This document shows positions 1 through 50,183 of a stretch of DNA of 50,183 bases, piece by piece; within the stretch, counting starts at the first letter, position 1; every line of letters begins with the position of its first letter. Where the stretch lies: IMG/VR virus record IMGVR_UViG_3300025325_000003. The stretch is one strand, 5' to 3'. A program made the position numbers and the translations under genes. A model generated the notes under the pieces. That model saw nothing but the letters and a program-made list of their open reading frames with translations. It had not been told where the DNA came from and ran no database searches. The stretch comes from a virus.

Positions 1-127
1 CAGGGCGACCCCGGAGCACAAGGCGACCCTGGTGCGCAGGGCCCACAGGGCGTAGCAGGCATTCCACTTCCTGGTGAAGAGGGAGAGCCTGGTCTCTTCG
101 GAGTACCGGGTCGCCGAGGACCTACTG
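1..127. repeat. Left copy of an exact 127-bp terminal direct repeat (identical to 50057..50183); circular-assembly overlap
   Basis: Compared base by base. Both ends read cagggcgaccccggagcacaagg...cgccgaggacctactg. The G-X-Y reading frame passes through the junction with no stop. Confidence 0.97.
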
Positions 128-1143
128 GCACTACCGGGGCGCAGGGAGATACCGGCGCGCAGGGAAACCAAGGCCCGTCGGGACGGCAGGGTATACCTGG
201 CGTGCCGCAGCCGACCACGGATGTGTCAGATTACAGTATGTGGGTTCCGCCCATTACAGTTCCTCAAGTTGATGTACAGGTCTTTAGTACCGCCGGGTCG
301 TTTACTTGGAATAAACCAGCGGGACGAGCGCTTCGTCGTACGAAAATTCTTTGCATCGGCGGGGGTGGTGGCGGTGGTGGGGGCTCTAGACAAGCAACCG
401 GCAACAGCCATACCGGCGGCAACGGAGGTAACGGCGGGGGTTCCGGATTCAAGGAATACCGGCTAAGTGACTTGCCCTCCTCCTTAGACGTTGTGGTAGG
501 CGCGGCAGGTACGGGAGGTGATGGTTCGATAACGGCGAACACCAGTGGAAGTGATGGTGTAGCGGGAGGAACTTCTAGCGTGAGCGGTGGAGGTACAACC
601 TACTGCACCGGTAGGGGCGGTAGTCTAGGTTCTAAGGGCTTGATTAATACTACCGTGAATGCAGACCAAAGCGTTGTTTTTTCCAACTCATTCCAAGGTG
701 GCGCAGGAGGACCGGGAGGGGAAAGTCTAGCGTTGGCTACTTCAGCAGAAGGAAGTGAGAGCCCGACAGGCCAAATAGCCGGCGGGGCAGGCGGAGGAGG
801 GGGTGGGGGTTACTCCAACACTGATGTTCCCCAAAACGGCGGCGGCGGGGGACGGGCGTATGATAACGGCGCGGCGGCGAGCGGCGGGGCCGCGGCTTCA
901 GGCGGGGGTCCGGCAACTGCGGGAGGAACAGGCGGTTCGACCCCAGCAGGTCAGGCTCCCGGCGCTGGGGGTGGAGGGGGTGGAGCAGGCCACGACTCCG
1001 CAGGCAATAGAGCTGGTGCTGTTGGAGGTAGCGCAGGAACTTATGGTGGAGGCGGTGGAGGCGGCGGAGCTGGAGTTGTGGGTGGCAACGGAGGTAACGG
1101 CGGAGCTGGAACCGCCGGTGTCGTTGTTATAATCACGGACTAG
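1..1143 (+). CDS. Tail fibre, C-terminal portion (continuation of 49526..50183 across the circular junction): last collagen-like G-X-Y triplets followed by a poly-glycine-rich domain
   Basis: Frame 1 is open from base 1 ([17 protein letters not shown]...GIPGVP) into the listed ORF 202..1143. It contains runs such as [23 protein letters not shown] and [21 protein letters not shown], with stop TAG at 1141-1143. Bases 1..127 duplicate the other window end. Confidence 0.8.
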
Positions 1144-1164
1144 TTAGGGTAAGAGGAGAGAGAC

Positions 1165-1503
1165 ATGGCAGGACAGCCTTTCAAGGACGGCCCGGCGTTC
1201 GTCGCCAACTCGGTGGCGGACCTCTACAACAATTCCTCGGCGGCGGTCTATACGCTCATCAGGCACATCCACCTGGTGAACAAGGACGCGTCGGCGCGGA
1301 CACTCGTCCTGTACATCGGCGCGACTGGTGGCAGCGCGTCGGGTACGGAGATACTGGACGACTACAGCATCGCGGCGGGGGACTTCGTGGACCTCTACTT
1401 CCCGTCAGGCTTGAAGCTCGTTTCGACGGACTTCCTGTCGGGTGTGGCGTCGGCGGCGTCGGCTATTGTCTGCACCATCGCGGGCGAACTCTACGCGGCA
1501 TAA
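1165..1503 (+). CDS. Hypothetical virion-module protein (112 aa)
   Basis: ATG is preceded by AGAGGAGAG. The ORF is tightly packed after the fibre gene on the same strand. Confidence 0.6.
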   Translation: MAGQPFKDGPAFVANSVADLYNNSSAAVYTLIRHIHLVNKDASARTLVLYIGATGGSASGTEILDDYSIAAGDFVDLYFPSGLKLVSTDFLSGVASAASAIVCTIAGELYAA

Positions 1504-1512
1504 GGAAACAGT

Positions 1513-3540
1513 ATGCCAGTAGAGGTTGCACCAAACCGAATAGAACTAGCTCAGCTCCTTGGCGGGTTCGCACCCGACCCCGAGGAAGCCTCACTTCCGC
1601 TCGACCAGTCTCCGGATATGCTGAACCTTCTACCCGACCTTGGGTCTGGGGCGCTGGAGCTACGGAAGGGCTTCAAGAGGCCGAATACGAATGCACGCAT
1701 CGAGACCCTGGAAGGCTGGTGGATACGCCACTGCAACTACTACGAGGTCATCGACAGCGGCGCGCGAGAACGATTCCTAGTCTGTATTCTAACCAACGGC
1801 ACCAACGCAGACCCGGACAACATACAGGTCTGGGTCTACGACCTCGTCGCCGACACGTTCGCAAGGGTAGACACCGCCGGCAGGTCCTGGGCGAACGCCA
1901 AGACCGAGCACTGGTACGCCATCGTCGAGGGCACCTATTACGGCGGAACGCGTGGAGAGGTCATCTACTCCTGGCACCCGACTAACGGGTGGAAGGCAGA
2001 CCCGACGACTCCGAACGTGAAGACCTGGGTCAACGATGTTGACGGCGCCGTCGACCCAGGGACCGAATTCGCCAAAGACTACGCCTTCCGTAAGGGCGAG
2101 AAGGTCACCACCGGAAGTAAGTTCTACTCCTCAACTCGCAACATTCGCTTCAAAGACTGGGAGTCGGGGCAGCGGTACGACCGCGGAGAAAGAGTCAGTC
2201 GTAAGGCGACCATCGGGGGCTCTACGTACTGGCGGTCGTTCCAGTGCATAGATAAGCACACAGCCGACGCCACTAATCGGCCGGGGGACGGCTCTGGTAC
2301 CCCGACCGACTACTGGAAGAAGGTTAAGCTTGAGAGTCCGCGCAACGAAGACGACGATGTAAGCGACGACTGGATTATCATGCCGTTACCCGGCAAGGGT
2401 GTTGTTGGTGCCTATCACGGCTTTCGCCTCTTTGTACGACACGATGACGCTGACAACTGGACGCGTCTTCAGTACAGCGCGCCGGCACATCCCGAACGCA
2501 ATACTGAGATAGCCGACCTAGATTTTGACCCGAAGGACTGGGCCCCTATTGACGACATAAGCGGAGACGGCGGCGGCTGGCAGACCGTGCCGTTCGTCAA
2601 GGGTGACGCCATACGAGCCCTACAGAGTTATGGTAGCTACCTTATCGTCGCCGGCCGCTGGGAAACGTTTGTTCTAGCTGGAACAAACGAGAGTACTTGG
2701 AATCTTCGGCGTTTGGGGGCCTTCGGCGCTATCGGCCCGCAGAGCATAACTGAGCTCGATGGGTTGGTGTACCTTCTTGGGCCGTGGGGCGGCTTAGCCG
2801 TTACTGACGGTACGTCAATTAGGGCGGTTGAGGGCATAGACAAAATACGTGAGTTCCTAAAGGACCGCATCGACAAGCTCATGGTCGGACAGGACACATA
2901 CAACTGGCATCCTGCGCTTGTCGCATACGCTGGGATGCTGTGGATTACCCTACCAAACGACAGCGGAGCCGACATCACCATCGTCTACGAGCCTAAAACG
3001 GCGTCATGGTACCAGCTTGATATCCCAATGCTGGACATGGCAGTCGGCGAGAAGGGACGCGCACAACGAGCTTGGTTCTCGACCGCCATCACCGGAGCAG
3101 CCGACCAGTATCCATGCATCTTCAACTACAGGGATGACCCCGGTAACGAACTCTATACCGACGACGACTATACGGCCGAAGTCACGGGCGTCGGCTCCAC
3201 ACTGAATCTCTCGTGGCGCCACCGAACCGGCTGGTTCCAGTTTGGCACTACACGAAACGAACGGCGGCTCAGACGGCTGTGGGCGCTGGTGACGGGCGAG
3301 GTGGCGCAGACAGTGACGGTTGATGTCTACGAGGACTTTGAGGAGGGAAGCGTCCTAACTACGGCTGCACGTACACTCGACGGAACCGCCCAGGCGGAGT
3401 TTGTCGAGGGCCAAGTTGGTCAAAAGGGCGATGTCTACGCCATCGCAACCAAGCTGTCAGGAACTGCCAATGCTCAACTAGCCGTACACGGCTACGGCAT
3501 CGATACCGAACCGCGACGCACACGCTTCCACAGGAACTAG
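1513..3540 (+). CDS. Large virion structural protein (675 aa), W/Y/G-rich; function unassigned (tail hub or nozzle-type candidate)
   Basis: Long ORF with AAGGAA before the ATG, located in the structural block. No enzymatic motif recognised. Confidence 0.55.
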   Translation: MPVEVAPNRIELAQLLGGFAPDPEEASLPLDQSPDMLNLLPDLGSGALELRKGFKRPNTNARIETLEGWWIRHCNYYEVIDSGARERFLVCILTNGTNADPDNIQVWVYDLVADTFARVDTAGRSWANAKTEHWYAIVEGTYYGGTRGEVIYSWHPTNGWKADPTTPNVKTWVNDVDGAVDPGTEFAKDYAFRKGEKVTTGSKFYSSTRNIRFKDWESGQRYDRGERVSRKATIGGSTYWRSFQCIDKHTADATNRPGDGSGTPTDYWKKVKLESPRNEDDDVSDDWIIMPLPGKGVVGAYHGFRLFVRHDDADNWTRLQYSAPAHPERNTEIADLDFDPKDWAPIDDISGDGGGWQTVPFVKGDAIRALQSYGSYLIVAGRWETFVLAGTNESTWNLRRLGAFGAIGPQSITELDGLVYLLGPWGGLAVTDGTSIRAVEGIDKIREFLKDRIDKLMVGQDTYNWHPALVAYAGMLWITLPNDSGADITIVYEPKTASWYQLDIPMLDMAVGEKGRAQRAWFSTAITGAADQYPCIFNYRDDPGNELYTDDDYTAEVTGVGSTLNLSWRHRTGWFQFGTTRNERRLRRLWALVTGEVAQTVTVDVYEDFEEGSVLTTAARTLDGTAQAEFVEGQVGQKGDVYAIATKLSGTANAQLAVHGYGIDTEPRRTRFHRN

Positions 3541-3548
3541 GAGAAATC

Positions 3549-4415
3549 ATGCCCATAGGCACGAATGGTGGACAGGTTGGACCTTCCGCCGGTAGCCGTA
3601 AGCGCAACACGTTTGCTAACCTCCTGTCGAAAACGAACTTTGCGCCCGGGGGCTCGAACCTCTTTGGGTCATCGGGCGGAGGAACCGGCGGGGCCCAGTC
3701 TGAGGGCGCACTACCGGCGCTTTCTCCTGAGTCGACCGCCAACTACTACGCACAGCTCTCGGCGCTACAGGCCCAGTACTCGCAGACCATAGCAGACCTG
3801 CGGCGCCAGCGGGTTGGCATCCGTGCTGGTTTCCAGGAGTCGAGAGCAGGGTTGAAGGCTCAAACGATGACCGGCGTACGAGACGTGCAGCAGTCCGCCG
3901 TCGAACGCGGAGTTCTCGGCGGCTCGGGCGAGCTCGCGCAGCGGGCAGAGGTCCGGGGCGCTGGAACCGCCGCCATCGCTGCCGAGCGGCGCGGAATGCT
4001 TGAGGGACTGGCCGACACGCGTAGCGCGCAGCAGCGCGCGGCGCTGGGGCTGTTCCAAGGCCAGACCGCTCTTGAGTCACAAGCGTTGGCTGAGCGCCAG
4101 AACCTACTCGCGCAGCAGCTGCAGCAGAATCTCATCGTGTCCGGGCAGGAAGCTCAGATGAACGCGATGAAGCAGATATACGGAGGACTTACTTCCGGAC
4201 TGGCGGGCATCGGCGCGCAGCTTCAGGCCGGGTATGCGGGCGTTGAGGACCTGTACAAGCAGCTCGCAACGTCCTACTCGTACTCCGGAGCCGTCCCTTC
4301 TGCTGGGGGCAGTACCGGTGGGTTCTCCGGTGGCTACATCATCGGTCCGGATGGGAAGATGAAGAAGGTACATGGGACTCCTCGTCCCAGTGCTGGATAC
4401 ATCGTGAAGTTGTAG
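3549..4415 (+). CDS. Gln/Ala/Gly-rich virion protein (288 aa), candidate internal or ejection protein
   Basis: AGGAG lies before the ATG. Composition is low-complexity Q/A-rich and helical-looking. It is the first of three consecutive such genes ending with the giant ORF. Confidence 0.5.
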   Translation: MPIGTNGGQVGPSAGSRKRNTFANLLSKTNFAPGGSNLFGSSGGGTGGAQSEGALPALSPESTANYYAQLSALQAQYSQTIADLRRQRVGIRAGFQESRAGLKAQTMTGVRDVQQSAVERGVLGGSGELAQRAEVRGAGTAAIAAERRGMLEGLADTRSAQQRAALGLFQGQTALESQALAERQNLLAQQLQQNLIVSGQEAQMNAMKQIYGGLTSGLAGIGAQLQAGYAGVEDLYKQLATSYSYSGAVPSAGGSTGGFSGGYIIGPDGKMKKVHGTPRPSAGYIVKL

Positions 4416-4424
4416 GAGGAGCCT

Positions 4425-5585
4425 GTGGCTAAGAAGAAGGGTCCCATAGGAACACTACGTCAGCAGCTCCAAAAAGAGCGAATGGCGGATTACCGTGTTA
4501 CCCTGTCCGCGCTGGCCGCGGGCCAGGCGAACTACGTCAAGCAGCTCAGTCGATACCAAAAATCTCTAACGGGTACTACCGAGCGCCAAACTCAAGCTCT
4601 TCTTCGGCTGAAAGACCGAGCGCAGCAAGCCGCCGTGCGAACAGAGGCACAGCAGCAGAAGGTTACCGTAAGCTATGGCGCCGCGCTAGGTGGTGCCGTA
4701 GCCCAGGCATTCGAGCCGGCGAGGACCTCTGCAGAGGCGGCAGTGAAGACGTCCAAGGCGGCTGTTCGAGTGGGGCGCGAGGGTGAGGCCCTGGCAGGTG
4801 ACATCGTCACTACGGCCAAGCTCGCCGCGCAGGCACAGCAGAGTGCTGCCGAGTATAAGCTGAACGAAGCGCTCCAACAGAGAACCATCATGGACAACCA
4901 GTCGCTAGTTGACTTGATGCAGACCTCCATGCAGGTTCGTGCACAGCTTGCGTCGGCACGCATAAGCGCACAGGCGTCCGTCGCCCAGGCACGCATCGCC
5001 GCCCAAGCTGATATCGCCGCTGCTCGCGTGCAGCAGGCTGACGCTATGGAATTGGCTCAGCTCAACGCAGACCTTCAGCTAAGAAACTGGCAGGAGCAGC
5101 AGGACTATGCGACAGCGCAGGTCTCTACCCAAGCTCAAAGCCAGGTTCAGGGCATTATGACCATAGCGCCCGACATCGCCGTCGCGGCCGCTGACGTGGC
5201 CCGAACGTACCGCGACGACAACGATGGGTCCTATGAGGCTATGCCCATCACCGACCTCTCTACAGCCTGGGCCGCTTCACAGGGCTATGACCCCGCAAGC
5301 CCCGAGTACGCGCTCTTCGTCGCAACACTACGTAAGATACCGACAACACCTAACACCGCAGTAGCGCTTAACGGCGCCATGTCTCAGCTGTGGGGCGGTC
5401 TTCCTGGCTTTAGCGAGTGGGGACCATCGGTCTACCAGGCCAACTCCGCGGGTATTGTGAGCGCCCTTTCACAGAGCTATCAGACGTACCTTGCGAGCGT
5501 AACCAGCGCCACAGGTACAAGTCAGCCCGCTGCTGCAGGCTTTCAGCCCTTCTACCGCGGACCTACCAGCTACTACGGAGGATAA
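4425..5585 (+). CDS. Ala/Gln-rich coiled-coil-like virion protein (386 aa), candidate internal or ejection protein
   Basis: GTG start lies after AGGAGGAG. The central part has a long A/Q-rich heptad-like region. Confidence 0.5.
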   Translation: MAKKKGPIGTLRQQLQKERMADYRVTLSALAAGQANYVKQLSRYQKSLTGTTERQTQALLRLKDRAQQAAVRTEAQQQKVTVSYGAALGGAVAQAFEPARTSAEAAVKTSKAAVRVGREGEALAGDIVTTAKLAAQAQQSAAEYKLNEALQQRTIMDNQSLVDLMQTSMQVRAQLASARISAQASVAQARIAAQADIAAARVQQADAMELAQLNADLQLRNWQEQQDYATAQVSTQAQSQVQGIMTIAPDIAVAAADVARTYRDDNDGSYEAMPITDLSTAWAASQGYDPASPEYALFVATLRKIPTTPNTAVALNGAMSQLWGGLPGFSEWGPSVYQANSAGIVSALSQSYQTYLASVTSATGTSQPAAAGFQPFYRGPTSYYGG

Positions 5586-5588
5586 CCA

Positions 5589-8500
5589 GTGCAACTTCCT
5601 AGCGTCGGCGGACTGCCACCGGTAGCGTCTATTCCAGCACCGTCTTTCAGTCCGTTATTCGGCATGACCGACGAAGAACAGGGCATGTTAGACATGCTGC
5701 CGCAGCTAAGTGGAACTCCCATGACCTTTGGAGAGTCACCGATGACTTCAGGGCAGCTTACACTGATGCAGTACACAGCTGCCCGAACGGGAGCAGCGGT
5801 GGGGCCCAACAACGACCCGCGGGAGTGGACTCCCGAGGAGGCTGTGGCGCAGACGGACCGGGCTCTAGCACGCATCTCGGCCGTCAACCCCGAACTGGCT
5901 CAGAAGCTTGCATCTGAGCGAGGCAGGGCTGAAGACCCCGATGGGTTTCTTTCGAGCATCTGGGACGGCATCAAGGAGGGATTTGCCGGGGTGGTCGACA
6001 TCATCAGCCGACCGTTCCACATCCTGCCCGAGGTCATTATGGATTGGGGCAAAGAGTCAGTTTGGAAGAATGTCGGCGACGCGCTAAGCGGCCGGTCGAG
6101 TGCCGACTTCGAGGACGTTCTAACTGAGAAGCTGGGCATGGAGAAGGGTATTCTTGCCAGTGCTCTTGGTTTCGGTATGGACCTGGTCCTAGACCCACTG
6201 AACCTCGTTACCCTCGGTGCGGGCGGGATGGCGAAGCGAGCTCTTGGCACTACAGCAGCAAAGACCGGCATTAAGCAAGCCATAGAAACTGGTAGTGTGC
6301 TAAGTGCCGGCGCGTTTGCGCGTAACGTGGCAGACCGCATCGGCGTCGACTTAGCCGAAAAGGGCGGGCTCGACCAAGTTGTGGGCGCCATCTTTGGAGC
6401 TACCGACGTTGGAAAGACACTAGCCGAGAAGGCGGGAAGTGGCGTAGTGGGCCGCATCAAGGCCGTCTTGGGTCGCGTCCATCCCGATGTACAAGCCGGG
6501 GTCGCCTTTGAGGTTGTGGGCAAGGCAGAACGTGAGGCCCTTCTGGGGCTGACACGACTCTCTGACGACATCTTTCGTGCCGCCACCGTGCAGGGCTGGT
6601 CTCGCGTGTCCGCCGAGGCCGCCGCGCAGTTCGGCGTAGACAAGAAGCTCTTTGACGGCGCGCTGCGCCAGATGGTGAAAGACGGTAGCGGCTTCATACC
6701 CAAGATAGGTGGGCCGGTTTCCAAGGCCATATACCACGAGGGGCGACGCGCCGCTGGCGTACTCGGTGGTATCCGACTACGTCTTCCTTTCCCGATGTTT
6801 GGCGTGAGGCTTCAGACGAACGCGCTAGCCTTCTGGCCGAAGTGGCTCGACTTCCAGCCGGCACGACGCTTCTTTGCCGGCCTGTCTGGGCATACTCGCG
6901 CCATGCGGATGGTCAGCAAGGGGGCTATGTCCGTAGATGAGCTGCGGGTTCTTTGGGAGGGCGGTTTCAGCAAGCTGAAGGAGTTTGCTCCTGCCACAGC
7001 CAAGGAACTGGCAGGCGGGCCATTCCTGCATCTAGGGTCCGCGCTCTACCCCCTATCTGAGATGGTAGGTGGCATCACCGCACACCTAGCTCCGAGCGCA
7101 AAGGTCGTTCGAGGGGGAGGCGTCGGGTCGCTGCGTTCCTCGGATGCGCGACGCATTGCCATGCACGTTGAGACGCAGCTCGTTGACGAGATGAGCACCG
7201 TGTTGCGGCCTGACGGCTCGCGTATTCCGACTGAGGCGGTTAACCGCATGTTCGTTACCTCCTTTGGCTTGGGACGTAGGGTCTCAAAGGAAGAGATAGA
7301 AGAGGTTGGCCGGCTAGTAGCAGACTACGCCTCAGTTGTTCCTGACCGCGGCGTTCTTTCTGCCGCCGACTACTGGGACTCGGTCATCGCCGACCACATC
7401 AAGCGGTTCCCCAAAGACCTTGACACGCTTGCGGCCTACCGCAACGCTCGTGGGCGCGCGGTACAGCTCGAAGGACAGCTAACCACGCGAGGCGTGGACG
7501 CGCTTGAAGCCGCTCGCGTCTGGCGCCAGATTTCCTACCAGATAAAGGACACTAGCCTTCGGTATGGACAGCTGCCGGACGCCCTAGACGACCCCGCCGC
7601 TCTCGCCGACGAACTTCGACCCGATGACGCTGCTAGGCTATCAGCCCAGTCGCACCCAGCTCTGCGAAACCGCGCCTTTCTCCCCGTTGATGCGGAAGAT
7701 TTCGCAGATGGTATTGGAGTTTGGGCCGTGCGCGACGCAACTGAGACGTACTCGGCACGGGGCCTACACTATACTCTTGGAGAAGATGTGGCGACCAGCC
7801 CTGCGCGGCTGGCCGAGACCAAGATAGAGGGTGGCGTTGCGGTAGTTGAAAATGCTCAGCGACTGGTAGGACAGGAGCATGCCGGGCGAGTCCTTAATCC
7901 GTACATTCGTGACCTTACGCAGAAAACCGCAGGAGCTGCTGGGGAGGCTACCGAAATCGTCGACCGAGTTCAGATACTCAAGGATGAGTGGACCGAGCTT
8001 CTTCGGGACTATGAGACTACGAGCGGTCGAAGCGTTGAAACACTCCTCGATACAGTCGAGGACCCCATCGTGCGCGAAATCGTCAAGAACGAGATGAACT
8101 TCGAGGGCAAACTTGGCGAGATAGTAACGCGTGAGCTGCAATTGGCGGGGTTTGACGGGCTACTAGAGAAGACCACAGCCGGCGATTTTCTGACGGTCTT
8201 CATGCCGACTAACGGCAGCGTGCCGGTGTCGCGCATTAACCCGTTCGCGCCGCACGTTGCACAGACCCTGGGTTGGTCGCCACGCGAGCTGACCGAAGAG
8301 GTGCGGCAGGCCGTGCGTCGTGCCGCACAGCCGCGCAAACCCGGTGCAACGGAGAACGTACTACGTAAGCTGGTACGCGATACTCACGGTATGGGCCACG
8401 TCCAAGCGGAGCTTCATGTTCGCAACACTCTTGCCCATGAGTACGGCGTTACGCTCGCCGAAGGTCAGCGTGCCCTAGTTGCCGACCCCCTAAAGATTCT

Positions 8501-11018
8501 CCAGGGTGAGTTGAACCGTACCGCGAAGCGCATCAAACAGAAGCTTCTTGGCGAGGCCGCAGGGTCGCTCGACTCGCTTGGGCTGGCGAAGGGGGCATTT
8601 CAAGGGCCTGGCGTCGGACTTGCCAAATACCGCTACTTCATCGACCCAGTAGCGCGCCGGGCAGTCGAGGGGCTCGGACCGGAGTACGCTACGGCACAAG
8701 GCCGCGTCATGGACGCGCAGCTACACATCTTGCCTGAGTTAAGACGACAGGCCATCGATGCCGCTGATGCGCTGGAGCGCCTTGAGGCCACCATCGATGA
8801 CGAGCTTGAGACGACCTTGAACCTCATCGCAGGGCATACGACTTCGCAGCAAGGCGAGGCAATGGCCGAGCTTGCGTCGGTTCTGGACAACCCCAACAAC
8901 AGCTGGCAGGGACTTTACAACAGCCTACGACTTAGCATGGCTGACCCCGCCATCGCGGCGAGGATGGCTACACGAGGTAGCGAAGAACGTCTGATTGACC
9001 TAGGCGATGTTGTTCTGCGTGGCGGAGAAAGAGGACGTCTCGTACGGATTAACAAGCTCACCGCACAGGGAAAACGTTCGACGGTCTATCTTGGGCTCGA
9101 CGCCGAGCAGAGGGTCCAGTCAGTCCGGTCGATATTCGATACCGCGAATCAGGGTGTTGGCGCCATCACGGCCCCGTCCGCACAAGGCTTAGGTTGGGGA
9201 CTAGAGCTGTTGAAGGCCCACTGGTACGATGAGGGGGTCGATTCGTTCGAGAAGGCGATGGCGCTCATAACCAAGCAGAACTTCACCCCTGACGGTGCGA
9301 AGCTGAACGTACGAGGCGCAAAGTGGTTGAAGGACGACCTCCTTCGTCTCGGCAGCGCGGCCAAGGAAAGCGCACAGCGCCAACTCGAAAAGACCACGCT
9401 ACTTGAACGGCAGGCACTGGGCGAAATGAACAAGATAGTAACTCGTATTCGTACCGAGTCGGCAAATCTAATGCCGGCCCTCGTTCCCGCAGAGAACGCG
9501 CTGAACATGACAGGAATGGAAAGGCTCGGCGTACCGGGCTTTGAAAACTTTGCCATGCCCGCGTTCATGGCGCAGGAATTCAAGCAGGCGCTTGGGGGCT
9601 TCCCGCGCCTCAGCGAACCTCATCGCGCGTTCCGACGCTTCCACTCCTGGTGGAAGGAAATGGCTACGTGGCTGTGGCCAGGCTTCCACGTTCGCAACAC
9701 AATGGGTGCCTGGTTCAACAACTGGCTCGGCGGAGTTGACTTCGACGATTACGTCGCTACCGGTCGAGTGCGGCGCGCCGTACGCGAGATGATTCACCAG
9801 CCGGAAACCGAGTGGCGGTGGGCTAACACCAAGGTAGCCCTGAAGGACCCGGAACTCGTCGGTCGGCTTCGCATGCATGGGACGGCGCGTCTTTACGGCG
9901 TGCCCATCGACGAGCTAACCTACGGGGACCTTGCCGCGCTAACGGACGGGCTAGGCATGACAGCGAACAACGGGCGTGCATTTGCCGAGGCCCGTCTTAG
10001 CACAGAGGCCATTGAAGCCAGAGGCACCGGCCGGTTCGAGAACTTCACGCCAACGGGGCTGTACATCAAGAGCATGCGTGGTGCCGGGACCGGCGTTGAA
10101 AACGTATTTCGCACCGCCAGCTTCATCCGAGGGCTAAAGGACTACGGCGACATCTTCGAGGCGCGCTCGTTCACGATGATGCGGCACGGCGACTACCACG
10201 ACCTAACCGATACCGAGTACAAGTTTGTGCGTGACGTCATCCCCTTCTACAAGTGGATGCGCACCAACCTTCCCTTCCAGGTCCACCAGCTGTTGGAGAA
10301 CCCCGGCAAGCTGCTAGCAACGGTCAAGGCGCAGCAGGCGTTGTTCAACGCTCGCGGAGACGACTACGAGACGATGCTCTCCCGCATGCCTGAGTGGATG
10401 CGCCGGCAGTTCATCATCCCGGTCGGTGAGGATGACGCCTTCAAGGTCATCATGTTGGACCTGCCGATGGCCGACCTCTATATGGATTTCGGAGAGTTTG
10501 CCTCCAGCACCCTACCACTGGTCCGACCGTTCCTGGAGAGCTATATCTTCGAGAAGTCTGCCTTCTCGGGTGCTCCTATCGAAGGGCGTAAGATTCAGCT
10601 GGGCGGTGCCTTCTTGCCGGTTCAGAAGTTGATGAGCGCGGTTGGGATGGCAGAGAAGGGCGCGGACGGCAAATACTACATCAGCGACAAGACGCAGAAC
10701 ATGCTGAGCATGTTCCCCACATTCTCACGCTTCCGCAACTGGATTTACGAGGACCCGGACCGGGCTAAGCTAAGAGCTGGGTCCATCATGTCGGCCGGGC
10801 TAGGCCTGAGTCTGCGACCCATCGACCAAGACACGATGGCCGATGCCGAGCTCAACTTCTACTACGACCAGGTTCTGCCAGCGGTGACTTCGTTACGAGA
10901 CATGGGCTACAAACTACCCACTATCGAGGATGTTCGAGACCTATACGGTACCACGAGCACCGTACTTGAGAGCGTAGGTATTAAACAAAGTCCACTCACA
11001 ACGGTACCAACCCCCTAA
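5589..11018 (+). CDS. Giant virion protein (1809 aa), candidate internal core or ejection protein
   Basis: Single uninterrupted ORF with a GTG start after GGAGGA. It sits just upstream of the lysis genes. No polymerase or lysozyme motif could be assigned by eye. Confidence 0.5.
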   Translation: MQLPSVGGLPPVASIPAPSFSPLFGMTDEEQGMLDMLPQLSGTPMTFGESPMTSGQLTLMQYTAARTGAAVGPNNDPREWTPEEAVAQTDRALARISAVNPELAQKLASERGRAEDPDGFLSSIWDGIKEGFAGVVDIISRPFHILPEVIMDWGKESVWKNVGDALSGRSSADFEDVLTEKLGMEKGILASALGFGMDLVLDPLNLVTLGAGGMAKRALGTTAAKTGIKQAIETGSVLSAGAFARNVADRIGVDLAEKGGLDQVVGAIFGATDVGKTLAEKAGSGVVGRIKAVLGRVHPDVQAGVAFEVVGKAEREALLGLTRLSDDIFRAATVQGWSRVSAEAAAQFGVDKKLFDGALRQMVKDGSGFIPKIGGPVSKAIYHEGRRAAGVLGGIRLRLPFPMFGVRLQTNALAFWPKWLDFQPARRFFAGLSGHTRAMRMVSKGAMSVDELRVLWEGGFSKLKEFAPATAKELAGGPFLHLGSALYPLSEMVGGITAHLAPSAKVVRGGGVGSLRSSDARRIAMHVETQLVDEMSTVLRPDGSRIPTEAVNRMFVTSFGLGRRVSKEEIEEVGRLVADYASVVPDRGVLSAADYWDSVIADHIKRFPKDLDTLAAYRNARGRAVQLEGQLTTRGVDALEAARVWRQISYQIKDTSLRYGQLPDALDDPAALADELRPDDAARLSAQSHPALRNRAFLPVDAEDFADGIGVWAVRDATETYSARGLHYTLGEDVATSPARLAETKIEGGVAVVENAQRLVGQEHAGRVLNPYIRDLTQKTAGAAGEATEIVDRVQILKDEWTELLRDYETTSGRSVETLLDTVEDPIVREIVKNEMNFEGKLGEIVTRELQLAGFDGLLEKTTAGDFLTVFMPTNGSVPVSRINPFAPHVAQTLGWSPRELTEEVRQAVRRAAQPRKPGATENVLRKLVRDTHGMGHVQAELHVRNTLAHEYGVTLAEGQRALVADPLKILQGELNRTAKRIKQKLLGEAAGSLDSLGLAKGAFQGPGVGLAKYRYFIDPVARRAVEGLGPEYATAQGRVMDAQLHILPELRRQAIDAADALERLEATIDDELETTLNLIAGHTTSQQGEAMAELASVLDNPNNSWQGLYNSLRLSMADPAIAARMATRGSEERLIDLGDVVLRGGERGRLVRINKLTAQGKRSTVYLGLDAEQRVQSVRSIFDTANQGVGAITAPSAQGLGWGLELLKAHWYDEGVDSFEKAMALITKQNFTPDGAKLNVRGAKWLKDDLLRLGSAAKESAQRQLEKTTLLERQALGEMNKIVTRIRTESANLMPALVPAENALNMTGMERLGVPGFENFAMPAFMAQEFKQALGGFPRLSEPHRAFRRFHSWWKEMATWLWPGFHVRNTMGAWFNNWLGGVDFDDYVATGRVRRAVREMIHQPETEWRWANTKVALKDPELVGRLRMHGTARLYGVPIDELTYGDLAALTDGLGMTANNGRAFAEARLSTEAIEARGTGRFENFTPTGLYIKSMRGAGTGVENVFRTASFIRGLKDYGDIFEARSFTMMRHGDYHDLTDTEYKFVRDVIPFYKWMRTNLPFQVHQLLENPGKLLATVKAQQALFNARGDDYETMLSRMPEWMRRQFIIPVGEDDAFKVIMLDLPMADLYMDFGEFASSTLPLVRPFLESYIFEKSAFSGAPIEGRKIQLGGAFLPVQKLMSAVGMAEKGADGKYYISDKTQNMLSMFPTFSRFRNWIYEDPDRAKLRAGSIMSAGLGLSLRPIDQDTMADAELNFYYDQVLPAVTSLRDMGYKLPTIEDVRDLYGTTSTVLESVGIKQSPLTTVPTP

Positions 11019-11028
11019 GGGAGGAGAT

Positions 11029-11598
11029 ATGAGACTGTTCGAGGTTAGCAAAAAGTATGGAATCACCTGCGGCAACCACACGGTAAGGCCGGCATCCGCC
11101 GCCACCTGCGGTGTCCTGCATCAAACCGGTGGGTCCACTGCGGAAGGGGCCGCCAGCTACCTTAGCACGCGCCCAGACGGTAGCGTTCACTGCATCGTCG
11201 ACAACACGAAGGCATTCATGACCGCGCCCATTCGCAAAGCCGCTTGCGGCGTTCGAGATGTCAACTACTGGACTTGGCATGTCGAGCAGGCTGGTCCATT
11301 CAGCTGGAATATCAAGGACTGGAAGAAGAACGTTGCTACCATCCGCCGGGCTGCTTGGCACATGGCTAGGTTCCTAGTTCGCCAGGACCTGCCGCGACGG
11401 TTCCTCTCGACGACCGACCTTAACCAAGGGGCACGTCGCGGATGGACAGTTCACTCCGCGCTGAGCTACTCGACCGTCTCGAGCTCGACTCACGTTGACC
11501 CTGTTCACTACCCGCTCCCACTGTTTAAGTTCTACCTGCGTCGATTCTACCGCCGATTCGAGCGTAATGGAGTGCCGCATCTTAAGGTGGTGAGCTAG
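11029..11598 (+). CDS. Endolysin, N-acetylmuramoyl-L-alanine amidase (Amidase_2/PGRP-like)
   Basis: Strong RBS GGGAGGAG. The sequence VLHQTGGSTAEGAASYL...SVHCIVD and the later GWTVHS...STHVDP fit the Zn-amidase H..(T/S)..A..Y...H..VD / H...D pattern. Membrane ORFs lie immediately downstream. Confidence 0.6.
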   Translation: MRLFEVSKKYGITCGNHTVRPASAATCGVLHQTGGSTAEGAASYLSTRPDGSVHCIVDNTKAFMTAPIRKAACGVRDVNYWTWHVEQAGPFSWNIKDWKKNVATIRRAAWHMARFLVRQDLPRRFLSTTDLNQGARRGWTVHSALSYSTVSSSTHVDPVHYPLPLFKFYLRRFYRRFERNGVPHLKVVS

Positions 11599-11801
11599 TG
11601 AACGGCCAAGAGCGAGACCGCTTGGATGTCATAGAAGGAAAGCTAGACCTCCTCATCGTCAAGCTTGAATATGCCGAGAAGGTTAGTCAAGACCACGAGA
11701 GTCGTCTAAGAAGCGTCGAGAAGTGGAAGCTATCAATCCCCATCTCGATGCTGCTAGTAGCTGCCACAGTTATTGGCGGCATCCTCAAGGGAGTAGTGTA
11801 A
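11598..11801 (+). CDS. Holin-like small protein (67 aa; N-terminal coiled coil, C-terminal transmembrane segment)
   Basis: GTG start overlaps the amidase stop. The C-terminus ISMLLVAATVIGGIL is hydrophobic. Position follows the endolysin. Confidence 0.45.
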   Translation: MNGQERDRLDVIEGKLDLLIVKLEYAEKVSQDHESRLRSVEKWKLSIPISMLLVAATVIGGILKGVV

Positions 11802-11941
11802 TGGACTCAGGAAGTAGGAAGGTAGCGCTAGCGTCGCTGCTCGTAGGTGGCGCCGTCAGCTCAGGAGAGTTTGGCTGGGCCTTCGCAGCCTTCGCCGTGT
11901 ACGTTGCGGCGAACGTCGTGATGAAGGTGCTCAGCCGCTAA
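11801..11941 (+). CDS. Small membrane protein (46 aa), second lysis-cassette candidate
   Basis: Internal ATG at 11801 forms a TAATG overlap with the upstream stop. Hydrophobic stretches: ALASLLVGGAV and WAFAAFAVYVAANVV. Confidence 0.4.
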   Translation: MDSGSRKVALASLLVGGAVSSGEFGWAFAAFAVYVAANVVMKVLSR

Positions 11942-11968
11942 GCGTCGTCCGTTCCTCCCCGGACGGCA

Positions 11969-12001
11969 GAGAACCCCCGTCTCATAAGGACGGGGGTTCT
12001 C
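11969..12001. terminator. Bidirectional intrinsic terminator between convergent late (+) and leftward (-) blocks
   Basis: Perfect 13-bp stem gagaacccccgtc / gacgggggttctc with a 7-nt loop, followed by gcatttt on the + strand. It lies between the stop at 11941 (+) and the stop at 12016 (-). Confidence 0.8.
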
Positions 12002-12015
12002 GCATTTTGGGGGTG

Positions 12016-12435
12016 TTACTGTTTAAACCACTCGCTGAAAACATGCATCGTGACGGTGACCGCAGCTAGCTCGTTGCGCGGGTCGTTCCACCAGCGTGAC
12101 CGGCCGCTAGGGTGAGGAAAGATGTACCACCAGTCGGTGAACGCGCGGTCGAGCGACAGGAACTCTTTATCGCCCTTTCCAAAAGCTGTTGCTACACGAC
12201 GTCCAAGTAAAACGAAGAGGGTAGGAGCCATCTCAGAGTCTACGAGCAATACGCTCGAAGCCTCCTCGCGCGCTCGCGCTGCGGACCAGCGTTCGGGCCT
12301 CTCCTCGAAGAGGTTGACCCACGGGTACTCGACGTTACCGAGAAGCGTCCGAAGACGCTTCCCGGCTTTCGTCTCGTACGCCGCCTTACCGCGGACGTTG
12401 GGCGACTCACCGACGATAAGAACCGCACGGGTCAC
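12016..12435 (-). CDS. Compact uracil-DNA glycosylase superfamily-like protein (139 aa)
   Basis: VGESPN near the N-terminus resembles UDG family-4 motif A, GE[AS]PG. FPHPSGRS near the C-terminus resembles the HPS motif B. The protein is much shorter than typical UDGs. Confidence 0.45.
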   Translation of the reverse strand: MTRAVLIVGESPNVRGKAAYETKAGKRLRTLLGNVEYPWVNLFEERPERWSAARAREEASSVLLVDSEMAPTLFVLLGRRVATAFGKGDKEFLSLDRAFTDWWYIFPHPSGRSRWWNDPRNELAAVTVTMHVFSEWFKQ

Positions 12436-12812
12436 TTGAACGCCACCACCTCACAGCCAACAAAGGTGTCGTGTGGGTCACCTGTACAGCGGTCGAAGCC
12501 AGCACCACCCTTAAGCAGCCCTGGCGCTGCGCCACTGCCCCAGTTGTTTAGGCGGTCATCGCCAGAGCCGCCGTAGACCTCATCACCAGGACCACCCTTG
12601 CCGGTCCAGATGGTGTCGTCGCCGCCGAGCCCAAAGACCACATCAGGTCCGCGGCCTCCGCGCAGCACATCGTCACCTTCCGTACCGAAGATAACGGATG
12701 GGCCGTTGCCATCCGGTGGCTGCAGGCCGACCGCCCGGTCAACCAAACAGCCCACGCTAATGACGGCGATGCCGACTATCAGCGCTCGGGTTGCGATTCG
12801 TCTAATGTCCAT
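12432..12812 (-). CDS. Membrane-anchored or secreted protein with RTX-like calcium-binding glycine-rich repeats
   Basis: N-terminal hydrophobic segment ALIVGIAVISVGCLV is followed by tandem GGxGxD-type nonapeptides (GGRGPDVVF, GLGGDDTIW, GKGGPGDEV, GGSGDDRLN). Confidence 0.6.
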   Translation of the reverse strand: MDIRRIATRALIVGIAVISVGCLVDRAVGLQPPDGNGPSVIFGTEGDDVLRGGRGPDVVFGLGGDDTIWTGKGGPGDEVYGGSGDDRLNNWGSGAAPGLLKGGAGFDRCTGDPHDTFVGCEVVAFK

Positions 12813-13102
12813 GCGACCTCCTCTTTCGGTAGTTCAATTCCCTCGAACCACCGCTTTTCAGACTTCCTCAGTTCCTTGAGGATAGTCCGCCTCATCTGTC
12901 GATTAGGCACGAACCCCGTCGGTTCGCGCTTTGGCATCATCAAAAGTTCCTTCGCCACCAGGTCCGCGACCCGGCGCCGAACCTGCCGTTCTGGCAGACC
13001 CATCAGTAATAGCCATTGAGGTTGCTGCAATAGCCACCGTTCCAGCTTATCGAGCAGCTCCTCAACTGCTAACTCAACCTCGGCATAAGTGTTAACCGGC
13101 AT
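12779..13102 (-). CDS. Hypothetical helical protein (107 aa)
   Basis: Internal ATG at 13102 was chosen. The first 69 codons of the listed ORF 12779..13309 overlap 13092..13607 out of frame and look like S/R-rich noise. Confidence 0.45.
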   Translation of the reverse strand: MPVNTYAEVELAVEELLDKLERWLLQQPQWLLLMGLPERQVRRRVADLVAKELLMMPKREPTGFVPNRQMRRTILKELRKSEKRWFEGIELPKEEVAWTLDESQPER

Positions 13103-13607
13103 TTTCTGCCTCACAGCTCGCTGCCAGAATGAACCACTCAACAGGGCTCGGGTGACCCTTGATGCCGGCTTCCTTGAGCTTCCGGACAACAACGCCGGCG
13201 ACTGGGACATCGTGCGGAGCAGTCGCCGTTGCCTCCTCGAGCTTAAAATCAATAACAGCTCCCGCAGACCTCGGCGATAGGGCTGTCCCGTACGCGAGAT
13301 AGAACTCACAACGCGGGTATCGAGCTCTATACGCAGCGTGTAACGCGTTACCTGCTTTTACACCATCGGTTTTAATGGCGTCTATTTCCAAAGTGACTTC
13401 CTCCCGCAGCTCTCTTGCGCTCGGAAATTTGTCAGAGCCGCGGGGCTCTGGAGCGGAAGCTAACGGTGGCGAGGGCTGATGACTCGTCGAGTCTCGCGCA
13501 AGCTGGACGCCGCCCCAGATGGTCGCAGCGAAGAGCAAGATGCCGATGATGAAAGCAGCTATTCGTCTCGTGTGCGGGTTCCAAGCACTGTCATAGGTGC
13601 CACTCAC
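13092..13607 (-). CDS. Membrane-anchored hypothetical protein (171 aa)
   Basis: Single N-terminal transmembrane segment AAFIIGILLFAATIWGG, then a Pro/Ser linker and a globular part. Confidence 0.5.
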   Translation of the reverse strand: MSGTYDSAWNPHTRRIAAFIIGILLFAATIWGGVQLARDSTSHQPSPPLASAPEPRGSDKFPSARELREEVTLEIDAIKTDGVKAGNALHAAYRARYPRCEFYLAYGTALSPRSAGAVIDFKLEEATATAPHDVPVAGVVVRKLKEAGIKGHPSPVEWFILAASCEAENAG

Positions 13608-13631
13608 TCTTACTCTCCCTACTCTTCTGGG

Positions 13632-13907
13632 TTAGTAGACATCGCCATTCTCCTCAGCCTTCCGGTCTTCGTACGGCGCAATTCGCCTACGATACAGCTC
13701 ATAGCCGACCGCCGACAGGACGCCAAGAACTTCGTTATACGCGTCATAGCTTTCGGCGAAGCTATCAGCCTGGTTTACGTAGTCGATAACCACCTTCGTC
13801 AATACGTAGTTGAGCTGCCCTGGCGTGTGGGGTTTGTGGCCCGCGGCGATATCAGCCCGTTGCTCTGAATGAATGTACGGCACTAGTCGCCCCTCCTCTC
13901 GTCCCAT
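13632..13907 (-). CDS. Hypothetical protein (91 aa)
   Basis: ORF on the operon strand. Function not assignable from sequence. Confidence 0.5.
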   Translation of the reverse strand: MGREEGRLVPYIHSEQRADIAAGHKPHTPGQLNYVLTKVVIDYVNQADSFAESYDAYNEVLGVLSAVGYELYRRRIAPYEDRKAEENGDVY

Positions 13908-13990
13908 CTCTCAAATAGCCTGCCGACGGTGAAGCCGACCTGAAACGCGCCCATCATCAAGGCGATTGCGACAATGAGCGGAATGTTCAC
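13883..13990 (-). CDS. Small transmembrane peptide (35 aa), not in the ORF track
   Basis: GTG at 13990 lies after AGGAGG and forms a GTGA overlap with the upstream stop. Translation by hand: MNIPLIVAIALMMGAFQVGFTVGRLFERWDERRGD. Confidence 0.4.
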   Translation of the reverse strand: MNIPLIVAIALMMGAFQVGFTVGRLFERWDERRGD

Positions 13991-14271
13991 TTTCTCTCCT
14001 CCTCTTGGGTGATTGCTTCGCGCCGATGCCATGTACGGTGTATGTCATCATGGAGCCGCCCACATTCAGCCTCGTTCCGACACTCAGGCTGTCCCTCGTC
14101 TTGGGCCTCTCTAAAGGCCCCCTCTAGCTTCTCTAGGCGTTGGAGGAGGGCGTCCAGGGCTAGGTCGAAGTCCTGTCCTGCTCTCTCGCCATAGCGCGTG
14201 ACTATTGCTCCTCGCCATCGACGTAGGCTTCTGACCTCCGCACTCATTTCCTCTCCTCCCACGACAAGCAA
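13987..14271 (-). CDS. Hypothetical protein (94 aa)
   Basis: ORF on the operon strand with charged, helical composition. Confidence 0.5.
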   Translation of the reverse strand: MLVVGGEEMSAEVRSLRRWRGAIVTRYGERAGQDFDLALDALLQRLEKLEGAFREAQDEGQPECRNEAECGRLHDDIHRTWHRREAITQEEERK

Positions 14272-14444
14272 TCTCTAGTCATCTTCGCCATCTCTTTATC
14301 TTGCTCCTGGTAACGCCGCGGTAGTCTCCACTCGCGTAGGTCAAAAACTTCCGAGACTGGCCGTCTCCTGCGCCGCCGCCGCTTGGGCCGTACGCTCTTA
14401 GTCTCTGATAGGCAGTAACCAAAGCCAACTTCGGGGTCATTCAA
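14244..14444 (-). CDS. Hypothetical Arg-rich small protein (66 aa)
   Basis: ATG overlaps the stop of the kinase gene. Contains KRRRRRRRP. Confidence 0.4.
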   Translation of the reverse strand: MNDPEVGFGYCLSETKSVRPKRRRRRRRPVSEVFDLREWRLPRRYQEQDKEMAKMTRDCLSWEERK

Positions 14445-15036
14445 CGTGTTTTCCCTTCATCTTATCATCGACCGCGGCATGAAGTTCGTCGACGTTGCGA
14501 GCCATCAAGATTTCGGCAACCGGTAGGTCCTTTAGGTAGCGCTCACTCGGATGGTCAGTGCCGATACCGTTGTCGTAGAAGGTCCAATCCTCGTTGTAGC
14601 GCTCGACTGCCCACACCTCGCCATGAGACCGCAAGACATATTCAGCTTCGTTTGGAAACCTTACGTCAGTGATGACAACATTCTCACCACGTAACCAACT
14701 ACTACGGTAGTCGTCGTCAAGAGCACGCACCCAGCTATCTTCACCAAGAATATTTCGGACAGCTTCGGTGCCTAGTACTTGGAGAAAGCGACGCACTTCG
14801 TTGTGCGTCTTTGCGCCCTCCCACCCTTCTAACTCAACAAGGTCCGATAACCGAAGAGAGACCCGCTGAAGAGAGACCCGGTCCGGGTCATTGAACAATA
14901 TATATGGGTCGAGCACGAACGCCATTTCCTTCAACGCATCCGCGAATGCTAGTCTCACAAAGTCATACTTTTCCACGAGGTAGTTTCCTGCCGTGTCCTT
15001 CCCATGCTGCGCGTAACCAGTCAGCCCGATAAGCAT
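14437..15036 (-). CDS. Deoxynucleoside monophosphate kinase-like protein
   Basis: N-terminal P-loop LIGLTGYAQHGKDT and the following FADALK resemble phage dNMP kinases. Confidence 0.6.
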   Translation of the reverse strand: MLIGLTGYAQHGKDTAGNYLVEKYDFVRLAFADALKEMAFVLDPYILFNDPDRVSLQRVSLRLSDLVELEGWEGAKTHNEVRRFLQVLGTEAVRNILGEDSWVRALDDDYRSSWLRGENVVITDVRFPNEAEYVLRSHGEVWAVERYNEDWTFYDNGIGTDHPSERYLKDLPVAEILMARNVDELHAAVDDKMKGKHVE

Positions 15037-15437
15037 TAGTCTCTAACCCCCGTTAATCCGCGTATCTGCGCGTACTCTAACAGTTCATCATAGCTATACT
15101 CGTAGAAGACTGGAATACCCAACTCAGTGGCTTTAGCAACTTCAAGGTCAGCACCTTTAGACTCGCCGGTGAGCCGGAACACGGCCTCGCTGGCTGCGAC
15201 CCACTCAAGGTCCCACTCCAAGTATCCATTCCAACTGATAGCTTCTGTATTATTACCAGTACCATCATCCCACGCAAACATATAGCCGTCAAAATGTGGA
15301 ATGTAGGGCGCGAAGCCGTCATGTACCAGTCTTCGTCCCCACTTAATAGCACGAACAATATTGTCGAATACATCGCCCTTAGAAATCGGGCCGGCGACGT
15401 AGACCCTAAGTCTGCGTCGCTCGAACAACTCGTTCAT
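15036..15437 (-). CDS. Nucleoside 2-deoxyribosyltransferase-like protein
   Basis: VYVAGPIS near the N-terminus and GESKGADLEVAKATELGIPVF near the C-terminus match the NDT/DUF4406-type pattern. Confidence 0.55.
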   Translation of the reverse strand: MNELFERRRLRVYVAGPISKGDVFDNIVRAIKWGRRLVHDGFAPYIPHFDGYMFAWDDGTGNNTEAISWNGYLEWDLEWVAASEAVFRLTGESKGADLEVAKATELGIPVFYEYSYDELLEYAQIRGLTGVRD

Positions 15438-16422
15438 TCTCTTCCTCCTGGTCGGGCGCGGCTTCCTTCTCCATCATTAAGATGCTGTCGCCAACCGACA
15501 ACAACTCTACGCCGCGCTCCTCCGTCCCTCTTGTTGAGGGTCGGTTCTTCAGCAGCTGCAGAAAAGTCGAACCCTCATATCGCTTGACTAGCGCTCGCAG
15601 TTCCCAGTACTCGTCTTCGTCAAACCGGTCACCTAATGTCTGCTTCGCCATCTCGAACGTCATGTTCCCGACTGGGTTGAGCGCCGGTCGGTACGTGGAG
15701 AAGACGATGTCGGCCTGTTCTTCGCCGCCGTACTTGAGCTGTGCGAGCGTGACCGGGATGTGCCCCGCGTTACGGGAGTTGGTACCACCAAATTCATCGT
15801 TGCGGGAAAGTTGGTGAAGTGCGACAACGCCCACCCCTGCTGCATTCGACCAGACCTGGAGCGCTTCGGCCAATCTCGGTATGCGCGACTGCTCGTTGAA
15901 TCCAAACTCCCCGGCTCGGGTGAGGAGGGAGAGGTAGTCGATGAAAACGACTCGGGGTTGCTCCTCAGCTCGGAGAGCAGAAAGCCGAAGAGTCGCGTCA
16001 AGGTGTTCGGGATGGGGGCGGGTTCCCGCGAGAACGTGAACCTTACCCCGCGCAAACTCTCGCCACGACTGTCGAAGTTGGTCTCCTCGCTCACCACGTA
16101 ACTCCTCCTCAAGCTGGTCAGGTGACCGGCCGGTCCTGACCGACATCATCTTCACCACATACTGCCAGGGTGCCTCGTCTAGTCCTACGATAGCTACTGG
16201 CGTTCCTGCCTCGGCCATCGTGACCGCCATGTTCAGCATCGTAGTCGTCTTGCGTGTCCCTGTCCTACCGCCCAGCAGCGCGAAGTTGCCGGGCAGAATG
16301 CCACCTCTGCGGAGCAACAGGTCTACGCCCATCACGCCGGTCGAACTCGCCGGCCGCTCGTCGTTAACCGACTCGTCGACCAACTTCAGCTGCTGCGACT
16401 GGTCGTAGACCCTCAATCCCAT
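15406..16422 (-). CDS. DnaB-like replicative helicase (RecA-type core only)
   Basis: Walker A-like GGRTGTRKTT and Walker B VVFIDYLSLL on a RecA-type core. At 338 aa it lacks a long DnaB N-terminal domain. Confidence 0.7.
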   Translation of the reverse strand: MGLRVYDQSQQLKLVDESVNDERPASSTGVMGVDLLLRRGGILPGNFALLGGRTGTRKTTTMLNMAVTMAEAGTPVAIVGLDEAPWQYVVKMMSVRTGRSPDQLEEELRGERGDQLRQSWREFARGKVHVLAGTRPHPEHLDATLRLSALRAEEQPRVVFIDYLSLLTRAGEFGFNEQSRIPRLAEALQVWSNAAGVGVVALHQLSRNDEFGGTNSRNAGHIPVTLAQLKYGGEEQADIVFSTYRPALNPVGNMTFEMAKQTLGDRFDEDEYWELRALVKRYEGSTFLQLLKNRPSTRGTEERGVELLSVGDSILMMEKEAAPDQEEENERVVRATQT

Positions 16423-16539
16423 CTTACCTCCTAGTTGGTGTAGACCTTATCCCTTCCCATCAGGCCTACGCAGGAGACCCCATCTTGCTGGCCTCCCATC
16501 CCTGCCCGACTTACGCGCGTAACGCTTACGGGCTACGTC

Positions 16540-17046
16540 TTACTCTGGCTCGATGCCGGCATCTTCGGCAACGAGCACTGCACGCCGCTTGACGTAGTCG
16601 TTCTCGTACGACCCGTACGCAAGCCACGCGATATAATCGCGGCCATCACGCTCGCCGTCACCATAGCCGTGGTCGGCGTCTGCCCGGTCGGCATCTATCT
16701 CAATGAGGTCACCGAGGCTAACTCCATCGAACGCGCCGCCCTTCAGCTCCATCTTCAGCGCATCTTCAAGAGTAACCTTGCCCCCACCACCCTTCTTGCC
16801 ACCGGTCTTTCGACCCTTGCCACTACTCGAACGTGTGTTCGACGGCTCACGTTCGTCAGACGCTACCTCATCGGCCTTGATGCTGGCCTCAATGGCAACG
16901 AAGACAAAATCCCGAAGCTCCTCAAACGATTGTTCGAGACCTTCGAGGTCCGTGGCGTCGAGCTGCCCCGCTCGAACAGCCGAGGCGACAATGGCTGCGG
17001 CTGCGTTCGTCGCAGTCTGCAGCCCTGGTGTCCGCCAAAGTGCCAT
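16540..17046 (-). CDS. Hypothetical acidic protein with a Gly/Lys-rich linker (168 aa)
   Basis: Internal ATG at 17046 is preceded by GAGGAG. It is the first gene of the leftward block. Confidence 0.5.
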   Translation of the reverse strand: MALWRTPGLQTATNAAAAIVASAVRAGQLDATDLEGLEQSFEELRDFVFVAIEASIKADEVASDEREPSNTRSSSGKGRKTGGKKGGGGKVTLEDALKMELKGGAFDGVSLGDLIEIDADRADADHGYGDGERDGRDYIAWLAYGSYENDYVKRRAVLVAEDAGIEPE

Positions 17047-17343
17047 AGTGCTCCTCTCTTCCTGGGACGACATCTCGTTGTTTTCGCCCCTGTGAACAAG
17101 GCGGTTTCGTGCGGGGTTAGTTTATCTTTCGTTGCGGTGCAAGGAAAACGCGTTTGACTGGCCGGTCAGCTTTTTGCCCCTAGCGCGTGTAACGTTGGCG
17201 TATACTCTACAACATGCTATGCTGTAGCTACTACCCGGCAGATTAAGTATAGCCACGCGTGCGCTCCTCTAGTGTAGTGCATTGATGAGTCGAACGTATG
17301 TTCCCACCCCGCATGATACCGCCTTAGTTACAGGGAGGTAATC
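17047..17343. promoter_or_regulatory. Divergent intergenic control region between the leftward and rightward replication-gene blocks
   Basis: 297 bp without a credible ORF. It contains TTTCGTGC at 17105-17112, a related TTTCGTTGC box, TATACT at 17201-17206, and CCCCGCATGATACCGCCTTAGT at 17307-17328, which recurs at 31169-31189. Confidence 0.5.
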
Positions 17344-17721
17344 GTGACGAATAAGCCGAAGCGTAAAGGTACTGACGGAGAACGAGAGGTCCTTTCTCGA
17401 CTTCGTACCGCTGGCCGTACAGTTGGCACTATGTGGCATCGTACAGCGGCTGGAACACCGTGGGACATTGACAACGGCGTACCGTTCGAAACTAACTGGA
17501 ACCCAGGATTCTTTTTGCTGGCAACGCGCGATGACCGCGGTACCTGGCTGGTAACTCTCGAACTTGAGGAGCTTCTTGAGCTCATAGATTATGAGGTGGT
17601 AGCTGAGTCTCCGGTTCAGGTTGAGGTAAAGAGACGTAAGAAGTTTGCGCTACATAGCCTATATCGCCAAGAAAAGGGGACAGTTGATGCGTACAACGAA
17701 GCCGACCCTAGCTCAGCTTAG
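17344..17721 (+). CDS. Putative Holliday-junction-resolvase-like or PD-(D/E)XK-like nuclease
   Basis: N-terminal KRKGTDGEREVLSRLRTAG resembles the kG..ERe....L...G start of archaeal-type resolvases. The rest is not clearly assignable. Confidence 0.35.
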   Translation: MTNKPKRKGTDGEREVLSRLRTAGRTVGTMWHRTAAGTPWDIDNGVPFETNWNPGFFLLATRDDRGTWLVTLELEELLELIDYEVVAESPVQVEVKRRKKFALHSLYRQEKGTVDAYNEADPSSA

Positions 17722-18778
17722 GTCGCTCATCGGGAACCCCGAGGTTTATGCTGTTCAGCGAGCCGACGGCGGGTGGTTTCCCGTTAAAGAAAAGCTGGGT
17801 GTTGGAATTTTAGCCCAACACCTCGCGGGCGAACTTACGGCGGGTACCTACATAGTGCGGCCGCCCGACCAGGCCCGAACACTGGTTTTCGACGTGGACC
17901 ACAAAGATAAGGATGAGGCTGAGAAGATACTGAACAGCGTTACGCAGGTTATTGATAAGGTCGGTCTTGAGTACGGTGTGGAATTTTCGGGGCGTAAGGG
18001 CTATCATGTTTGGGTCATTGCCAAAGAGTACCTCTCGGCGGCCGTTTTGTACCGGCTCGGACGCGGCATCCGCGACGAGGCCGGCATTTCAGCCTTGGAG
18101 GTTTTTCCGAAGCAGGTTGAAGTGCGGGACTTAGGCAACCTAGTAAAGCTGCCCGGAGGGATACATCAGGTTACACAAAAGCACAACGACTTCATTGACA
18201 ATTTTCCGGTACGCAACTCGGTAGAGAAGCTGTTTGCTGCGGCTGAACTATACCCAGAGATTGTGGTTCGGTCCCGCCGTCGAGGAGACCCGGCTGGCAT
18301 CGAGTACCCCTGTGTTTATGCGCTGCAAGAGGGGGCACCCGAAGGCGGACGGAACGTTCACATGTTCCACCTGGCAACCATGCTTCGGAAGTTCAGCCTA
18401 AACGACGAGCACGTCGAGGCCATTATGCGGGCGACCAACGAGAGGTCGGACCCGCCGTTGCCCGATGAGGAGCTCGACGGCATCATCGAGAACAGCCGGT
18501 GGGCCGGTCCGGTGTGTGACCAGCTGAACCCAGAGGTTCACTGTGGTGAACAGTGCATTAAGGCAAAGCATCCAGGACTCTACACCCGAGACGGCGCTGC
18601 TCGATGGGCAGCTGACGGCGAAGAGTTCGTGGTCACGGTACGTGAGCGAGCGGACGACGGCCGCGTCCTAGAGCTAGAACACCCGGACTTCGTACAGGCT
18701 CGAGCGGTGTTGGTTGAGCCAAAGGGTAAGTCGAAGCGTTGGTGGGAGCGAGAGAAGGATGATGGAACCGAAGGATAA
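17687..18778 (+). CDS. Bifunctional DNA primase-polymerase (AEP prim-pol with PriCT-like C-terminal domain)
   Basis: Motifs FDVDHKD (DxD), GRKGYHVWV (sxH) and GGRNVHMFHLATMLRK (PriCT-like). ATG at 17687 follows AAGGGGA. Confidence 0.8.
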   Translation: MRTTKPTLAQLRSLIGNPEVYAVQRADGGWFPVKEKLGVGILAQHLAGELTAGTYIVRPPDQARTLVFDVDHKDKDEAEKILNSVTQVIDKVGLEYGVEFSGRKGYHVWVIAKEYLSAAVLYRLGRGIRDEAGISALEVFPKQVEVRDLGNLVKLPGGIHQVTQKHNDFIDNFPVRNSVEKLFAAAELYPEIVVRSRRRGDPAGIEYPCVYALQEGAPEGGRNVHMFHLATMLRKFSLNDEHVEAIMRATNERSDPPLPDEELDGIIENSRWAGPVCDQLNPEVHCGEQCIKAKHPGLYTRDGAARWAADGEEFVVTVRERADDGRVLELEHPDFVQARAVLVEPKGKSKRWWEREKDDGTEG

Positions 18779-18977
18779 CGCTAGCTGGAAGGTGAACGCC
18801 TACTGTCCGCACGGTCTCGTGCGTTCCGTAGAGTTAGACATCGACGGCCGCTTCGTGTTCCCCGACCCTTGCTGCGAGGTCGTTTCCCGGGCACCTTCGA
18901 AGTTTGCAGTATGGCGAGAGACTCGGCGATTCCGCCGACAGATGAGGAGACTAAGGGAGTGGGTCGATGGCAGCTGA
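18759..18977 (+). CDS. Hypothetical Cys-containing small protein (72 aa)
   Basis: ATG at 18759 follows GAGAAGG and overlaps the prim-pol 3' end. Confidence 0.45.
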   Translation: MMEPKDNASWKVNAYCPHGLVRSVELDIDGRFVFPDPCCEVVSRAPSKFAVWRETRRFRRQMRRLREWVDGS

Positions 18978-19119
18978 ATATGTGGTGCGACTGCGAGTGG
19001 ATTACGCGACGGACCGGCCGTATCCCGATGCAGATGAGCTTGAGTGGATATTAGAGTCGGCAATGGAAGACCGGCAGGGTTACTGGACAGCTACGGTTCT
19101 TGAGGTGGATGAAGTATGA
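18967..19119 (+). CDS. Hypothetical small acidic protein (50 aa), not in the ORF track
   Basis: ATG follows AAGGGAG and the stop forms an ATGA overlap with the next gene. Hand translation: MAAEYVVRLRVDYATDRPYPDADELEWILESAMEDRQGYWTATVLEVDEV. Confidence 0.4.
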   Translation: MAAEYVVRLRVDYATDRPYPDADELEWILESAMEDRQGYWTATVLEVDEV

Positions 19120-19430
19120 TGTTTGGCGCGCACTTTAGTCCGCCACTTGGCGGAAAGCCTGGGCCTCCAAAAGAAGATTGGGAAATTGCTCGAGACTGTC
19201 TTTATAACTCGCACACAAAGAAACTTCAAGGCCTTCGCATTGAGCCGTCAGCAGTTGTTGGGTCTGCTCGAAAGTGGTTTATCAGCAGTGTTGTACGCTG
19301 GCAGTTTTATGACGAAGTTGGCGTACGGACTGCTTCTCATTTTGACAGCGAGGAGTTCGTACGAATTAACGCGGTACAGGCGAACTACGCTAGCTTTATC
19401 GACTACCTAGATAGTTTGCGGGAGGAGTAA
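19116..19430 (+). CDS. Hypothetical protein (104 aa)
   Basis: ORF in the operon with a coupled start. Confidence 0.5.
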   Translation: MMFGAHFSPPLGGKPGPPKEDWEIARDCLYNSHTKKLQGLRIEPSAVVGSARKWFISSVVRWQFYDEVGVRTASHFDSEEFVRINAVQANYASFIDYLDSLREE

Positions 19431-19434
19431 CAAA

Positions 19435-20391
19435 ATGCCGATAATCGGATTTGTGGACCCCTCACACTATGAGAGGTCGCATGCAAAGGCTGGGCGCCTA
19501 CCGAACTGGTATTCGGTAGACGACCTAATTGAGCGTTCGCTCGACCCCAACCCAAAATGGTCGCCGTGGACCTACGAGCTAGTCAAGGCGGTGCTGGAAG
19601 AAACGCAGGACATCAAGGGACGCGGCGACCGCATCAGCGCTACGACGTTGACAGCACCATGTCCGCGCGCTGAGATACTGAAGCGCAAGGTGGACTTTAT
19701 CGCCAGCCTTGACGACCTGTATCGAGCACTACGCGGTACGATGATTCACCGTACGCTCGAACGGTATACTCGAGCGACGGGCATCGCCGAGGCAACCCTA
19801 GTGACGACAGTTGATGGTATCCGGCTGAGCGGCAGTCCGGACCTGCTAACCCCGGACGTTGTATATGATTACAAGACGACCGACAATCCTCCGCCGTTCG
19901 GCTACCCGTACCGACACCACACCGAACAGGTGCAGCTGTACGCCTTCATCGCAAGGCATGTCGAAGAGTGGTCAACTTGGGACACGGGGGAGAAAGTGCC
20001 GAACGGGAAGCTGCCCTTTGACCCCCGAACTTCGCCGGTTAAGCGCGCGGTTGTTGCCTACCTTGGGCCGAAAGGACCAAAACTCATTGAGGTCCAACGC
20101 AAGGAAGAGATGGTGACCCCAACCGGTGCTGTTCGAGAAGCTAAGCGGCCGTATATCTGGGACGATGAGCGGATACTAGAAGAGTTTCGTCCGAAGCTCT
20201 ACATGGTGAAGCAAGCGCTTGAGGTCTACCCGGACTGGCCGGCGGGAGCGGAAGAGCTGTGGGGTGGACCACCCGGCTGGAAATGTCCCGGCCCGCCGCT
20301 CTGTAACTTGCCCGACTGTCTCGCTCGTCGAGACCCTAGCATGTATGCGTGGGAGAAACCCGAACCGCCGAAGCGAGGGAGGAAACGATGA
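19435..20391 (+). CDS. Cas4/RecB-family PD-(D/E)XK exonuclease with a Cys cluster
   Basis: GSPDLL...VYDYKT (D..D/ExK) and QVQLYAF (QxxxY). One N-terminal Cys (APCPRA) plus C-terminal CPGPPLCNLPDC fit a Cas4-type Fe-S ligand set. Confidence 0.7.
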   Translation: MPIIGFVDPSHYERSHAKAGRLPNWYSVDDLIERSLDPNPKWSPWTYELVKAVLEETQDIKGRGDRISATTLTAPCPRAEILKRKVDFIASLDDLYRALRGTMIHRTLERYTRATGIAEATLVTTVDGIRLSGSPDLLTPDVVYDYKTTDNPPPFGYPYRHHTEQVQLYAFIARHVEEWSTWDTGEKVPNGKLPFDPRTSPVKRAVVAYLGPKGPKLIEVQRKEEMVTPTGAVREAKRPYIWDDERILEEFRPKLYMVKQALEVYPDWPAGAEELWGGPPGWKCPGPPLCNLPDCLARRDPSMYAWEKPEPPKRGRKR

Positions 20392-20735
20392 GGCTGCACG
20401 ACAAGAGGCTGCGTGTTGGTCCTATGACCTATCGCGTATGGTCTGATAAGAACGCAACGGAAGCACTACAGGTGGGTAATGCCGTTGGTGCGTGCCAGGA
20501 AGATAGTCTTATCATGCTCGTTGACCCCTCAACTGCCTATGACCGGCAGGCAGAAACGATTCTTCACGAGGCCCTACACGCCGTCTGGACGCAGACTTAC
20601 ATGGACATTGTCTACCCTGATGGAGATGCGGACAGCGAGGGAGAAAAGATGATATCTGAGCTGGCACCGCGAGTACTGTCGCTGCTTCGGGATAACTCGT
20701 GGTTGGTGCGATTCCTACTAGAGGAAAAGAAATGA
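20388..20735 (+). CDS. Putative HExxH zinc metallopeptidase-like protein (115 aa)
   Basis: Contains ILHEALHAV. ATG at 20388 follows GGGAGGA and forms an ATGA overlap with the upstream stop. Confidence 0.5.
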   Translation: MRLHDKRLRVGPMTYRVWSDKNATEALQVGNAVGACQEDSLIMLVDPSTAYDRQAETILHEALHAVWTQTYMDIVYPDGDADSEGEKMISELAPRVLSLLRDNSWLVRFLLEEKK

Positions 20736-20824
20736 CGGTATTTCGATGGGTAGCGATGGCATGTATCGTCACGGGCACGGTGCAGGCGGTTATCGCCGTA
20801 TTCGAGAGGGTGTGGCCTAGGTGA
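20732..20824 (+). CDS. Small transmembrane peptide (30 aa), not in the ORF track
   Basis: ATGA overlap upstream and GTGA overlap with the polymerase start. Hand translation: MTVFRWVAMACIVTGTVQAVIAVFERVWPR. Confidence 0.4.
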   Translation: MTVFRWVAMACIVTGTVQAVIAVFERVWPR

Positions 20825-22740
20825 CGACGCTCTTCATGGACATCGAGACCGTTGGCGAGCCGTGGGACGGCAAGTTACTGCTCTTTGGCTGGGCCCGCGA
20901 CGATGATAATGCTTGGTCGTGGCGCGGCCCCATACTTGACCACGACCACGAGCGGATGCTTGAAGACCCCAACATTACTAAGGTCGCACATACTACATTT
21001 GACTGGCGTTGGCTACGTCTTACCGGCTACGACATAGCTGGTCCACTTCACGACACGCGAGTCATGGCGCACTTGCTGAATGAGAATACTCCGCTCGACC
21101 TGGATTGGTTAACTCACCGGTACGCCGGCGTTACGAAGGATAAACGAATTCATAAGAGCGGCGGAGTGCTCTACTTCTCCTGTGACTACGGGACACGTCA
21201 TCGACTCGACGAGTTTCCCGAGGGGTCGTGGACGCCAAAGGCTGTTCAAGAGCTTGAGGCCTACTGTCGCAACGACGTCGTTTCGTTGCGCTCGTTGTAC
21301 GACGAGTTGAAGCAGCGGCTGCAGGAGAGTGAGTGGTGGGACTACTTCGAAGAGGAGTCGGTGCCGTACACGTCAGTTCTCGTGGACATGGAATGTGCTG
21401 GCATGCCCGTCGACCTCGACATGACCGCTGTTCTAGCAACTGAGGTCCATGAGGAGAAGGTACGCCTCGGTCAGGAGTTGATGGACGAGGCCAAGTTGCC
21501 GGGGTCGTTCAACCTGAACAGCGGGGACCAGCTGGCGACCTACCTGTTCAGTCGTAGCTTTCGGTTACGAGACCGGCTGCCGATGGACCTGGACCCATTA
21601 CCTCCTGACCGAGACTTTGAGGTGACTAAGGTCGGACGGCTTTACATCGAGGGCGAGTGGATACTTAAGGGTCGAGGGCTGGCGGCGACTCCGCCACCGA
21701 AGGACAAGGTCACGGGCAAGGAAGGCAAGCGGCCGTCCACTTCGACACCGGAGCTACTGTATATGCACGCCGGCGACGAGTGGGTACGTAAGCTATGTCT
21801 TGAATATCGAAAGCGAGAGAAGTTGCTAACGACGTATCTCGAGAAGTTTCCCCGCATCGTGCACAAGGGTCGCGTGTACGGACGGTACAACCAGGCGGGC
21901 ACTGTAACCGGCCGGCTCTCTTCGTCTGAGCCCAACATGCAAAACATGCCGGCGCGGGGAGAGCTCGGTAAGAAGACGCGCGCTCTATTCCGCGGGAACT
22001 TAGTTATCGGGGACTACGACCAGCTTGAGATGCGGTTGATGGCGCACTTCTCGCTTGACCCCCGGCTGGTTAAGGTGTTTCAACTCGGCCGAGACCCGCA
22101 TCTCATTACGGCACAGGCCATCTTCGGGGAGAACGTGGACCCAGACGGAGAGGAGAGAGGAATCGGGAAGACCCTGAACTTTGCCATCGGTTACGGCGCA
22201 GGGCCAAGGAAGGTGGCGCAGGTGCTCAGCCTAAGTGGTTACCCGACCACAAGGGACGTAGCTGAGGGCTACCTAGCAGAGCTGCACGGGTTCTACCGGG
22301 GCTACTACCGCTGGAAGGACCAGGTCATTGCTAAGGCGAAGCGGTCCGGTAACGTGCGCACTATCGGCGGTCGTCGTCGCCGCTTACGTGGCGCGTTTCA
22401 GGACGTAGCAAACTGGCGGGCGATGGGATACGGCGAACGACAGGCGGTCAACGCCGTCATTCAGGGCAGCGCTGCCGACATACTGCAGCGAGTGATGGTG
22501 ACCGGCCGGTGGCAGGACGAGATGCTACTGCTCGCGCAGGTACACGACGAACTGGTGTGGGAGTGGGTCGCTGACTATCTGCCGTCCGACGAGCAGCTCG
22601 CATACGTGGGGAAGGTAGCGCAGACGGCACATAACTTTGTTCTTAGCGTACCGCTAGTCTTCGAGCCGCACCACGTTCACTCGTGGGCGGAGAAGGATGG
22701 ACCTGAGATAGAGTGGGAGGATGATGATGATGAGGTATAG
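20821..22740 (+). CDS. polA: Family A DNA polymerase (Pol I-like) with 3'-5' exonuclease domain
   Basis: Exo motifs: FMDIETVG, HTTFDWRWL, YCRNDV. Polymerase motifs: VIGDYDQLEMRLMAH (A), GKTLNFAIGYGAG (B), QVHDELVWE (C), plus SSSEPNMQNMP. Confidence 0.9.
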   Translation: MTTLFMDIETVGEPWDGKLLLFGWARDDDNAWSWRGPILDHDHERMLEDPNITKVAHTTFDWRWLRLTGYDIAGPLHDTRVMAHLLNENTPLDLDWLTHRYAGVTKDKRIHKSGGVLYFSCDYGTRHRLDEFPEGSWTPKAVQELEAYCRNDVVSLRSLYDELKQRLQESEWWDYFEEESVPYTSVLVDMECAGMPVDLDMTAVLATEVHEEKVRLGQELMDEAKLPGSFNLNSGDQLATYLFSRSFRLRDRLPMDLDPLPPDRDFEVTKVGRLYIEGEWILKGRGLAATPPPKDKVTGKEGKRPSTSTPELLYMHAGDEWVRKLCLEYRKREKLLTTYLEKFPRIVHKGRVYGRYNQAGTVTGRLSSSEPNMQNMPARGELGKKTRALFRGNLVIGDYDQLEMRLMAHFSLDPRLVKVFQLGRDPHLITAQAIFGENVDPDGEERGIGKTLNFAIGYGAGPRKVAQVLSLSGYPTTRDVAEGYLAELHGFYRGYYRWKDQVIAKAKRSGNVRTIGGRRRRLRGAFQDVANWRAMGYGERQAVNAVIQGSAADILQRVMVTGRWQDEMLLLAQVHDELVWEWVADYLPSDEQLAYVGKVAQTAHNFVLSVPLVFEPHHVHSWAEKDGPEIEWEDDDDEV

Positions 22741-23158
22741 TAAGTACGGACTTCAGGACCTTCGAGACGAGGTCTGTCGGCTTGAACAACAGCTTGAAGA
22801 CCGCGTAGGAGAAACGCATCAGGCGCAACGAACCCACCACGAACTTCTTGAAGGGCGGATGATGCGGCTAGCTACACGACTTGAGGCACTGGTTGACACG
22901 GCGTCTGAGTCGCATCAGAGTATCGATTGGCTGTCGAAGCGCGTCACAGAGCTAGAGCAGCGGCTGCTCGACCATCATGAGGTCGTGCTGGTAAACGACG
23001 GCGGTAGTCCCCGAAGTACAAGTGCTTGGCCGAAGTACACCATTTACCGCGGACGCACGCCCCAAGGAAAGCGCATTCACGAGATTCGTCGGCCTGGGAT
23101 GAGCGAGGTAGAGTACCACGTTGAGGGCGTGGCGATGAAGGACGAGGAGCTGCAATGA
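22721..23158 (+). CDS. Hypothetical coiled-coil protein (about 142-145 aa; start ambiguous among four consecutive ATGs)
   Basis: GGGAGG lies before the ATGATGATGATG run. The ORF overlaps the polymerase 3' end. Confidence 0.5.
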   Translation: MMMMRYSKYGLQDLRDEVCRLEQQLEDRVGETHQAQRTHHELLEGRMMRLATRLEALVDTASESHQSIDWLSKRVTELEQRLLDHHEVVLVNDGGSPRSTSAWPKYTIYRGRTPQGKRIHEIRRPGMSEVEYHVEGVAMKDEELQ

Positions 23159-23535
23159 ACGACCCGCTTCGAACCTGTCCAACCTGCGGTACCGATGTTA
23201 CTGGGTTGGACTTGGGATTACGCGACTACCGCTGGATAGCGCCAGCTTTGCCAGGACGCATGGCACCGACTGACCTGGACTGCGTGCTTGAGCGACATGG
23301 CCATGTACTCATCATGGAGTTCAAGCCGCGTGGTGCGAAGCTGCCGTTGGGTCAGCGTCTTACGCTAAAGACGTTTGTGCGCTTGGGCTGTGACGTGTGG
23401 GTCGTGTGGGATACAGAGAAGGGAGATTACGTAGAGGCGGGAATAATGGACCGAAGAGGGGAGATTCCTTTTGTTGCGCGAATGACAAAGAAAAAACTAG
23501 AACGGCGAGTTGTGAAATGGCTCGCTGAGGCATAG
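23155..23535 (+). CDS. Zn-ribbon plus PD-(D/E)XK (VRR-NUC-like) nuclease
   Basis: CPTCG at the N-terminus. DLDCVLE...VLIMEFKPRG fits a D...ExK catalytic core. Confidence 0.5.
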   Translation: MNDPLRTCPTCGTDVTGLDLGLRDYRWIAPALPGRMAPTDLDCVLERHGHVLIMEFKPRGAKLPLGQRLTLKTFVRLGCDVWVVWDTEKGDYVEAGIMDRRGEIPFVARMTKKKLERRVVKWLAEA

Positions 23536-23545
23536 GGAGGAAGAG

Positions 23546-23665
23546 ATGAACCTAGAAGAGACCATCCTGTCCATGTCCAACGAGGAGGCTGAGTGGTTGC
23601 TGTACCTCACGAGGGGCGACCTCTTCTACGACGCACTTGACCGGCGGGGGAGGGAGGAACAGTGA
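23546..23665 (+). CDS. Hypothetical small protein (39 aa), not in the ORF track
   Basis: ATG follows GGAGGAAGAG. The stop forms a GTGA overlap with the next ORF. Confidence 0.4.
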   Translation: MNLEETILSMSNEEAEWLLYLTRGDLFYDALDRRGREEQ

Positions 23666-23814
23666 GCTGGGACGGACAAGAATTGCGCATTAAGCTCGAT
23701 GTGTTGGCGAAGAGCTACGGTATTCTGTTTCTCGAGCTTGCTGAGATAGAGGAGCACGTCGCGGGCGGACCGACGCTCGTCTTGTACTTCCGGAAACCAG
23801 CTGATGGGCGTTGA
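23662..23814 (+). CDS. Hypothetical small protein (50 aa), not in the ORF track
   Basis: GTGA-coupled start. Hand translation: MSWDGQELRIKLDVLAKSYGILFLELAEIEEHVAGGPTLVLYFRKPADGR. Confidence 0.4.
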   Translation: MSWDGQELRIKLDVLAKSYGILFLELAEIEEHVAGGPTLVLYFRKPADGR

Positions 23815-24040
23815 AACGCGTATCTACGACTTTCTCTACAAGGACCTCGTCCACAATGACGAGTTACTTCAGCACATTCAAACGTGTATGCAAACAAAGT
23901 CCTGGCGACTGCTATTCGCCGGCACCCCAGCCGCCGTGCAGAAAGATGAGGAAGTTGTTCGCATAATGTGGGTCTTCGAGGCAAAGGAAGAGCTTCTTCG
24001 TTTCTACCTGCAGGTGCAGACACCGCAGCTTAGTTCTTAG
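23804..24040 (+). CDS. Hypothetical protein (78 aa), last gene of the rightward replication block
   Basis: ORF on the operon strand. It ends 1 nt before the convergent tRNA cluster. Confidence 0.45.
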   Translation: MGVETRIYDFLYKDLVHNDELLQHIQTCMQTKSWRLLFAGTPAAVQKDEEVVRIMWVFEAKEELLRFYLQVQTPQLSS

Positions 24041-24041
24041 C

Positions 24042-24113
24042 TCCCGAGCCCCGGATTCGAACCGGGCCCTAGCGGACCACAACCGCTCGTGCTACCAACT
24101 ACACCAGCCGGGC
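24042..24113 (-). tRNA. tRNA-His(GTG)-like gene with a degenerate acceptor stem
   Basis: Hand fold gives D stem GUGU/GCAC with loop AGUUGGUA, anticodon arm AGCGG-UUGUGGU-CCGCU (anticodon GUG), and T arm CCCGG-UUCGAAU-CCGGG. The acceptor strands GCCCGGC / GCUCGGG give only 5 of 7 pairs (1:72 G.G, 4:69 C.C). Confidence 0.5.
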
Positions 24114-24198
24114 TGGTGGACGTGCTCGGAGTCGAACCGAGGTGCCCGCCGGTCCGGTCGTACCGGTCTTCCGCGCGGGTCGAAACCCTTCCACGCCC
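24114..24198 (-). tRNA. Non-canonical tRNA-like gene with encoded CCA (apical loop compatible with Arg-ACG)
   Basis: Acceptor GGGCGUG / CACGUCC (G3:U70), A73 and encoded CCA, and T arm CUCGG-UUCGACU-CCGAG. The D region is a GGGU-UUCG-ACCC tetraloop hairpin. The anticodon arm is an extended imperfect helix whose tip reads G-U-ACG-A-C. Confidence 0.4.
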
Positions 24199-24205
24199 CT
24201 AGGGG

Positions 24206-24769
24206 TCAGAAGAAACTGACCCCAAACCTACGCTGCCAGTACCGGTCTAGTACCCGATGCGCCGCAGCTACTTCGCCGTCGAAATCTCGACGGTTTCCTC
24301 GCCCACCGCCTGGTGCCGGGCAGTTGGGGTCATCTTCTGCTACCAGCCGAATAAGCCGCCGTAGTGCTCGTTCCACGCGCTCTTGGGCTGAGCTATGGTG
24401 CCCACCTAGCTCGCCATACGTGCGGCGCTCGCCCATATACTGACGCAGCACGTTACCCTGTGTTCGTGGCAGTAACGAGAGATACGGCTCGAAAAAGTCA
24501 TCGAGAACCTCTACTGTATCTTCATCTGCGTCTCCTCGTTCGGGCCAAAGGTGTAGGCTTACGTGTCCACCACCTCTACGAAGGGCGAGTTCTGCTGCTT
24601 GAAGCTCATCTGCGCCGCTTAACGAATACGTCTTTTCGTCTCGCCGAGACGGAAGATACGGGTCGTTCTCAAGTCCCTCTCCTGTTTCTGGGTCTCGCTG
24701 ACCCCAGTCTTCTGGAATGAACTCAATCCCGTTCGCTTTACACCACTCTTTTATCTCACTGCGGGTCAT
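24206..24769 (-). CDS. Sigma-70 region-4-like helix-turn-helix protein (187 aa)
   Basis: LPRTQGNVLRQYMGERRTYGELGGHHSSAQERVERALRRL resembles sigma region 4.2 (L..r.r.vl.l.y....s..eiA..lg.s...V.....A...L). Confidence 0.4.
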   Translation of the reverse strand: MTRSEIKEWCKANGIEFIPEDWGQRDPETGEGLENDPYLPSRRDEKTYSLSGADELQAAELALRRGGGHVSLHLWPERGDADEDTVEVLDDFFEPYLSLLPRTQGNVLRQYMGERRTYGELGGHHSSAQERVERALRRLIRLVAEDDPNCPAPGGGRGNRRDFDGEVAAAHRVLDRYWQRRFGVSFF

Positions 24770-24861
24770 CGTCTCCCCCTAACTACGGTGTGGATAGATG
24801 AGACACCCACCATCCAGAACAGTGCCTGTACAAACACGTACAGCATTGTATCAGTTTGCAT
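24766..24861 (-). CDS. Small transmembrane peptide (31 aa), not in the ORF track
   Basis: ATG follows GGAAGGAAG and forms an ATGA overlap with the sigma-like gene. Hand translation: MQTDTMLYVFVQALFWMVGVSSIHTVVRGRR. Confidence 0.4.
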   Translation of the reverse strand: MQTDTMLYVFVQALFWMVGVSSIHTVVRGRR

Positions 24862-25003
24862 CGTCTTCCTTCCCGTCGTCCCAAACCATCTCCATTAGCC
24901 AACGGTACTTTCGCAGACGCTCGTGTTCTCTAATCTCTGCTTGAAACAACTCGGAAAGCAACGCAGGCAAGCTATGCCAAACGTTCGGTTGAAGCTCGCG
25001 CAT
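24851..25003 (-). CDS. Hypothetical small protein (50 aa), not in the ORF track
   Basis: ATG at 25003 follows GGGAGG. Hand translation: MRELQPNVWHSLPALLSELFQAEIREHERLRKYRWLMEMVWDDGKEDDAN. Confidence 0.4.
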   Translation of the reverse strand: MRELQPNVWHSLPALLSELFQAEIREHERLRKYRWLMEMVWDDGKEDDAN

Positions 25004-25142
25004 GCGATACCTCCCTTCGACAAACGGTACAATGCATTAGGTCCTTAACTGTAGCAACGTTGAAGACCCGTATTCCTCGACCGTAGGTCCGGTCTTGGTA
25101 CTCAGCCCGGCAGCTACATAGCGCTAGCTGAGTTTCACTCAT
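24972..25142 (-). CDS. Small zinc-finger protein (56 aa), not in the ORF track
   Basis: ATGA-coupled start, verified codon by codon: MSETQLALCSCRAEYQDRTYGRGIRVFNVATVKDLMHCTVCRREV..., a CxC...CxxC arrangement. Confidence 0.45.
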   Translation of the reverse strand: MSETQLALCSCRAEYQDRTYGRGIRVFNVATVKDLMHCTVCRREVSHARASTERLA

Positions 25143-25276
25143 TGTTTTTCACCCCCCGGACACTTCGGACACGGCTGCTTAATGGGATGTACGAAGGCAT
25201 AGGCACCTTCTGGACTGCGATGGTAAACCCAACGACTACCATCTTTGCGCAGTTCAATCTTGGTTACGCTACCCAT
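25139..25276 (-). CDS. Hypothetical small protein (45 aa) with C-terminal CPKCPGG, not in the ORF track
   Basis: TAATG overlap with the upstream stop, verified codon by codon: MGSVTKIELRKDGSRWVYHRSPEGAYAFVHPIKQPCPKCPGGEKQ. Confidence 0.4.
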   Translation of the reverse strand: MGSVTKIELRKDGSRWVYHRSPEGAYAFVHPIKQPCPKCPGGEKQ

Positions 25277-25602
25277 TAGAGGTAACCTCCGTTGCCGATA
25301 ACATCGTCACCCTTTGGTTTGGCGCCGTCTTCTATTATCTCGGTCCATGTTTTAGCGTCTAGCATTATCGCCACAGGAAGGTACTTGCACATATGTTCCT
25401 CAGGTGCCAACCTGTTTGCTTCTTTGGCGTCGTCAACCGCTGCTTTGGCGGATGGTACAATGAATCCACCATGACTAGACTGACCGGCGTCGTTAGTGCA
25501 GATTACGGCGTAAAGGGTAGCCTCCTGCTTAGACAAGGCTATCGTCAGCGAGTTGGTAAGATTGTCCCACGCCAACTCTTCGTCAAACTCAAATTTGGTC
25601 AT
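25276..25602 (-). CDS. Hypothetical protein (108 aa)
   Basis: Internal ATG at 25602 follows GAGAGGTGAG. The longer listed start lacks an RBS. Confidence 0.5.
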   Translation of the reverse strand: MTKFEFDEELAWDNLTNSLTIALSKQEATLYAVICTNDAGQSSHGGFIVPSAKAAVDDAKEANRLAPEEHMCKYLPVAIMLDAKTWTEIIEDGAKPKGDDVIGNGGYL

Positions 25603-25616
25603 GTACTCACCTCTCT

Positions 25617-25817
25617 TTACGGTATGCGTGGGTCGTGCGGACACCACGGCCCGTGACCGTGGGTCTCGCACCACTCATCTTCGGCCGCAGCTGCGGCCTC
25701 TCGCTGTAGCTGAGCTAGCTGCTCGGGAGTCCATGCAGTACAGCTTTCACCGCGCTGATGGTCAGGCGAGTACCACTCTATGTCATGCGTATAGCAGAAG
25801 CGCGTCTTCATCATCAT
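25617..25817 (-). CDS. Hypothetical Cys/His/Trp-rich small protein (66 aa)
   Basis: ATGATGATG start follows GGGAGGTGAGGG. Contains FCYTHD, CTAW, WCETHGHGPWCPHD. Confidence 0.5.
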   Translation of the reverse strand: MMMKTRFCYTHDIEWYSPDHQRGESCTAWTPEQLAQLQREAAAAAEDEWCETHGHGPWCPHDPRIP

Positions 25818-25822
25818 TACCC

Positions 25823-26671
25823 TCACCTCCCTAACCATCCAGAATCAAAGTCACTGCGCTGCTGCAGCTTCCACTCATTCATTAGTTCGACCACTTCTGG
25901 CGAGGCCCACCTTCGCAGACCTTGGTAGTCGTTCTGCATCTGTGTCTCTAGCACTTTCGTTAGGCCGTCAACTTCGTATACCTTATCGAACACGGCTCCA
26001 AAATTATGCTCAAGCGTGAAGCATCGGTCTACGAAAGATGTATCAGTACCTCGCCCTATCAGTCGCAACTTGTACACGCTTGCGACTGCGGCCCAGCGGG
26101 GTCCGCCGACTTCGCCGCTAGACCAGCGGTCGCCGTCTCCGAAGAGGCGCTGAGCCCAGTCAACCCACTTGACGAGAGTCTCTCGGGGCTGTTCACGTCG
26201 CAGCCGCGTCCACTCACGCCACGCGAGGCTTCGGTCGCCGTTAGTAGCCCGGACTGACTGCCAGTAGCTCGCTAGACTGGCCGGGAGTTCACCCCTAAAG
26301 ACGTGGACGGCGTGCCGTAGCTCGCCGCCCACCGCCATATCGAGGTACGTCTCAAACTCGACCGCCAGCTCGCGCGTCAACTGGTCGAACCGCCTTCGCG
26401 CTGGGTCGTATTGTTGCGCCTGCGCCAACCATTCCAACAAGTACCAGTCGGCGCAGTCCTGCCGCAAGTCTCGGTCGGGCTTCATACCAAGGCTGCGGAA
26501 GAAGTTAACGTCGTCCTTTCCGGTACCCGAATCTATGGTGTCGTCCGACCCCGGGTGCTCGAGGAGCCGGGCGTTGTGGACCGCCGGGTGCTTGACGTGG
26601 CGCCATCTGTCTTGCGTTTCGTCTAGGTAGATGGTGCCGCCACAGTCGAGGCACCTAACGTCGTCGTTCAC
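25823..26671 (-). CDS. Unknown-function protein, paralog A of a two-member family (282 aa) with N-terminal CxxC
   Basis: Shares blocks with 28505..29437: LLE(W/R)L, ELA.EF..YL...VGGE.R, AW..W, GG..WA, TFVD.C..LEHN.G..FDK.Y, ASPEV. Confidence 0.6.
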   Translation of the reverse strand: MNDDVRCLDCGGTIYLDETQDRWRHVKHPAVHNARLLEHPGSDDTIDSGTGKDDVNFFRSLGMKPDRDLRQDCADWYLLEWLAQAQQYDPARRRFDQLTRELAVEFETYLDMAVGGELRHAVHVFRGELPASLASYWQSVRATNGDRSLAWREWTRLRREQPRETLVKWVDWAQRLFGDGDRWSSGEVGGPRWAAVASVYKLRLIGRGTDTSFVDRCFTLEHNFGAVFDKVYEVDGLTKVLETQMQNDYQGLRRWASPEVVELMNEWKLQQRSDFDSGWLGR

Positions 26672-26780
26672 GGAAGTCCACCCCCAAGATTAAGCCTGGT
26701 ATGCAACCAAGCACGTCGTGCATCGGCTTCGGCTCATCTGCCCCACATTTCGGGCACTCGTAGTCTGCAACCACTACCAT
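26655..26780 (-). CDS. Small protein with CPKCG (41 aa)
   Basis: Internal ATG at 26780 forms a TAATG overlap with the upstream stop. The longer listed N-terminus is R-rich and overlaps the upstream gene. Confidence 0.4.
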   Translation of the reverse strand: MVVVADYECPKCGADEPKPMHDVLGCIPGLILGVDFRERRR

Positions 26781-26974
26781 TACGGCTTCCCCATTACGAA
26801 CCCCGCCGCATACTCGAACCGGCCGCGGTCGAAGTTGCCGTTTCGCGCGTAGCAGAACGTACCAAGCTCGCTCACAAGGTGCGCCCACAACGAGAACTCC
26901 TTGGTACCGGGCTCAGGGCGCAACCGGCTAAGTATTTCCGCTAGGTCGGTGAAATCGCGCTTATACATTGCCAT
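26780..26974 (-). CDS. Hypothetical small protein (64 aa)
   Basis: Internal ATG at 26974 follows GGAAGGAAGGTGG and forms a TAATG overlap with the phosphatase stop. Confidence 0.45.
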   Translation of the reverse strand: MAMYKRDFTDLAEILSRLRPEPGTKEFSLWAHLVSELGTFCYARNGNFDRGRFEYAAGFVMGKP

Positions 26975-27969
26975 TAGCAGCACCACCTTCCTTCCTCGTA
27001 CATATACTCCTGTGCGCTGTTCGCTTCCCATGTCTCCATGATGCGGTCCCACGGGTCTTGCGTCGCTGTGCCGTTGACGGTTGCCTTAAAGCAGTCACCC
27101 TCAATGGGGTTGCACTCGTTCGGCATCGAGCAGGGCGGGTCGCCGCACGCCTGGTTCACGTCGTCGGCCTGGTTCCGCAGGTTACCGATGTAGTTCAACT
27201 TCAGCCATTCCTCGTATTCTTCCTCGCTGTCGGCGGTGCGCTTGGCTAGCACCTTTTCGCTTGCAGCGGTAACGAGGTCGGGCTGAGGCAACGCGGTATT
27301 GTAATACGGCGTGCCGTAACTAGCCGGCAGCCGACGTGGCGTTGTCTCCGGTAGGTTGGCTGTCTGCTCGTGGCCCGTTGCGTCGGTCCATATGTCATAC
27401 AAGAACCGCTCCTGCATCGAGGTTTCGATGGCCCAACTACAGTAGGTTTTCCGAACTCGGTCTATAGCTGTCCACGGCTCAACACCCTGCAGTATGAGCA
27501 GCGAGGCGAGCAGCGTCCCAGTGCGACCATGCGCGCCAAGACAACCAGTCTCCACAACCTTGCCGCGCTTTAGCTGCTTGAGCAGCCATCGTGCAGCAGG
27601 CAAGAACTTTCGCGTGCTGGCAGGCGTCATGCCGTCGGACCATGGGTATATGGCCCATTTCGTACGCCCGCCGTCTTGAACCCACGCAGGCTTCCAACCC
27701 GGAGTAGTGACGGTGTGGTCTTTTGCCCACGCCGAATCCAGGTAAAAGCCGATATCGGGTTCAACAGTCATAGCCGCCCGCTCCCGGTCCGCCTCCGTAT
27801 TAATCCAGTAACCAGGTCGGTCCATAAAAGCGGACACTAGCACTTCAAGCCCATTTTCGAGCTTGAAGATATCCTGCCAGTGCGTACAACTTCGCGCATT
27901 AGAAGAAGTTGTTGTCGCTGTCGTAGCTGGTACAAATCGCTTCTTCTTTCGTCGTCGACTCAATCGCAT
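26974..27969 (-). CDS. Cys-based (CX5R) protein phosphatase-like protein with a Cys-rich C-terminal extension
   Basis: VETGCLGAHGRTGTLLASLL matches the PTP/DSP P-loop C-x5-R-[ST]-G (compare CSAGIGRSG). The upstream YPWSDGMTP is WPD-loop-like. ATG at 27969 follows GGGAGGTG. The listed longer start runs into tRNA-Asn. Confidence 0.6.
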   Translation of the reverse strand: MRLSRRRKKKRFVPATTATTTSSNARSCTHWQDIFKLENGLEVLVSAFMDRPGYWINTEADRERAAMTVEPDIGFYLDSAWAKDHTVTTPGWKPAWVQDGGRTKWAIYPWSDGMTPASTRKFLPAARWLLKQLKRGKVVETGCLGAHGRTGTLLASLLILQGVEPWTAIDRVRKTYCSWAIETSMQERFLYDIWTDATGHEQTANLPETTPRRLPASYGTPYYNTALPQPDLVTAASEKVLAKRTADSEEEYEEWLKLNYIGNLRNQADDVNQACGDPPCSMPNECNPIEGDCFKATVNGTATQDPWDRIMETWEANSAQEYMYEEGRWCC

Positions 27970-27996
27970 CACCTCCCTTCGGTGTCTGAGTCTAAG

Positions 27997-28069
27997 CTGA
28001 GGTGGCAGGATTCGAACCTGCAACCACCGGATTAACAGTCCGGCGCTCTACCAGTTGAGCTACACCTCA
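27997..28069 (-). tRNA. tRNA-Asn (anticodon GTT)
   Basis: Perfect cloverleaf: acceptor UGAGGUG/CACCUCA, D arm GCUC-AACUGGUA-GAGC, anticodon arm CCGGA-CUGUUAA-UCCGG, T arm GCAGG-UUCGAAU-CCUGC, discriminator G. Confidence 0.9.
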
Positions 28070-28130
28070 AGGGTGACGGCCCGGCACTACGTGACGCGCT
28101 AGCTAGTCGCGTTCACCCGCTCAGCGGCCG

Positions 28131-28529
28131 TCACACCGTCGGCATCGGCGGTAATTCGCCGAGCCGCTCTTTCGGTCTCCGTCGGTCGGGAGAGTAGAAC
28201 TCCGAGGCATGCGTTCGGTTCCACGTCCGCCGGTCAAGCTTGTCTAGGTATTCTTCCAACCACCATTCATAGCTACCATCCGGTAGTTCTACGTGGTACG
28301 CAGCTACCTTGTGGTTACTTGAACGACAAACTGTCCGTCCCGTCAGTCGTACAGAGTGCCACGTATCTAGGCTATCCAACCACCTGAAAGCCCGTCGCCC
28401 CACGTATCGGAGCTTGGGGTAGAGTGGACTCGCATGAGCCATTGTCCATTTTCCCGTATGAGGCCAGTTGTCGTGCTTATCTGCTTTCCAGCGTAGCGTC
28501 TTAATCACGTCGGTTGTACTCCTATCCAC
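28131..28529 (-). CDS. Hypothetical Trp/Arg-rich protein (132 aa)
   Basis: ORF on the operon strand, overlapping the 3' end of paralog B. Confidence 0.5.
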   Translation of the reverse strand: MDRSTTDVIKTLRWKADKHDNWPHTGKWTMAHASPLYPKLRYVGRRAFRWLDSLDTWHSVRLTGRTVCRSSNHKVAAYHVELPDGSYEWWLEEYLDKLDRRTWNRTHASEFYSPDRRRPKERLGELPPMPTV

Positions 28530-29437
28530 TCAATACTACGGCCCATCCCTAACGCACGGCCTACGGGCCGCATAGCAGCGTTCCACAACGCTTGCACTTC
28601 TGGACTGGCGTAACCTACCAGTTTCCAGTACAAATCATCAGCCTGCCAAACTAGCAGCTTTGCCAGTCGGTTACAGTCTTCGTCGTCGTACATCTTATCG
28701 AAAATGCACCCGTTGTTATGCTCTAAGGACCAGCACATGTCTACAAAGGTCCGGGCCTTTAGCTGGCCCGTCAGGTAATCATGGGCCAGTTCAGCCGCGG
28801 TTGCCCATCCATCGCCGCCGTATCCGCCGTTAACAAGTATGTTACGGAACACATACTCTGCGTCCTTCAAGATGCTAGGACCCTCTTGTTTCAGTACCTT
28901 ATTCCAAGCCGCCCACGCTTCGCCGCGATAGACAGCCTCGCCGCGTGCCCAACCGCACCGTTCCAGCATGTCACGAATGGACGCTGGAACCTGTTCGTCA
29001 AGCATGCGTCCCTGGGCGCTTTCACAGTCCCAGGTCTCGTACTCGCCGCACCCTGACTCGGACGACGCATCGCACTTGTACGTGACGTGGTGGCAGTTCG
29101 TCCACCCTACGTCACCACAATTGTCGGCATCGTAGTCCGGACTATCTTCCTCCGGACACTCTGCCACGTCGTTTTCACAAGGGTCGTCGTCGTCGTGCGA
29201 TGGAATCCAACAGTCGTCGCATCCATAGCATTCGTAATCGTCGTCGCCCGTACCTGTAACGTAACGGGCTTCGCCGCCTACGACGACGGAGAGGTACTCA
29301 GAGAACTCGCGGGCCAGCTCGCCTTCAAGCTGCTCCAACATGCTCCCGGCGTGTTCGTGGCCGTTAGCCTCTAGCCTCTCCAACAAGTGAAAGTCCGAGC
29401 AAGCGCGGCTTAGGTCGCGCTCGCCTAGGTTGTCCAT
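28505..29437 (-). CDS. Unknown-function protein, paralog B of the 25823..26671 family (310 aa) with a Cys/Asp-rich insertion
   Basis: Has the same conserved blocks as paralog A. It also has an insertion of roughly 85 aa: DDDYECYGCDDCWIPSHDDDDPCENDVAECPEEDSPDYDADNCGDVGWTNCHHVTYKCD... Confidence 0.6.
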   Translation of the reverse strand: MDNLGERDLSRACSDFHLLERLEANGHEHAGSMLEQLEGELAREFSEYLSVVVGGEARYVTGTGDDDYECYGCDDCWIPSHDDDDPCENDVAECPEEDSPDYDADNCGDVGWTNCHHVTYKCDASSESGCGEYETWDCESAQGRMLDEQVPASIRDMLERCGWARGEAVYRGEAWAAWNKVLKQEGPSILKDAEYVFRNILVNGGYGGDGWATAAELAHDYLTGQLKARTFVDMCWSLEHNNGCIFDKMYDDEDCNRLAKLLVWQADDLYWKLVGYASPEVQALWNAAMRPVGRALGMGRSIEWIGVQPT

Positions 29438-29474
29438 AGCTTACGTTCTCACCCCCCGTCCACCTTCCGTAGGG

Positions 29475-29556
29475 TGGGTGGCCCAGGATTCGAACCTGGT
29501 CAGCCAACGCCTCGCCGGGGTTGCGGCCCGGTCGCGCTTCCAAACGCACACCACCC
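29475..29556 (-). tRNA. Non-canonical long-variable-arm tRNA-like gene (anticodon loop CCGCAAC; GCA under standard numbering, with C33)
   Basis: Acceptor GGGUGGU/GCCACCC, A73, no encoded CCA, and T arm CCAGG-UUCGAAU-CCUGG. Anticodon stem CCGGG/CCCGG is perfect. The variable region is 15 nt with a 3-bp stem. The D arm can form a 5-6 bp stem with a 4-nt loop (UGGA). Confidence 0.45.
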
Positions 29557-29592
29557 GTGCTCATGAAAATAGGGCTAGCCTACGCCCTGCGC

Positions 29593-29621
29593 CCCTGCCT
29601 ACTCCTGACCGTTAGGCAGGG
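29593..29621 (-). other. Hairpin between gene 29635..29823 and the tRNA-like gene (terminator or processing signal candidate)
   Basis: 9-bp inverted repeat ccctgccta / taggcaggg with an 11-nt loop. There is no clear U tract. Confidence 0.4.
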
Positions 29622-29634
29622 ACGCGCGGCCCAG

Positions 29635-29823
29635 TTAGTCGAGCAGCGTTAGGTAGGACGCCTCACTACCCGTCAGCATCGTTAGCCGTCGCAGGTGCGA
29701 CAACCACTGTTCGGCCGCTGAAACCTGCGCGGCAGTGTCCAGCGGGCGGTCAATCACGGTCAACCACCCGCAGGTACAACGCCACTGTTCGGGTAGGCGC
29801 GTCCGGTCCACCTGGTGAACCAT
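29635..29823 (-). CDS. Hypothetical small protein (62 aa)
   Basis: ATG follows AGGAGGG. ORF is on the operon strand. Confidence 0.5.
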   Translation of the reverse strand: MVHQVDRTRLPEQWRCTCGWLTVIDRPLDTAAQVSAAEQWLSHLRRLTMLTGSEASYLTLLD

Positions 29824-29839
29824 TCGCCCTCCTACTCTA

Positions 29840-29858
29840 AGCGTACCACGCCCGTCAA
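29840..29858 (-). promoter_or_regulatory. Promoter-like 19-mer, copy A (TTGACGGGCGTGGTACGCT on the - strand)
   Basis: 17 of 19 positions are identical to copy B at 30284..30302. It starts with a -35-like TTGACG and lies 16 nt upstream of the ATG at 29823. Confidence 0.4.
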
Positions 29859-29887
29859 TAGGCTGTTTGCCCTACTCCCTTCTACGT

Positions 29888-29921
29888 CCATCGCCCTACG
29901 TAGAACTACGTAGGACGAAAG
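29888..29921 (-). other. Structured repeat element, copy 1 (CCATCGCCCTAC ... GTAGGACGAAAG flanking a hairpin)
   Basis: The 12-mers ccatcgccctac (29888-29899) and gtaggacgaaag (29910-29921) bracket the palindrome cctacgtag-aa-ctacgtagg. The same 12-mers recur at 30143..30195. Confidence 0.5.
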
Positions 29922-29923
29922 GC

Positions 29924-30112
29924 TTAGAACGGGTAGCCCTCCTCCTCGAGCACGGCTCGCGCTACGTCAACCGGGCGGTCGCCTGACTCGAACGCATCGC
30001 GGTAGGCGTAGTCCGCCAGGTCGCGGTTCGTGAGCCCGCCGGTCCAACGGCCTAGGCTAGCGTCAACCCTAGCCATCCACCGCTCGAACGCATCTTCAGT
30101 TGTGGTCGACAA
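29924..30112 (-). CDS. Hypothetical small protein (62 aa; TTG start)
   Basis: ORF on the operon strand. The RBS is weak and the start is uncertain. Confidence 0.4.
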   Translation of the reverse strand: MSTTTEDAFERWMARVDASLGRWTGGLTNRDLADYAYRDAFESGDRPVDVARAVLEEEGYPF

Positions 30113-30142
30113 AGGATGTAGTCACCCCCCTTCGTCCTAGTG

Positions 30143-30195
30143 CCATCGCCCTACACCGTCCGACGTCGCCTCCCACAAAGGGTGTAGGACGAAAG
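30143..30195 (-). other. Structured repeat element, copy 2
   Basis: ccatcgccctac (30143-30154) and gtaggacgaaag (30184-30195). The 8-bp stem cctacacc / ggtgtagg encloses a 23-nt loop. Confidence 0.5.
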
Positions 30196-30283
30196 AACTA
30201 GGCGGGTCTCCGCTACACGAGCGCGAGGCCAGCTACCTTAGTCCCGTTCAGGCAGGCCGCAGTGTCACTCCTGCCCTACCTTC

Positions 30284-30302
30284 AGCATACCACGCTCGTC
30301 AA
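30284..30302 (-). promoter_or_regulatory. Promoter-like 19-mer, copy B (TTGACGAGCGTGGTATGCT on the - strand)
   Basis: Lies immediately downstream of the 30312..30354 hairpin on the - strand. It shares TTGACG-N-GCGTGGTA-Y-GCT with copy A. Confidence 0.4.
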
Positions 30303-30311
30303 CCACTCAAA

Positions 30312-30354
30312 GACCTAGGACCACCGGCCTCCCAGCAGCCGGCGGCCCTAGGTC
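30312..30354 (-). terminator. Strand-specific intrinsic terminator-like hairpin after gene 30376..30789
   Basis: 17-bp arms (30312-30328 and 30338-30354) with a 9-nt loop. The two A.C mismatches on the + strand become G.U pairs on the - transcript. UUU follows on the - strand. The arms carry an inverted CCTAGGTC pair. Confidence 0.6.
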
Positions 30355-30375
30355 TCACGTACTAGGTCCCTCGGC

Positions 30376-30789
30376 CTAGTCGAACTCGCCCATTCGGATG
30401 ATGCCCGCCGAACGACGTAGGACATCCCAGTCGACGACCGCGACGCCGGGGGACACGAGCGTGACTTCGGGCTTAGGTCGCACGACCTTGACCCTAGGCT
30501 TACGCCCTAGGCATTTCGGCTCGTCCACTCGGACGAACGTCCTAGTCCCATCGGCCTCGAGGTGGTACACTGAGACCGGGGCCACGGCGCTCTTTGCCCT
30601 AGGCCGAATGGTGCCAGCAGCCGCCAGAACGTCGTAGGACGCTCCCAAGCCCGCCACCATCGAAGGACCTAGGTCGTCCGGCCGCATGAGGTCGCGTAGG
30701 TCCATGCGGTCGCACGGTAGCGGGTGACGCGCGTTGGCCCAACGGCCTAGGTCGTGCGCCGACCGCCACCCTTGCGTGTCGTAGGTCAT
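30376..30789 (-). CDS. First gene of the leftward early block, hypothetical protein (137 aa)
   Basis: ATG at 30789 has GGAGG 8 nt upstream. The listed GTG at 30798 sits directly on the RBS. The coding sequence carries five CCTAGG sites, read as Leu-Gly or Pro-Arg in DLG, LGR and PRA contexts. Confidence 0.55.
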   Translation of the reverse strand: MTYDTQGWRSAHDLGRWANARHPLPCDRMDLRDLMRPDDLGPSMVAGLGASYDVLAAAGTIRPRAKSAVAPVSVYHLEADGTRTFVRVDEPKCLGRKPRVKVVRPKPEVTLVSPGVAVVDWDVLRRSAGIIRMGEFD

Positions 30790-30818
30790 TAGTCTCACCT
30801 CCTCTCCTCACTGGGACC

Positions 30819-30846
30819 AGTATAGCACGGCGAACGCAGGGGTCAA
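30819..30846 (-). promoter_or_regulatory. Sigma-70-type promoter candidate for the leftward early block
   Basis: On the - strand: TTGACC (30846-30841), a 16-nt spacer ending in TGC, then TATACT (30824-30819). It lies about 30 nt upstream of the ATG at 30789. Confidence 0.55.
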
Positions 30847-31045
30847 TAGGTCCTTAGTAGTAGGCCGGCAGGTCAGGCGACGAGCTGGAGGCCCTAGGTC
30901 AATGGTACTACTGTCTGGTTGGGGGCGCCCTACGCCTTAAGCACTAGACGCGCCTCGGCCGGCCTACGCTACGTACGACCAAGGGCCTAGGCGGGACGGC
31001 AACCAACCCCCTTCCTAAGACCTAGGTCCTTTGGCTGGGTAGTCC

Positions 31046-31079
31046 GCGTTGCGTTATTTTCGTGCAACGTTCGTGCAAC
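31046..31079. repeat. Short tandem repeats in the most AT-rich stretch of the early/late intergenic region
   Basis: GCGTT GCGTT at 31046-31055. TTCGTGCAAC at 31059-31068 is repeated at 31070-31079 (11-bp period). TTTCGTGC also occurs at 17105-17112. Confidence 0.8.
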
Positions 31080-31401
31080 AAACTCGCCTACGTAGTTGGA
31101 GAATGTTGAGATTTCTTGAATGGCCGTTCAAAGTGCTTTTCCTTGCAGCCCAAGGGAAACAAAACTACCCCCGCATCATACCGCCTAGTGTAGAGGGCTA
31201 GTACGGGGAACCTACGAGGCTACGCCAGTAGCCGAGTGGAGGGGCCAAACACCGGACCGGCGGTGAGGTTCCTGCTGGGAACCAAGCGGCCTTAGTCGTA
31301 GGGTTGACCGGCCGCTTAAGCGACAAGCTGCAGCTTTTGAACGTAACCCCTGAACGTCCTTAAGCATAGCCCAGACGTATGTCTGAACGTGGGAGGAACG
31401 T

Positions 31402-31605
31402 GTGCAAAACGAATGTTCGGTAGAGGACCGGCCAGTTAGGCGTCAGGTTCATCGATTTTCTGAAACCGCTCTTGACGACCCCGATTCTGTCTTTTGCGCT
31501 TGTGGGGGCTGGACCCTGAAGCTGTGGGACCCGCGCGTAAAGGGCCGTGACTGGGGCTGGGTTGTAGAGGGTGCGGCAGAGGGTAGAGTCTACGATGCCG
31601 TTTAA
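31402..31605 (+). CDS. Hypothetical small protein (67 aa), first gene of the late block
   Basis: GTG start lies 5 nt after GGGAGGA. Confidence 0.5.
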   Translation: MQNECSVEDRPVRRQVHRFSETALDDPDSVFCACGGWTLKLWDPRVKGRDWGWVVEGAAEGRVYDAV

Positions 31606-31915
31606 CCCGGAGACCGGAACGGCGGCCGGGGAGGCCAGCGGTAGGGCCAGACGTCGCAAGGCTCTGGCTCCAGAGGACCGCGCTCTTGAGGCCATAGCCA
31701 ACAGACTGCCAGCTCTCGCTGACGAGCTGCTCGATGCCGCCTTCGGGAAGGGGGCCTTTGAGGCCCTGAAACCCGAGACGCGGTTGCAGGCCGTAGTACG
31801 GGCGCTTGAGTGGCGGCTAGGGAAGCCGAGCTCACGTCTGAAGGAGGTTGACACGAACGAACAGCCGTTGCCAACCCCTGATGAGCTGTTTAGAACTTCT
31901 GACACGCAGGGCTAG
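31571..31915 (+). CDS. Putative small terminase or DNA-packaging accessory protein (start 31571 GTG or 31595 ATG)
   Basis: Basic N-terminus FNPETGTAAGEASGRARRRK followed by a helical region, located upstream of terL. Assignment rests on position and composition only. Confidence 0.35.
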   Translation: MRQRVESTMPFNPETGTAAGEASGRARRRKALAPEDRALEAIANRLPALADELLDAAFGKGAFEALKPETRLQAVVRALEWRLGKPSSRLKEVDTNEQPLPTPDELFRTSDTQG

Positions 31916-32032
31916 CCCGCGCACCTCGAGGCTCCGCGCGCCGTGCCCTGTCCCTCTGGGAGGAGGGTTCGGCCCGTTGAGGCGTAGGCCGTTTGACCGA
32001 GGTGTCGGAGACCGCCTCTAGAGAGGCAACCC

Positions 32033-32224
32033 GTGAAACGCGAGCGGGCACAGAAGGAAAAGGCCAAGACGACTCGTAAGGTCGCTGTGGACGAGAAGCT
32101 GGAGAGGGTGGACACCACGGCGGTCAAGAACGAGCTGGACGAGCTGCTGGAGGCGATAGACTCCGTCCTGGAGAAGAACGCCGCCGAGTTCGTGCAGGAC
32201 TACGTTCAGCTGGGTGGAGAATAG
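32033..32224 (+). CDS. pup: Prokaryotic ubiquitin-like protein (Pup) homolog, GGE C-terminus
   Basis: 63 aa with a GTG start 6 nt after GAGAGG. The C-terminal half ...NELDELLEAIDSVLEKNAAEFVQDYVQLGGE-stop matches the Pup pattern LL..ID.VLE.NA..FV..YVQ.GG[QE]. Compare M. tuberculosis ...DDLLDEIDDVLEENAEDFVRAYVQKGGQ, quoted from memory. Confidence 0.8.
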   Translation: MKRERAQKEKAKTTRKVAVDEKLERVDTTAVKNELDELLEAIDSVLEKNAAEFVQDYVQLGGE

Positions 32225-32352
32225 TGGCCGACCACGGCAAGGGTAAGTGTGCCGTTGACCCCTGTCCAAAGCATGGTCCCGTTAAGAAGGGCAAGGGCAT
32301 GGGTAAGGGCGGCAGCGGCGGGGGCCACGCCGGTCTCGGACAGGGGGCGTAG
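32224..32352 (+). CDS. Lys/Gly-rich micro-ORF (42 aa), not in the ORF track
   Basis: GTG overlaps the Pup stop by 1 nt. Hand translation: MADHGKGKCAVDPCPKHGPVKKGKGMGKGGSGGGHAGLGQGA. It competes with the N-terminal extension of the listed ORF 32249..32509. Confidence 0.35.
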   Translation: MADHGKGKCAVDPCPKHGPVKKGKGMGKGGSGGGHAGLGQGA

Positions 32353-32353
32353 C

Positions 32354-32509
32354 GTGACACCCGAGAAGTTTAGAGCGGCCATGTTGGTTTCTGGCTCTAT
32401 GGCCGGCGCCATGGCGACGGTTGGTTTCTTCGTGGGGCAGCCCATCTTGATGCTACTGGGTATCGTGCTGTCCTGGTGGTCGTTCTGGCGCTACGAGGTC
32501 CACCGGTGA
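32354..32509 (+). CDS. Small membrane protein (51 aa)
   Basis: In-frame GTG at 32354 follows AGGGGG and lies 2 nt after the micro-ORF stop. Hydrophobic segments: MLVSGSMAGAMATVGFFV and ILMLLGIVLSWWSFW. Confidence 0.45.
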   Translation: MTPEKFRAAMLVSGSMAGAMATVGFFVGQPILMLLGIVLSWWSFWRYEVHR

Positions 32510-32616
32510 AGACTGGGGTCCTGTACGTGACGTGCCCGAAGTGCCGTAGGCCAACGCCTGCGGTGCCACTAGGGCGCGACCTGGAGTGTGAGCACTGTGC
32601 CGATTCGAAAGGTTAA
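32506..32616 (+). CDS. Zinc-ribbon micro-protein (36 aa), not in the ORF track
   Basis: GTGA overlap with the upstream stop. Hand translation: MKTGVLYVTCPKCRRPTPAVPLGRDLECEHCADSKG (CxxC...CxxC). Confidence 0.4.
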   Translation: MKTGVLYVTCPKCRRPTPAVPLGRDLECEHCADSKG

Positions 32617-32737
32617 GGGCGGCTATAAGTGGGGCAGCCAGGGCAAGGTGTACAAGACTCGTAAGGGCGCTGCCAAGCAGGCGCGAGCCGCATATGCCCA
32701 CGGTTACCGCGGCGCCGGCAAAAAGCGAGGAACGTGA
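32588..32737 (+). CDS. Basic micro-protein (49 aa), not in the ORF track
   Basis: Hand translation: MSTVPIRKVKGGYKWGSQGKVYKTRKGAAKQARAAYAHGYRGAGKKRGT. Its stop forms a GTGA overlap with the next ORF. Confidence 0.4.
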   Translation: MSTVPIRKVKGGYKWGSQGKVYKTRKGAAKQARAAYAHGYRGAGKKRGT

Positions 32738-33003
32738 CGAAACGCTGGTCACCGGAGACGTGTCCTAGGTGCGGTAGGCTGTTGCCTGGTGCGCGCTGGG
32801 AGACGTGCTTCTGCTGGCGCACGAGAGGAAGCGGTCTTGATGACTTTACTCGACAAGAGCTGGCGACTCTTCGTCTACGCCTTGAGGGACCTGGAAGAGG
32901 TCGTAAGACTCGCCGTATGCCACGTCCGGGGACATCAGGAACCTCAGCTGTTAGTCGAGGAGAATACGTACCTGAGACTAGTGTGTCCGCGGTGCGGGCG
33001 TGA
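32734..33003 (+). CDS. Hypothetical protein with CPRCG (89 aa)
   Basis: GTGA overlaps at both ends, with 32588..32737 upstream and terL downstream. The alternative ORF 32789..33010 in another frame cannot be excluded. Confidence 0.4.
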   Translation: MTKRWSPETCPRCGRLLPGARWETCFCWRTRGSGLDDFTRQELATLRLRLEGPGRGRKTRRMPRPGTSGTSAVSRGEYVPETSVSAVRA

Positions 33004-34484
33004 GCTCTAGGGCCTATGGGCAGCTCGAGCTCAACCCTGGTGCTCAGGAGGCGTTCGTTCACAACGAACACCTCTACTCCGCGTACATCGGTGGTGTGGG
33101 AAGTGGTAAGACCTATGCCGGCTTCGCTCGCGCCCTTAAGTACGCGATGCAGACTAAGCCAGAAGGTCAGTTTCACGGCCCACGAGTTACGGTGGCGGCT
33201 GCAACGTATCCGCTTCTCATGGACGCAGTGGTACCGCCGGCACAGGAAATCCTGGCGCTAACAGGCGTCGCAGACTGGGACAAGTCCTTTAAGAAGCAGA
33301 AGAAGGAGCTGCACCTCCCCAACGGCGGCACCATCCTCTTCCGCTCTCTAGACGACCCTGACACCGTGATGCGTGGTCCTGAACTTGCCGGGGTGTTCAT
33401 CGACGAGGGCCGTAATGTCTCGCTGTACCACTGGAAGCTGGTCACCGGCCGGCTTCGTCAGAAGGGCTACAAGCGCGCGGCTTGGGTTTGCTCGACGCCT
33501 AACGGCCACGACTGGATGTGGTCGGTCTTTCACCCAGATTCTGTGGACGTGTGGGACGACACTGACTGGTTTGGTGCGCCAACACACGAGAACAAGCACC
33601 TTCCGCCTGAGTACGTTAAGGCGCTGGAGGACTCCTGGGAGGGACGCTTCTACGAGCAGGAGGTCCTCGGCCGCTTCGTTGGAGTGGTTGAAGGCGGTGT
33701 GTTCCCGTACTGGGACCCAGAGACGTTCGTCTCGCCCAACCTAAAGTACAGGACTGACCTACCCCTGTACACGTTCTGGGATTTCGGCTACGGAGACCTA
33801 GGTGTGTGCGTGTTCGCGCAGGTCGAGTGGAAGGAAAGGTCAGATGCCTCACAGAAACGGGGAGGAGCCAAGGTCAAGGTTCCTTGGCTCTACGTGCTCG
33901 ACGTCATCGCTGCAAAAGAGTGGGCGGCTGTGGACTGGGCTCGAGCCTGGAAGTCCAAGCTCGCAGAGTCCTTTGACGGAGCTCGTCCCCTGGGCAACTT
34001 CGGGGACCCGGCTGGTCACCAACGTAACCCGTCGACTGGAACGTCAGTCATAAGTGACTTGAATTCTGCAGGTGTGCCGGTTACGGCGGCGCCTAAGCGG
34101 CCGCAGGACTACGCCATCCGCATCCTGAATAACATGATGGCGGGAGAAAGAGTCTGGGTTCGAACTCCAAACGCAGACCAGGTTGCACAGGCATTCGCGT
34201 CTCATAAGTGGAACGTCGACCGAAACGGCATTCGCATCGGCAACACGGCCGTTCATGACTGGACCTCACACTTCGTTGATGCCGTGCGTTATGGAACTGC
34301 CGTTGTGCTAGGATTGTATGCACGCGAGGACGAATCTGAGACGCCGAGCGAGCTGCTGACACCAGATACTTACGGTCATGTCTTTGACCAGCTGTTGAAC
34401 CCGCCGGCCAAGAAGTGGCTCGGGCCAAAGCGCAAGGCTGTTCGACCTACGTTCGAGGCCCCACCAATCGTACCTAGGAGCTAG
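33000..34484 (+). CDS. terL: Terminase large subunit
   Basis: Walker A GGVGSGKTYAG, Walker B-like GVFIDEGRN, and C-terminal nuclease-region motifs FGDPAG and HDWTSHFVDAVRY. It lies directly upstream of the portal gene. Confidence 0.85.
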   Translation: MSSRAYGQLELNPGAQEAFVHNEHLYSAYIGGVGSGKTYAGFARALKYAMQTKPEGQFHGPRVTVAAATYPLLMDAVVPPAQEILALTGVADWDKSFKKQKKELHLPNGGTILFRSLDDPDTVMRGPELAGVFIDEGRNVSLYHWKLVTGRLRQKGYKRAAWVCSTPNGHDWMWSVFHPDSVDVWDDTDWFGAPTHENKHLPPEYVKALEDSWEGRFYEQEVLGRFVGVVEGGVFPYWDPETFVSPNLKYRTDLPLYTFWDFGYGDLGVCVFAQVEWKERSDASQKRGGAKVKVPWLYVLDVIAAKEWAAVDWARAWKSKLAESFDGARPLGNFGDPAGHQRNPSTGTSVISDLNSAGVPVTAAPKRPQDYAIRILNNMMAGERVWVRTPNADQVAQAFASHKWNVDRNGIRIGNTAVHDWTSHFVDAVRYGTAVVLGLYAREDESETPSELLTPDTYGHVFDQLLNPPAKKWLGPKRKAVRPTFEAPPIVPRS

Positions 34485-34485
34485 T

Positions 34486-36348
34486 ATGCCTATAGATACG
34501 TTTCGCGTCTACTCCGATGAGGAGTCGATGCTCAAAGTCTATAGTCGGCGATTGACGTCGGCGGACCAGCTCTTTGCGAAGACGAAAGCCGAGCGTGAGG
34601 CGTTTGTTGCTCGCTACGCCAACGAGGTAGAGGAAGACCAGGTAACCGAAGAGGGTCACCGGGTCAACGTTACTAACGGCATCGGCATCATCGATACGAT
34701 GTTTGCTTCGATGACTGCAGTTGATGTAGAGTTCATCGCTAAGGCGGTTGGCAACGGTACGCCCGAGCAAGCGGTAGCTGCCACGAGTGCGCTAAACCAA
34801 AGCTGGCACGACACGAAGGGCGCGCGTAGGGCTAAGAAGGCCGTCAAGGACGCGCTCCTCGTCGACCTCGGAGTCGTGAAGGTTTATTACGACTACGTGA
34901 CCGACGTGGAGGTTCGAGACCGCCCCGACGCAGCCGTCAAGGCCGAACTTACCGAGGTGGTCAAGAACGGCGACCAACGGACAATCGATGACATTCTCGC
35001 CTCGGGCGAAATAGCGTTGGTCGAGGATGTTGAGGTCGTGCTACGCGACCGCGTATGCGTTGATTATGTTCCCTGGAACATGGTCCGTTATGACCCCAGC
35101 GCCAATCAGGCTGAAGATGTTCGATGGGTGGCACAGTACACGCGGCACCCGACGCCCGAGGTTACCCTGAATCCGACTTTTCGCGCCTTCGTCCAAGACC
35201 GCTATGGCAAGGTCGTCGGTGACCGGCTGCTAAACGGCTTGGAGGGCGACTCCACCATCGACGCGGTAGGAATCGCAGGAGACTACAGCGACGTTGAGGG
35301 CCTCTCGAAAGACGAGAAGGAGGATTCCGTTCGCGTAACCCTCGTCGAGATGTGGGACTTTGAGACCGGCCTGGTGACCGTCTTTCCCCGCAATCGTACC
35401 GACCTGGTGCTGCATCAGCGGGTCAACCCCCTGATGCTAAACCTAGACCTCGAAGACCGCTCCCCGTTCAAGTTCCTAGGCGTGCGCTGGCTGCCGGGCC
35501 GCTTTGAGGGTGTCGGCGACATGCGCGTTATCCGGCCGTCCCTAGACGAACTGGACGAGTATCGTAGCAACCTAGCGACGCACATTGCACGTACTATCCC
35601 GAAGCTCATCGGACCGGCTAGGGCGCTCTCACCGGCCGGCAAGAAGGCTCTGGAGTCGACCACCTGGGGCGAGTATGTCCCGCTGGAGGAGGAGCACGTT
35701 GCCAGCGAGGTGCAGCCGCTAGTGCCCCCACCGCTGCCGCAGGAGACCTTCGAGGTTCCTGAGAAGATTCAGGCCGAGATGAAGGAGGCTACTGGTGCTA
35801 ACGAAGTCCTTCGTGGTGTCTTCCCATCCCGTCGTACGACCGCGACCGAAACGCAGCTCGTCACGTCGGCCGGTCAGAACCGTCAGGCTGAAAGACGGGC
35901 GGCTCTAGAGGAGTGGTACACCGACGTCGCTCGTACCATGCTGCAGCTAATGCAGGTGTACTACGACCGTGACCGCATACTTCGCTACACGAACGACCTT
36001 GGTGAGGAGTTTGTATGGGAGTGGAACCGCGAGGATATAGCGATGGATGCGGACATTCGCATCTCGCTGACTCCGCGCGAGAACCTAACCCGCGAGGAGA
36101 CGTTCCAGAGGTGGCTGCAGGTAATGAACCTAGCGGTGGCGATGCCCGAAACTGACCGAAACGAGCTAATGAGGCAGGTCTATCGCGCCATCGGCCTACG
36201 CGAGGACGAGATTCGGGGACTCATCAAGACTCCCGAAGAGGTTGAAGCTGAAAGACAGCGTGAAATGGTCTCGACGCAGCTTGCTGCTGCGCCGCAGCCC
36301 GCGTCCAGCTCCCCACCGGGTCTTAGTATTTCGCCTGCCAGAAGCTAG
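34486..36348 (+). CDS. Portal protein
   Basis: 620-aa ORF immediately after terL and before scaffold and capsid. Assignment rests on size and synteny. Confidence 0.7.
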   Translation: MPIDTFRVYSDEESMLKVYSRRLTSADQLFAKTKAEREAFVARYANEVEEDQVTEEGHRVNVTNGIGIIDTMFASMTAVDVEFIAKAVGNGTPEQAVAATSALNQSWHDTKGARRAKKAVKDALLVDLGVVKVYYDYVTDVEVRDRPDAAVKAELTEVVKNGDQRTIDDILASGEIALVEDVEVVLRDRVCVDYVPWNMVRYDPSANQAEDVRWVAQYTRHPTPEVTLNPTFRAFVQDRYGKVVGDRLLNGLEGDSTIDAVGIAGDYSDVEGLSKDEKEDSVRVTLVEMWDFETGLVTVFPRNRTDLVLHQRVNPLMLNLDLEDRSPFKFLGVRWLPGRFEGVGDMRVIRPSLDELDEYRSNLATHIARTIPKLIGPARALSPAGKKALESTTWGEYVPLEEEHVASEVQPLVPPPLPQETFEVPEKIQAEMKEATGANEVLRGVFPSRRTTATETQLVTSAGQNRQAERRAALEEWYTDVARTMLQLMQVYYDRDRILRYTNDLGEEFVWEWNREDIAMDADIRISLTPRENLTREETFQRWLQVMNLAVAMPETDRNELMRQVYRAIGLREDEIRGLIKTPEEVEAERQREMVSTQLAAAPQPASSSPPGLSISPARS

Positions 36349-36357
36349 GAGAAGCGT

Positions 36358-36585
36358 ATGACCATCTTGGAAGCTGGTCTACTTGCCGCTCTAACTGCCG
36401 CAGTAAGTTCCTTTGTGACCTATGTAGTTATTATGGCGCGCGTTGGTAAGATGCTAGCTCGAGCGTACGGCAGCATACATGACGAGGGAAAGAAAGACAC
36501 CTATCATCTCAGTATGGATGATGCCAGAAAGCTCTTTAATCCCACGGATACGACTACACCGCCTACTACTGGACAGTACCTGTAA
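36358..36585 (+). CDS. Small membrane protein (75 aa)
   Basis: N-terminal transmembrane segment ILEAGLLAALTAAVSSFVTYVVIMA. AGGAG lies before the ATG. Confidence 0.5.
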   Translation: MTILEAGLLAALTAAVSSFVTYVVIMARVGKMLARAYGSIHDEGKKDTYHLSMDDARKLFNPTDTTTPPTTGQYL

Positions 36586-36590
36586 ACCAC

Positions 36591-36661
36591 GCACCGCTAG
36601 CGTAGAGGAAACGCACCTGGCTTCCACCCAGGAGTCGTCGGTCCGAGTCCGACGCGGTGCT
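36591..36661 (+). tRNA. tRNA-Gly (anticodon TCC)
   Basis: Hand-folded cloverleaf with all stems perfect: acceptor GCACCGC/GCGGUGC, D arm GCGU-AGAGGAA-ACGC, anticodon arm CCUGG-CUUCCAC-CCAGG, T arm GUCGG-UCCGAGU-CCGAC, discriminator U. The T loop has C at position 55. Confidence 0.8.
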
Positions 36662-36727
36662 CTGTCGAGGCCCTAGCCACAGCGCAACGGCGCCGAGGGC
36701 GAGGGGTACAACGAAGGGAGGCTTGCC

Positions 36728-37699
36728 ATGGCACAGAGCCGTGACGAGCTTAAGGCTCAGCAGCAAGTTGAGCTGAGGACCGCCCTAGCGGAGGCGGTTG
36801 AGAAGTATCCGTTGACAGCCGAAGCAGAAGACGAGGAAGACTGGAACAGGTGGGAGGCCGAAGGAGGCCAGCCGCCCGAGACCGTTCCCGACCCCGAAAC
36901 TTCGACGCCCGATAAGCCTGCTCCGGGCGAGGCTCCGCCTAGTACAGTCGAGGCTACCAGCAAGGAAGAAGTTTCATCCGAGGGTGAAACCACAGATGAA
37001 TCTCCTACCGAGTACTGGGGCGTAGATTTGAACGGCCTTCCGAGCGAGAAGCGAGCGGAAGTTATCGCTCATTTTGAGCAGCAGGATAGTACCATCCGGA
37101 AGCTCCAGGAACGACTGGCGAAGAAGCCAGAAGAGCAGCCGGCACCGGAACCTGAGACGCAGGGGCCGGTCAGCGATGAGGACATCATGCGTGCCCTCGG
37201 CTTGGACCCCGAATCTCTCGAGTACGAGCAGCTGGCGCCGGTGGTTCTACCGCTCGCCAAGACCGTGATGAAGCTGGAGGAAACCGTCGATGAGATGTCT
37301 CAGCGCGAGACGACCCGTGCGGTTGAAAGCGCCTGGAACACGACACTCGACGACCTAGAATCGACGTACGGCAAGCTGCCGTTCGAGCGGGTTCAGGTCC
37401 TTCAGTACGCGATTGAGGAGGGCATTCCGTCTCCCGAGGCCGTCTACTTCCGTCTTACCGCCCCTGCAAAGCGCGAGGTGGAGGAGGCAGTAGCCAAGGC
37501 CCGTCTCGAAGCGTCGAAGAGGGAAGCTTCGGCAGGTCCGAAGCCGAGCTCCTCGTCCGGGACCTCTGTCGGCGTAAAGGCCGGCATGAGTCTACGAGAC
37601 GCGGTCGCGGTCGCAGCGAAGGAAGCGGAAAAAGAGACCAAGCTCCGCTGGCGCGATGCCATTAAGGGTCGTCGCATAGCTGTTCCGGAGAACGAGTAA
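36728..37699 (+). CDS. Scaffolding protein candidate (323 aa, acidic, helical)
   Basis: Sits between the portal and major capsid genes. Composition is E/A/P-rich and coiled-coil-like. Confidence 0.6.
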   Translation: MAQSRDELKAQQQVELRTALAEAVEKYPLTAEAEDEEDWNRWEAEGGQPPETVPDPETSTPDKPAPGEAPPSTVEATSKEEVSSEGETTDESPTEYWGVDLNGLPSEKRAEVIAHFEQQDSTIRKLQERLAKKPEEQPAPEPETQGPVSDEDIMRALGLDPESLEYEQLAPVVLPLAKTVMKLEETVDEMSQRETTRAVESAWNTTLDDLESTYGKLPFERVQVLQYAIEEGIPSPEAVYFRLTAPAKREVEEAVAKARLEASKREASAGPKPSSSSGTSVGVKAGMSLRDAVAVAAKEAEKETKLRWRDAIKGRRIAVPENE

Positions 37700-37720
37700 A
37701 CTCGCTAGGAGAAACAAGAT

Positions 37721-38770
37721 ATGTCCATTTACGCCGACCAGTTTGATGTTCTGGTCACGACTACGCTGGACAAGGTCCGGCCGGTTCTGACTGACCAGAT
37801 ATCAAACGAAAATGTGTTGCTTGCGTGGCTCAATATGAAGGCACGCATCAACGTTGACGGCGGGACAGTCATCCGGCGACCTCTCATGTTCGCGTTCAAC
37901 GACACGGTGGGTTCGTACTCTGGTTACGACCTCCTTGACGTGACGCCGCAGGAAGGTCTTGGCTGGGTTGAGTACGAGTGGCGCCAGCACGCTGGCTCTG
38001 TGACCATTTCGGGAGAAGAGGTCAAGAAGAACAGCGGTTCGGCTCAGCTTGTCAACCTGCTTCAGGCCAAGATGGACCAGCTCAAGCTGTCCATCGCGGA
38101 CGACTTTAACGCCATGCTCTACGGTTCCGGCAACGGAAACGGCGCTAAGGACTTCATCGGTTTGATGGGGATTGTCTCAGACGGAAAGCAGTATGGGTCC
38201 TCGGACACCGGCGCTGCCCTCCCGACGGGCGCCTCGACGACCGATACTCACCTCGGTGGCATTAGTGCCACAACGTACACCTGGTGGAGGTCGAACCTAG
38301 TCACGTCCCCCGTGGACCTGACCACGTTTGACGGAGTCGATAGCCTGAACAACCTCTATAACAGCATTCGCGTTGACCGCTCCAAGGTTGACCTGGAGCT
38401 GACCACGCAGGCGAACTTCGAAGCGTACGAGGCCCTCGCGGTCCCGAATATCCGCTTCCAGTCGCTGCGCGCGGCCGACCTGGGGTTCGAGACCATCGCG
38501 CACAAGACGGCTGAGGTCGTCTTCGACCCCGACGTTCCCACGTCGGGTGCGTGGCACGATGGTCTGAACACCGTGGCCGGTGGAGGGGCTTGGTTCATGT
38601 TGAATGCCGACCGCCTGGAGTTCGTGCAGCACGCGGATTCCTGGCTCTCGCCGACCGAGTTCGTTCGGCCGTATAACCAGGACGCCAAGACGGCCCTGGT
38701 GTTGTCGATGGGTAACCTGATTACGGACTCGCGCCGTAGCCACGGGCTCATCCTCAATACCGTCGTCTAG
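37721..38770 (+). CDS. Major capsid protein candidate (349 aa)
   Basis: Position after the scaffold gene, typical size, and strong RBS AGGAG. A stable hairpin follows. Confidence 0.7.
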   Translation: MSIYADQFDVLVTTTLDKVRPVLTDQISNENVLLAWLNMKARINVDGGTVIRRPLMFAFNDTVGSYSGYDLLDVTPQEGLGWVEYEWRQHAGSVTISGEEVKKNSGSAQLVNLLQAKMDQLKLSIADDFNAMLYGSGNGNGAKDFIGLMGIVSDGKQYGSSDTGAALPTGASTTDTHLGGISATTYTWWRSNLVTSPVDLTTFDGVDSLNNLYNSIRVDRSKVDLELTTQANFEAYEALAVPNIRFQSLRAADLGFETIAHKTAEVVFDPDVPTSGAWHDGLNTVAGGGAWFMLNADRLEFVQHADSWLSPTEFVRPYNQDAKTALVLSMGNLITDSRRSHGLILNTVV

Positions 38771-38785
38771 GTAACCGACTCGTAG

Positions 38786-38818
38786 GGGGCCGGATTGTGG
38801 CCCTCGTGCCCCGGCCCC
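38786..38818 (+). terminator. GC-rich hairpin after the capsid gene (attenuator or terminator candidate)
   Basis: 8-bp stem ggggccgg (38786-38793) / ccggcccc (38811-38818) with a 17-nt loop, followed by tt. It overlaps the possible GTG start at 38797. Confidence 0.45.
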
Positions 38819-39231
38819 TTACGACAACGGGAGGAATGATGGCTCTTAAGAACATGACAGGAAACGTTGGAACTGCTCCAGTCTATACCAGCCGGTGGGC
38901 TGAACGAGACGCGCGACGCAGGGAGAATATGCGGCTAGCCCGGAAGGCAGCCGCTGCTCGTTCTGGTCGCAGCGTTAAATCGGTCAAGGACCGGGTGGAG
39001 AAAGCTAAAGCAGTGCTAGCAAACAAGAATGTTACTGGAGCCATTGCGACGATACAGGGAGTAGCGCCGACGGATGTCGACGTCTATATCCTAGCCGAGC
39101 GACATGGGCAGGCCCGCAGGGGCGTGCTCAGGGCGTTCGGTCCCCCGCGCGGTAGCGTGGAACGGCAGTACCTTGCCGAAGCGGGCCTGGGGAGCCCCGA
39201 AGATACCCCGGATGAAGGGGCAGAGGAGTAG
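38797..39231 (+). CDS. Hypothetical virion-module protein (144 aa from GTG 38797; alternative ATG starts at 38836 and 38839)
   Basis: ORF on the operon strand. AGGGGG lies 7 nt before the GTG, and GGGAGG lies directly before ATGATG. Confidence 0.5.
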   Translation: MALVPRPLTTTGGMMALKNMTGNVGTAPVYTSRWAERDARRRENMRLARKAAAARSGRSVKSVKDRVEKAKAVLANKNVTGAIATIQGVAPTDVDVYILAERHGQARRGVLRAFGPPRGSVERQYLAEAGLGSPEDTPDEGAEE

Positions 39232-39234
39232 GAC

Positions 39235-39711
39235 ATGACCGTAAAGAAGAGGTACGCCGACCTCCTGACCGGCACCAGCCACGTTGGCGGGGGTGCGGTC
39301 TCGGGCGAGGCACGCGCAAATATCGGGCTCGGGTCCGCTTATGCTAGGGTTCTTGGGTTCGAGTTCAAGGGCGACGACGCCGACGTGGACACGAACAACA
39401 CGCTGGAGTTGACGGATGCGGACGGGCGACTTTTGCTCGTCGCAACGGCGTTCGACGCGGGTGGGACCACATCCGACGAGTACACTGAGCAGGAAGCCGC
39501 CATCGGTACGACTGTTTCAGCCGCCTCCACGGTTGGGGTATTCCGCATAGTTGGATATCCCGAGGCGCTGTACGTAGATGCCGCAGGGGACGCCTCCGCC
39601 GACACCGAGGGCATGGTTGCCGGCGTGTTCGCCAAGTCGCCAGTGACCGCGACCATCGCGGCCGGTACGGACGGCGACTGGCAAAGGGTCACCCTCTGGG
39701 TGGAGGTGTAA
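39235..39711 (+). CDS. Small virion-module protein, member 1 of a four-member paralog family (158 aa)
   Basis: C-terminus ...DWQRVTLWVEV and internal LGFEF...DADG. Compare 40686.., 41029.. and 41506... Confidence 0.55.
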   Translation: MTVKKRYADLLTGTSHVGGGAVSGEARANIGLGSAYARVLGFEFKGDDADVDTNNTLELTDADGRLLLVATAFDAGGTTSDEYTEQEAAIGTTVSAASTVGVFRIVGYPEALYVDAAGDASADTEGMVAGVFAKSPVTATIAAGTDGDWQRVTLWVEV

Positions 39712-39712
39712 C

Positions 39713-40600
39713 ATGCCAAACGTTGACAAGGAACTCCACAACCCCGAGGTCACCAACGCCAACCTAATCAAGGAGCGCACGACTTCCAAGCCGAAGCGCG
39801 CCCTGAGGGGGGCGGCCGGTGGCACGTACGTCGGGCCGGTCCTTTCAACGGCTGCCATCGGTGACTCGTCCATAACCCACGCCACCGGCATCGCTGCCGG
39901 CGGGGTGGAGGACAGCACCGGGTTCCGTGAGTCCGACACCTATCGCATGGGTACCGCCGAGGACGCCGCTACGGCGACCGGGAGGCCGAACCCGGGGGCG
40001 GGCCCTGCCCGCACCGTGTACCGGTCGAACGGTATCTTCGGTGGGTCGGTTCCCGGCTACCCGGCGCAGCGGGCGGGGCAGCGTGACGCTGCCGCGGGCG
40101 CTGGTTTGACGGCAGAAGGTGCCGCACCTGCCTTCATGGACAAGCGGTCCAACATCTACGGCGACGGGGGCGAGGCCCTCGGCTCCGCGGGTCGCGGGAC
40201 GCGCGTCCTAGCAGGCGCTGTGGTCAAGGGCGACTTGGGGCAGGTCTCTGGACAGCCCCGCATCCCAGCACCGACCACGCAGGGCACGGCAAACCCGGCA
40301 GCGGGCGTCGTGTCCATCATCGCGGCAGCCGGGCAGGTCGAGTCCGACCTTCACGCGGACGACATCACTGGCGGGGCCAACGGCCGAACGGGCTGTGTCG
40401 TCTACGTCTTTGCGCGTGACACCGACACCGACGAGGACCTGGCACTGGTCCGCAAGGGAGACTTCGACACTACGACCGCTGGGGCCGTTACCGGCTGCAC
40501 GTCAATGACCGCGGCTACGTACTCTGTGTACACCGCATTCAAGGATGCCGCTGGTAACATCGGGCCCTGGTCGGCTCGTACGACCGTTGTCGTCTCGTAA
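39713..40600 (+). CDS. Gly/Ala-rich virion protein with a C-terminal Ig/FN3-like domain (295 aa), decoration-type candidate
   Basis: The C-terminal ...YSVYTAFKDAAGNIGPWSARTTVVVS resembles the last strands of FN3/Ig-like phage decoration domains. Confidence 0.45.
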   Translation: MPNVDKELHNPEVTNANLIKERTTSKPKRALRGAAGGTYVGPVLSTAAIGDSSITHATGIAAGGVEDSTGFRESDTYRMGTAEDAATATGRPNPGAGPARTVYRSNGIFGGSVPGYPAQRAGQRDAAAGAGLTAEGAAPAFMDKRSNIYGDGGEALGSAGRGTRVLAGAVVKGDLGQVSGQPRIPAPTTQGTANPAAGVVSIIAAAGQVESDLHADDITGGANGRTGCVVYVFARDTDTDEDLALVRKGDFDTTTAGAVTGCTSMTAATYSVYTAFKDAAGNIGPWSARTTVVVS

Positions 40601-40617
40601 TAAAGAAACCCCGAGGT

Positions 40618-40648
40618 CCCAGCCCGTGCCCGTCTCTGGCGGGCTGGG
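40618..40648 (+). terminator. Hairpin after the Ig-like gene (terminator or attenuator candidate)
   Basis: 9-bp stem cccagcccg / cgggctggg with a 13-nt loop. No U tract. Confidence 0.4.
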
Positions 40649-40685
40649 GCCCCCAAGAAGGCGCGTAGCGCCCAAGGAGTAAGAC

Positions 40686-41027
40686 ATGGCCTTCAAGGAG
40701 AGAAGCACAGGAGCAATCGATACGGTAGCCACCGACCTAGATTTCGGGGCACCGTACGTACGGCCCGTCCGTATCCGCTACGTCGCGTCAACCGACACTA
40801 CGACTTCGTGGGTCGTTGTTGATGCCGATGGATACAACGTGTTCACCGTCGCCTCGGGCGACTTCACGACCGCCGTTGACCAGGGCCTCGTCTATGACGC
40901 GGCCGAGGGCTCGGACGGTGCCGCCATTATCAACGAGGGAAGCAAGGTCTTCAAGAATCCGCTGACGGCGACGCCCTCGGGTGTGGGCGCCGGCACCGCC
41001 ACCCTGACCATTTGGGCGGAGGTGTAA
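40686..41027 (+). CDS. Small virion-module protein, paralog family member 2 (113 aa)
   Basis: C-terminus ...GTATLTIWAEV. Internal VVVDADGYNVF. Confidence 0.55.
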   Translation: MAFKERSTGAIDTVATDLDFGAPYVRPVRIRYVASTDTTTSWVVVDADGYNVFTVASGDFTTAVDQGLVYDAAEGSDGAAIINEGSKVFKNPLTATPSGVGAGTATLTIWAEV

Positions 41028-41028
41028 T

Positions 41029-41496
41029 ATGGCCCTTCGTAAGCAGGATTTCGAGGTCACAACCTCCCTGCCTACGGCGGCGCCGACCAAGTTCGCGGGA
41101 CAGTCGCGCGAGAGCGTAATCCGCTACTCCAACCGGCCGGCATGGCTGCTGGGCTTCGAACTCAGCGACGACCTGTTGACCGGAACGTTCGCGGGCTTCT
41201 GCGTGCGCGAGGTCGATGTCATCGATGACCCGACAGGGAACGGAACGGATGCAGATGCATCCGGGCGTGTCCTCTTTAACTACGTCCCGCACGCACTGGA
41301 CGCGAGCGGCAACCAGGGACCCGTATTTTTGTTCGCCGCCGAGTCCGTTGCCGTTGACGGAACTACAGTCGGAGAAGGACCGCCGGTCCTCTTCAACAGC
41401 AAAAAGCTGGAGGTCGAGGTCTTCGGCGGGGGTGCGGCAACTGATACTGTCACCGTTACCCTCTACTACGAGAGCGCCGGCGACTACAGGTTCTAG
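41029..41496 (+). CDS. Small virion-module protein, paralog family member 3 (155 aa)
   Basis: Internal LLGFEL and C-terminal TDTVTVTLYYE. Confidence 0.5.
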   Translation: MALRKQDFEVTTSLPTAAPTKFAGQSRESVIRYSNRPAWLLGFELSDDLLTGTFAGFCVREVDVIDDPTGNGTDADASGRVLFNYVPHALDASGNQGPVFLFAAESVAVDGTTVGEGPPVLFNSKKLEVEVFGGGAATDTVTVTLYYESAGDYRF

Positions 41497-41505
41497 GAGG
41501 CTAAC

Positions 41506-41958
41506 ATGGCACACGGAGAGACACAGGCCGTGCTCGGCCTCGGCCGGCCGGCTACTAACGTCCCCTCGCCGCACACGGCAGAGGATAATGACATCACAGG
41601 CATCCTTCAGGATGCTGATTTCGACGGCATTGTGGATGCTGACATGCTAGCGACGAATGCTGTAGGCACGGATGAAATTGCCGCGGATGCAGTGACCAAG
41701 GCCGAGCTAGCTGGTGGATTCATGAAAGCAACCGTTGCTTCGGGTGTAGATGAAACCGGCCCCAACAACATCCCCGCAACTGGAATGGCCGTGGGTGATG
41801 AGGTCGTGGCGGTCCTCGTGTTCACAACCGAGGCATCTCTCGCTACGATGATATCTCACGCCGGAACGTTCACCGCAGCCGCTGACGGTTGTACAGCCGG
41901 TACGCCGGTAGACAATACCAGCAACCAGTACATAGTCATCTGGCTCGACCTAACGTAA
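41506..41958 (+). CDS. Small virion-module protein, paralog family member 4 (150 aa)
   Basis: C-terminus ...NQYIVIWLDLT. Same size class and position as the other members. Confidence 0.45.
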   Translation: MAHGETQAVLGLGRPATNVPSPHTAEDNDITGILQDADFDGIVDADMLATNAVGTDEIAADAVTKAELAGGFMKATVASGVDETGPNNIPATGMAVGDEVVAVLVFTTEASLATMISHAGTFTAAADGCTAGTPVDNTSNQYIVIWLDLT

Positions 41959-41968
41959 GGGAGGAACT

Positions 41969-42292
41969 ATGGCAGTCTTCTGCTACCGTTGCAGGAGCTG
42001 CGGTGTTCGCTGGCAGGGCGACTTTGCCGGCGAGCATTGCAGCACGCCCGACGTCATACGCGATTATCGCTCAGAGGCCGCTGGCTTTGCCGTTGGCAGC
42101 CTGAAGCGAGAGCGCGAGGCCGGCGGGTCGAAGGCTGTCCGCGACAAGTTCCTTCCAACCATAGACGATTTCAAAGGCCCCTCTGACCCTGATGGGTCGG
42201 AGGGCCTTCGTCAATGGGCTGACGAGCACGACCCCAAACCCGGCAACAAGAGGCCGATGTACCCCGACGGCATACCGCGCAGGAGCTGGTAA
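41969..42292 (+). CDS. Zinc-ribbon protein (107 aa)
   Basis: N-terminal FCYRCRSCGVRWQG...HC resembles FmdB-type CxxC ribbons. Confidence 0.45.
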   Translation: MAVFCYRCRSCGVRWQGDFAGEHCSTPDVIRDYRSEAAGFAVGSLKREREAGGSKAVRDKFLPTIDDFKGPSDPDGSEGLRQWADEHDPKPGNKRPMYPDGIPRRSW

Positions 42293-42486
42293 TGCAGGCG
42301 TACATACAGAACGATGAGGGTAAGATTATCGCAACCTATTCTGGCTCGCAGCTCTTCGTATTTCCTGGAGTCGACCGCGCAGCTGTCGCCTTCTTTCTCT
42401 TCCAGCTCCTAATGGAAGCGATGCCGACTAAGACTCCACAGGTAACATGGGGAACGGCTTGGAGCCCTAGGAATGTGGGTACATAG
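42292..42486 (+). CDS. Hypothetical small protein (64 aa)
   Basis: TAATG-coupled start. Confidence 0.45.
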   Translation: MQAYIQNDEGKIIATYSGSQLFVFPGVDRAAVAFFLFQLLMEAMPTKTPQVTWGTAWSPRNVGT

Positions 42487-42488
42487 CT

Positions 42489-42713
42489 ATGACAACTGTT
42501 ACTATCCGGCATCCCGTAACTACGCGTCTTGACGACGTGGGAGCCGGCGTGTCATACGTTGGGGAAGCCTCGCCGGGCGAGGACACTGATGTCGCGCGCT
42601 GGCGCATCAAGCGAATTACCGAGACCGGTGCAGATATCGTTGTTGACTGGGCCGATGGTAACAACTCTTTTGATAACGTCTGGGACAACCGACTTTCGCT
42701 GGACTACAGCTAG
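42489..42713 (+). CDS. Hypothetical small virion-module protein (74 aa)
   Basis: ORF on the operon strand. Confidence 0.5.
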   Translation: MTTVTIRHPVTTRLDDVGAGVSYVGEASPGEDTDVARWRIKRITETGADIVVDWADGNNSFDNVWDNRLSLDYS

Positions 42714-42724
42714 AGGAGTAGACG

Positions 42725-44620
42725 ATGGCGATAGGTGATGACTTTGAAATTCAGGGTGACGGCGACATCCGGGCAGTTGCAGGGACAGCGAACTATACTG
42801 TCCTAGAACTGCACAGGTGGCTCCAGGGCTTGGCCGACGACGCCCAGGCTGCCAGCGACGACTTCATGGACATCACCGCCGCCACGCCTTCAGAGCGCTC
42901 GACGGACAACATCGTCACGCTGAACGCGCCCTTCAACATCAACGACGCGACCTCGCAGCGACTCTACGATGGGTCCATCACGCAGGCCGGCGGCGACACG
43001 GTCTACGCCGGTATCGTCGTCGTGGGCGCGGTGGAATCTGGAACCCAGATTCAGCTCTGGCAAGACGAGGCCGTCTACTCCTCGTTCTGGAGCACGGGCA
43101 TCAACGCCAACGCAGCCGCCAGTATCCTGACCCGGATGCTCGTCAAGGTCCGGCAGAACGGTGCGGATATCGACCAGAAGAAACTCATCTTCTGGGCGCG
43201 TGAGCTATCGGATACCTACGCAGAGTTCTCCCTCACCGCTGCCCTGGGTAACAACGTCGCGGCCCTCTTCACGGCCAACGACCTCAACAACCAGACTGAC
43301 TCCGCCACGATTGACACCTGGGACGACATTGTGAACACCGAGGGTTACCAGCTTTTCGACATCTCGGGCAACGCGGTCAACGAGCCGTACTACTCGCAGT
43401 GGGACAAGGCGTCGCGCACCGCCAACCAACTGTACGAGCGAACGAAGTGGATTGCTCGTCGCGGCTCAACAGAGGCCATCCACTCGACGACCGGTCCGCT
43501 TTTCCGCGGCATCACCCACCAGTTCGACTACGACGGCGAGTTGCAGACTTTCGCCGAAGACGCCATCATCGCGTGGGGTACGTCCTTCGCCTACGACGGC
43601 GGCACGGGCACCGTCCCAGCCGCCGGCCAGTACTGGGAGAACCTGACCACGGGCGGCGTCGGGAAGGTCGTCCACGTCAGCTCGGGCGCGGGCGCAACCG
43701 GTTCGGTCGTCCTTCAGCGCGAGGACCCGACTAGCCCGACGTGGGTGGACCCCGGCAACTTCTCGCTCCTCGGTGGGACAGGCAGCATCGACATCAACGG
43801 CGCCGTCACGGGAAATACGAATACGGGTGGTTCCGGCCGAATCCTCGCCCTCGACGACAACGGTGCAGATGGAGTCATCTGGCTCCAGCTCCTCAGCGGG
43901 GGTATCGGCGGCAACAACTACGTCATCTTCCAGCGGGGGACGACCGGTGCGTTCGCCGACCAGAACGGGGCCGCGACTGCCCGGACGGTTAAGCCCGAGT
44001 TCATCGGGACATTCACCGGAACGGCGTTCATCGGAGCATTCGGCATCGGCATGAAGCCGTCCGAGACAGCCGCCGCTGACCTGTTCACTGACCTTGTGGG
44101 CTCGACCTGGAACCCGCCCAACCTCCAGGATTTCACGGTCTTCGGACTCATCTCAGGCGACCGGGTACTGGTAGTGAACAACCAGGCCGGCGCGCCCGAC
44201 TTTGACCAGCTTATTTTGAACACGACTCTATCTGGAGGAGCCGAGACGCAGCTGGTCGTTACGGCTGCCATCCCGGCCGACACGCCAACGGCAGGGTCCC
44301 TTCGGGTCCAGCTCGACACCGGCGTCTACCGCTACGTGGAGTACGACTCCTGGTCGGGCAGCACGTTCCAGCTCGACGCCGCGTACCAGAACTGGGCAGA
44401 CCCGCTCGACGCGACGGCGCCTAAGAACGTCTTCATCGGCTACATCGACAAGGCTACGGCAACGACCGAGGAGACGGTCACGCTGGTCTTCAGCGGCGCT
44501 CGGACGATGTTCGTTCGCGTGCGCGACGGCGGAGTGACCCCCATCAAGACCTTCGAGACAACTGCTTCGTTTGGTACGGGCGGAGGTTCGGCAACGGCCA
44601 TTCGTACGTCTGACGCGTAA
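42725..44620 (+). CDS. Tail-associated structural protein (631 aa)
   Basis: Large ORF upstream of the beta-helix protein. No specific motif recognised. Confidence 0.5.
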   Translation: MAIGDDFEIQGDGDIRAVAGTANYTVLELHRWLQGLADDAQAASDDFMDITAATPSERSTDNIVTLNAPFNINDATSQRLYDGSITQAGGDTVYAGIVVVGAVESGTQIQLWQDEAVYSSFWSTGINANAAASILTRMLVKVRQNGADIDQKKLIFWARELSDTYAEFSLTAALGNNVAALFTANDLNNQTDSATIDTWDDIVNTEGYQLFDISGNAVNEPYYSQWDKASRTANQLYERTKWIARRGSTEAIHSTTGPLFRGITHQFDYDGELQTFAEDAIIAWGTSFAYDGGTGTVPAAGQYWENLTTGGVGKVVHVSSGAGATGSVVLQREDPTSPTWVDPGNFSLLGGTGSIDINGAVTGNTNTGGSGRILALDDNGADGVIWLQLLSGGIGGNNYVIFQRGTTGAFADQNGAATARTVKPEFIGTFTGTAFIGAFGIGMKPSETAAADLFTDLVGSTWNPPNLQDFTVFGLISGDRVLVVNNQAGAPDFDQLILNTTLSGGAETQLVVTAAIPADTPTAGSLRVQLDTGVYRYVEYDSWSGSTFQLDAAYQNWADPLDATAPKNVFIGYIDKATATTEETVTLVFSGARTMFVRVRDGGVTPIKTFETTASFGTGGGSATAIRTSDA

Positions 44621-44629
44621 GGGGCCTAG

Positions 44630-46465
44630 ATGACAGTTGCGGACTACTCCATACCCGAGTTGGCGACGCTGACTACCTGCGAAGTCACCACCGGCTTCGC
44701 GGAACCCGGAACGTGGACTTACGGGGGAGCGCCGGCGGACGAGACCGACTACTACATTCAGGGAACACACTGCGTCTCTAAGACGTTTGGTGGCGCGTCC
44801 CCCGGCCTTGGTGGTTTGATGTACGACTCGGGCTCGGACCAGGCGCTCGCCGCGGATGAGGTCTTCCTATGCTGGGTGTGGCACGCCGCCCCTCCCGCGA
44901 TGGACACGTATTCTGCTGGTGGGATGCGCTTGATGGTCGGGAGCGCGAACACGGCATTCAAATCGTGGTTCATCGGCGGGAGCGACATCACACCGTACAG
45001 CGGGTGGAAGTGCGTCCCGGTGGACCCGGCCATCACCTCCGAGGAGACCGTCGGGTCCCCGACAGCGGGCGTCCACCGGTTCTTCGGAATGGCCGCCAAG
45101 AGCATCAATGCTATCTCCAAGGGTAACCCGCTCGCCGTTGATGTCCTTCGCCAGGGTCGCGGAACACTGCTCGTCAAGAACGGAGAGGCAGGAGCATACG
45201 GAACCTTCTCCGGTGCGGCGGCGGAAGACCAGAACCCCACGAACCGGTGGGGCCTCATGCAGCTCATCGACGGTACCTACGTGTGGCAGGGCCACTTCAA
45301 GATGGGTGTCGCGGGCACCGTCGTCGACTTCCGCGACAGCAACAAGAACCTCGTCGTGGCAAACACCCTCAAGGTGCAGGTTGGATTCAACAAGCTGGAA
45401 ATCGTGAATGCTTCGTCACGGGTGGACTGGACGAACATCAGCATAACGGCGCTGGGCACGGTGTCGCGCGGCGACTTCGTGGTGACGGACAACGCAGACG
45501 TAAACCTGCTCTCCTGCACGTTCGACAACATGGGAACGTTCTCGTTCCTCGCCGCAACGGACGCCCTCTCCTGCATCTTCCGGAGCTGCGGGGCCATAAC
45601 CGCGCCGGGCAGCAACCTGAGCGGCTCCTCCGTGCTGACGAGCCGGGCGGCGACCAACACGTCCGCGGTCATCTGGGACGCGAACGTGAACCCCTCCACC
45701 AAGCTAGCGAACATGACGTTCTCGAAGGGGACGAACGCCCACCACGCCATCGAGTTCGGGACCACATCGCCGCTGACGATGGAGCTGGTCGGGGTGGCGT
45801 TCGGTACCGGCTTCAACGCCTCGAACGAGCAGAACGACTCGACCCTCCACATCCTGCGGAGCAGCGGCACCGTCAACATCACGCTCACGGGCTGCACGGG
45901 CAACATCTCGTACAAGTCCGCCGGGGCGACCGTTAACCTCATCTCCGGGACCGTCCCGCTCTCGGTCCACGTTCAGGACGTGAACACGGATAACGCCATC
46001 GTGGGCGCCCAGGTCCTCGTCGAGGTCGCCAGCGGCGTGAGCGGCTGGCCCTATCAGGAGTCCGTGACCATCACGCGGACAGGCGGGACAGCGACCGTCG
46101 AGCACGTCGGTCACGGGCTGGTGACGAACGACTGGGTCTCCATCAAGGGGGCGAACCAGGCGGAGTACAACGGGACGGCCCAGATAACGAGAACCGACAA
46201 CGACCACTATACCTACGCCGTGTCGGGCACGCCTGCCACCCCGGCCACCGGCAGCATCACCTCGACGTTCAACCCCATCAGCGGTGTGACGGACGGCAGC
46301 GGGAACATCAGCAACTCGTCCTACACCTTCTCCTCCGACCAGCCCGTGACCGGGCGGGTACGGAAGGCCACGGCGGGCACGTTGTACAAGACGTCGCCCA
46401 TCTCGGGCACAATCGATACCGACACAGGCTTTTCGGCGACAATCCTGATGATTCCAGACTCGTAG
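44630..46465 (+). CDS. Tailspike-like protein with probable parallel beta-helix repeats (611 aa)
   Basis: The central region has repeated short segments of about 22-25 aa: NISITALGT..., VNLLSCTFDNMGT..., LSCIFRSCGAI..., NMTFSKGTN..., VNITLTGCTGNISY... Confidence 0.5.
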   Translation: MTVADYSIPELATLTTCEVTTGFAEPGTWTYGGAPADETDYYIQGTHCVSKTFGGASPGLGGLMYDSGSDQALAADEVFLCWVWHAAPPAMDTYSAGGMRLMVGSANTAFKSWFIGGSDITPYSGWKCVPVDPAITSEETVGSPTAGVHRFFGMAAKSINAISKGNPLAVDVLRQGRGTLLVKNGEAGAYGTFSGAAAEDQNPTNRWGLMQLIDGTYVWQGHFKMGVAGTVVDFRDSNKNLVVANTLKVQVGFNKLEIVNASSRVDWTNISITALGTVSRGDFVVTDNADVNLLSCTFDNMGTFSFLAATDALSCIFRSCGAITAPGSNLSGSSVLTSRAATNTSAVIWDANVNPSTKLANMTFSKGTNAHHAIEFGTTSPLTMELVGVAFGTGFNASNEQNDSTLHILRSSGTVNITLTGCTGNISYKSAGATVNLISGTVPLSVHVQDVNTDNAIVGAQVLVEVASGVSGWPYQESVTITRTGGTATVEHVGHGLVTNDWVSIKGANQAEYNGTAQITRTDNDHYTYAVSGTPATPATGSITSTFNPISGVTDGSGNISNSSYTFSSDQPVTGRVRKATAGTLYKTSPISGTIDTDTGFSATILMIPDS

Positions 46466-46473
46466 GGGAGGAC

Positions 46474-46680
46474 GTGATGGCAGAGATGAATCCAACGGAA
46501 CTGCGAAACGCTCAGGCGCTGGCAAACAACCTCGCGGAGCTGCGCGTACACTTCGAGACGCGACTTCAGATACTGGAGAACGACGTAGCTACTATACGTT
46601 CGCTCATCGACCGACAGACGCAAGTTCTCGGAAACGTCATGCAGCGGATGATGGGGTCAGGGTCGACCGAGCAGGAGTAG
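46474..46680 (+). CDS. Small coiled-coil protein (68 aa)
   Basis: GGGGAGGA lies before GTGATG. Sequence is helical and heptad-like. Confidence 0.45.
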   Translation: MMAEMNPTELRNAQALANNLAELRVHFETRLQILENDVATIRSLIDRQTQVLGNVMQRMMGSGSTEQE

Positions 46681-46683
46681 ACC

Positions 46684-47187
46684 ATGGCTATCAGCGTAGA
46701 CTGGCCGACCAAAGTCATCACCATCCCGCAGGACTACTTAATCCCAATCATCGGAACGCTCTACGAGCTGGACACCGACCAGTTCCGGCTGGACCTCAAG
46801 AACCTTGAGGACGACTCAGCCGAGGGTATGGTGTGGCCCGACACCCATCGTCATAGCACAGCGGTCACGGTGGCGGGCGTGACGTACGCGCGGGTCATCG
46901 AAATCATCAACGGCTACCAGATTGAGTTCGTGGACGGCCAGTACACCGTACGCCTGGCGGGGTCGAACAATAACTTCTTCGACGTGGAGAACGGCATTCT
47001 AGTGCAGAATCAGGTTCAGGTCATCTCAACGAACTCGGCGGGGCTCATCATCGGGGCCGGCGCGGACCCAGGCGATGTGGCAGATGCGGTCTGGGATGAG
47101 GCTAGGTCAGGACATACGACTTCTGGCACGTTCGGCGAGTGGCTGCAGAAGCTTCTTACCGTTGCGAAGTTCCTAGGATTGAAGTAG
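46684..47187 (+). CDS. Tail-module protein (167 aa)
   Basis: ORF on the operon strand. The C-terminal AVWDEARSGHTTSGTFGEWL resembles a motif seen in short-tailed phage tail proteins; this is from memory and unverified. Confidence 0.45.
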   Translation: MAISVDWPTKVITIPQDYLIPIIGTLYELDTDQFRLDLKNLEDDSAEGMVWPDTHRHSTAVTVAGVTYARVIEIINGYQIEFVDGQYTVRLAGSNNNFFDVENGILVQNQVQVISTNSAGLIIGAGADPGDVADAVWDEARSGHTTSGTFGEWLQKLLTVAKFLGLK

Positions 47188-47196
47188 GAGATACAG

Positions 47197-47943
47197 GTGG
47201 ACCTCGAAGAGATGCGTACTGAGGTACGTGAGCGGGTCGGCGAGCTTACAGCAGACTTCTTTACCGATGCCGAGGTGGACCGAGCCATCAACGAGGGTCT
47301 GCGTCGATTCAGCGCCGAGGAGCCTTGGCCCTGGCTCTACACCGAGTGGTCCTCGGCCGTTATCGCGGACGCCGACACGCTGGAGCTGCCGGCGAACGTC
47401 TCACTGGGACGTGTCTTTAACCTCTCCATCTCCGGAGGCAACCTACTCCGCCCCCGGCTACTTGAGCGCCTCGAGCCACAAGCGGGTTTCCAGTCCCGCT
47501 TCCTATATTCAGCCTCAACCGGCATACCACTCTTCTACTACATCTCCTCCACCAACCTCGGGCTAGACGAGGCTCCACCCATCGTGTACACCGCTCGACT
47601 GGTACCCGTGGCTGACGCAGACTACGATGTTGAGGCTCTTTACCACGCTGTACCGGCCTTGCTTTCAGGCGCATCGGACGAACCGATGGCGCCGATTGAG
47701 TATCAAGAGGCTATAGTCGCTTGGGCTACCGGTAAGCTATTCCTCAAGGAGATGGCTATATCGCAGAAGGCTAATGAGCAGTTTGCGGTCTACCAAAAGG
47801 TCCTAGAGCAGGCTCGCAATGATGTACAGAGCATCCATCAGGATGAAGTTGTGGCCTGGGGACGGGAGCAGCCGCTGCCCTTCCGCCAGCGAACTAGGCG
47901 TGACTACGTCTACGAGCGTATTCCACCGACGCTAGGACCGTAG
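47197..47943 (+). CDS. Tail or adaptor-module protein (248 aa)
   Basis: GTG start follows AGGAGA. ORF on the operon strand. Confidence 0.45.
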   Translation: MDLEEMRTEVRERVGELTADFFTDAEVDRAINEGLRRFSAEEPWPWLYTEWSSAVIADADTLELPANVSLGRVFNLSISGGNLLRPRLLERLEPQAGFQSRFLYSASTGIPLFYYISSTNLGLDEAPPIVYTARLVPVADADYDVEALYHAVPALLSGASDEPMAPIEYQEAIVAWATGKLFLKEMAISQKANEQFAVYQKVLEQARNDVQSIHQDEVVAWGREQPLPFRQRTRRDYVYERIPPTLGP

Positions 47944-47944
47944 C

Positions 47945-48769
47945 ATGCCGGCGCTAATCACGAGCGTCGGTAGCGGCGCTAGCGCGGAGAACGCAGCGAG
48001 CGTTACGGCGACGTTCCCGGCAGGGTCGTTCGGGACGGACGACCTGTTCGTTGTGGTCGTTCAGAAGGATGGGACCATCACCACGCCATCGGGATGGACG
48101 GCGTTGGGTACAGCCTTGTCGACGGTGACCGACCAGTGGGTGATTCGGGGTTTTTACCGCTTCGCCACCCCGGGAGATGTGGGGGGAGGAGACAAGACGG
48201 TGACGTTCACAGGGTCATCATCGGACTTCTTTGTGCCGTTCAATATGGTCGTCACGAACTTGGAGTCAACTCTGCCTTCATCGGTACATGGCATCGGGTC
48301 GAACACCACGGATAACCAAGCCTCCGCCAGCGGCGCGACCCCCAGAACGGCAGCGGTAGAAGCGCACGACAACGGGGCGGGCGATGGTTTCACCAGGCTG
48401 GCGCTGTACTACGGGGAGTTCGAAACGCCGGCGGCAGATTCGGCGCAGAGCATAACCTGCGACCGGGGCACGCTGCTCGACACCTTCAATGTGGACGGCT
48501 GGGCGTACAATGCCGACAACCTGGCGGTCGTGTACTATGAGCGCCTCGGGGCTGCTGACGGCGACGAGGCGACCTTCACCATGACGGCGACGTGGACGGG
48601 CGGGGGAAACCGGGACTTCACGGCCGGCCGCTTCGTCATCCCCTATACGGGCATCCCGTTCGACGTAGACGAAGGTGGGCTAGATTACGATGCGCTCACC
48701 GTTCGCATACCAAGCTTACCCTACTACCTAGACACAGGAGTACTTGGTGACCCTGCCGCTCTTTCGTGA
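47945..48769 (+). CDS. Tail-module protein (274 aa), possibly paralogous to 48744..49556
   Basis: DDLFVVVVQKDGTITTPSGWTALG here compares with GDLLVALLFWRNVGAADVTPPTGWMG in the next gene. Confidence 0.45.
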   Translation: MPALITSVGSGASAENAASVTATFPAGSFGTDDLFVVVVQKDGTITTPSGWTALGTALSTVTDQWVIRGFYRFATPGDVGGGDKTVTFTGSSSDFFVPFNMVVTNLESTLPSSVHGIGSNTTDNQASASGATPRTAAVEAHDNGAGDGFTRLALYYGEFETPAADSAQSITCDRGTLLDTFNVDGWAYNADNLAVVYYERLGAADGDEATFTMTATWTGGGNRDFTAGRFVIPYTGIPFDVDEGGLDYDALTVRIPSLPYYLDTGVLGDPAALS

Positions 48770-49556
48770 CTCGGAGCTTGTAAAGGAAGAGGTTGCTGTT
48801 CCCTCCATAACTGGCGGGGGCGCACTCACAAGGGTGGATGGAGACCTGCTAGTCGCCCTATTGTTCTGGCGTAATGTTGGAGCAGCGGACGTAACGCCGC
48901 CGACGGGTTGGATGGGCAGTAACAAGTTGACAACCGGTATCTTCCATAACCGCGGGCAGCTCTTTTGGAAAATAGCGGCCAGCGAGCCCGCGACTTGGAC
49001 GTGGACGCTTAACGCCACGTCGACCTGTGTCTTGGTACTTCACGCGTATGACCCGTCAGGATATGATTACGATGAGAGCAACGAGCATATTAATACGGCA
49101 ACAGACGGCTCAGTTGAGGTACCAGCCCTTGAACAGGGTCTACCGCTAGGGGGCTCAGGCCTGCGGTTATTCATAGCGGCGTCGAACCGAACGGACCCGC
49201 CGGCGTCTACGGTCGACATCGCGGCGAGCGAGGCCCCTCCATTGACGCAGCGGGAATCTACCCTGTTCAGCACAGGAACACAGCGGATACAGTACCGTAC
49301 CTACGATGAGCTTTTTGCCTGGCCTAATCAACAGCCACGAAACTTCGTAGACCCAGATGGGGCAGGACTACAGGTTGTCATACACGCAACGTTCGCCGAC
49401 TTGGATATACTTCCGTTCGATGAACTTCTGTACGTGATTTATGATTACCTAGCGCTGATAACGCGGCTAATGGCGTTACCGTTCAGCTTGAACGCACAGA
49501 TACTAGAAGGACTAGAGGGACCCGAGTGGCTAAACGACGAATCCGAACTGTCCTAG
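48744..49556 (+). CDS. Tail-module protein (270 aa)
   Basis: ORF on the operon strand. Start is uncertain (TTG 48744 or GTG 48747). Confidence 0.45.
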   Translation: MVTLPLFRDSELVKEEVAVPSITGGGALTRVDGDLLVALLFWRNVGAADVTPPTGWMGSNKLTTGIFHNRGQLFWKIAASEPATWTWTLNATSTCVLVLHAYDPSGYDYDESNEHINTATDGSVEVPALEQGLPLGGSGLRLFIAASNRTDPPASTVDIAASEAPPLTQRESTLFSTGTQRIQYRTYDELFAWPNQQPRNFVDPDGAGLQVVIHATFADLDILPFDELLYVIYDYLALITRLMALPFSLNAQILEGLEGPEWLNDESELS

Positions 49557-50183
49557 AAGACATCATCCGAGCCAGTCAGGCAAACGATGACGCTCTTCAG
49601 GGCAACCTTCGCCAGATAGCGGCTAAGTTCAACCAGCTTGCACGAGATGTCGCCGCTATCTACGAGATTCTTGGCGTACCGCAACCGAACCGCGGACTGG
49701 GCGCGCCGGACGTAGCGCCGACCGCGAAGAACGTCCACGACCAGACCCATGACGTGGTCGACACCGACGACCACGACTTTCCCGACGACCGCGGTAGGTT
49801 CCTCCGTAGCGACGGAAGCTGGCGCCACGTCCCCGTTCCCCTGCTCTTCTCGGAGGGCGAGGAGGGGGCCCCAGGTGCACCAGGTCCTAAGGGGCAGGCT
49901 GGTACCACGGGCGCTACAGGCGCCACAGGTGACCCAGGCGCTCCGGGAGCCGATGGTGCTGATGGTAGGCCGGGGATGCCAGGGTTTCCCGGCGAAGACG
50001 GCGAAAGCGTTGTCGGACCCGTCGGTAGGCGGGGTGCTACGGGCACTACCGGCGCTCAGGGCGACCCCGGAGCACAAGGCGACCCTGGTGCGCAGGGCCC
50101 ACAGGGCGTAGCAGGCATTCCACTTCCTGGTGAAGAGGGAGAGCCTGGTCTCTTCGGAGTACCGGGTCGCCGAGGACCTACTG
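49526..50183 (+). CDS. Tail fibre, N-terminal portion: about 110-aa non-repetitive head then collagen-like G-X-Y repeats (runs off the window end and continues at base 128 of the circle, i.e. feature 1..1143)
   Basis: GTG at 49526 follows AGAGGGA. The frame is open to the last base. Hand translation: MAKRRIRTVLEDIIRASQ...FLRSDGSWRHVPVPLLFSEGEEGAPGAPGPKGQAG... There is no stop, so the ORF is absent from the track. Confidence 0.75.
   Translation, partial: MAKRRIRTVLEDIIRASQANDDALQGNLRQIAAKFNQLARDVAAIYEILGVPQPNRGLGAPDVAPTAKNVHDQTHDVVDTDDHDFPDDRGRFLRSDGSWRHVPVPLLFSEGEEGAPGAPGPKGQAGTTGATGATGDPGAPGADGADGRPGMPGFPGEDGESVVGPVGRRGATGTTGAQGDPGAQGDPGAQGPQGVAGIPLPGEEGEPGLFGVPGRRGPT
50057..50183. repeat. 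Right copy of the exact 127-bp terminal direct repeat
   Basis: Identical to 1..127. Confidence 0.97.

Follow-up and report, generated by a model that had tools for sequence, protein, structure and literature searches.

Genomic context of the pup locus

We analyzed a virus sequence of 50,183 nucleotides (IMG/VR record IMGVR_UViG_3300025325_000003), called here the window, by which the whole stretch of DNA is meant. Its 128-nt terminal overlap implies that it closes into a circle of about 50,055 bp, and it has the features of a tailed phage (Caudoviricetes type): genes for the large terminase subunit (TerL), the portal protein and replication proteins on a closed genome of phage size. The window also encodes a family A DNA polymerase, four tRNAs, DnaB, an AEP primase, a PD-(D/E)XK nuclease and a dNMP kinase, and a major-capsid-like protein shares 89% identity with one from IMG/VR contig L115. 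Several proteins of the virion region contain only 0.7-1.7% Lys. An earlier note, made from the sequence alone, had proposed that a 63-aa ORF ending in GGE encodes Pup, the prokaryotic ubiquitin-like protein, within the packaging module. The ORF lies exactly where it was placed, on the plus strand, among the following features.

30799..31401, no strand assigned: long intergenic region of the ORF map that separates a leftward block (last position 30798) from the rightward one, to which pup belongs; probable divergent control region
31595..31915, plus strand: conserved 106-aa gene directly 5' of pup, the left edge of the pup slot
32020..32026, plus strand: AGAGAGG, putative Shine-Dalgarno-like sequence read from the DNA, 6 nt 5' of the GTG
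32033..32224, plus strand: pup, GTG start, 63 codons and TAG stop; matches to PF05639, TIGR03687 and Pup chains in the PDB
32033..32113, plus strand: codons 1-27, Lys/Arg-rich disordered segment (AF2: no secondary structure, pLDDT about 60-76)
32114..32209, plus strand: codons 28-59, helix-forming region (AF2 helix, pLDDT up to about 92)
32210..32224, plus strand: conjugation end, Leu60-Gly61-Gly62-Glu63 and stop, from the sequence
32224..32352, plus strand: putative Gly/Lys-rich ORF of 42 aa whose start overlaps the pup stop (TAGTG)
32354..32509, plus strand: putative hydrophobic ORF of 51 aa, from gene calls on identical contigs
32597..32737, plus strand: ORF of 46 aa inside a longer call (32588..32737) that matches phrog_31267; conserved in contig L132
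32840..33010, plus strand: putative ORF of 56 aa, from gene calls on identical contigs
33000..34484, plus strand: TerL, large terminase subunit (PF03237, 47.2 bits; PF04466, 36 bits)
34486..36348, plus strand: portal protein (PF23899, 75.7 bits; PF16510, 53.2 bits)

The GTG at 32033 is the most upstream start of the open frame, and the TAG stop (32222..32224) is found 776 bp before the start of TerL, with four small ORFs between and on the strand shared by TerL and portal, which confirms the proposed location in the packaging module. Some source gene calls put minus-strand ORFs between pup and TerL instead. Since no terminator-like site was found in the region 30700..33100 and the pup stop overlaps the next start codon, pup appears to be co-transcribed with the packaging genes. 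The probable control region upstream holds repeated CCTAGGTC-like motifs, the repeats D1 and D2, inverted repeats and one sigma-70-like site on the minus strand (30846..30819). The 106-aa gene matched nothing in Pfam or PHROG and, by position only, is a candidate for the small terminase or another packaging-associated protein.

An assembly artefact is excluded because about 48 contigs, assembled from ENA, Logan and JGI samples that are independent, carry the same protein in identical surroundings. The natural variants of the protein, K8R, V19M and T28I, are all in the N-terminal half; the first two fall within the disordered segment and T28I affects the adjoining first residue of the helix. 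The base composition of the gene is that of the phage (GC 59.9%; mean of the genes, 58.9 +/- 4.0%), and its GC3 of 0.83 is similar to that of the major structural genes.

A megablast of positions 31000..36500 against 50,697 phage records and a tblastn of the portal gave no match, while TerL and the polymerase reached at best about 28-31% identity to assorted phages (tblastn). With no close cultured phage, cultured relatives give no indication of the host, and that it possesses PafA, Dop and Mpa is inferred only because the window Pup resembles the Pups of Actinomycetota.

The ORF encodes a member of the Pup family

The 63-aa product, MKRERAQKEKAKTTRKVAVDEKLERVDTTAVKNELDELLEAIDSVLEKNAAEFVQDYVQLGGE, is a true Pup-family protein with similarity far beyond chance. 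It passed both curated models: the Pfam profile PF05639, which the earlier note had suggested, matched residues 5-63 with an E-value of 2.9e-13 and 50.9 bits (cut-off, 27 bits) and the NCBIfam model TIGR03687 gave 48.9 bits (cut-off, 41.45 bits). A phmmer search of the PDB with the window Pup matched the M. tuberculosis Pup chains at E-values of 3e-6 to 5e-5. Over the last 30 residues 18 are identical (60%, counted from the phmmer alignment), slightly more than the half that had been estimated. The protein ends in YVQLGGE with TAG directly after, that is, in the GG[E/Q] terminus of the family, and it has the size and shape of a Pup: 63 aa, with an N-terminal part predicted to be disordered and a C-terminal half predicted to form a helix in an AF2 model built from a 22-sequence alignment. 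Residues 1-27 would presumably be the segment that is threaded into the Mpa pore, and helix 28-59 aligns with the Mpa-binding helix and the PafA/Dop-binding helices of M. tuberculosis Pup. No PDB entry matched the model in Foldseek, which is what one expects of a lone helix. The protein belongs to no PHROGs family, and a first word-indexed protein search returned the query alone.

Conserved anchors and altered charged residues

The hydrophobic anchors of the window Pup (L38, L39, I42, V45, L46, F53, V54, Y57 and V58) are all kept, and so are all the anchors counted along the M. tuberculosis protein (L40, I43, D44, V46, L47, E48, N50, A51, F54, V55, Y58, V59 and Q60). The length class, the residues of the binding helix and the diglycine are thus as first described. 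In 25/25 viral Pups the GG[E/Q] end is kept, together with all 16 of the hydrophobic or anchor positions that were compared; this set was found by conserved Pup motifs in a search that would miss decayed copies. All 25 match PF05639, and wherever a viral ORF was picked up by an internal motif, its stop codon directly follows GG[E/Q].

The charged stripe of the helices is altered. A41, K48, A51 and Q55 of the window Pup correspond to E42, E49, E52 and R56 of M. tuberculosis Pup, and Leu stands at the position of K61, so that the near-invariant E42, E52, R56 and K61 are replaced by A, A, Q and L. Among 78 cellular Pups, E42 and E52 are each present in 78, a basic residue (K/R) stands at position 56 in 77 and at position 61 in all 78, although this set covers a narrow phylogenetic range (mostly Acidimicrobiia) and its members are not independent of one another, so that Fisher p-values for comparisons with it are nominal. 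At position 61, 23 of the 25 viral Pups have K/R, and the window Pup is the only one with Leu among 129 clean Pups. What sets viral Pups apart is variation at E42, E52, R56 and K61, with the GG[E/Q] end and every hydrophobic anchor retained. These four residues, conserved as they are, are not listed as family-defining in the sources consulted on Pup. Di-Pup forms at K61, and a K61R Pup is conjugated normally and still pupylates PanB (PMC4783102). In-cell NMR, which is suggestive only, places E42, E49 and K61 among the residues perturbed by Mpa.

The window Pup is the most basic Pup seen. Its net charge is +5 over residues 1-20 (-3 for the whole protein), above that of all 78 cellular Pups. The beginning of its N-terminus is homologous to that of cellular Acidimicrobiia Pups, since MKRERAQKEK aligns with their M-x-E-R-x-Q-K-x-K motif; the acidic patch of EEVVEE type has been lost from it, and this loss puts the charge outside the cellular range. 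The basic N-terminus noted earlier stands, whereas the acidic, Gly-rich tail with which it had been contrasted is a feature of M. tuberculosis Pup only. A charge of at least +3 over the first 20 residues was counted in 9/25 viral and 2/78 cellular Pups. As a general phage signature the basic N-terminus was rejected for the class (Mann-Whitney p=0.86 and 0.45) and is limited to the phage family of the window and a few other viral Pups.

From the terminal Glu it had been concluded that PafA could conjugate the protein without deamidation by Dop. Most cellular Pups likewise end in GGE (53 of 78 context-verified proteins, against 14 of 25 viral ones, a difference that is not significant), and the idea of an adaptation to bypass Dop was rejected.

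Pupylation genes are absent from the phage

Searches of the whole window by tblastn with two divergent query sets detected no PafA, Dop, Mpa or proteasome gene at E<=1e-5, as the earlier note had stated; only noise appeared at E<=10. By comparison, of 80 similar Pups from the genomes of bacteria, mostly Acidimicrobiia, 78 adjoin pupylation or proteasome genes, and a control cellular locus showed the canonical layout Mpa-Dop-Pup-PrcB-PrcA-PafA. The window pup has no dop, pafA, mpa or proteasome neighbours, and in no viral locus were pupylation or proteasome genes found within 6-10 kb of Pup. Because the phage has neither ligase nor depupylase, Mpa or proteasome, pupylation-related activity of any kind has to rely on the host system, as had been anticipated. 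The closest cellular Pups are those of Actinomycetota, mostly Acidimicrobiia, and the identity of the window Pup to any cellular Pup found is at most 54%.

Pup in the phage family of the window

The pup slot between the 106-aa gene and TerL is the same in five family members (the window, L132, L138, L139 and L144), and homologues of the 106-aa gene with 38-52% identity are found 5' of TerL in L132, L133, L135, L136, L138, L139 and L144. The IMG/VR relatives are 53-58% identical to the window in TerL and 51-63% in portal; L024 (P0005) is more distant, with 39% identity in a giant protein and 42% in DnaB. Pup is located 3' of portal, before the next head gene, in L115 and 3' of the endolysin in L024. 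L135 and L136 belong to the same family and have no Pup, which is therefore dispensable.

Within the family the protein varies. Most of the relatives' copies, those of L132, L138, L139 and L144, end in GGQ and would need Dop, which implies processing by the host enzyme. The K61 position is Glu in L139/L144, and four extra residues are inserted into helix 2 of the L138 Pup. The relatives, too, have basic N-termini; the N-terminal charge is +5 in the window, +6 in L132 and, counted from the sequence, about +4 in L139/L144.

Pup genes in other phages

The closest relatives of the window Pup are other phage-borne Pups, not cellular ones: the nearest relatives sampled from 1.84 billion representative proteins were in phage-like contexts without pupylation genes in 7/7 cases. 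A single-sequence scan of IMG/VR found nothing, and the viral Pups came from alignment-based scans. The search of phage databases that had been suggested yielded Pup on 30 IMG/VR viral contigs and in Dagobah, a cultured phage of Streptomyces, in neighbourhoods that hold no pupylation genes, and in many of the contigs phage hallmark genes adjoin it. The first 17 contigs and Dagobah fell into about nine groups with no genes common to one another or to the window; altogether, enzyme-less Pup genes are carried by about 20 phage lineages. At least three further lineages (L016/17, L018 and the L015 group) have Pup directly 5' of TerL, as L026 probably does, and it is found in replication or lysis modules in Dagobah, L009, L019, L007, L024 and L025. 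This presence in many unrelated phages suggests that phages exploit the host tagging system or interfere with it.

Two candidates were discarded. MT835496.1, a tblastn match labelled 'Bacteriophage sp.', is a cellular locus of the type Mpa/Dop-Pup(GGQ)-PafA. L107 is a locus of a Nitrospira MAG with H+-pyrophosphatase, RecJ and RelA/SpoT as neighbours; its Pup has no pupylation genes nearby.

Comparison with known systems

The window Pup shares with cellular Actinomycetota Pup (PDB 3M91, 3M9D and 7PX9) the family, the length class, the disordered N-terminus, the helix-forming C-terminal half, identical hydrophobic anchors and the Q-x-G-G-[E/Q] end, and with the 64-aa Acidimicrobiia Pups (for example P0204, of an Ilumatobacteraceae MAG) the N-terminal M-x-E-R-x-Q-K-x-K. 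It differs from cellular Pup in being encoded by a phage, outside the Mpa-Dop-Pup-PrcB-PrcA-PafA locus, and in lacking the EEVVEE-type patch.

The only cultured-phage Pup found among the 50,697 phage records is gp36 of Dagobah (QMP84414.1, MT711977.1), annotated as 'ubiquitin-like protein Pup'. It resembles the window Pup in its GGE end, its non-basic K61 position (Val) and the absence of a ligase nearby. Unlike the window Pup, it has 78 aa with a longer acidic middle and lies between the endolysin and primase-polymerase genes; the two phages have no genes in common. The Dagobah genome paper does not mention gp36. Phage-borne copies are also automatically annotated as Pup by JGI. The published literature searched contained no description of a phage or viral Pup, the matches to 'phage pup' being citations of a 'phage puppet masters' review; a 2025 minireview of the field mentions neither phage nor virus, and none of the pupylation reviews and papers searched ties pupylation to phage infection. 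The earlier impression that no phage Pup had been described thus holds for the papers searched and not for database annotation: the gap concerns analysis and literature, not detection.

The nearest parallel in concept is the v-ubiquitin of baculoviruses, in which a eukaryotic virus carries its own copy of a host modifier and uses the host conjugation enzymes. Fold and chemistry are unrelated and its hosts are eukaryotes: ubiquitin has a beta-grasp fold and is attached by an E1-E2-E3 cascade, while Pup is disordered and ligated by a single glutamine-synthetase-like enzyme. In the bacterial Bil-type defence, of which Hor, Wolf and Sorek reportedly wrote in 2024 (Nature 631:850), a host-encoded ubiquitin-like tag and its enzymes are said to tag phage. 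It too is ubiquitin-like conjugation at the interface of phage and bacterium, but in the opposite direction and with unrelated proteins, and none of that system is present in the window.

Possible function of the phage Pup

The reading we favor, with about even confidence, is that the ORF encodes a functional phage Pup which would be attached by host PafA and would raise or redirect pupylation. The gene would probably be expressed with the late packaging and structural genes. Since the phage has no ligase, it would be the PafA of the host that joins the tag, by the C-terminal Glu, to protein lysines in infected cells, as the sequence of the phage Pup suggests. A tag supply under phage control would thereby be added and pupylation raised or redirected, and the tagged proteins would probably be degraded by the Mpa-proteasome because the Mpa-binding helix and the disordered N-terminus are kept. 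Free Pup is unstable and was not observed in M. tuberculosis extracts (PMC5358908), and Pup levels depend on Dop recycling (PMC12288473), so that an extra supply of Pup could matter. Any benefit to the phage would follow from these presumed steps.

The protein appears to be re-tuned and not a plain copy, as it carries A, A, Q and L in place of E42, E52, R56 and K61 and has no acidic patch. Such changes may alter its handling by Dop, PafA or Mpa, or its own pupylation; the departure at four near-invariant charged positions could also weaken productive binding instead. A more specific version, which we put forward tentatively, is that host PafA ligates the phage Pup and that the altered stripe (42, 52, 56 and 61) and the de-acidified N-terminus cause it to be handled unlike host Pup. 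It would perhaps be poorly removed by Dop or not be itself pupylated. Host or defence proteins would then be destroyed irreversibly by the proteasome, or amino acids would be recycled while virions are made.

Somewhat unlikely, in our opinion, is that the protein acts as a decoy or competitive inhibitor, an abundant late Pup mimic that fills the PafA/Dop groove or the Mpa coiled coil with no productive tagging or degradation; host pupylation or proteasomal degradation would be shut down and phage proteins protected. The fully conserved binding helices would suit such a role, combined as they are with changes at positions 42, 52, 56 and 61, none of which was seen to change in the cellular Pups, with a charge outside the cellular range both at the N-terminus and overall, and with loss of the Lys that supports di-Pup formation; the high GC3 suggests strong expression. 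Mycobacteriophage proteins have been argued to be lysine-poor, possibly evading pupylation (preprint 10.1101/2023.01.18.524605), which would make pupylation a threat worth blocking, and the low Lys content of several virion-region proteins of the window phage points the same way. Yet a pure binder needs no exact GG[E/Q]-stop, full disordered N-terminus or cellular length, and all of these are kept in 25/25 viral Pups; this argument is not decisive because the terminal residue contributes to binding, mainly in Dop (PMC8599861). Jamming by a 'poorly threadable' Pup, as once proposed, finds no support in the known mechanism: the Mpa pore loops hold the Pup N-terminus through unspecific backbone contacts (PMC8755798), which leaves a basic tail no reason to stall. 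Between viral and cellular Pups as classes, moreover, no difference in N-terminal charge was found (p=0.45).

We consider it quite improbable that the protein has been exapted for a pupylation-independent role in DNA packaging or head assembly, for instance by binding DNA, terminase or portal; its disordered head is basic and its helix acidic, and it would no longer need PafA, Dop or Mpa. Its slot before TerL in five family members, its place between portal and the next head gene in L115, its recurrence directly 5' of TerL in the other lineages named above and the Lys/Arg-rich N-terminus as a family trait (window, L132 and L139/L144) would fit such a role. Against it, Pup belongs to replication or lysis modules in other phage lineages, the Pups 5' of TerL in other lineages are not basic, and the residues conserved in 25/25 viral Pups are the PafA/Dop/Mpa-binding anchors and the conjugation end, which a new function is unlikely to preserve. 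That pup is a neutral passenger, a host gene acquired horizontally into a permissive slot near the terminase (the region 5' of which is a common place of accessory genes) and of no benefit, is very unlikely, for although close relatives (L135 and L136) lack it and its position differs among related phages (window and L132 versus L115 and L024), its base composition is fully assimilated to the phage, its nearest relatives are phage-borne and not cellular, it persists in a family whose core proteins have about 55% identity, its functional core is conserved in 25/25 viral Pups over about 20 lineages and population variants spare its C-terminal half.

Significance

The interpretation first offered for this locus is partly supported: the protein is a phage-borne Pup next to the packaging genes of a phage without pupylation machinery, and the meaning given to its terminus and tail did not hold. 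Pupylation is, to our knowledge, the only ubiquitin-like system that tags proteins for degradation in bacteria, and in mycobacteria it matters for stress survival and virulence. The occurrence of Pup in about 20 phage lineages, its retention within a family and its consistent pattern of change imply that pupylation is contested in the interactions of phages and actinobacteria, in parallel to ubiquitin for eukaryotic viruses. This idea can be tested now, as Dagobah is cultured, carries pup and has S. coelicolor as host, for which pupylation and proteasome mutants exist.

The phage Pups are also a natural mutational scan, recording which residues change while the binding core stays. Such a scan could help to tell apart what PafA, Dop and Mpa each require, and it could guide the design of Pup-based proximity-labelling tools, in which K61R variants are already employed. 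If the phage Pup is indeed ligated by host PafA and handled unlike host Pup, phages of Actinomycetota would take over the only ubiquitin-like system of their hosts, and this would be the first described prokaryotic virus to encode a ubiquitin-like modifier that depends on the conjugation enzymes of the host.

Pup in the phage genome

The 63-codon pup ORF (GTG start, TAG stop) encodes a protein, MKRERAQKEKAKTTRKVAVDEKLERVDTTAVKNELDELLEAIDSVLEKNAAEFVQDYVQLGGE, whose similarity to Pup, the prokaryotic ubiquitin-like protein, is far beyond chance. As an earlier note on this DNA had claimed, it is a Pup with a GGE end: it passed both curated models, PF05639 (score 50.9 bits, cut-off 27; E 2.9e-13 over residues 5-63) and TIGR03687 (score 48.9 bits, cut-off 41.45), and matched solved M. 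tuberculosis Pup chains (E 3e-6). The estimate that about half of the last 30 residues are identical to M. tuberculosis Pup was slightly exceeded, with 18/30 identities. In the AF2 model (mean pLDDT 75), a disordered segment (1-27) is followed by a helix (28-59). A Shine-Dalgarno-like AGAGAGG lies 6 nt upstream of the start codon, and the base composition of the gene matches that of the phage (59.9% GC versus 58.9 +/- 4.0% for phage genes; GC3 of 0.83, similar to major structural genes). The same Pup in the same surroundings recurs on about 48 contigs, which come from independent samples of ENA, Logan and JGI; K8R, V19M and T28I are the only variants, and none of them lies outside the N-terminal half.

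The window (59.3% GC) is a tailed-phage genome, for which no close cultured phage was found. Its first 128 nt are repeated at 50056..50183, so the assembly is closed, at about 50,055 bp. Besides the large terminase (TerL) and portal, it encodes a family A DNA polymerase, a DnaB-type helicase, an AEP primase, a PD-(D/E)XK nuclease, a dNMP kinase and four tRNAs. The pup gene lies close to the 5' end of a long rightward gene block:

30799..31401, divergent intergenic region of about 600 bp, beyond which the rightward block starts
31595..31915, conserved 106-aa gene, directly before pup in gene order
32033..32224, plus strand, pup
33000..34484, TerL
34486..36348, portal, SU10/P22-type

Four small ORFs separate pup from TerL. 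Since the pup stop and the start of the next ORF overlap (TAGTG) and the stretch 30700..33100 showed no terminator-like site, we infer that pup is co-expressed with the packaging genes. The phage was said to lack PafA (the Pup ligase), Dop (depupylase/deamidase), Mpa (the proteasome ATPase partner) and proteasome genes, and indeed tblastn of the window gave no match with Mpa/Dop/PafA queries from a Bifidobacterium-like locus or with Mpa/Dop/PrcB/PrcA/PafA queries from an Ilumatobacteraceae locus.

Other features of the window were recorded. Several CCTAGGTC-like and TAGGTC(A/C)TTAGT-like motif copies, direct and inverted, occur at 30726..31080 in the long intergenic region, where two TTCGTGCAAC units also stand in tandem at 31059..31079; an operator or origin function is possible for these repeats. 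The ORF that begins with the final base of the pup stop (32224..32352) encodes a Gly/Lys-rich 42-aa product (VADHGKGKCAVDPCPKHGPVKKGKGMGKGGSGGGHAGLGQGA) with no Pfam or PHROG match and no homologue among family relatives; some source gene calls place minus-strand ORFs there instead. An 1809-aa ORF (5589..11018) without Pfam match, which may encode a giant virion or ejection protein, is 39% identical to a 2043-aa protein of the distant relative L024; in both genomes a gene of about 190 aa follows, in L024 a Peptidase_M15_4 lysin. The annotations of a 349-aa ORF (26974..28023, minus strand) conflict, as sub-threshold dual-specificity phosphatase-like Pfam matches (PF22785, PF22784) and a PHROG match to 'thymidylate synthase' cover the same residues.

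Pup in related and unrelated phages

Against the IMG/VR relatives L132 and L115, the window shows 53-56% identity in TerL and 58-59% in the portal, and a portal-based scan added 12 further relatives. Pup lies between the 106-aa-gene homologue and TerL in the window, L132, L138, L139 and L144, is missing from this slot in L133, L135 and L136, and follows the portal in L115; in the more distant L024 (DnaB 42% identical) it comes after the endolysin. Because of this distribution, we regard Pup as a frequent and long-retained but dispensable accessory gene of the family. The most divergent phage Pups seen were those of L138 (5435..6061), with a 4-residue insertion in helix 2 (VLADNEEFRNAEAFVDAYRQKGGQ), and of L139/L144, with Glu at the K61 position (VQEGGQ; K61 in M. 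tuberculosis numbering). The capsid-like proteins of L115 (5153..6205) and the window (37721..38770) are 89% identical, whereas TerL, portal and the head gene that follows reach only 45-59% identity, which points to strong mosaicism or a recent capsid-gene exchange.

A tblastn search of 50,697 GenBank phage records gave two matches. MT835496.1 (L002, 37585..49716; 'UNVERIFIED: Bacteriophage sp.', human faeces) was rejected, being a cellular Mpa/Dop-Pup(GGQ)-PafA locus mislabelled as phage; its Mpa-like and Dop-like sequences share one 1021-aa ORF, either a fusion or a frameshift, and the 159-kb scaffold is probably bacterial. The other was gp36 of Streptomyces phage Dagobah (78 aa, ending VQVGGE), located between endolysin and primase-polymerase genes and already annotated as 'ubiquitin-like protein Pup'; the Dagobah genome paper does not mention this gene. 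Two alignment-based IMG/VR scans yielded first 17 and then another 13 viral contigs with Pup, and in none of them do pupylation genes lie within 6-8 kb of it. The proposed search of phage collections thus placed Pup in Dagobah and 30 contigs, without pupylation genes nearby. PF05639 was passed by all 25 non-redundant viral Pups.

The first 17 contigs and Dagobah fall into about nine groups without genes common to each other or to the window. Pup is directly upstream of TerL in L016/17 (PF03237), L018 (PF03354, PF20441) and the L015/L020/L022 group, and probably in L026, whose terminase and portal matches are weak. In the L015/L020/L022 group, Pup is followed by two small ORFs, an ORF of 548-552 aa and then a strong Phage_portal match. 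Replication-module Pups occur in L009 (adjoining a UvsW-type helicase), L019 (between SNF2 helicase and exonuclease), L007 and Dagobah; in L024 and L025 Pup comes last, behind an M15 endolysin. The viral contig L122 (IMGVR_UViG_3300036760_000022) has 46% GC versus 58-69% in other Pup phages, which hints at a low-GC host lineage having pupylation.

When 1.84 billion representative proteins were searched exhaustively with phmmer (E<=1e-3), 492 Pups were found, the closest to that of the window, the query itself aside, being only 53% identical. Among the nearest neighbours, seven were sampled for context (P0002, P0005, P0023, P0007, P0013, P0151, P0012); all seven are surrounded by densely packed small ORFs on the same strand, with lysin, HTH, terminase-like or portal-like genes, and none has pupylation genes nearby. 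From the same search, P0003 (188 aa) and P0009 (157 aa) combine a hydrophobic signal-peptide-like N-terminus with a C-terminal tandem array of two or three Pup-like domains; at the end of each domain stands QKGG, then K or Q, then a linker, an arrangement reminiscent of polyubiquitin.

As cellular controls we used P0204, from a canonical Mpa-x-Dop-Pup-PrcB-PrcA...PafA locus on a 1.1-Mb Ilumatobacteraceae contig, and the 80 Pup loci closest in sequence among 185,579 species genomes. The latter are nearly all from Acidimicrobiia or unclassified Actinomycetota (41-54% full-length identity to the window Pup), and 78/80 have pupylation or proteasome genes within 6 kb. Flanked by an H+-pyrophosphatase gene and RecJ/RelA-SpoT, the orphan cellular pup of L107 (Nitrospira sp. 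MAG, CAZEHM010000005.1, 84375..96563) has neither pupylation nor proteasome genes within 6 kb.

Viral and cellular Pup sequences

The hydrophobic/anchor positions and GG[E/Q] are conserved in all 25 viral Pups. The GGE end stressed in the earlier note is no special feature, as it occurs in 53/78 cellular and 14/25 viral Pups, a difference that is not significant, and four family copies end in GGQ. The claim of a basic N-terminus unlike the cellular one stood in part. The charge of the window Pup (+5 over the first 20 residues, -3 overall) is above that of 78/78 cellular Pups, and at least +3 over these residues was found in 9/25 viral versus 2/78 cellular Pups; yet the two classes do not differ in N-terminal charge (p=0.45). 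The MKRERAQKEK start is homologous to cellular ones: it can be aligned with M-x-E-R-x-Q-K-x-K, a motif of cellular Acidimicrobiia Pups. In those proteins an acidic EEVVEE-type patch comes next, which is absent in the window, P0002, P0005 and L132.

The clearest viral/cellular difference is a charged stripe:

Charged positions in viral and cellular Pups (Fisher p-values are nominal because the cellular sequences are related and cover a narrow phylogenetic range)
Position in M. tuberculosis Pup; viral; cellular; nominal p
E42; 16/25; 78/78; 8e-7
E52; 13/25; 78/78; 3e-9
R56 (basic); 13/25; 77/78; 4e-8
K61 (basic); 23/25; 78/78; 0.06

All four residues are also present in M. tuberculosis Pup and the L002 cellular Pup. 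Positions 42, 45, 49, 52 and 56 are at i+3/i+4 spacing and therefore form one helical stripe, which reads A-S-K-A-Q in the window Pup. At the K61 position this protein, alone among 129 clean Pups, carries Leu.

Possible role of phage Pup

Across about 20 phage lineages, the PafA/Dop/Mpa anchor residues and a precise GG[E/Q]-stop are strictly retained, which argues that phage Pups still engage the host pupylation machinery, and the absence of a phage ligase points the same way; a conjugation-competent end appears to be under selection. The last 27 Pup residues form two helices in the PafA or Dop groove, with Dop contacts far more numerous than those of PafA, above all around the terminal residue (PMC8599861). 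Free Pup can itself be pupylated, at the highly conserved K61, which gives di-Pup; PanB pupylation by K61R Pup is still normal (PMC4783102). Free Pup is unstable, and M. tuberculosis extracts showed none (PMC5358908); Pup levels depend on Dop-mediated recycling (PMC12288473).

We favour, at about even odds, a phage-supplied Pup that host PafA would conjugate late in infection; the altered stripe, K61 loss and de-acidified N-terminus would change removal, recognition or own modification of the tag. A non-productive decoy blocking PafA, Dop or Mpa is possible but doubtful. Mpa binds residues 21-51 as one helix, and the disordered N-terminus threads into its pore through unspecific backbone contacts with the pore loops (PMC8755798), so the basic tail is not predicted to block threading, contrary to the suggestion of a poorly threadable Pup. 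The diverse genomic contexts and the conservation pattern of phage Pups speak against both a packaging-related role independent of pupylation, which is improbable, and a neutral passenger gene, which is more improbable still.

Mycobacteriophage proteins are reported to be unusually lysine-poor, which is proposed to reflect pupylation avoidance (preprint 10.1101/2023.01.18.524605). Several large late-region proteins of the window (42725..49556 and 202..1143) contain 0.7-1.7% lysine versus a phage mean of 3.6% and 12.7% in Pup, which may be relevant to the idea of actinophage proteins avoiding pupylatable lysines.

The Pup family itself is known, as are single phage copies labelled 'Pup' by automatic or submitter annotation. 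The impression that no phage Pup had been described thus holds for the literature, where we found no paper describing or analysing one and a 2025 minireview of the field (PMC12288473) mentions neither phage nor virus, but not for annotated copies such as Dagobah gp36. We see the phage protein as a virus-borne, enzyme-less and re-tuned variant within this known family.
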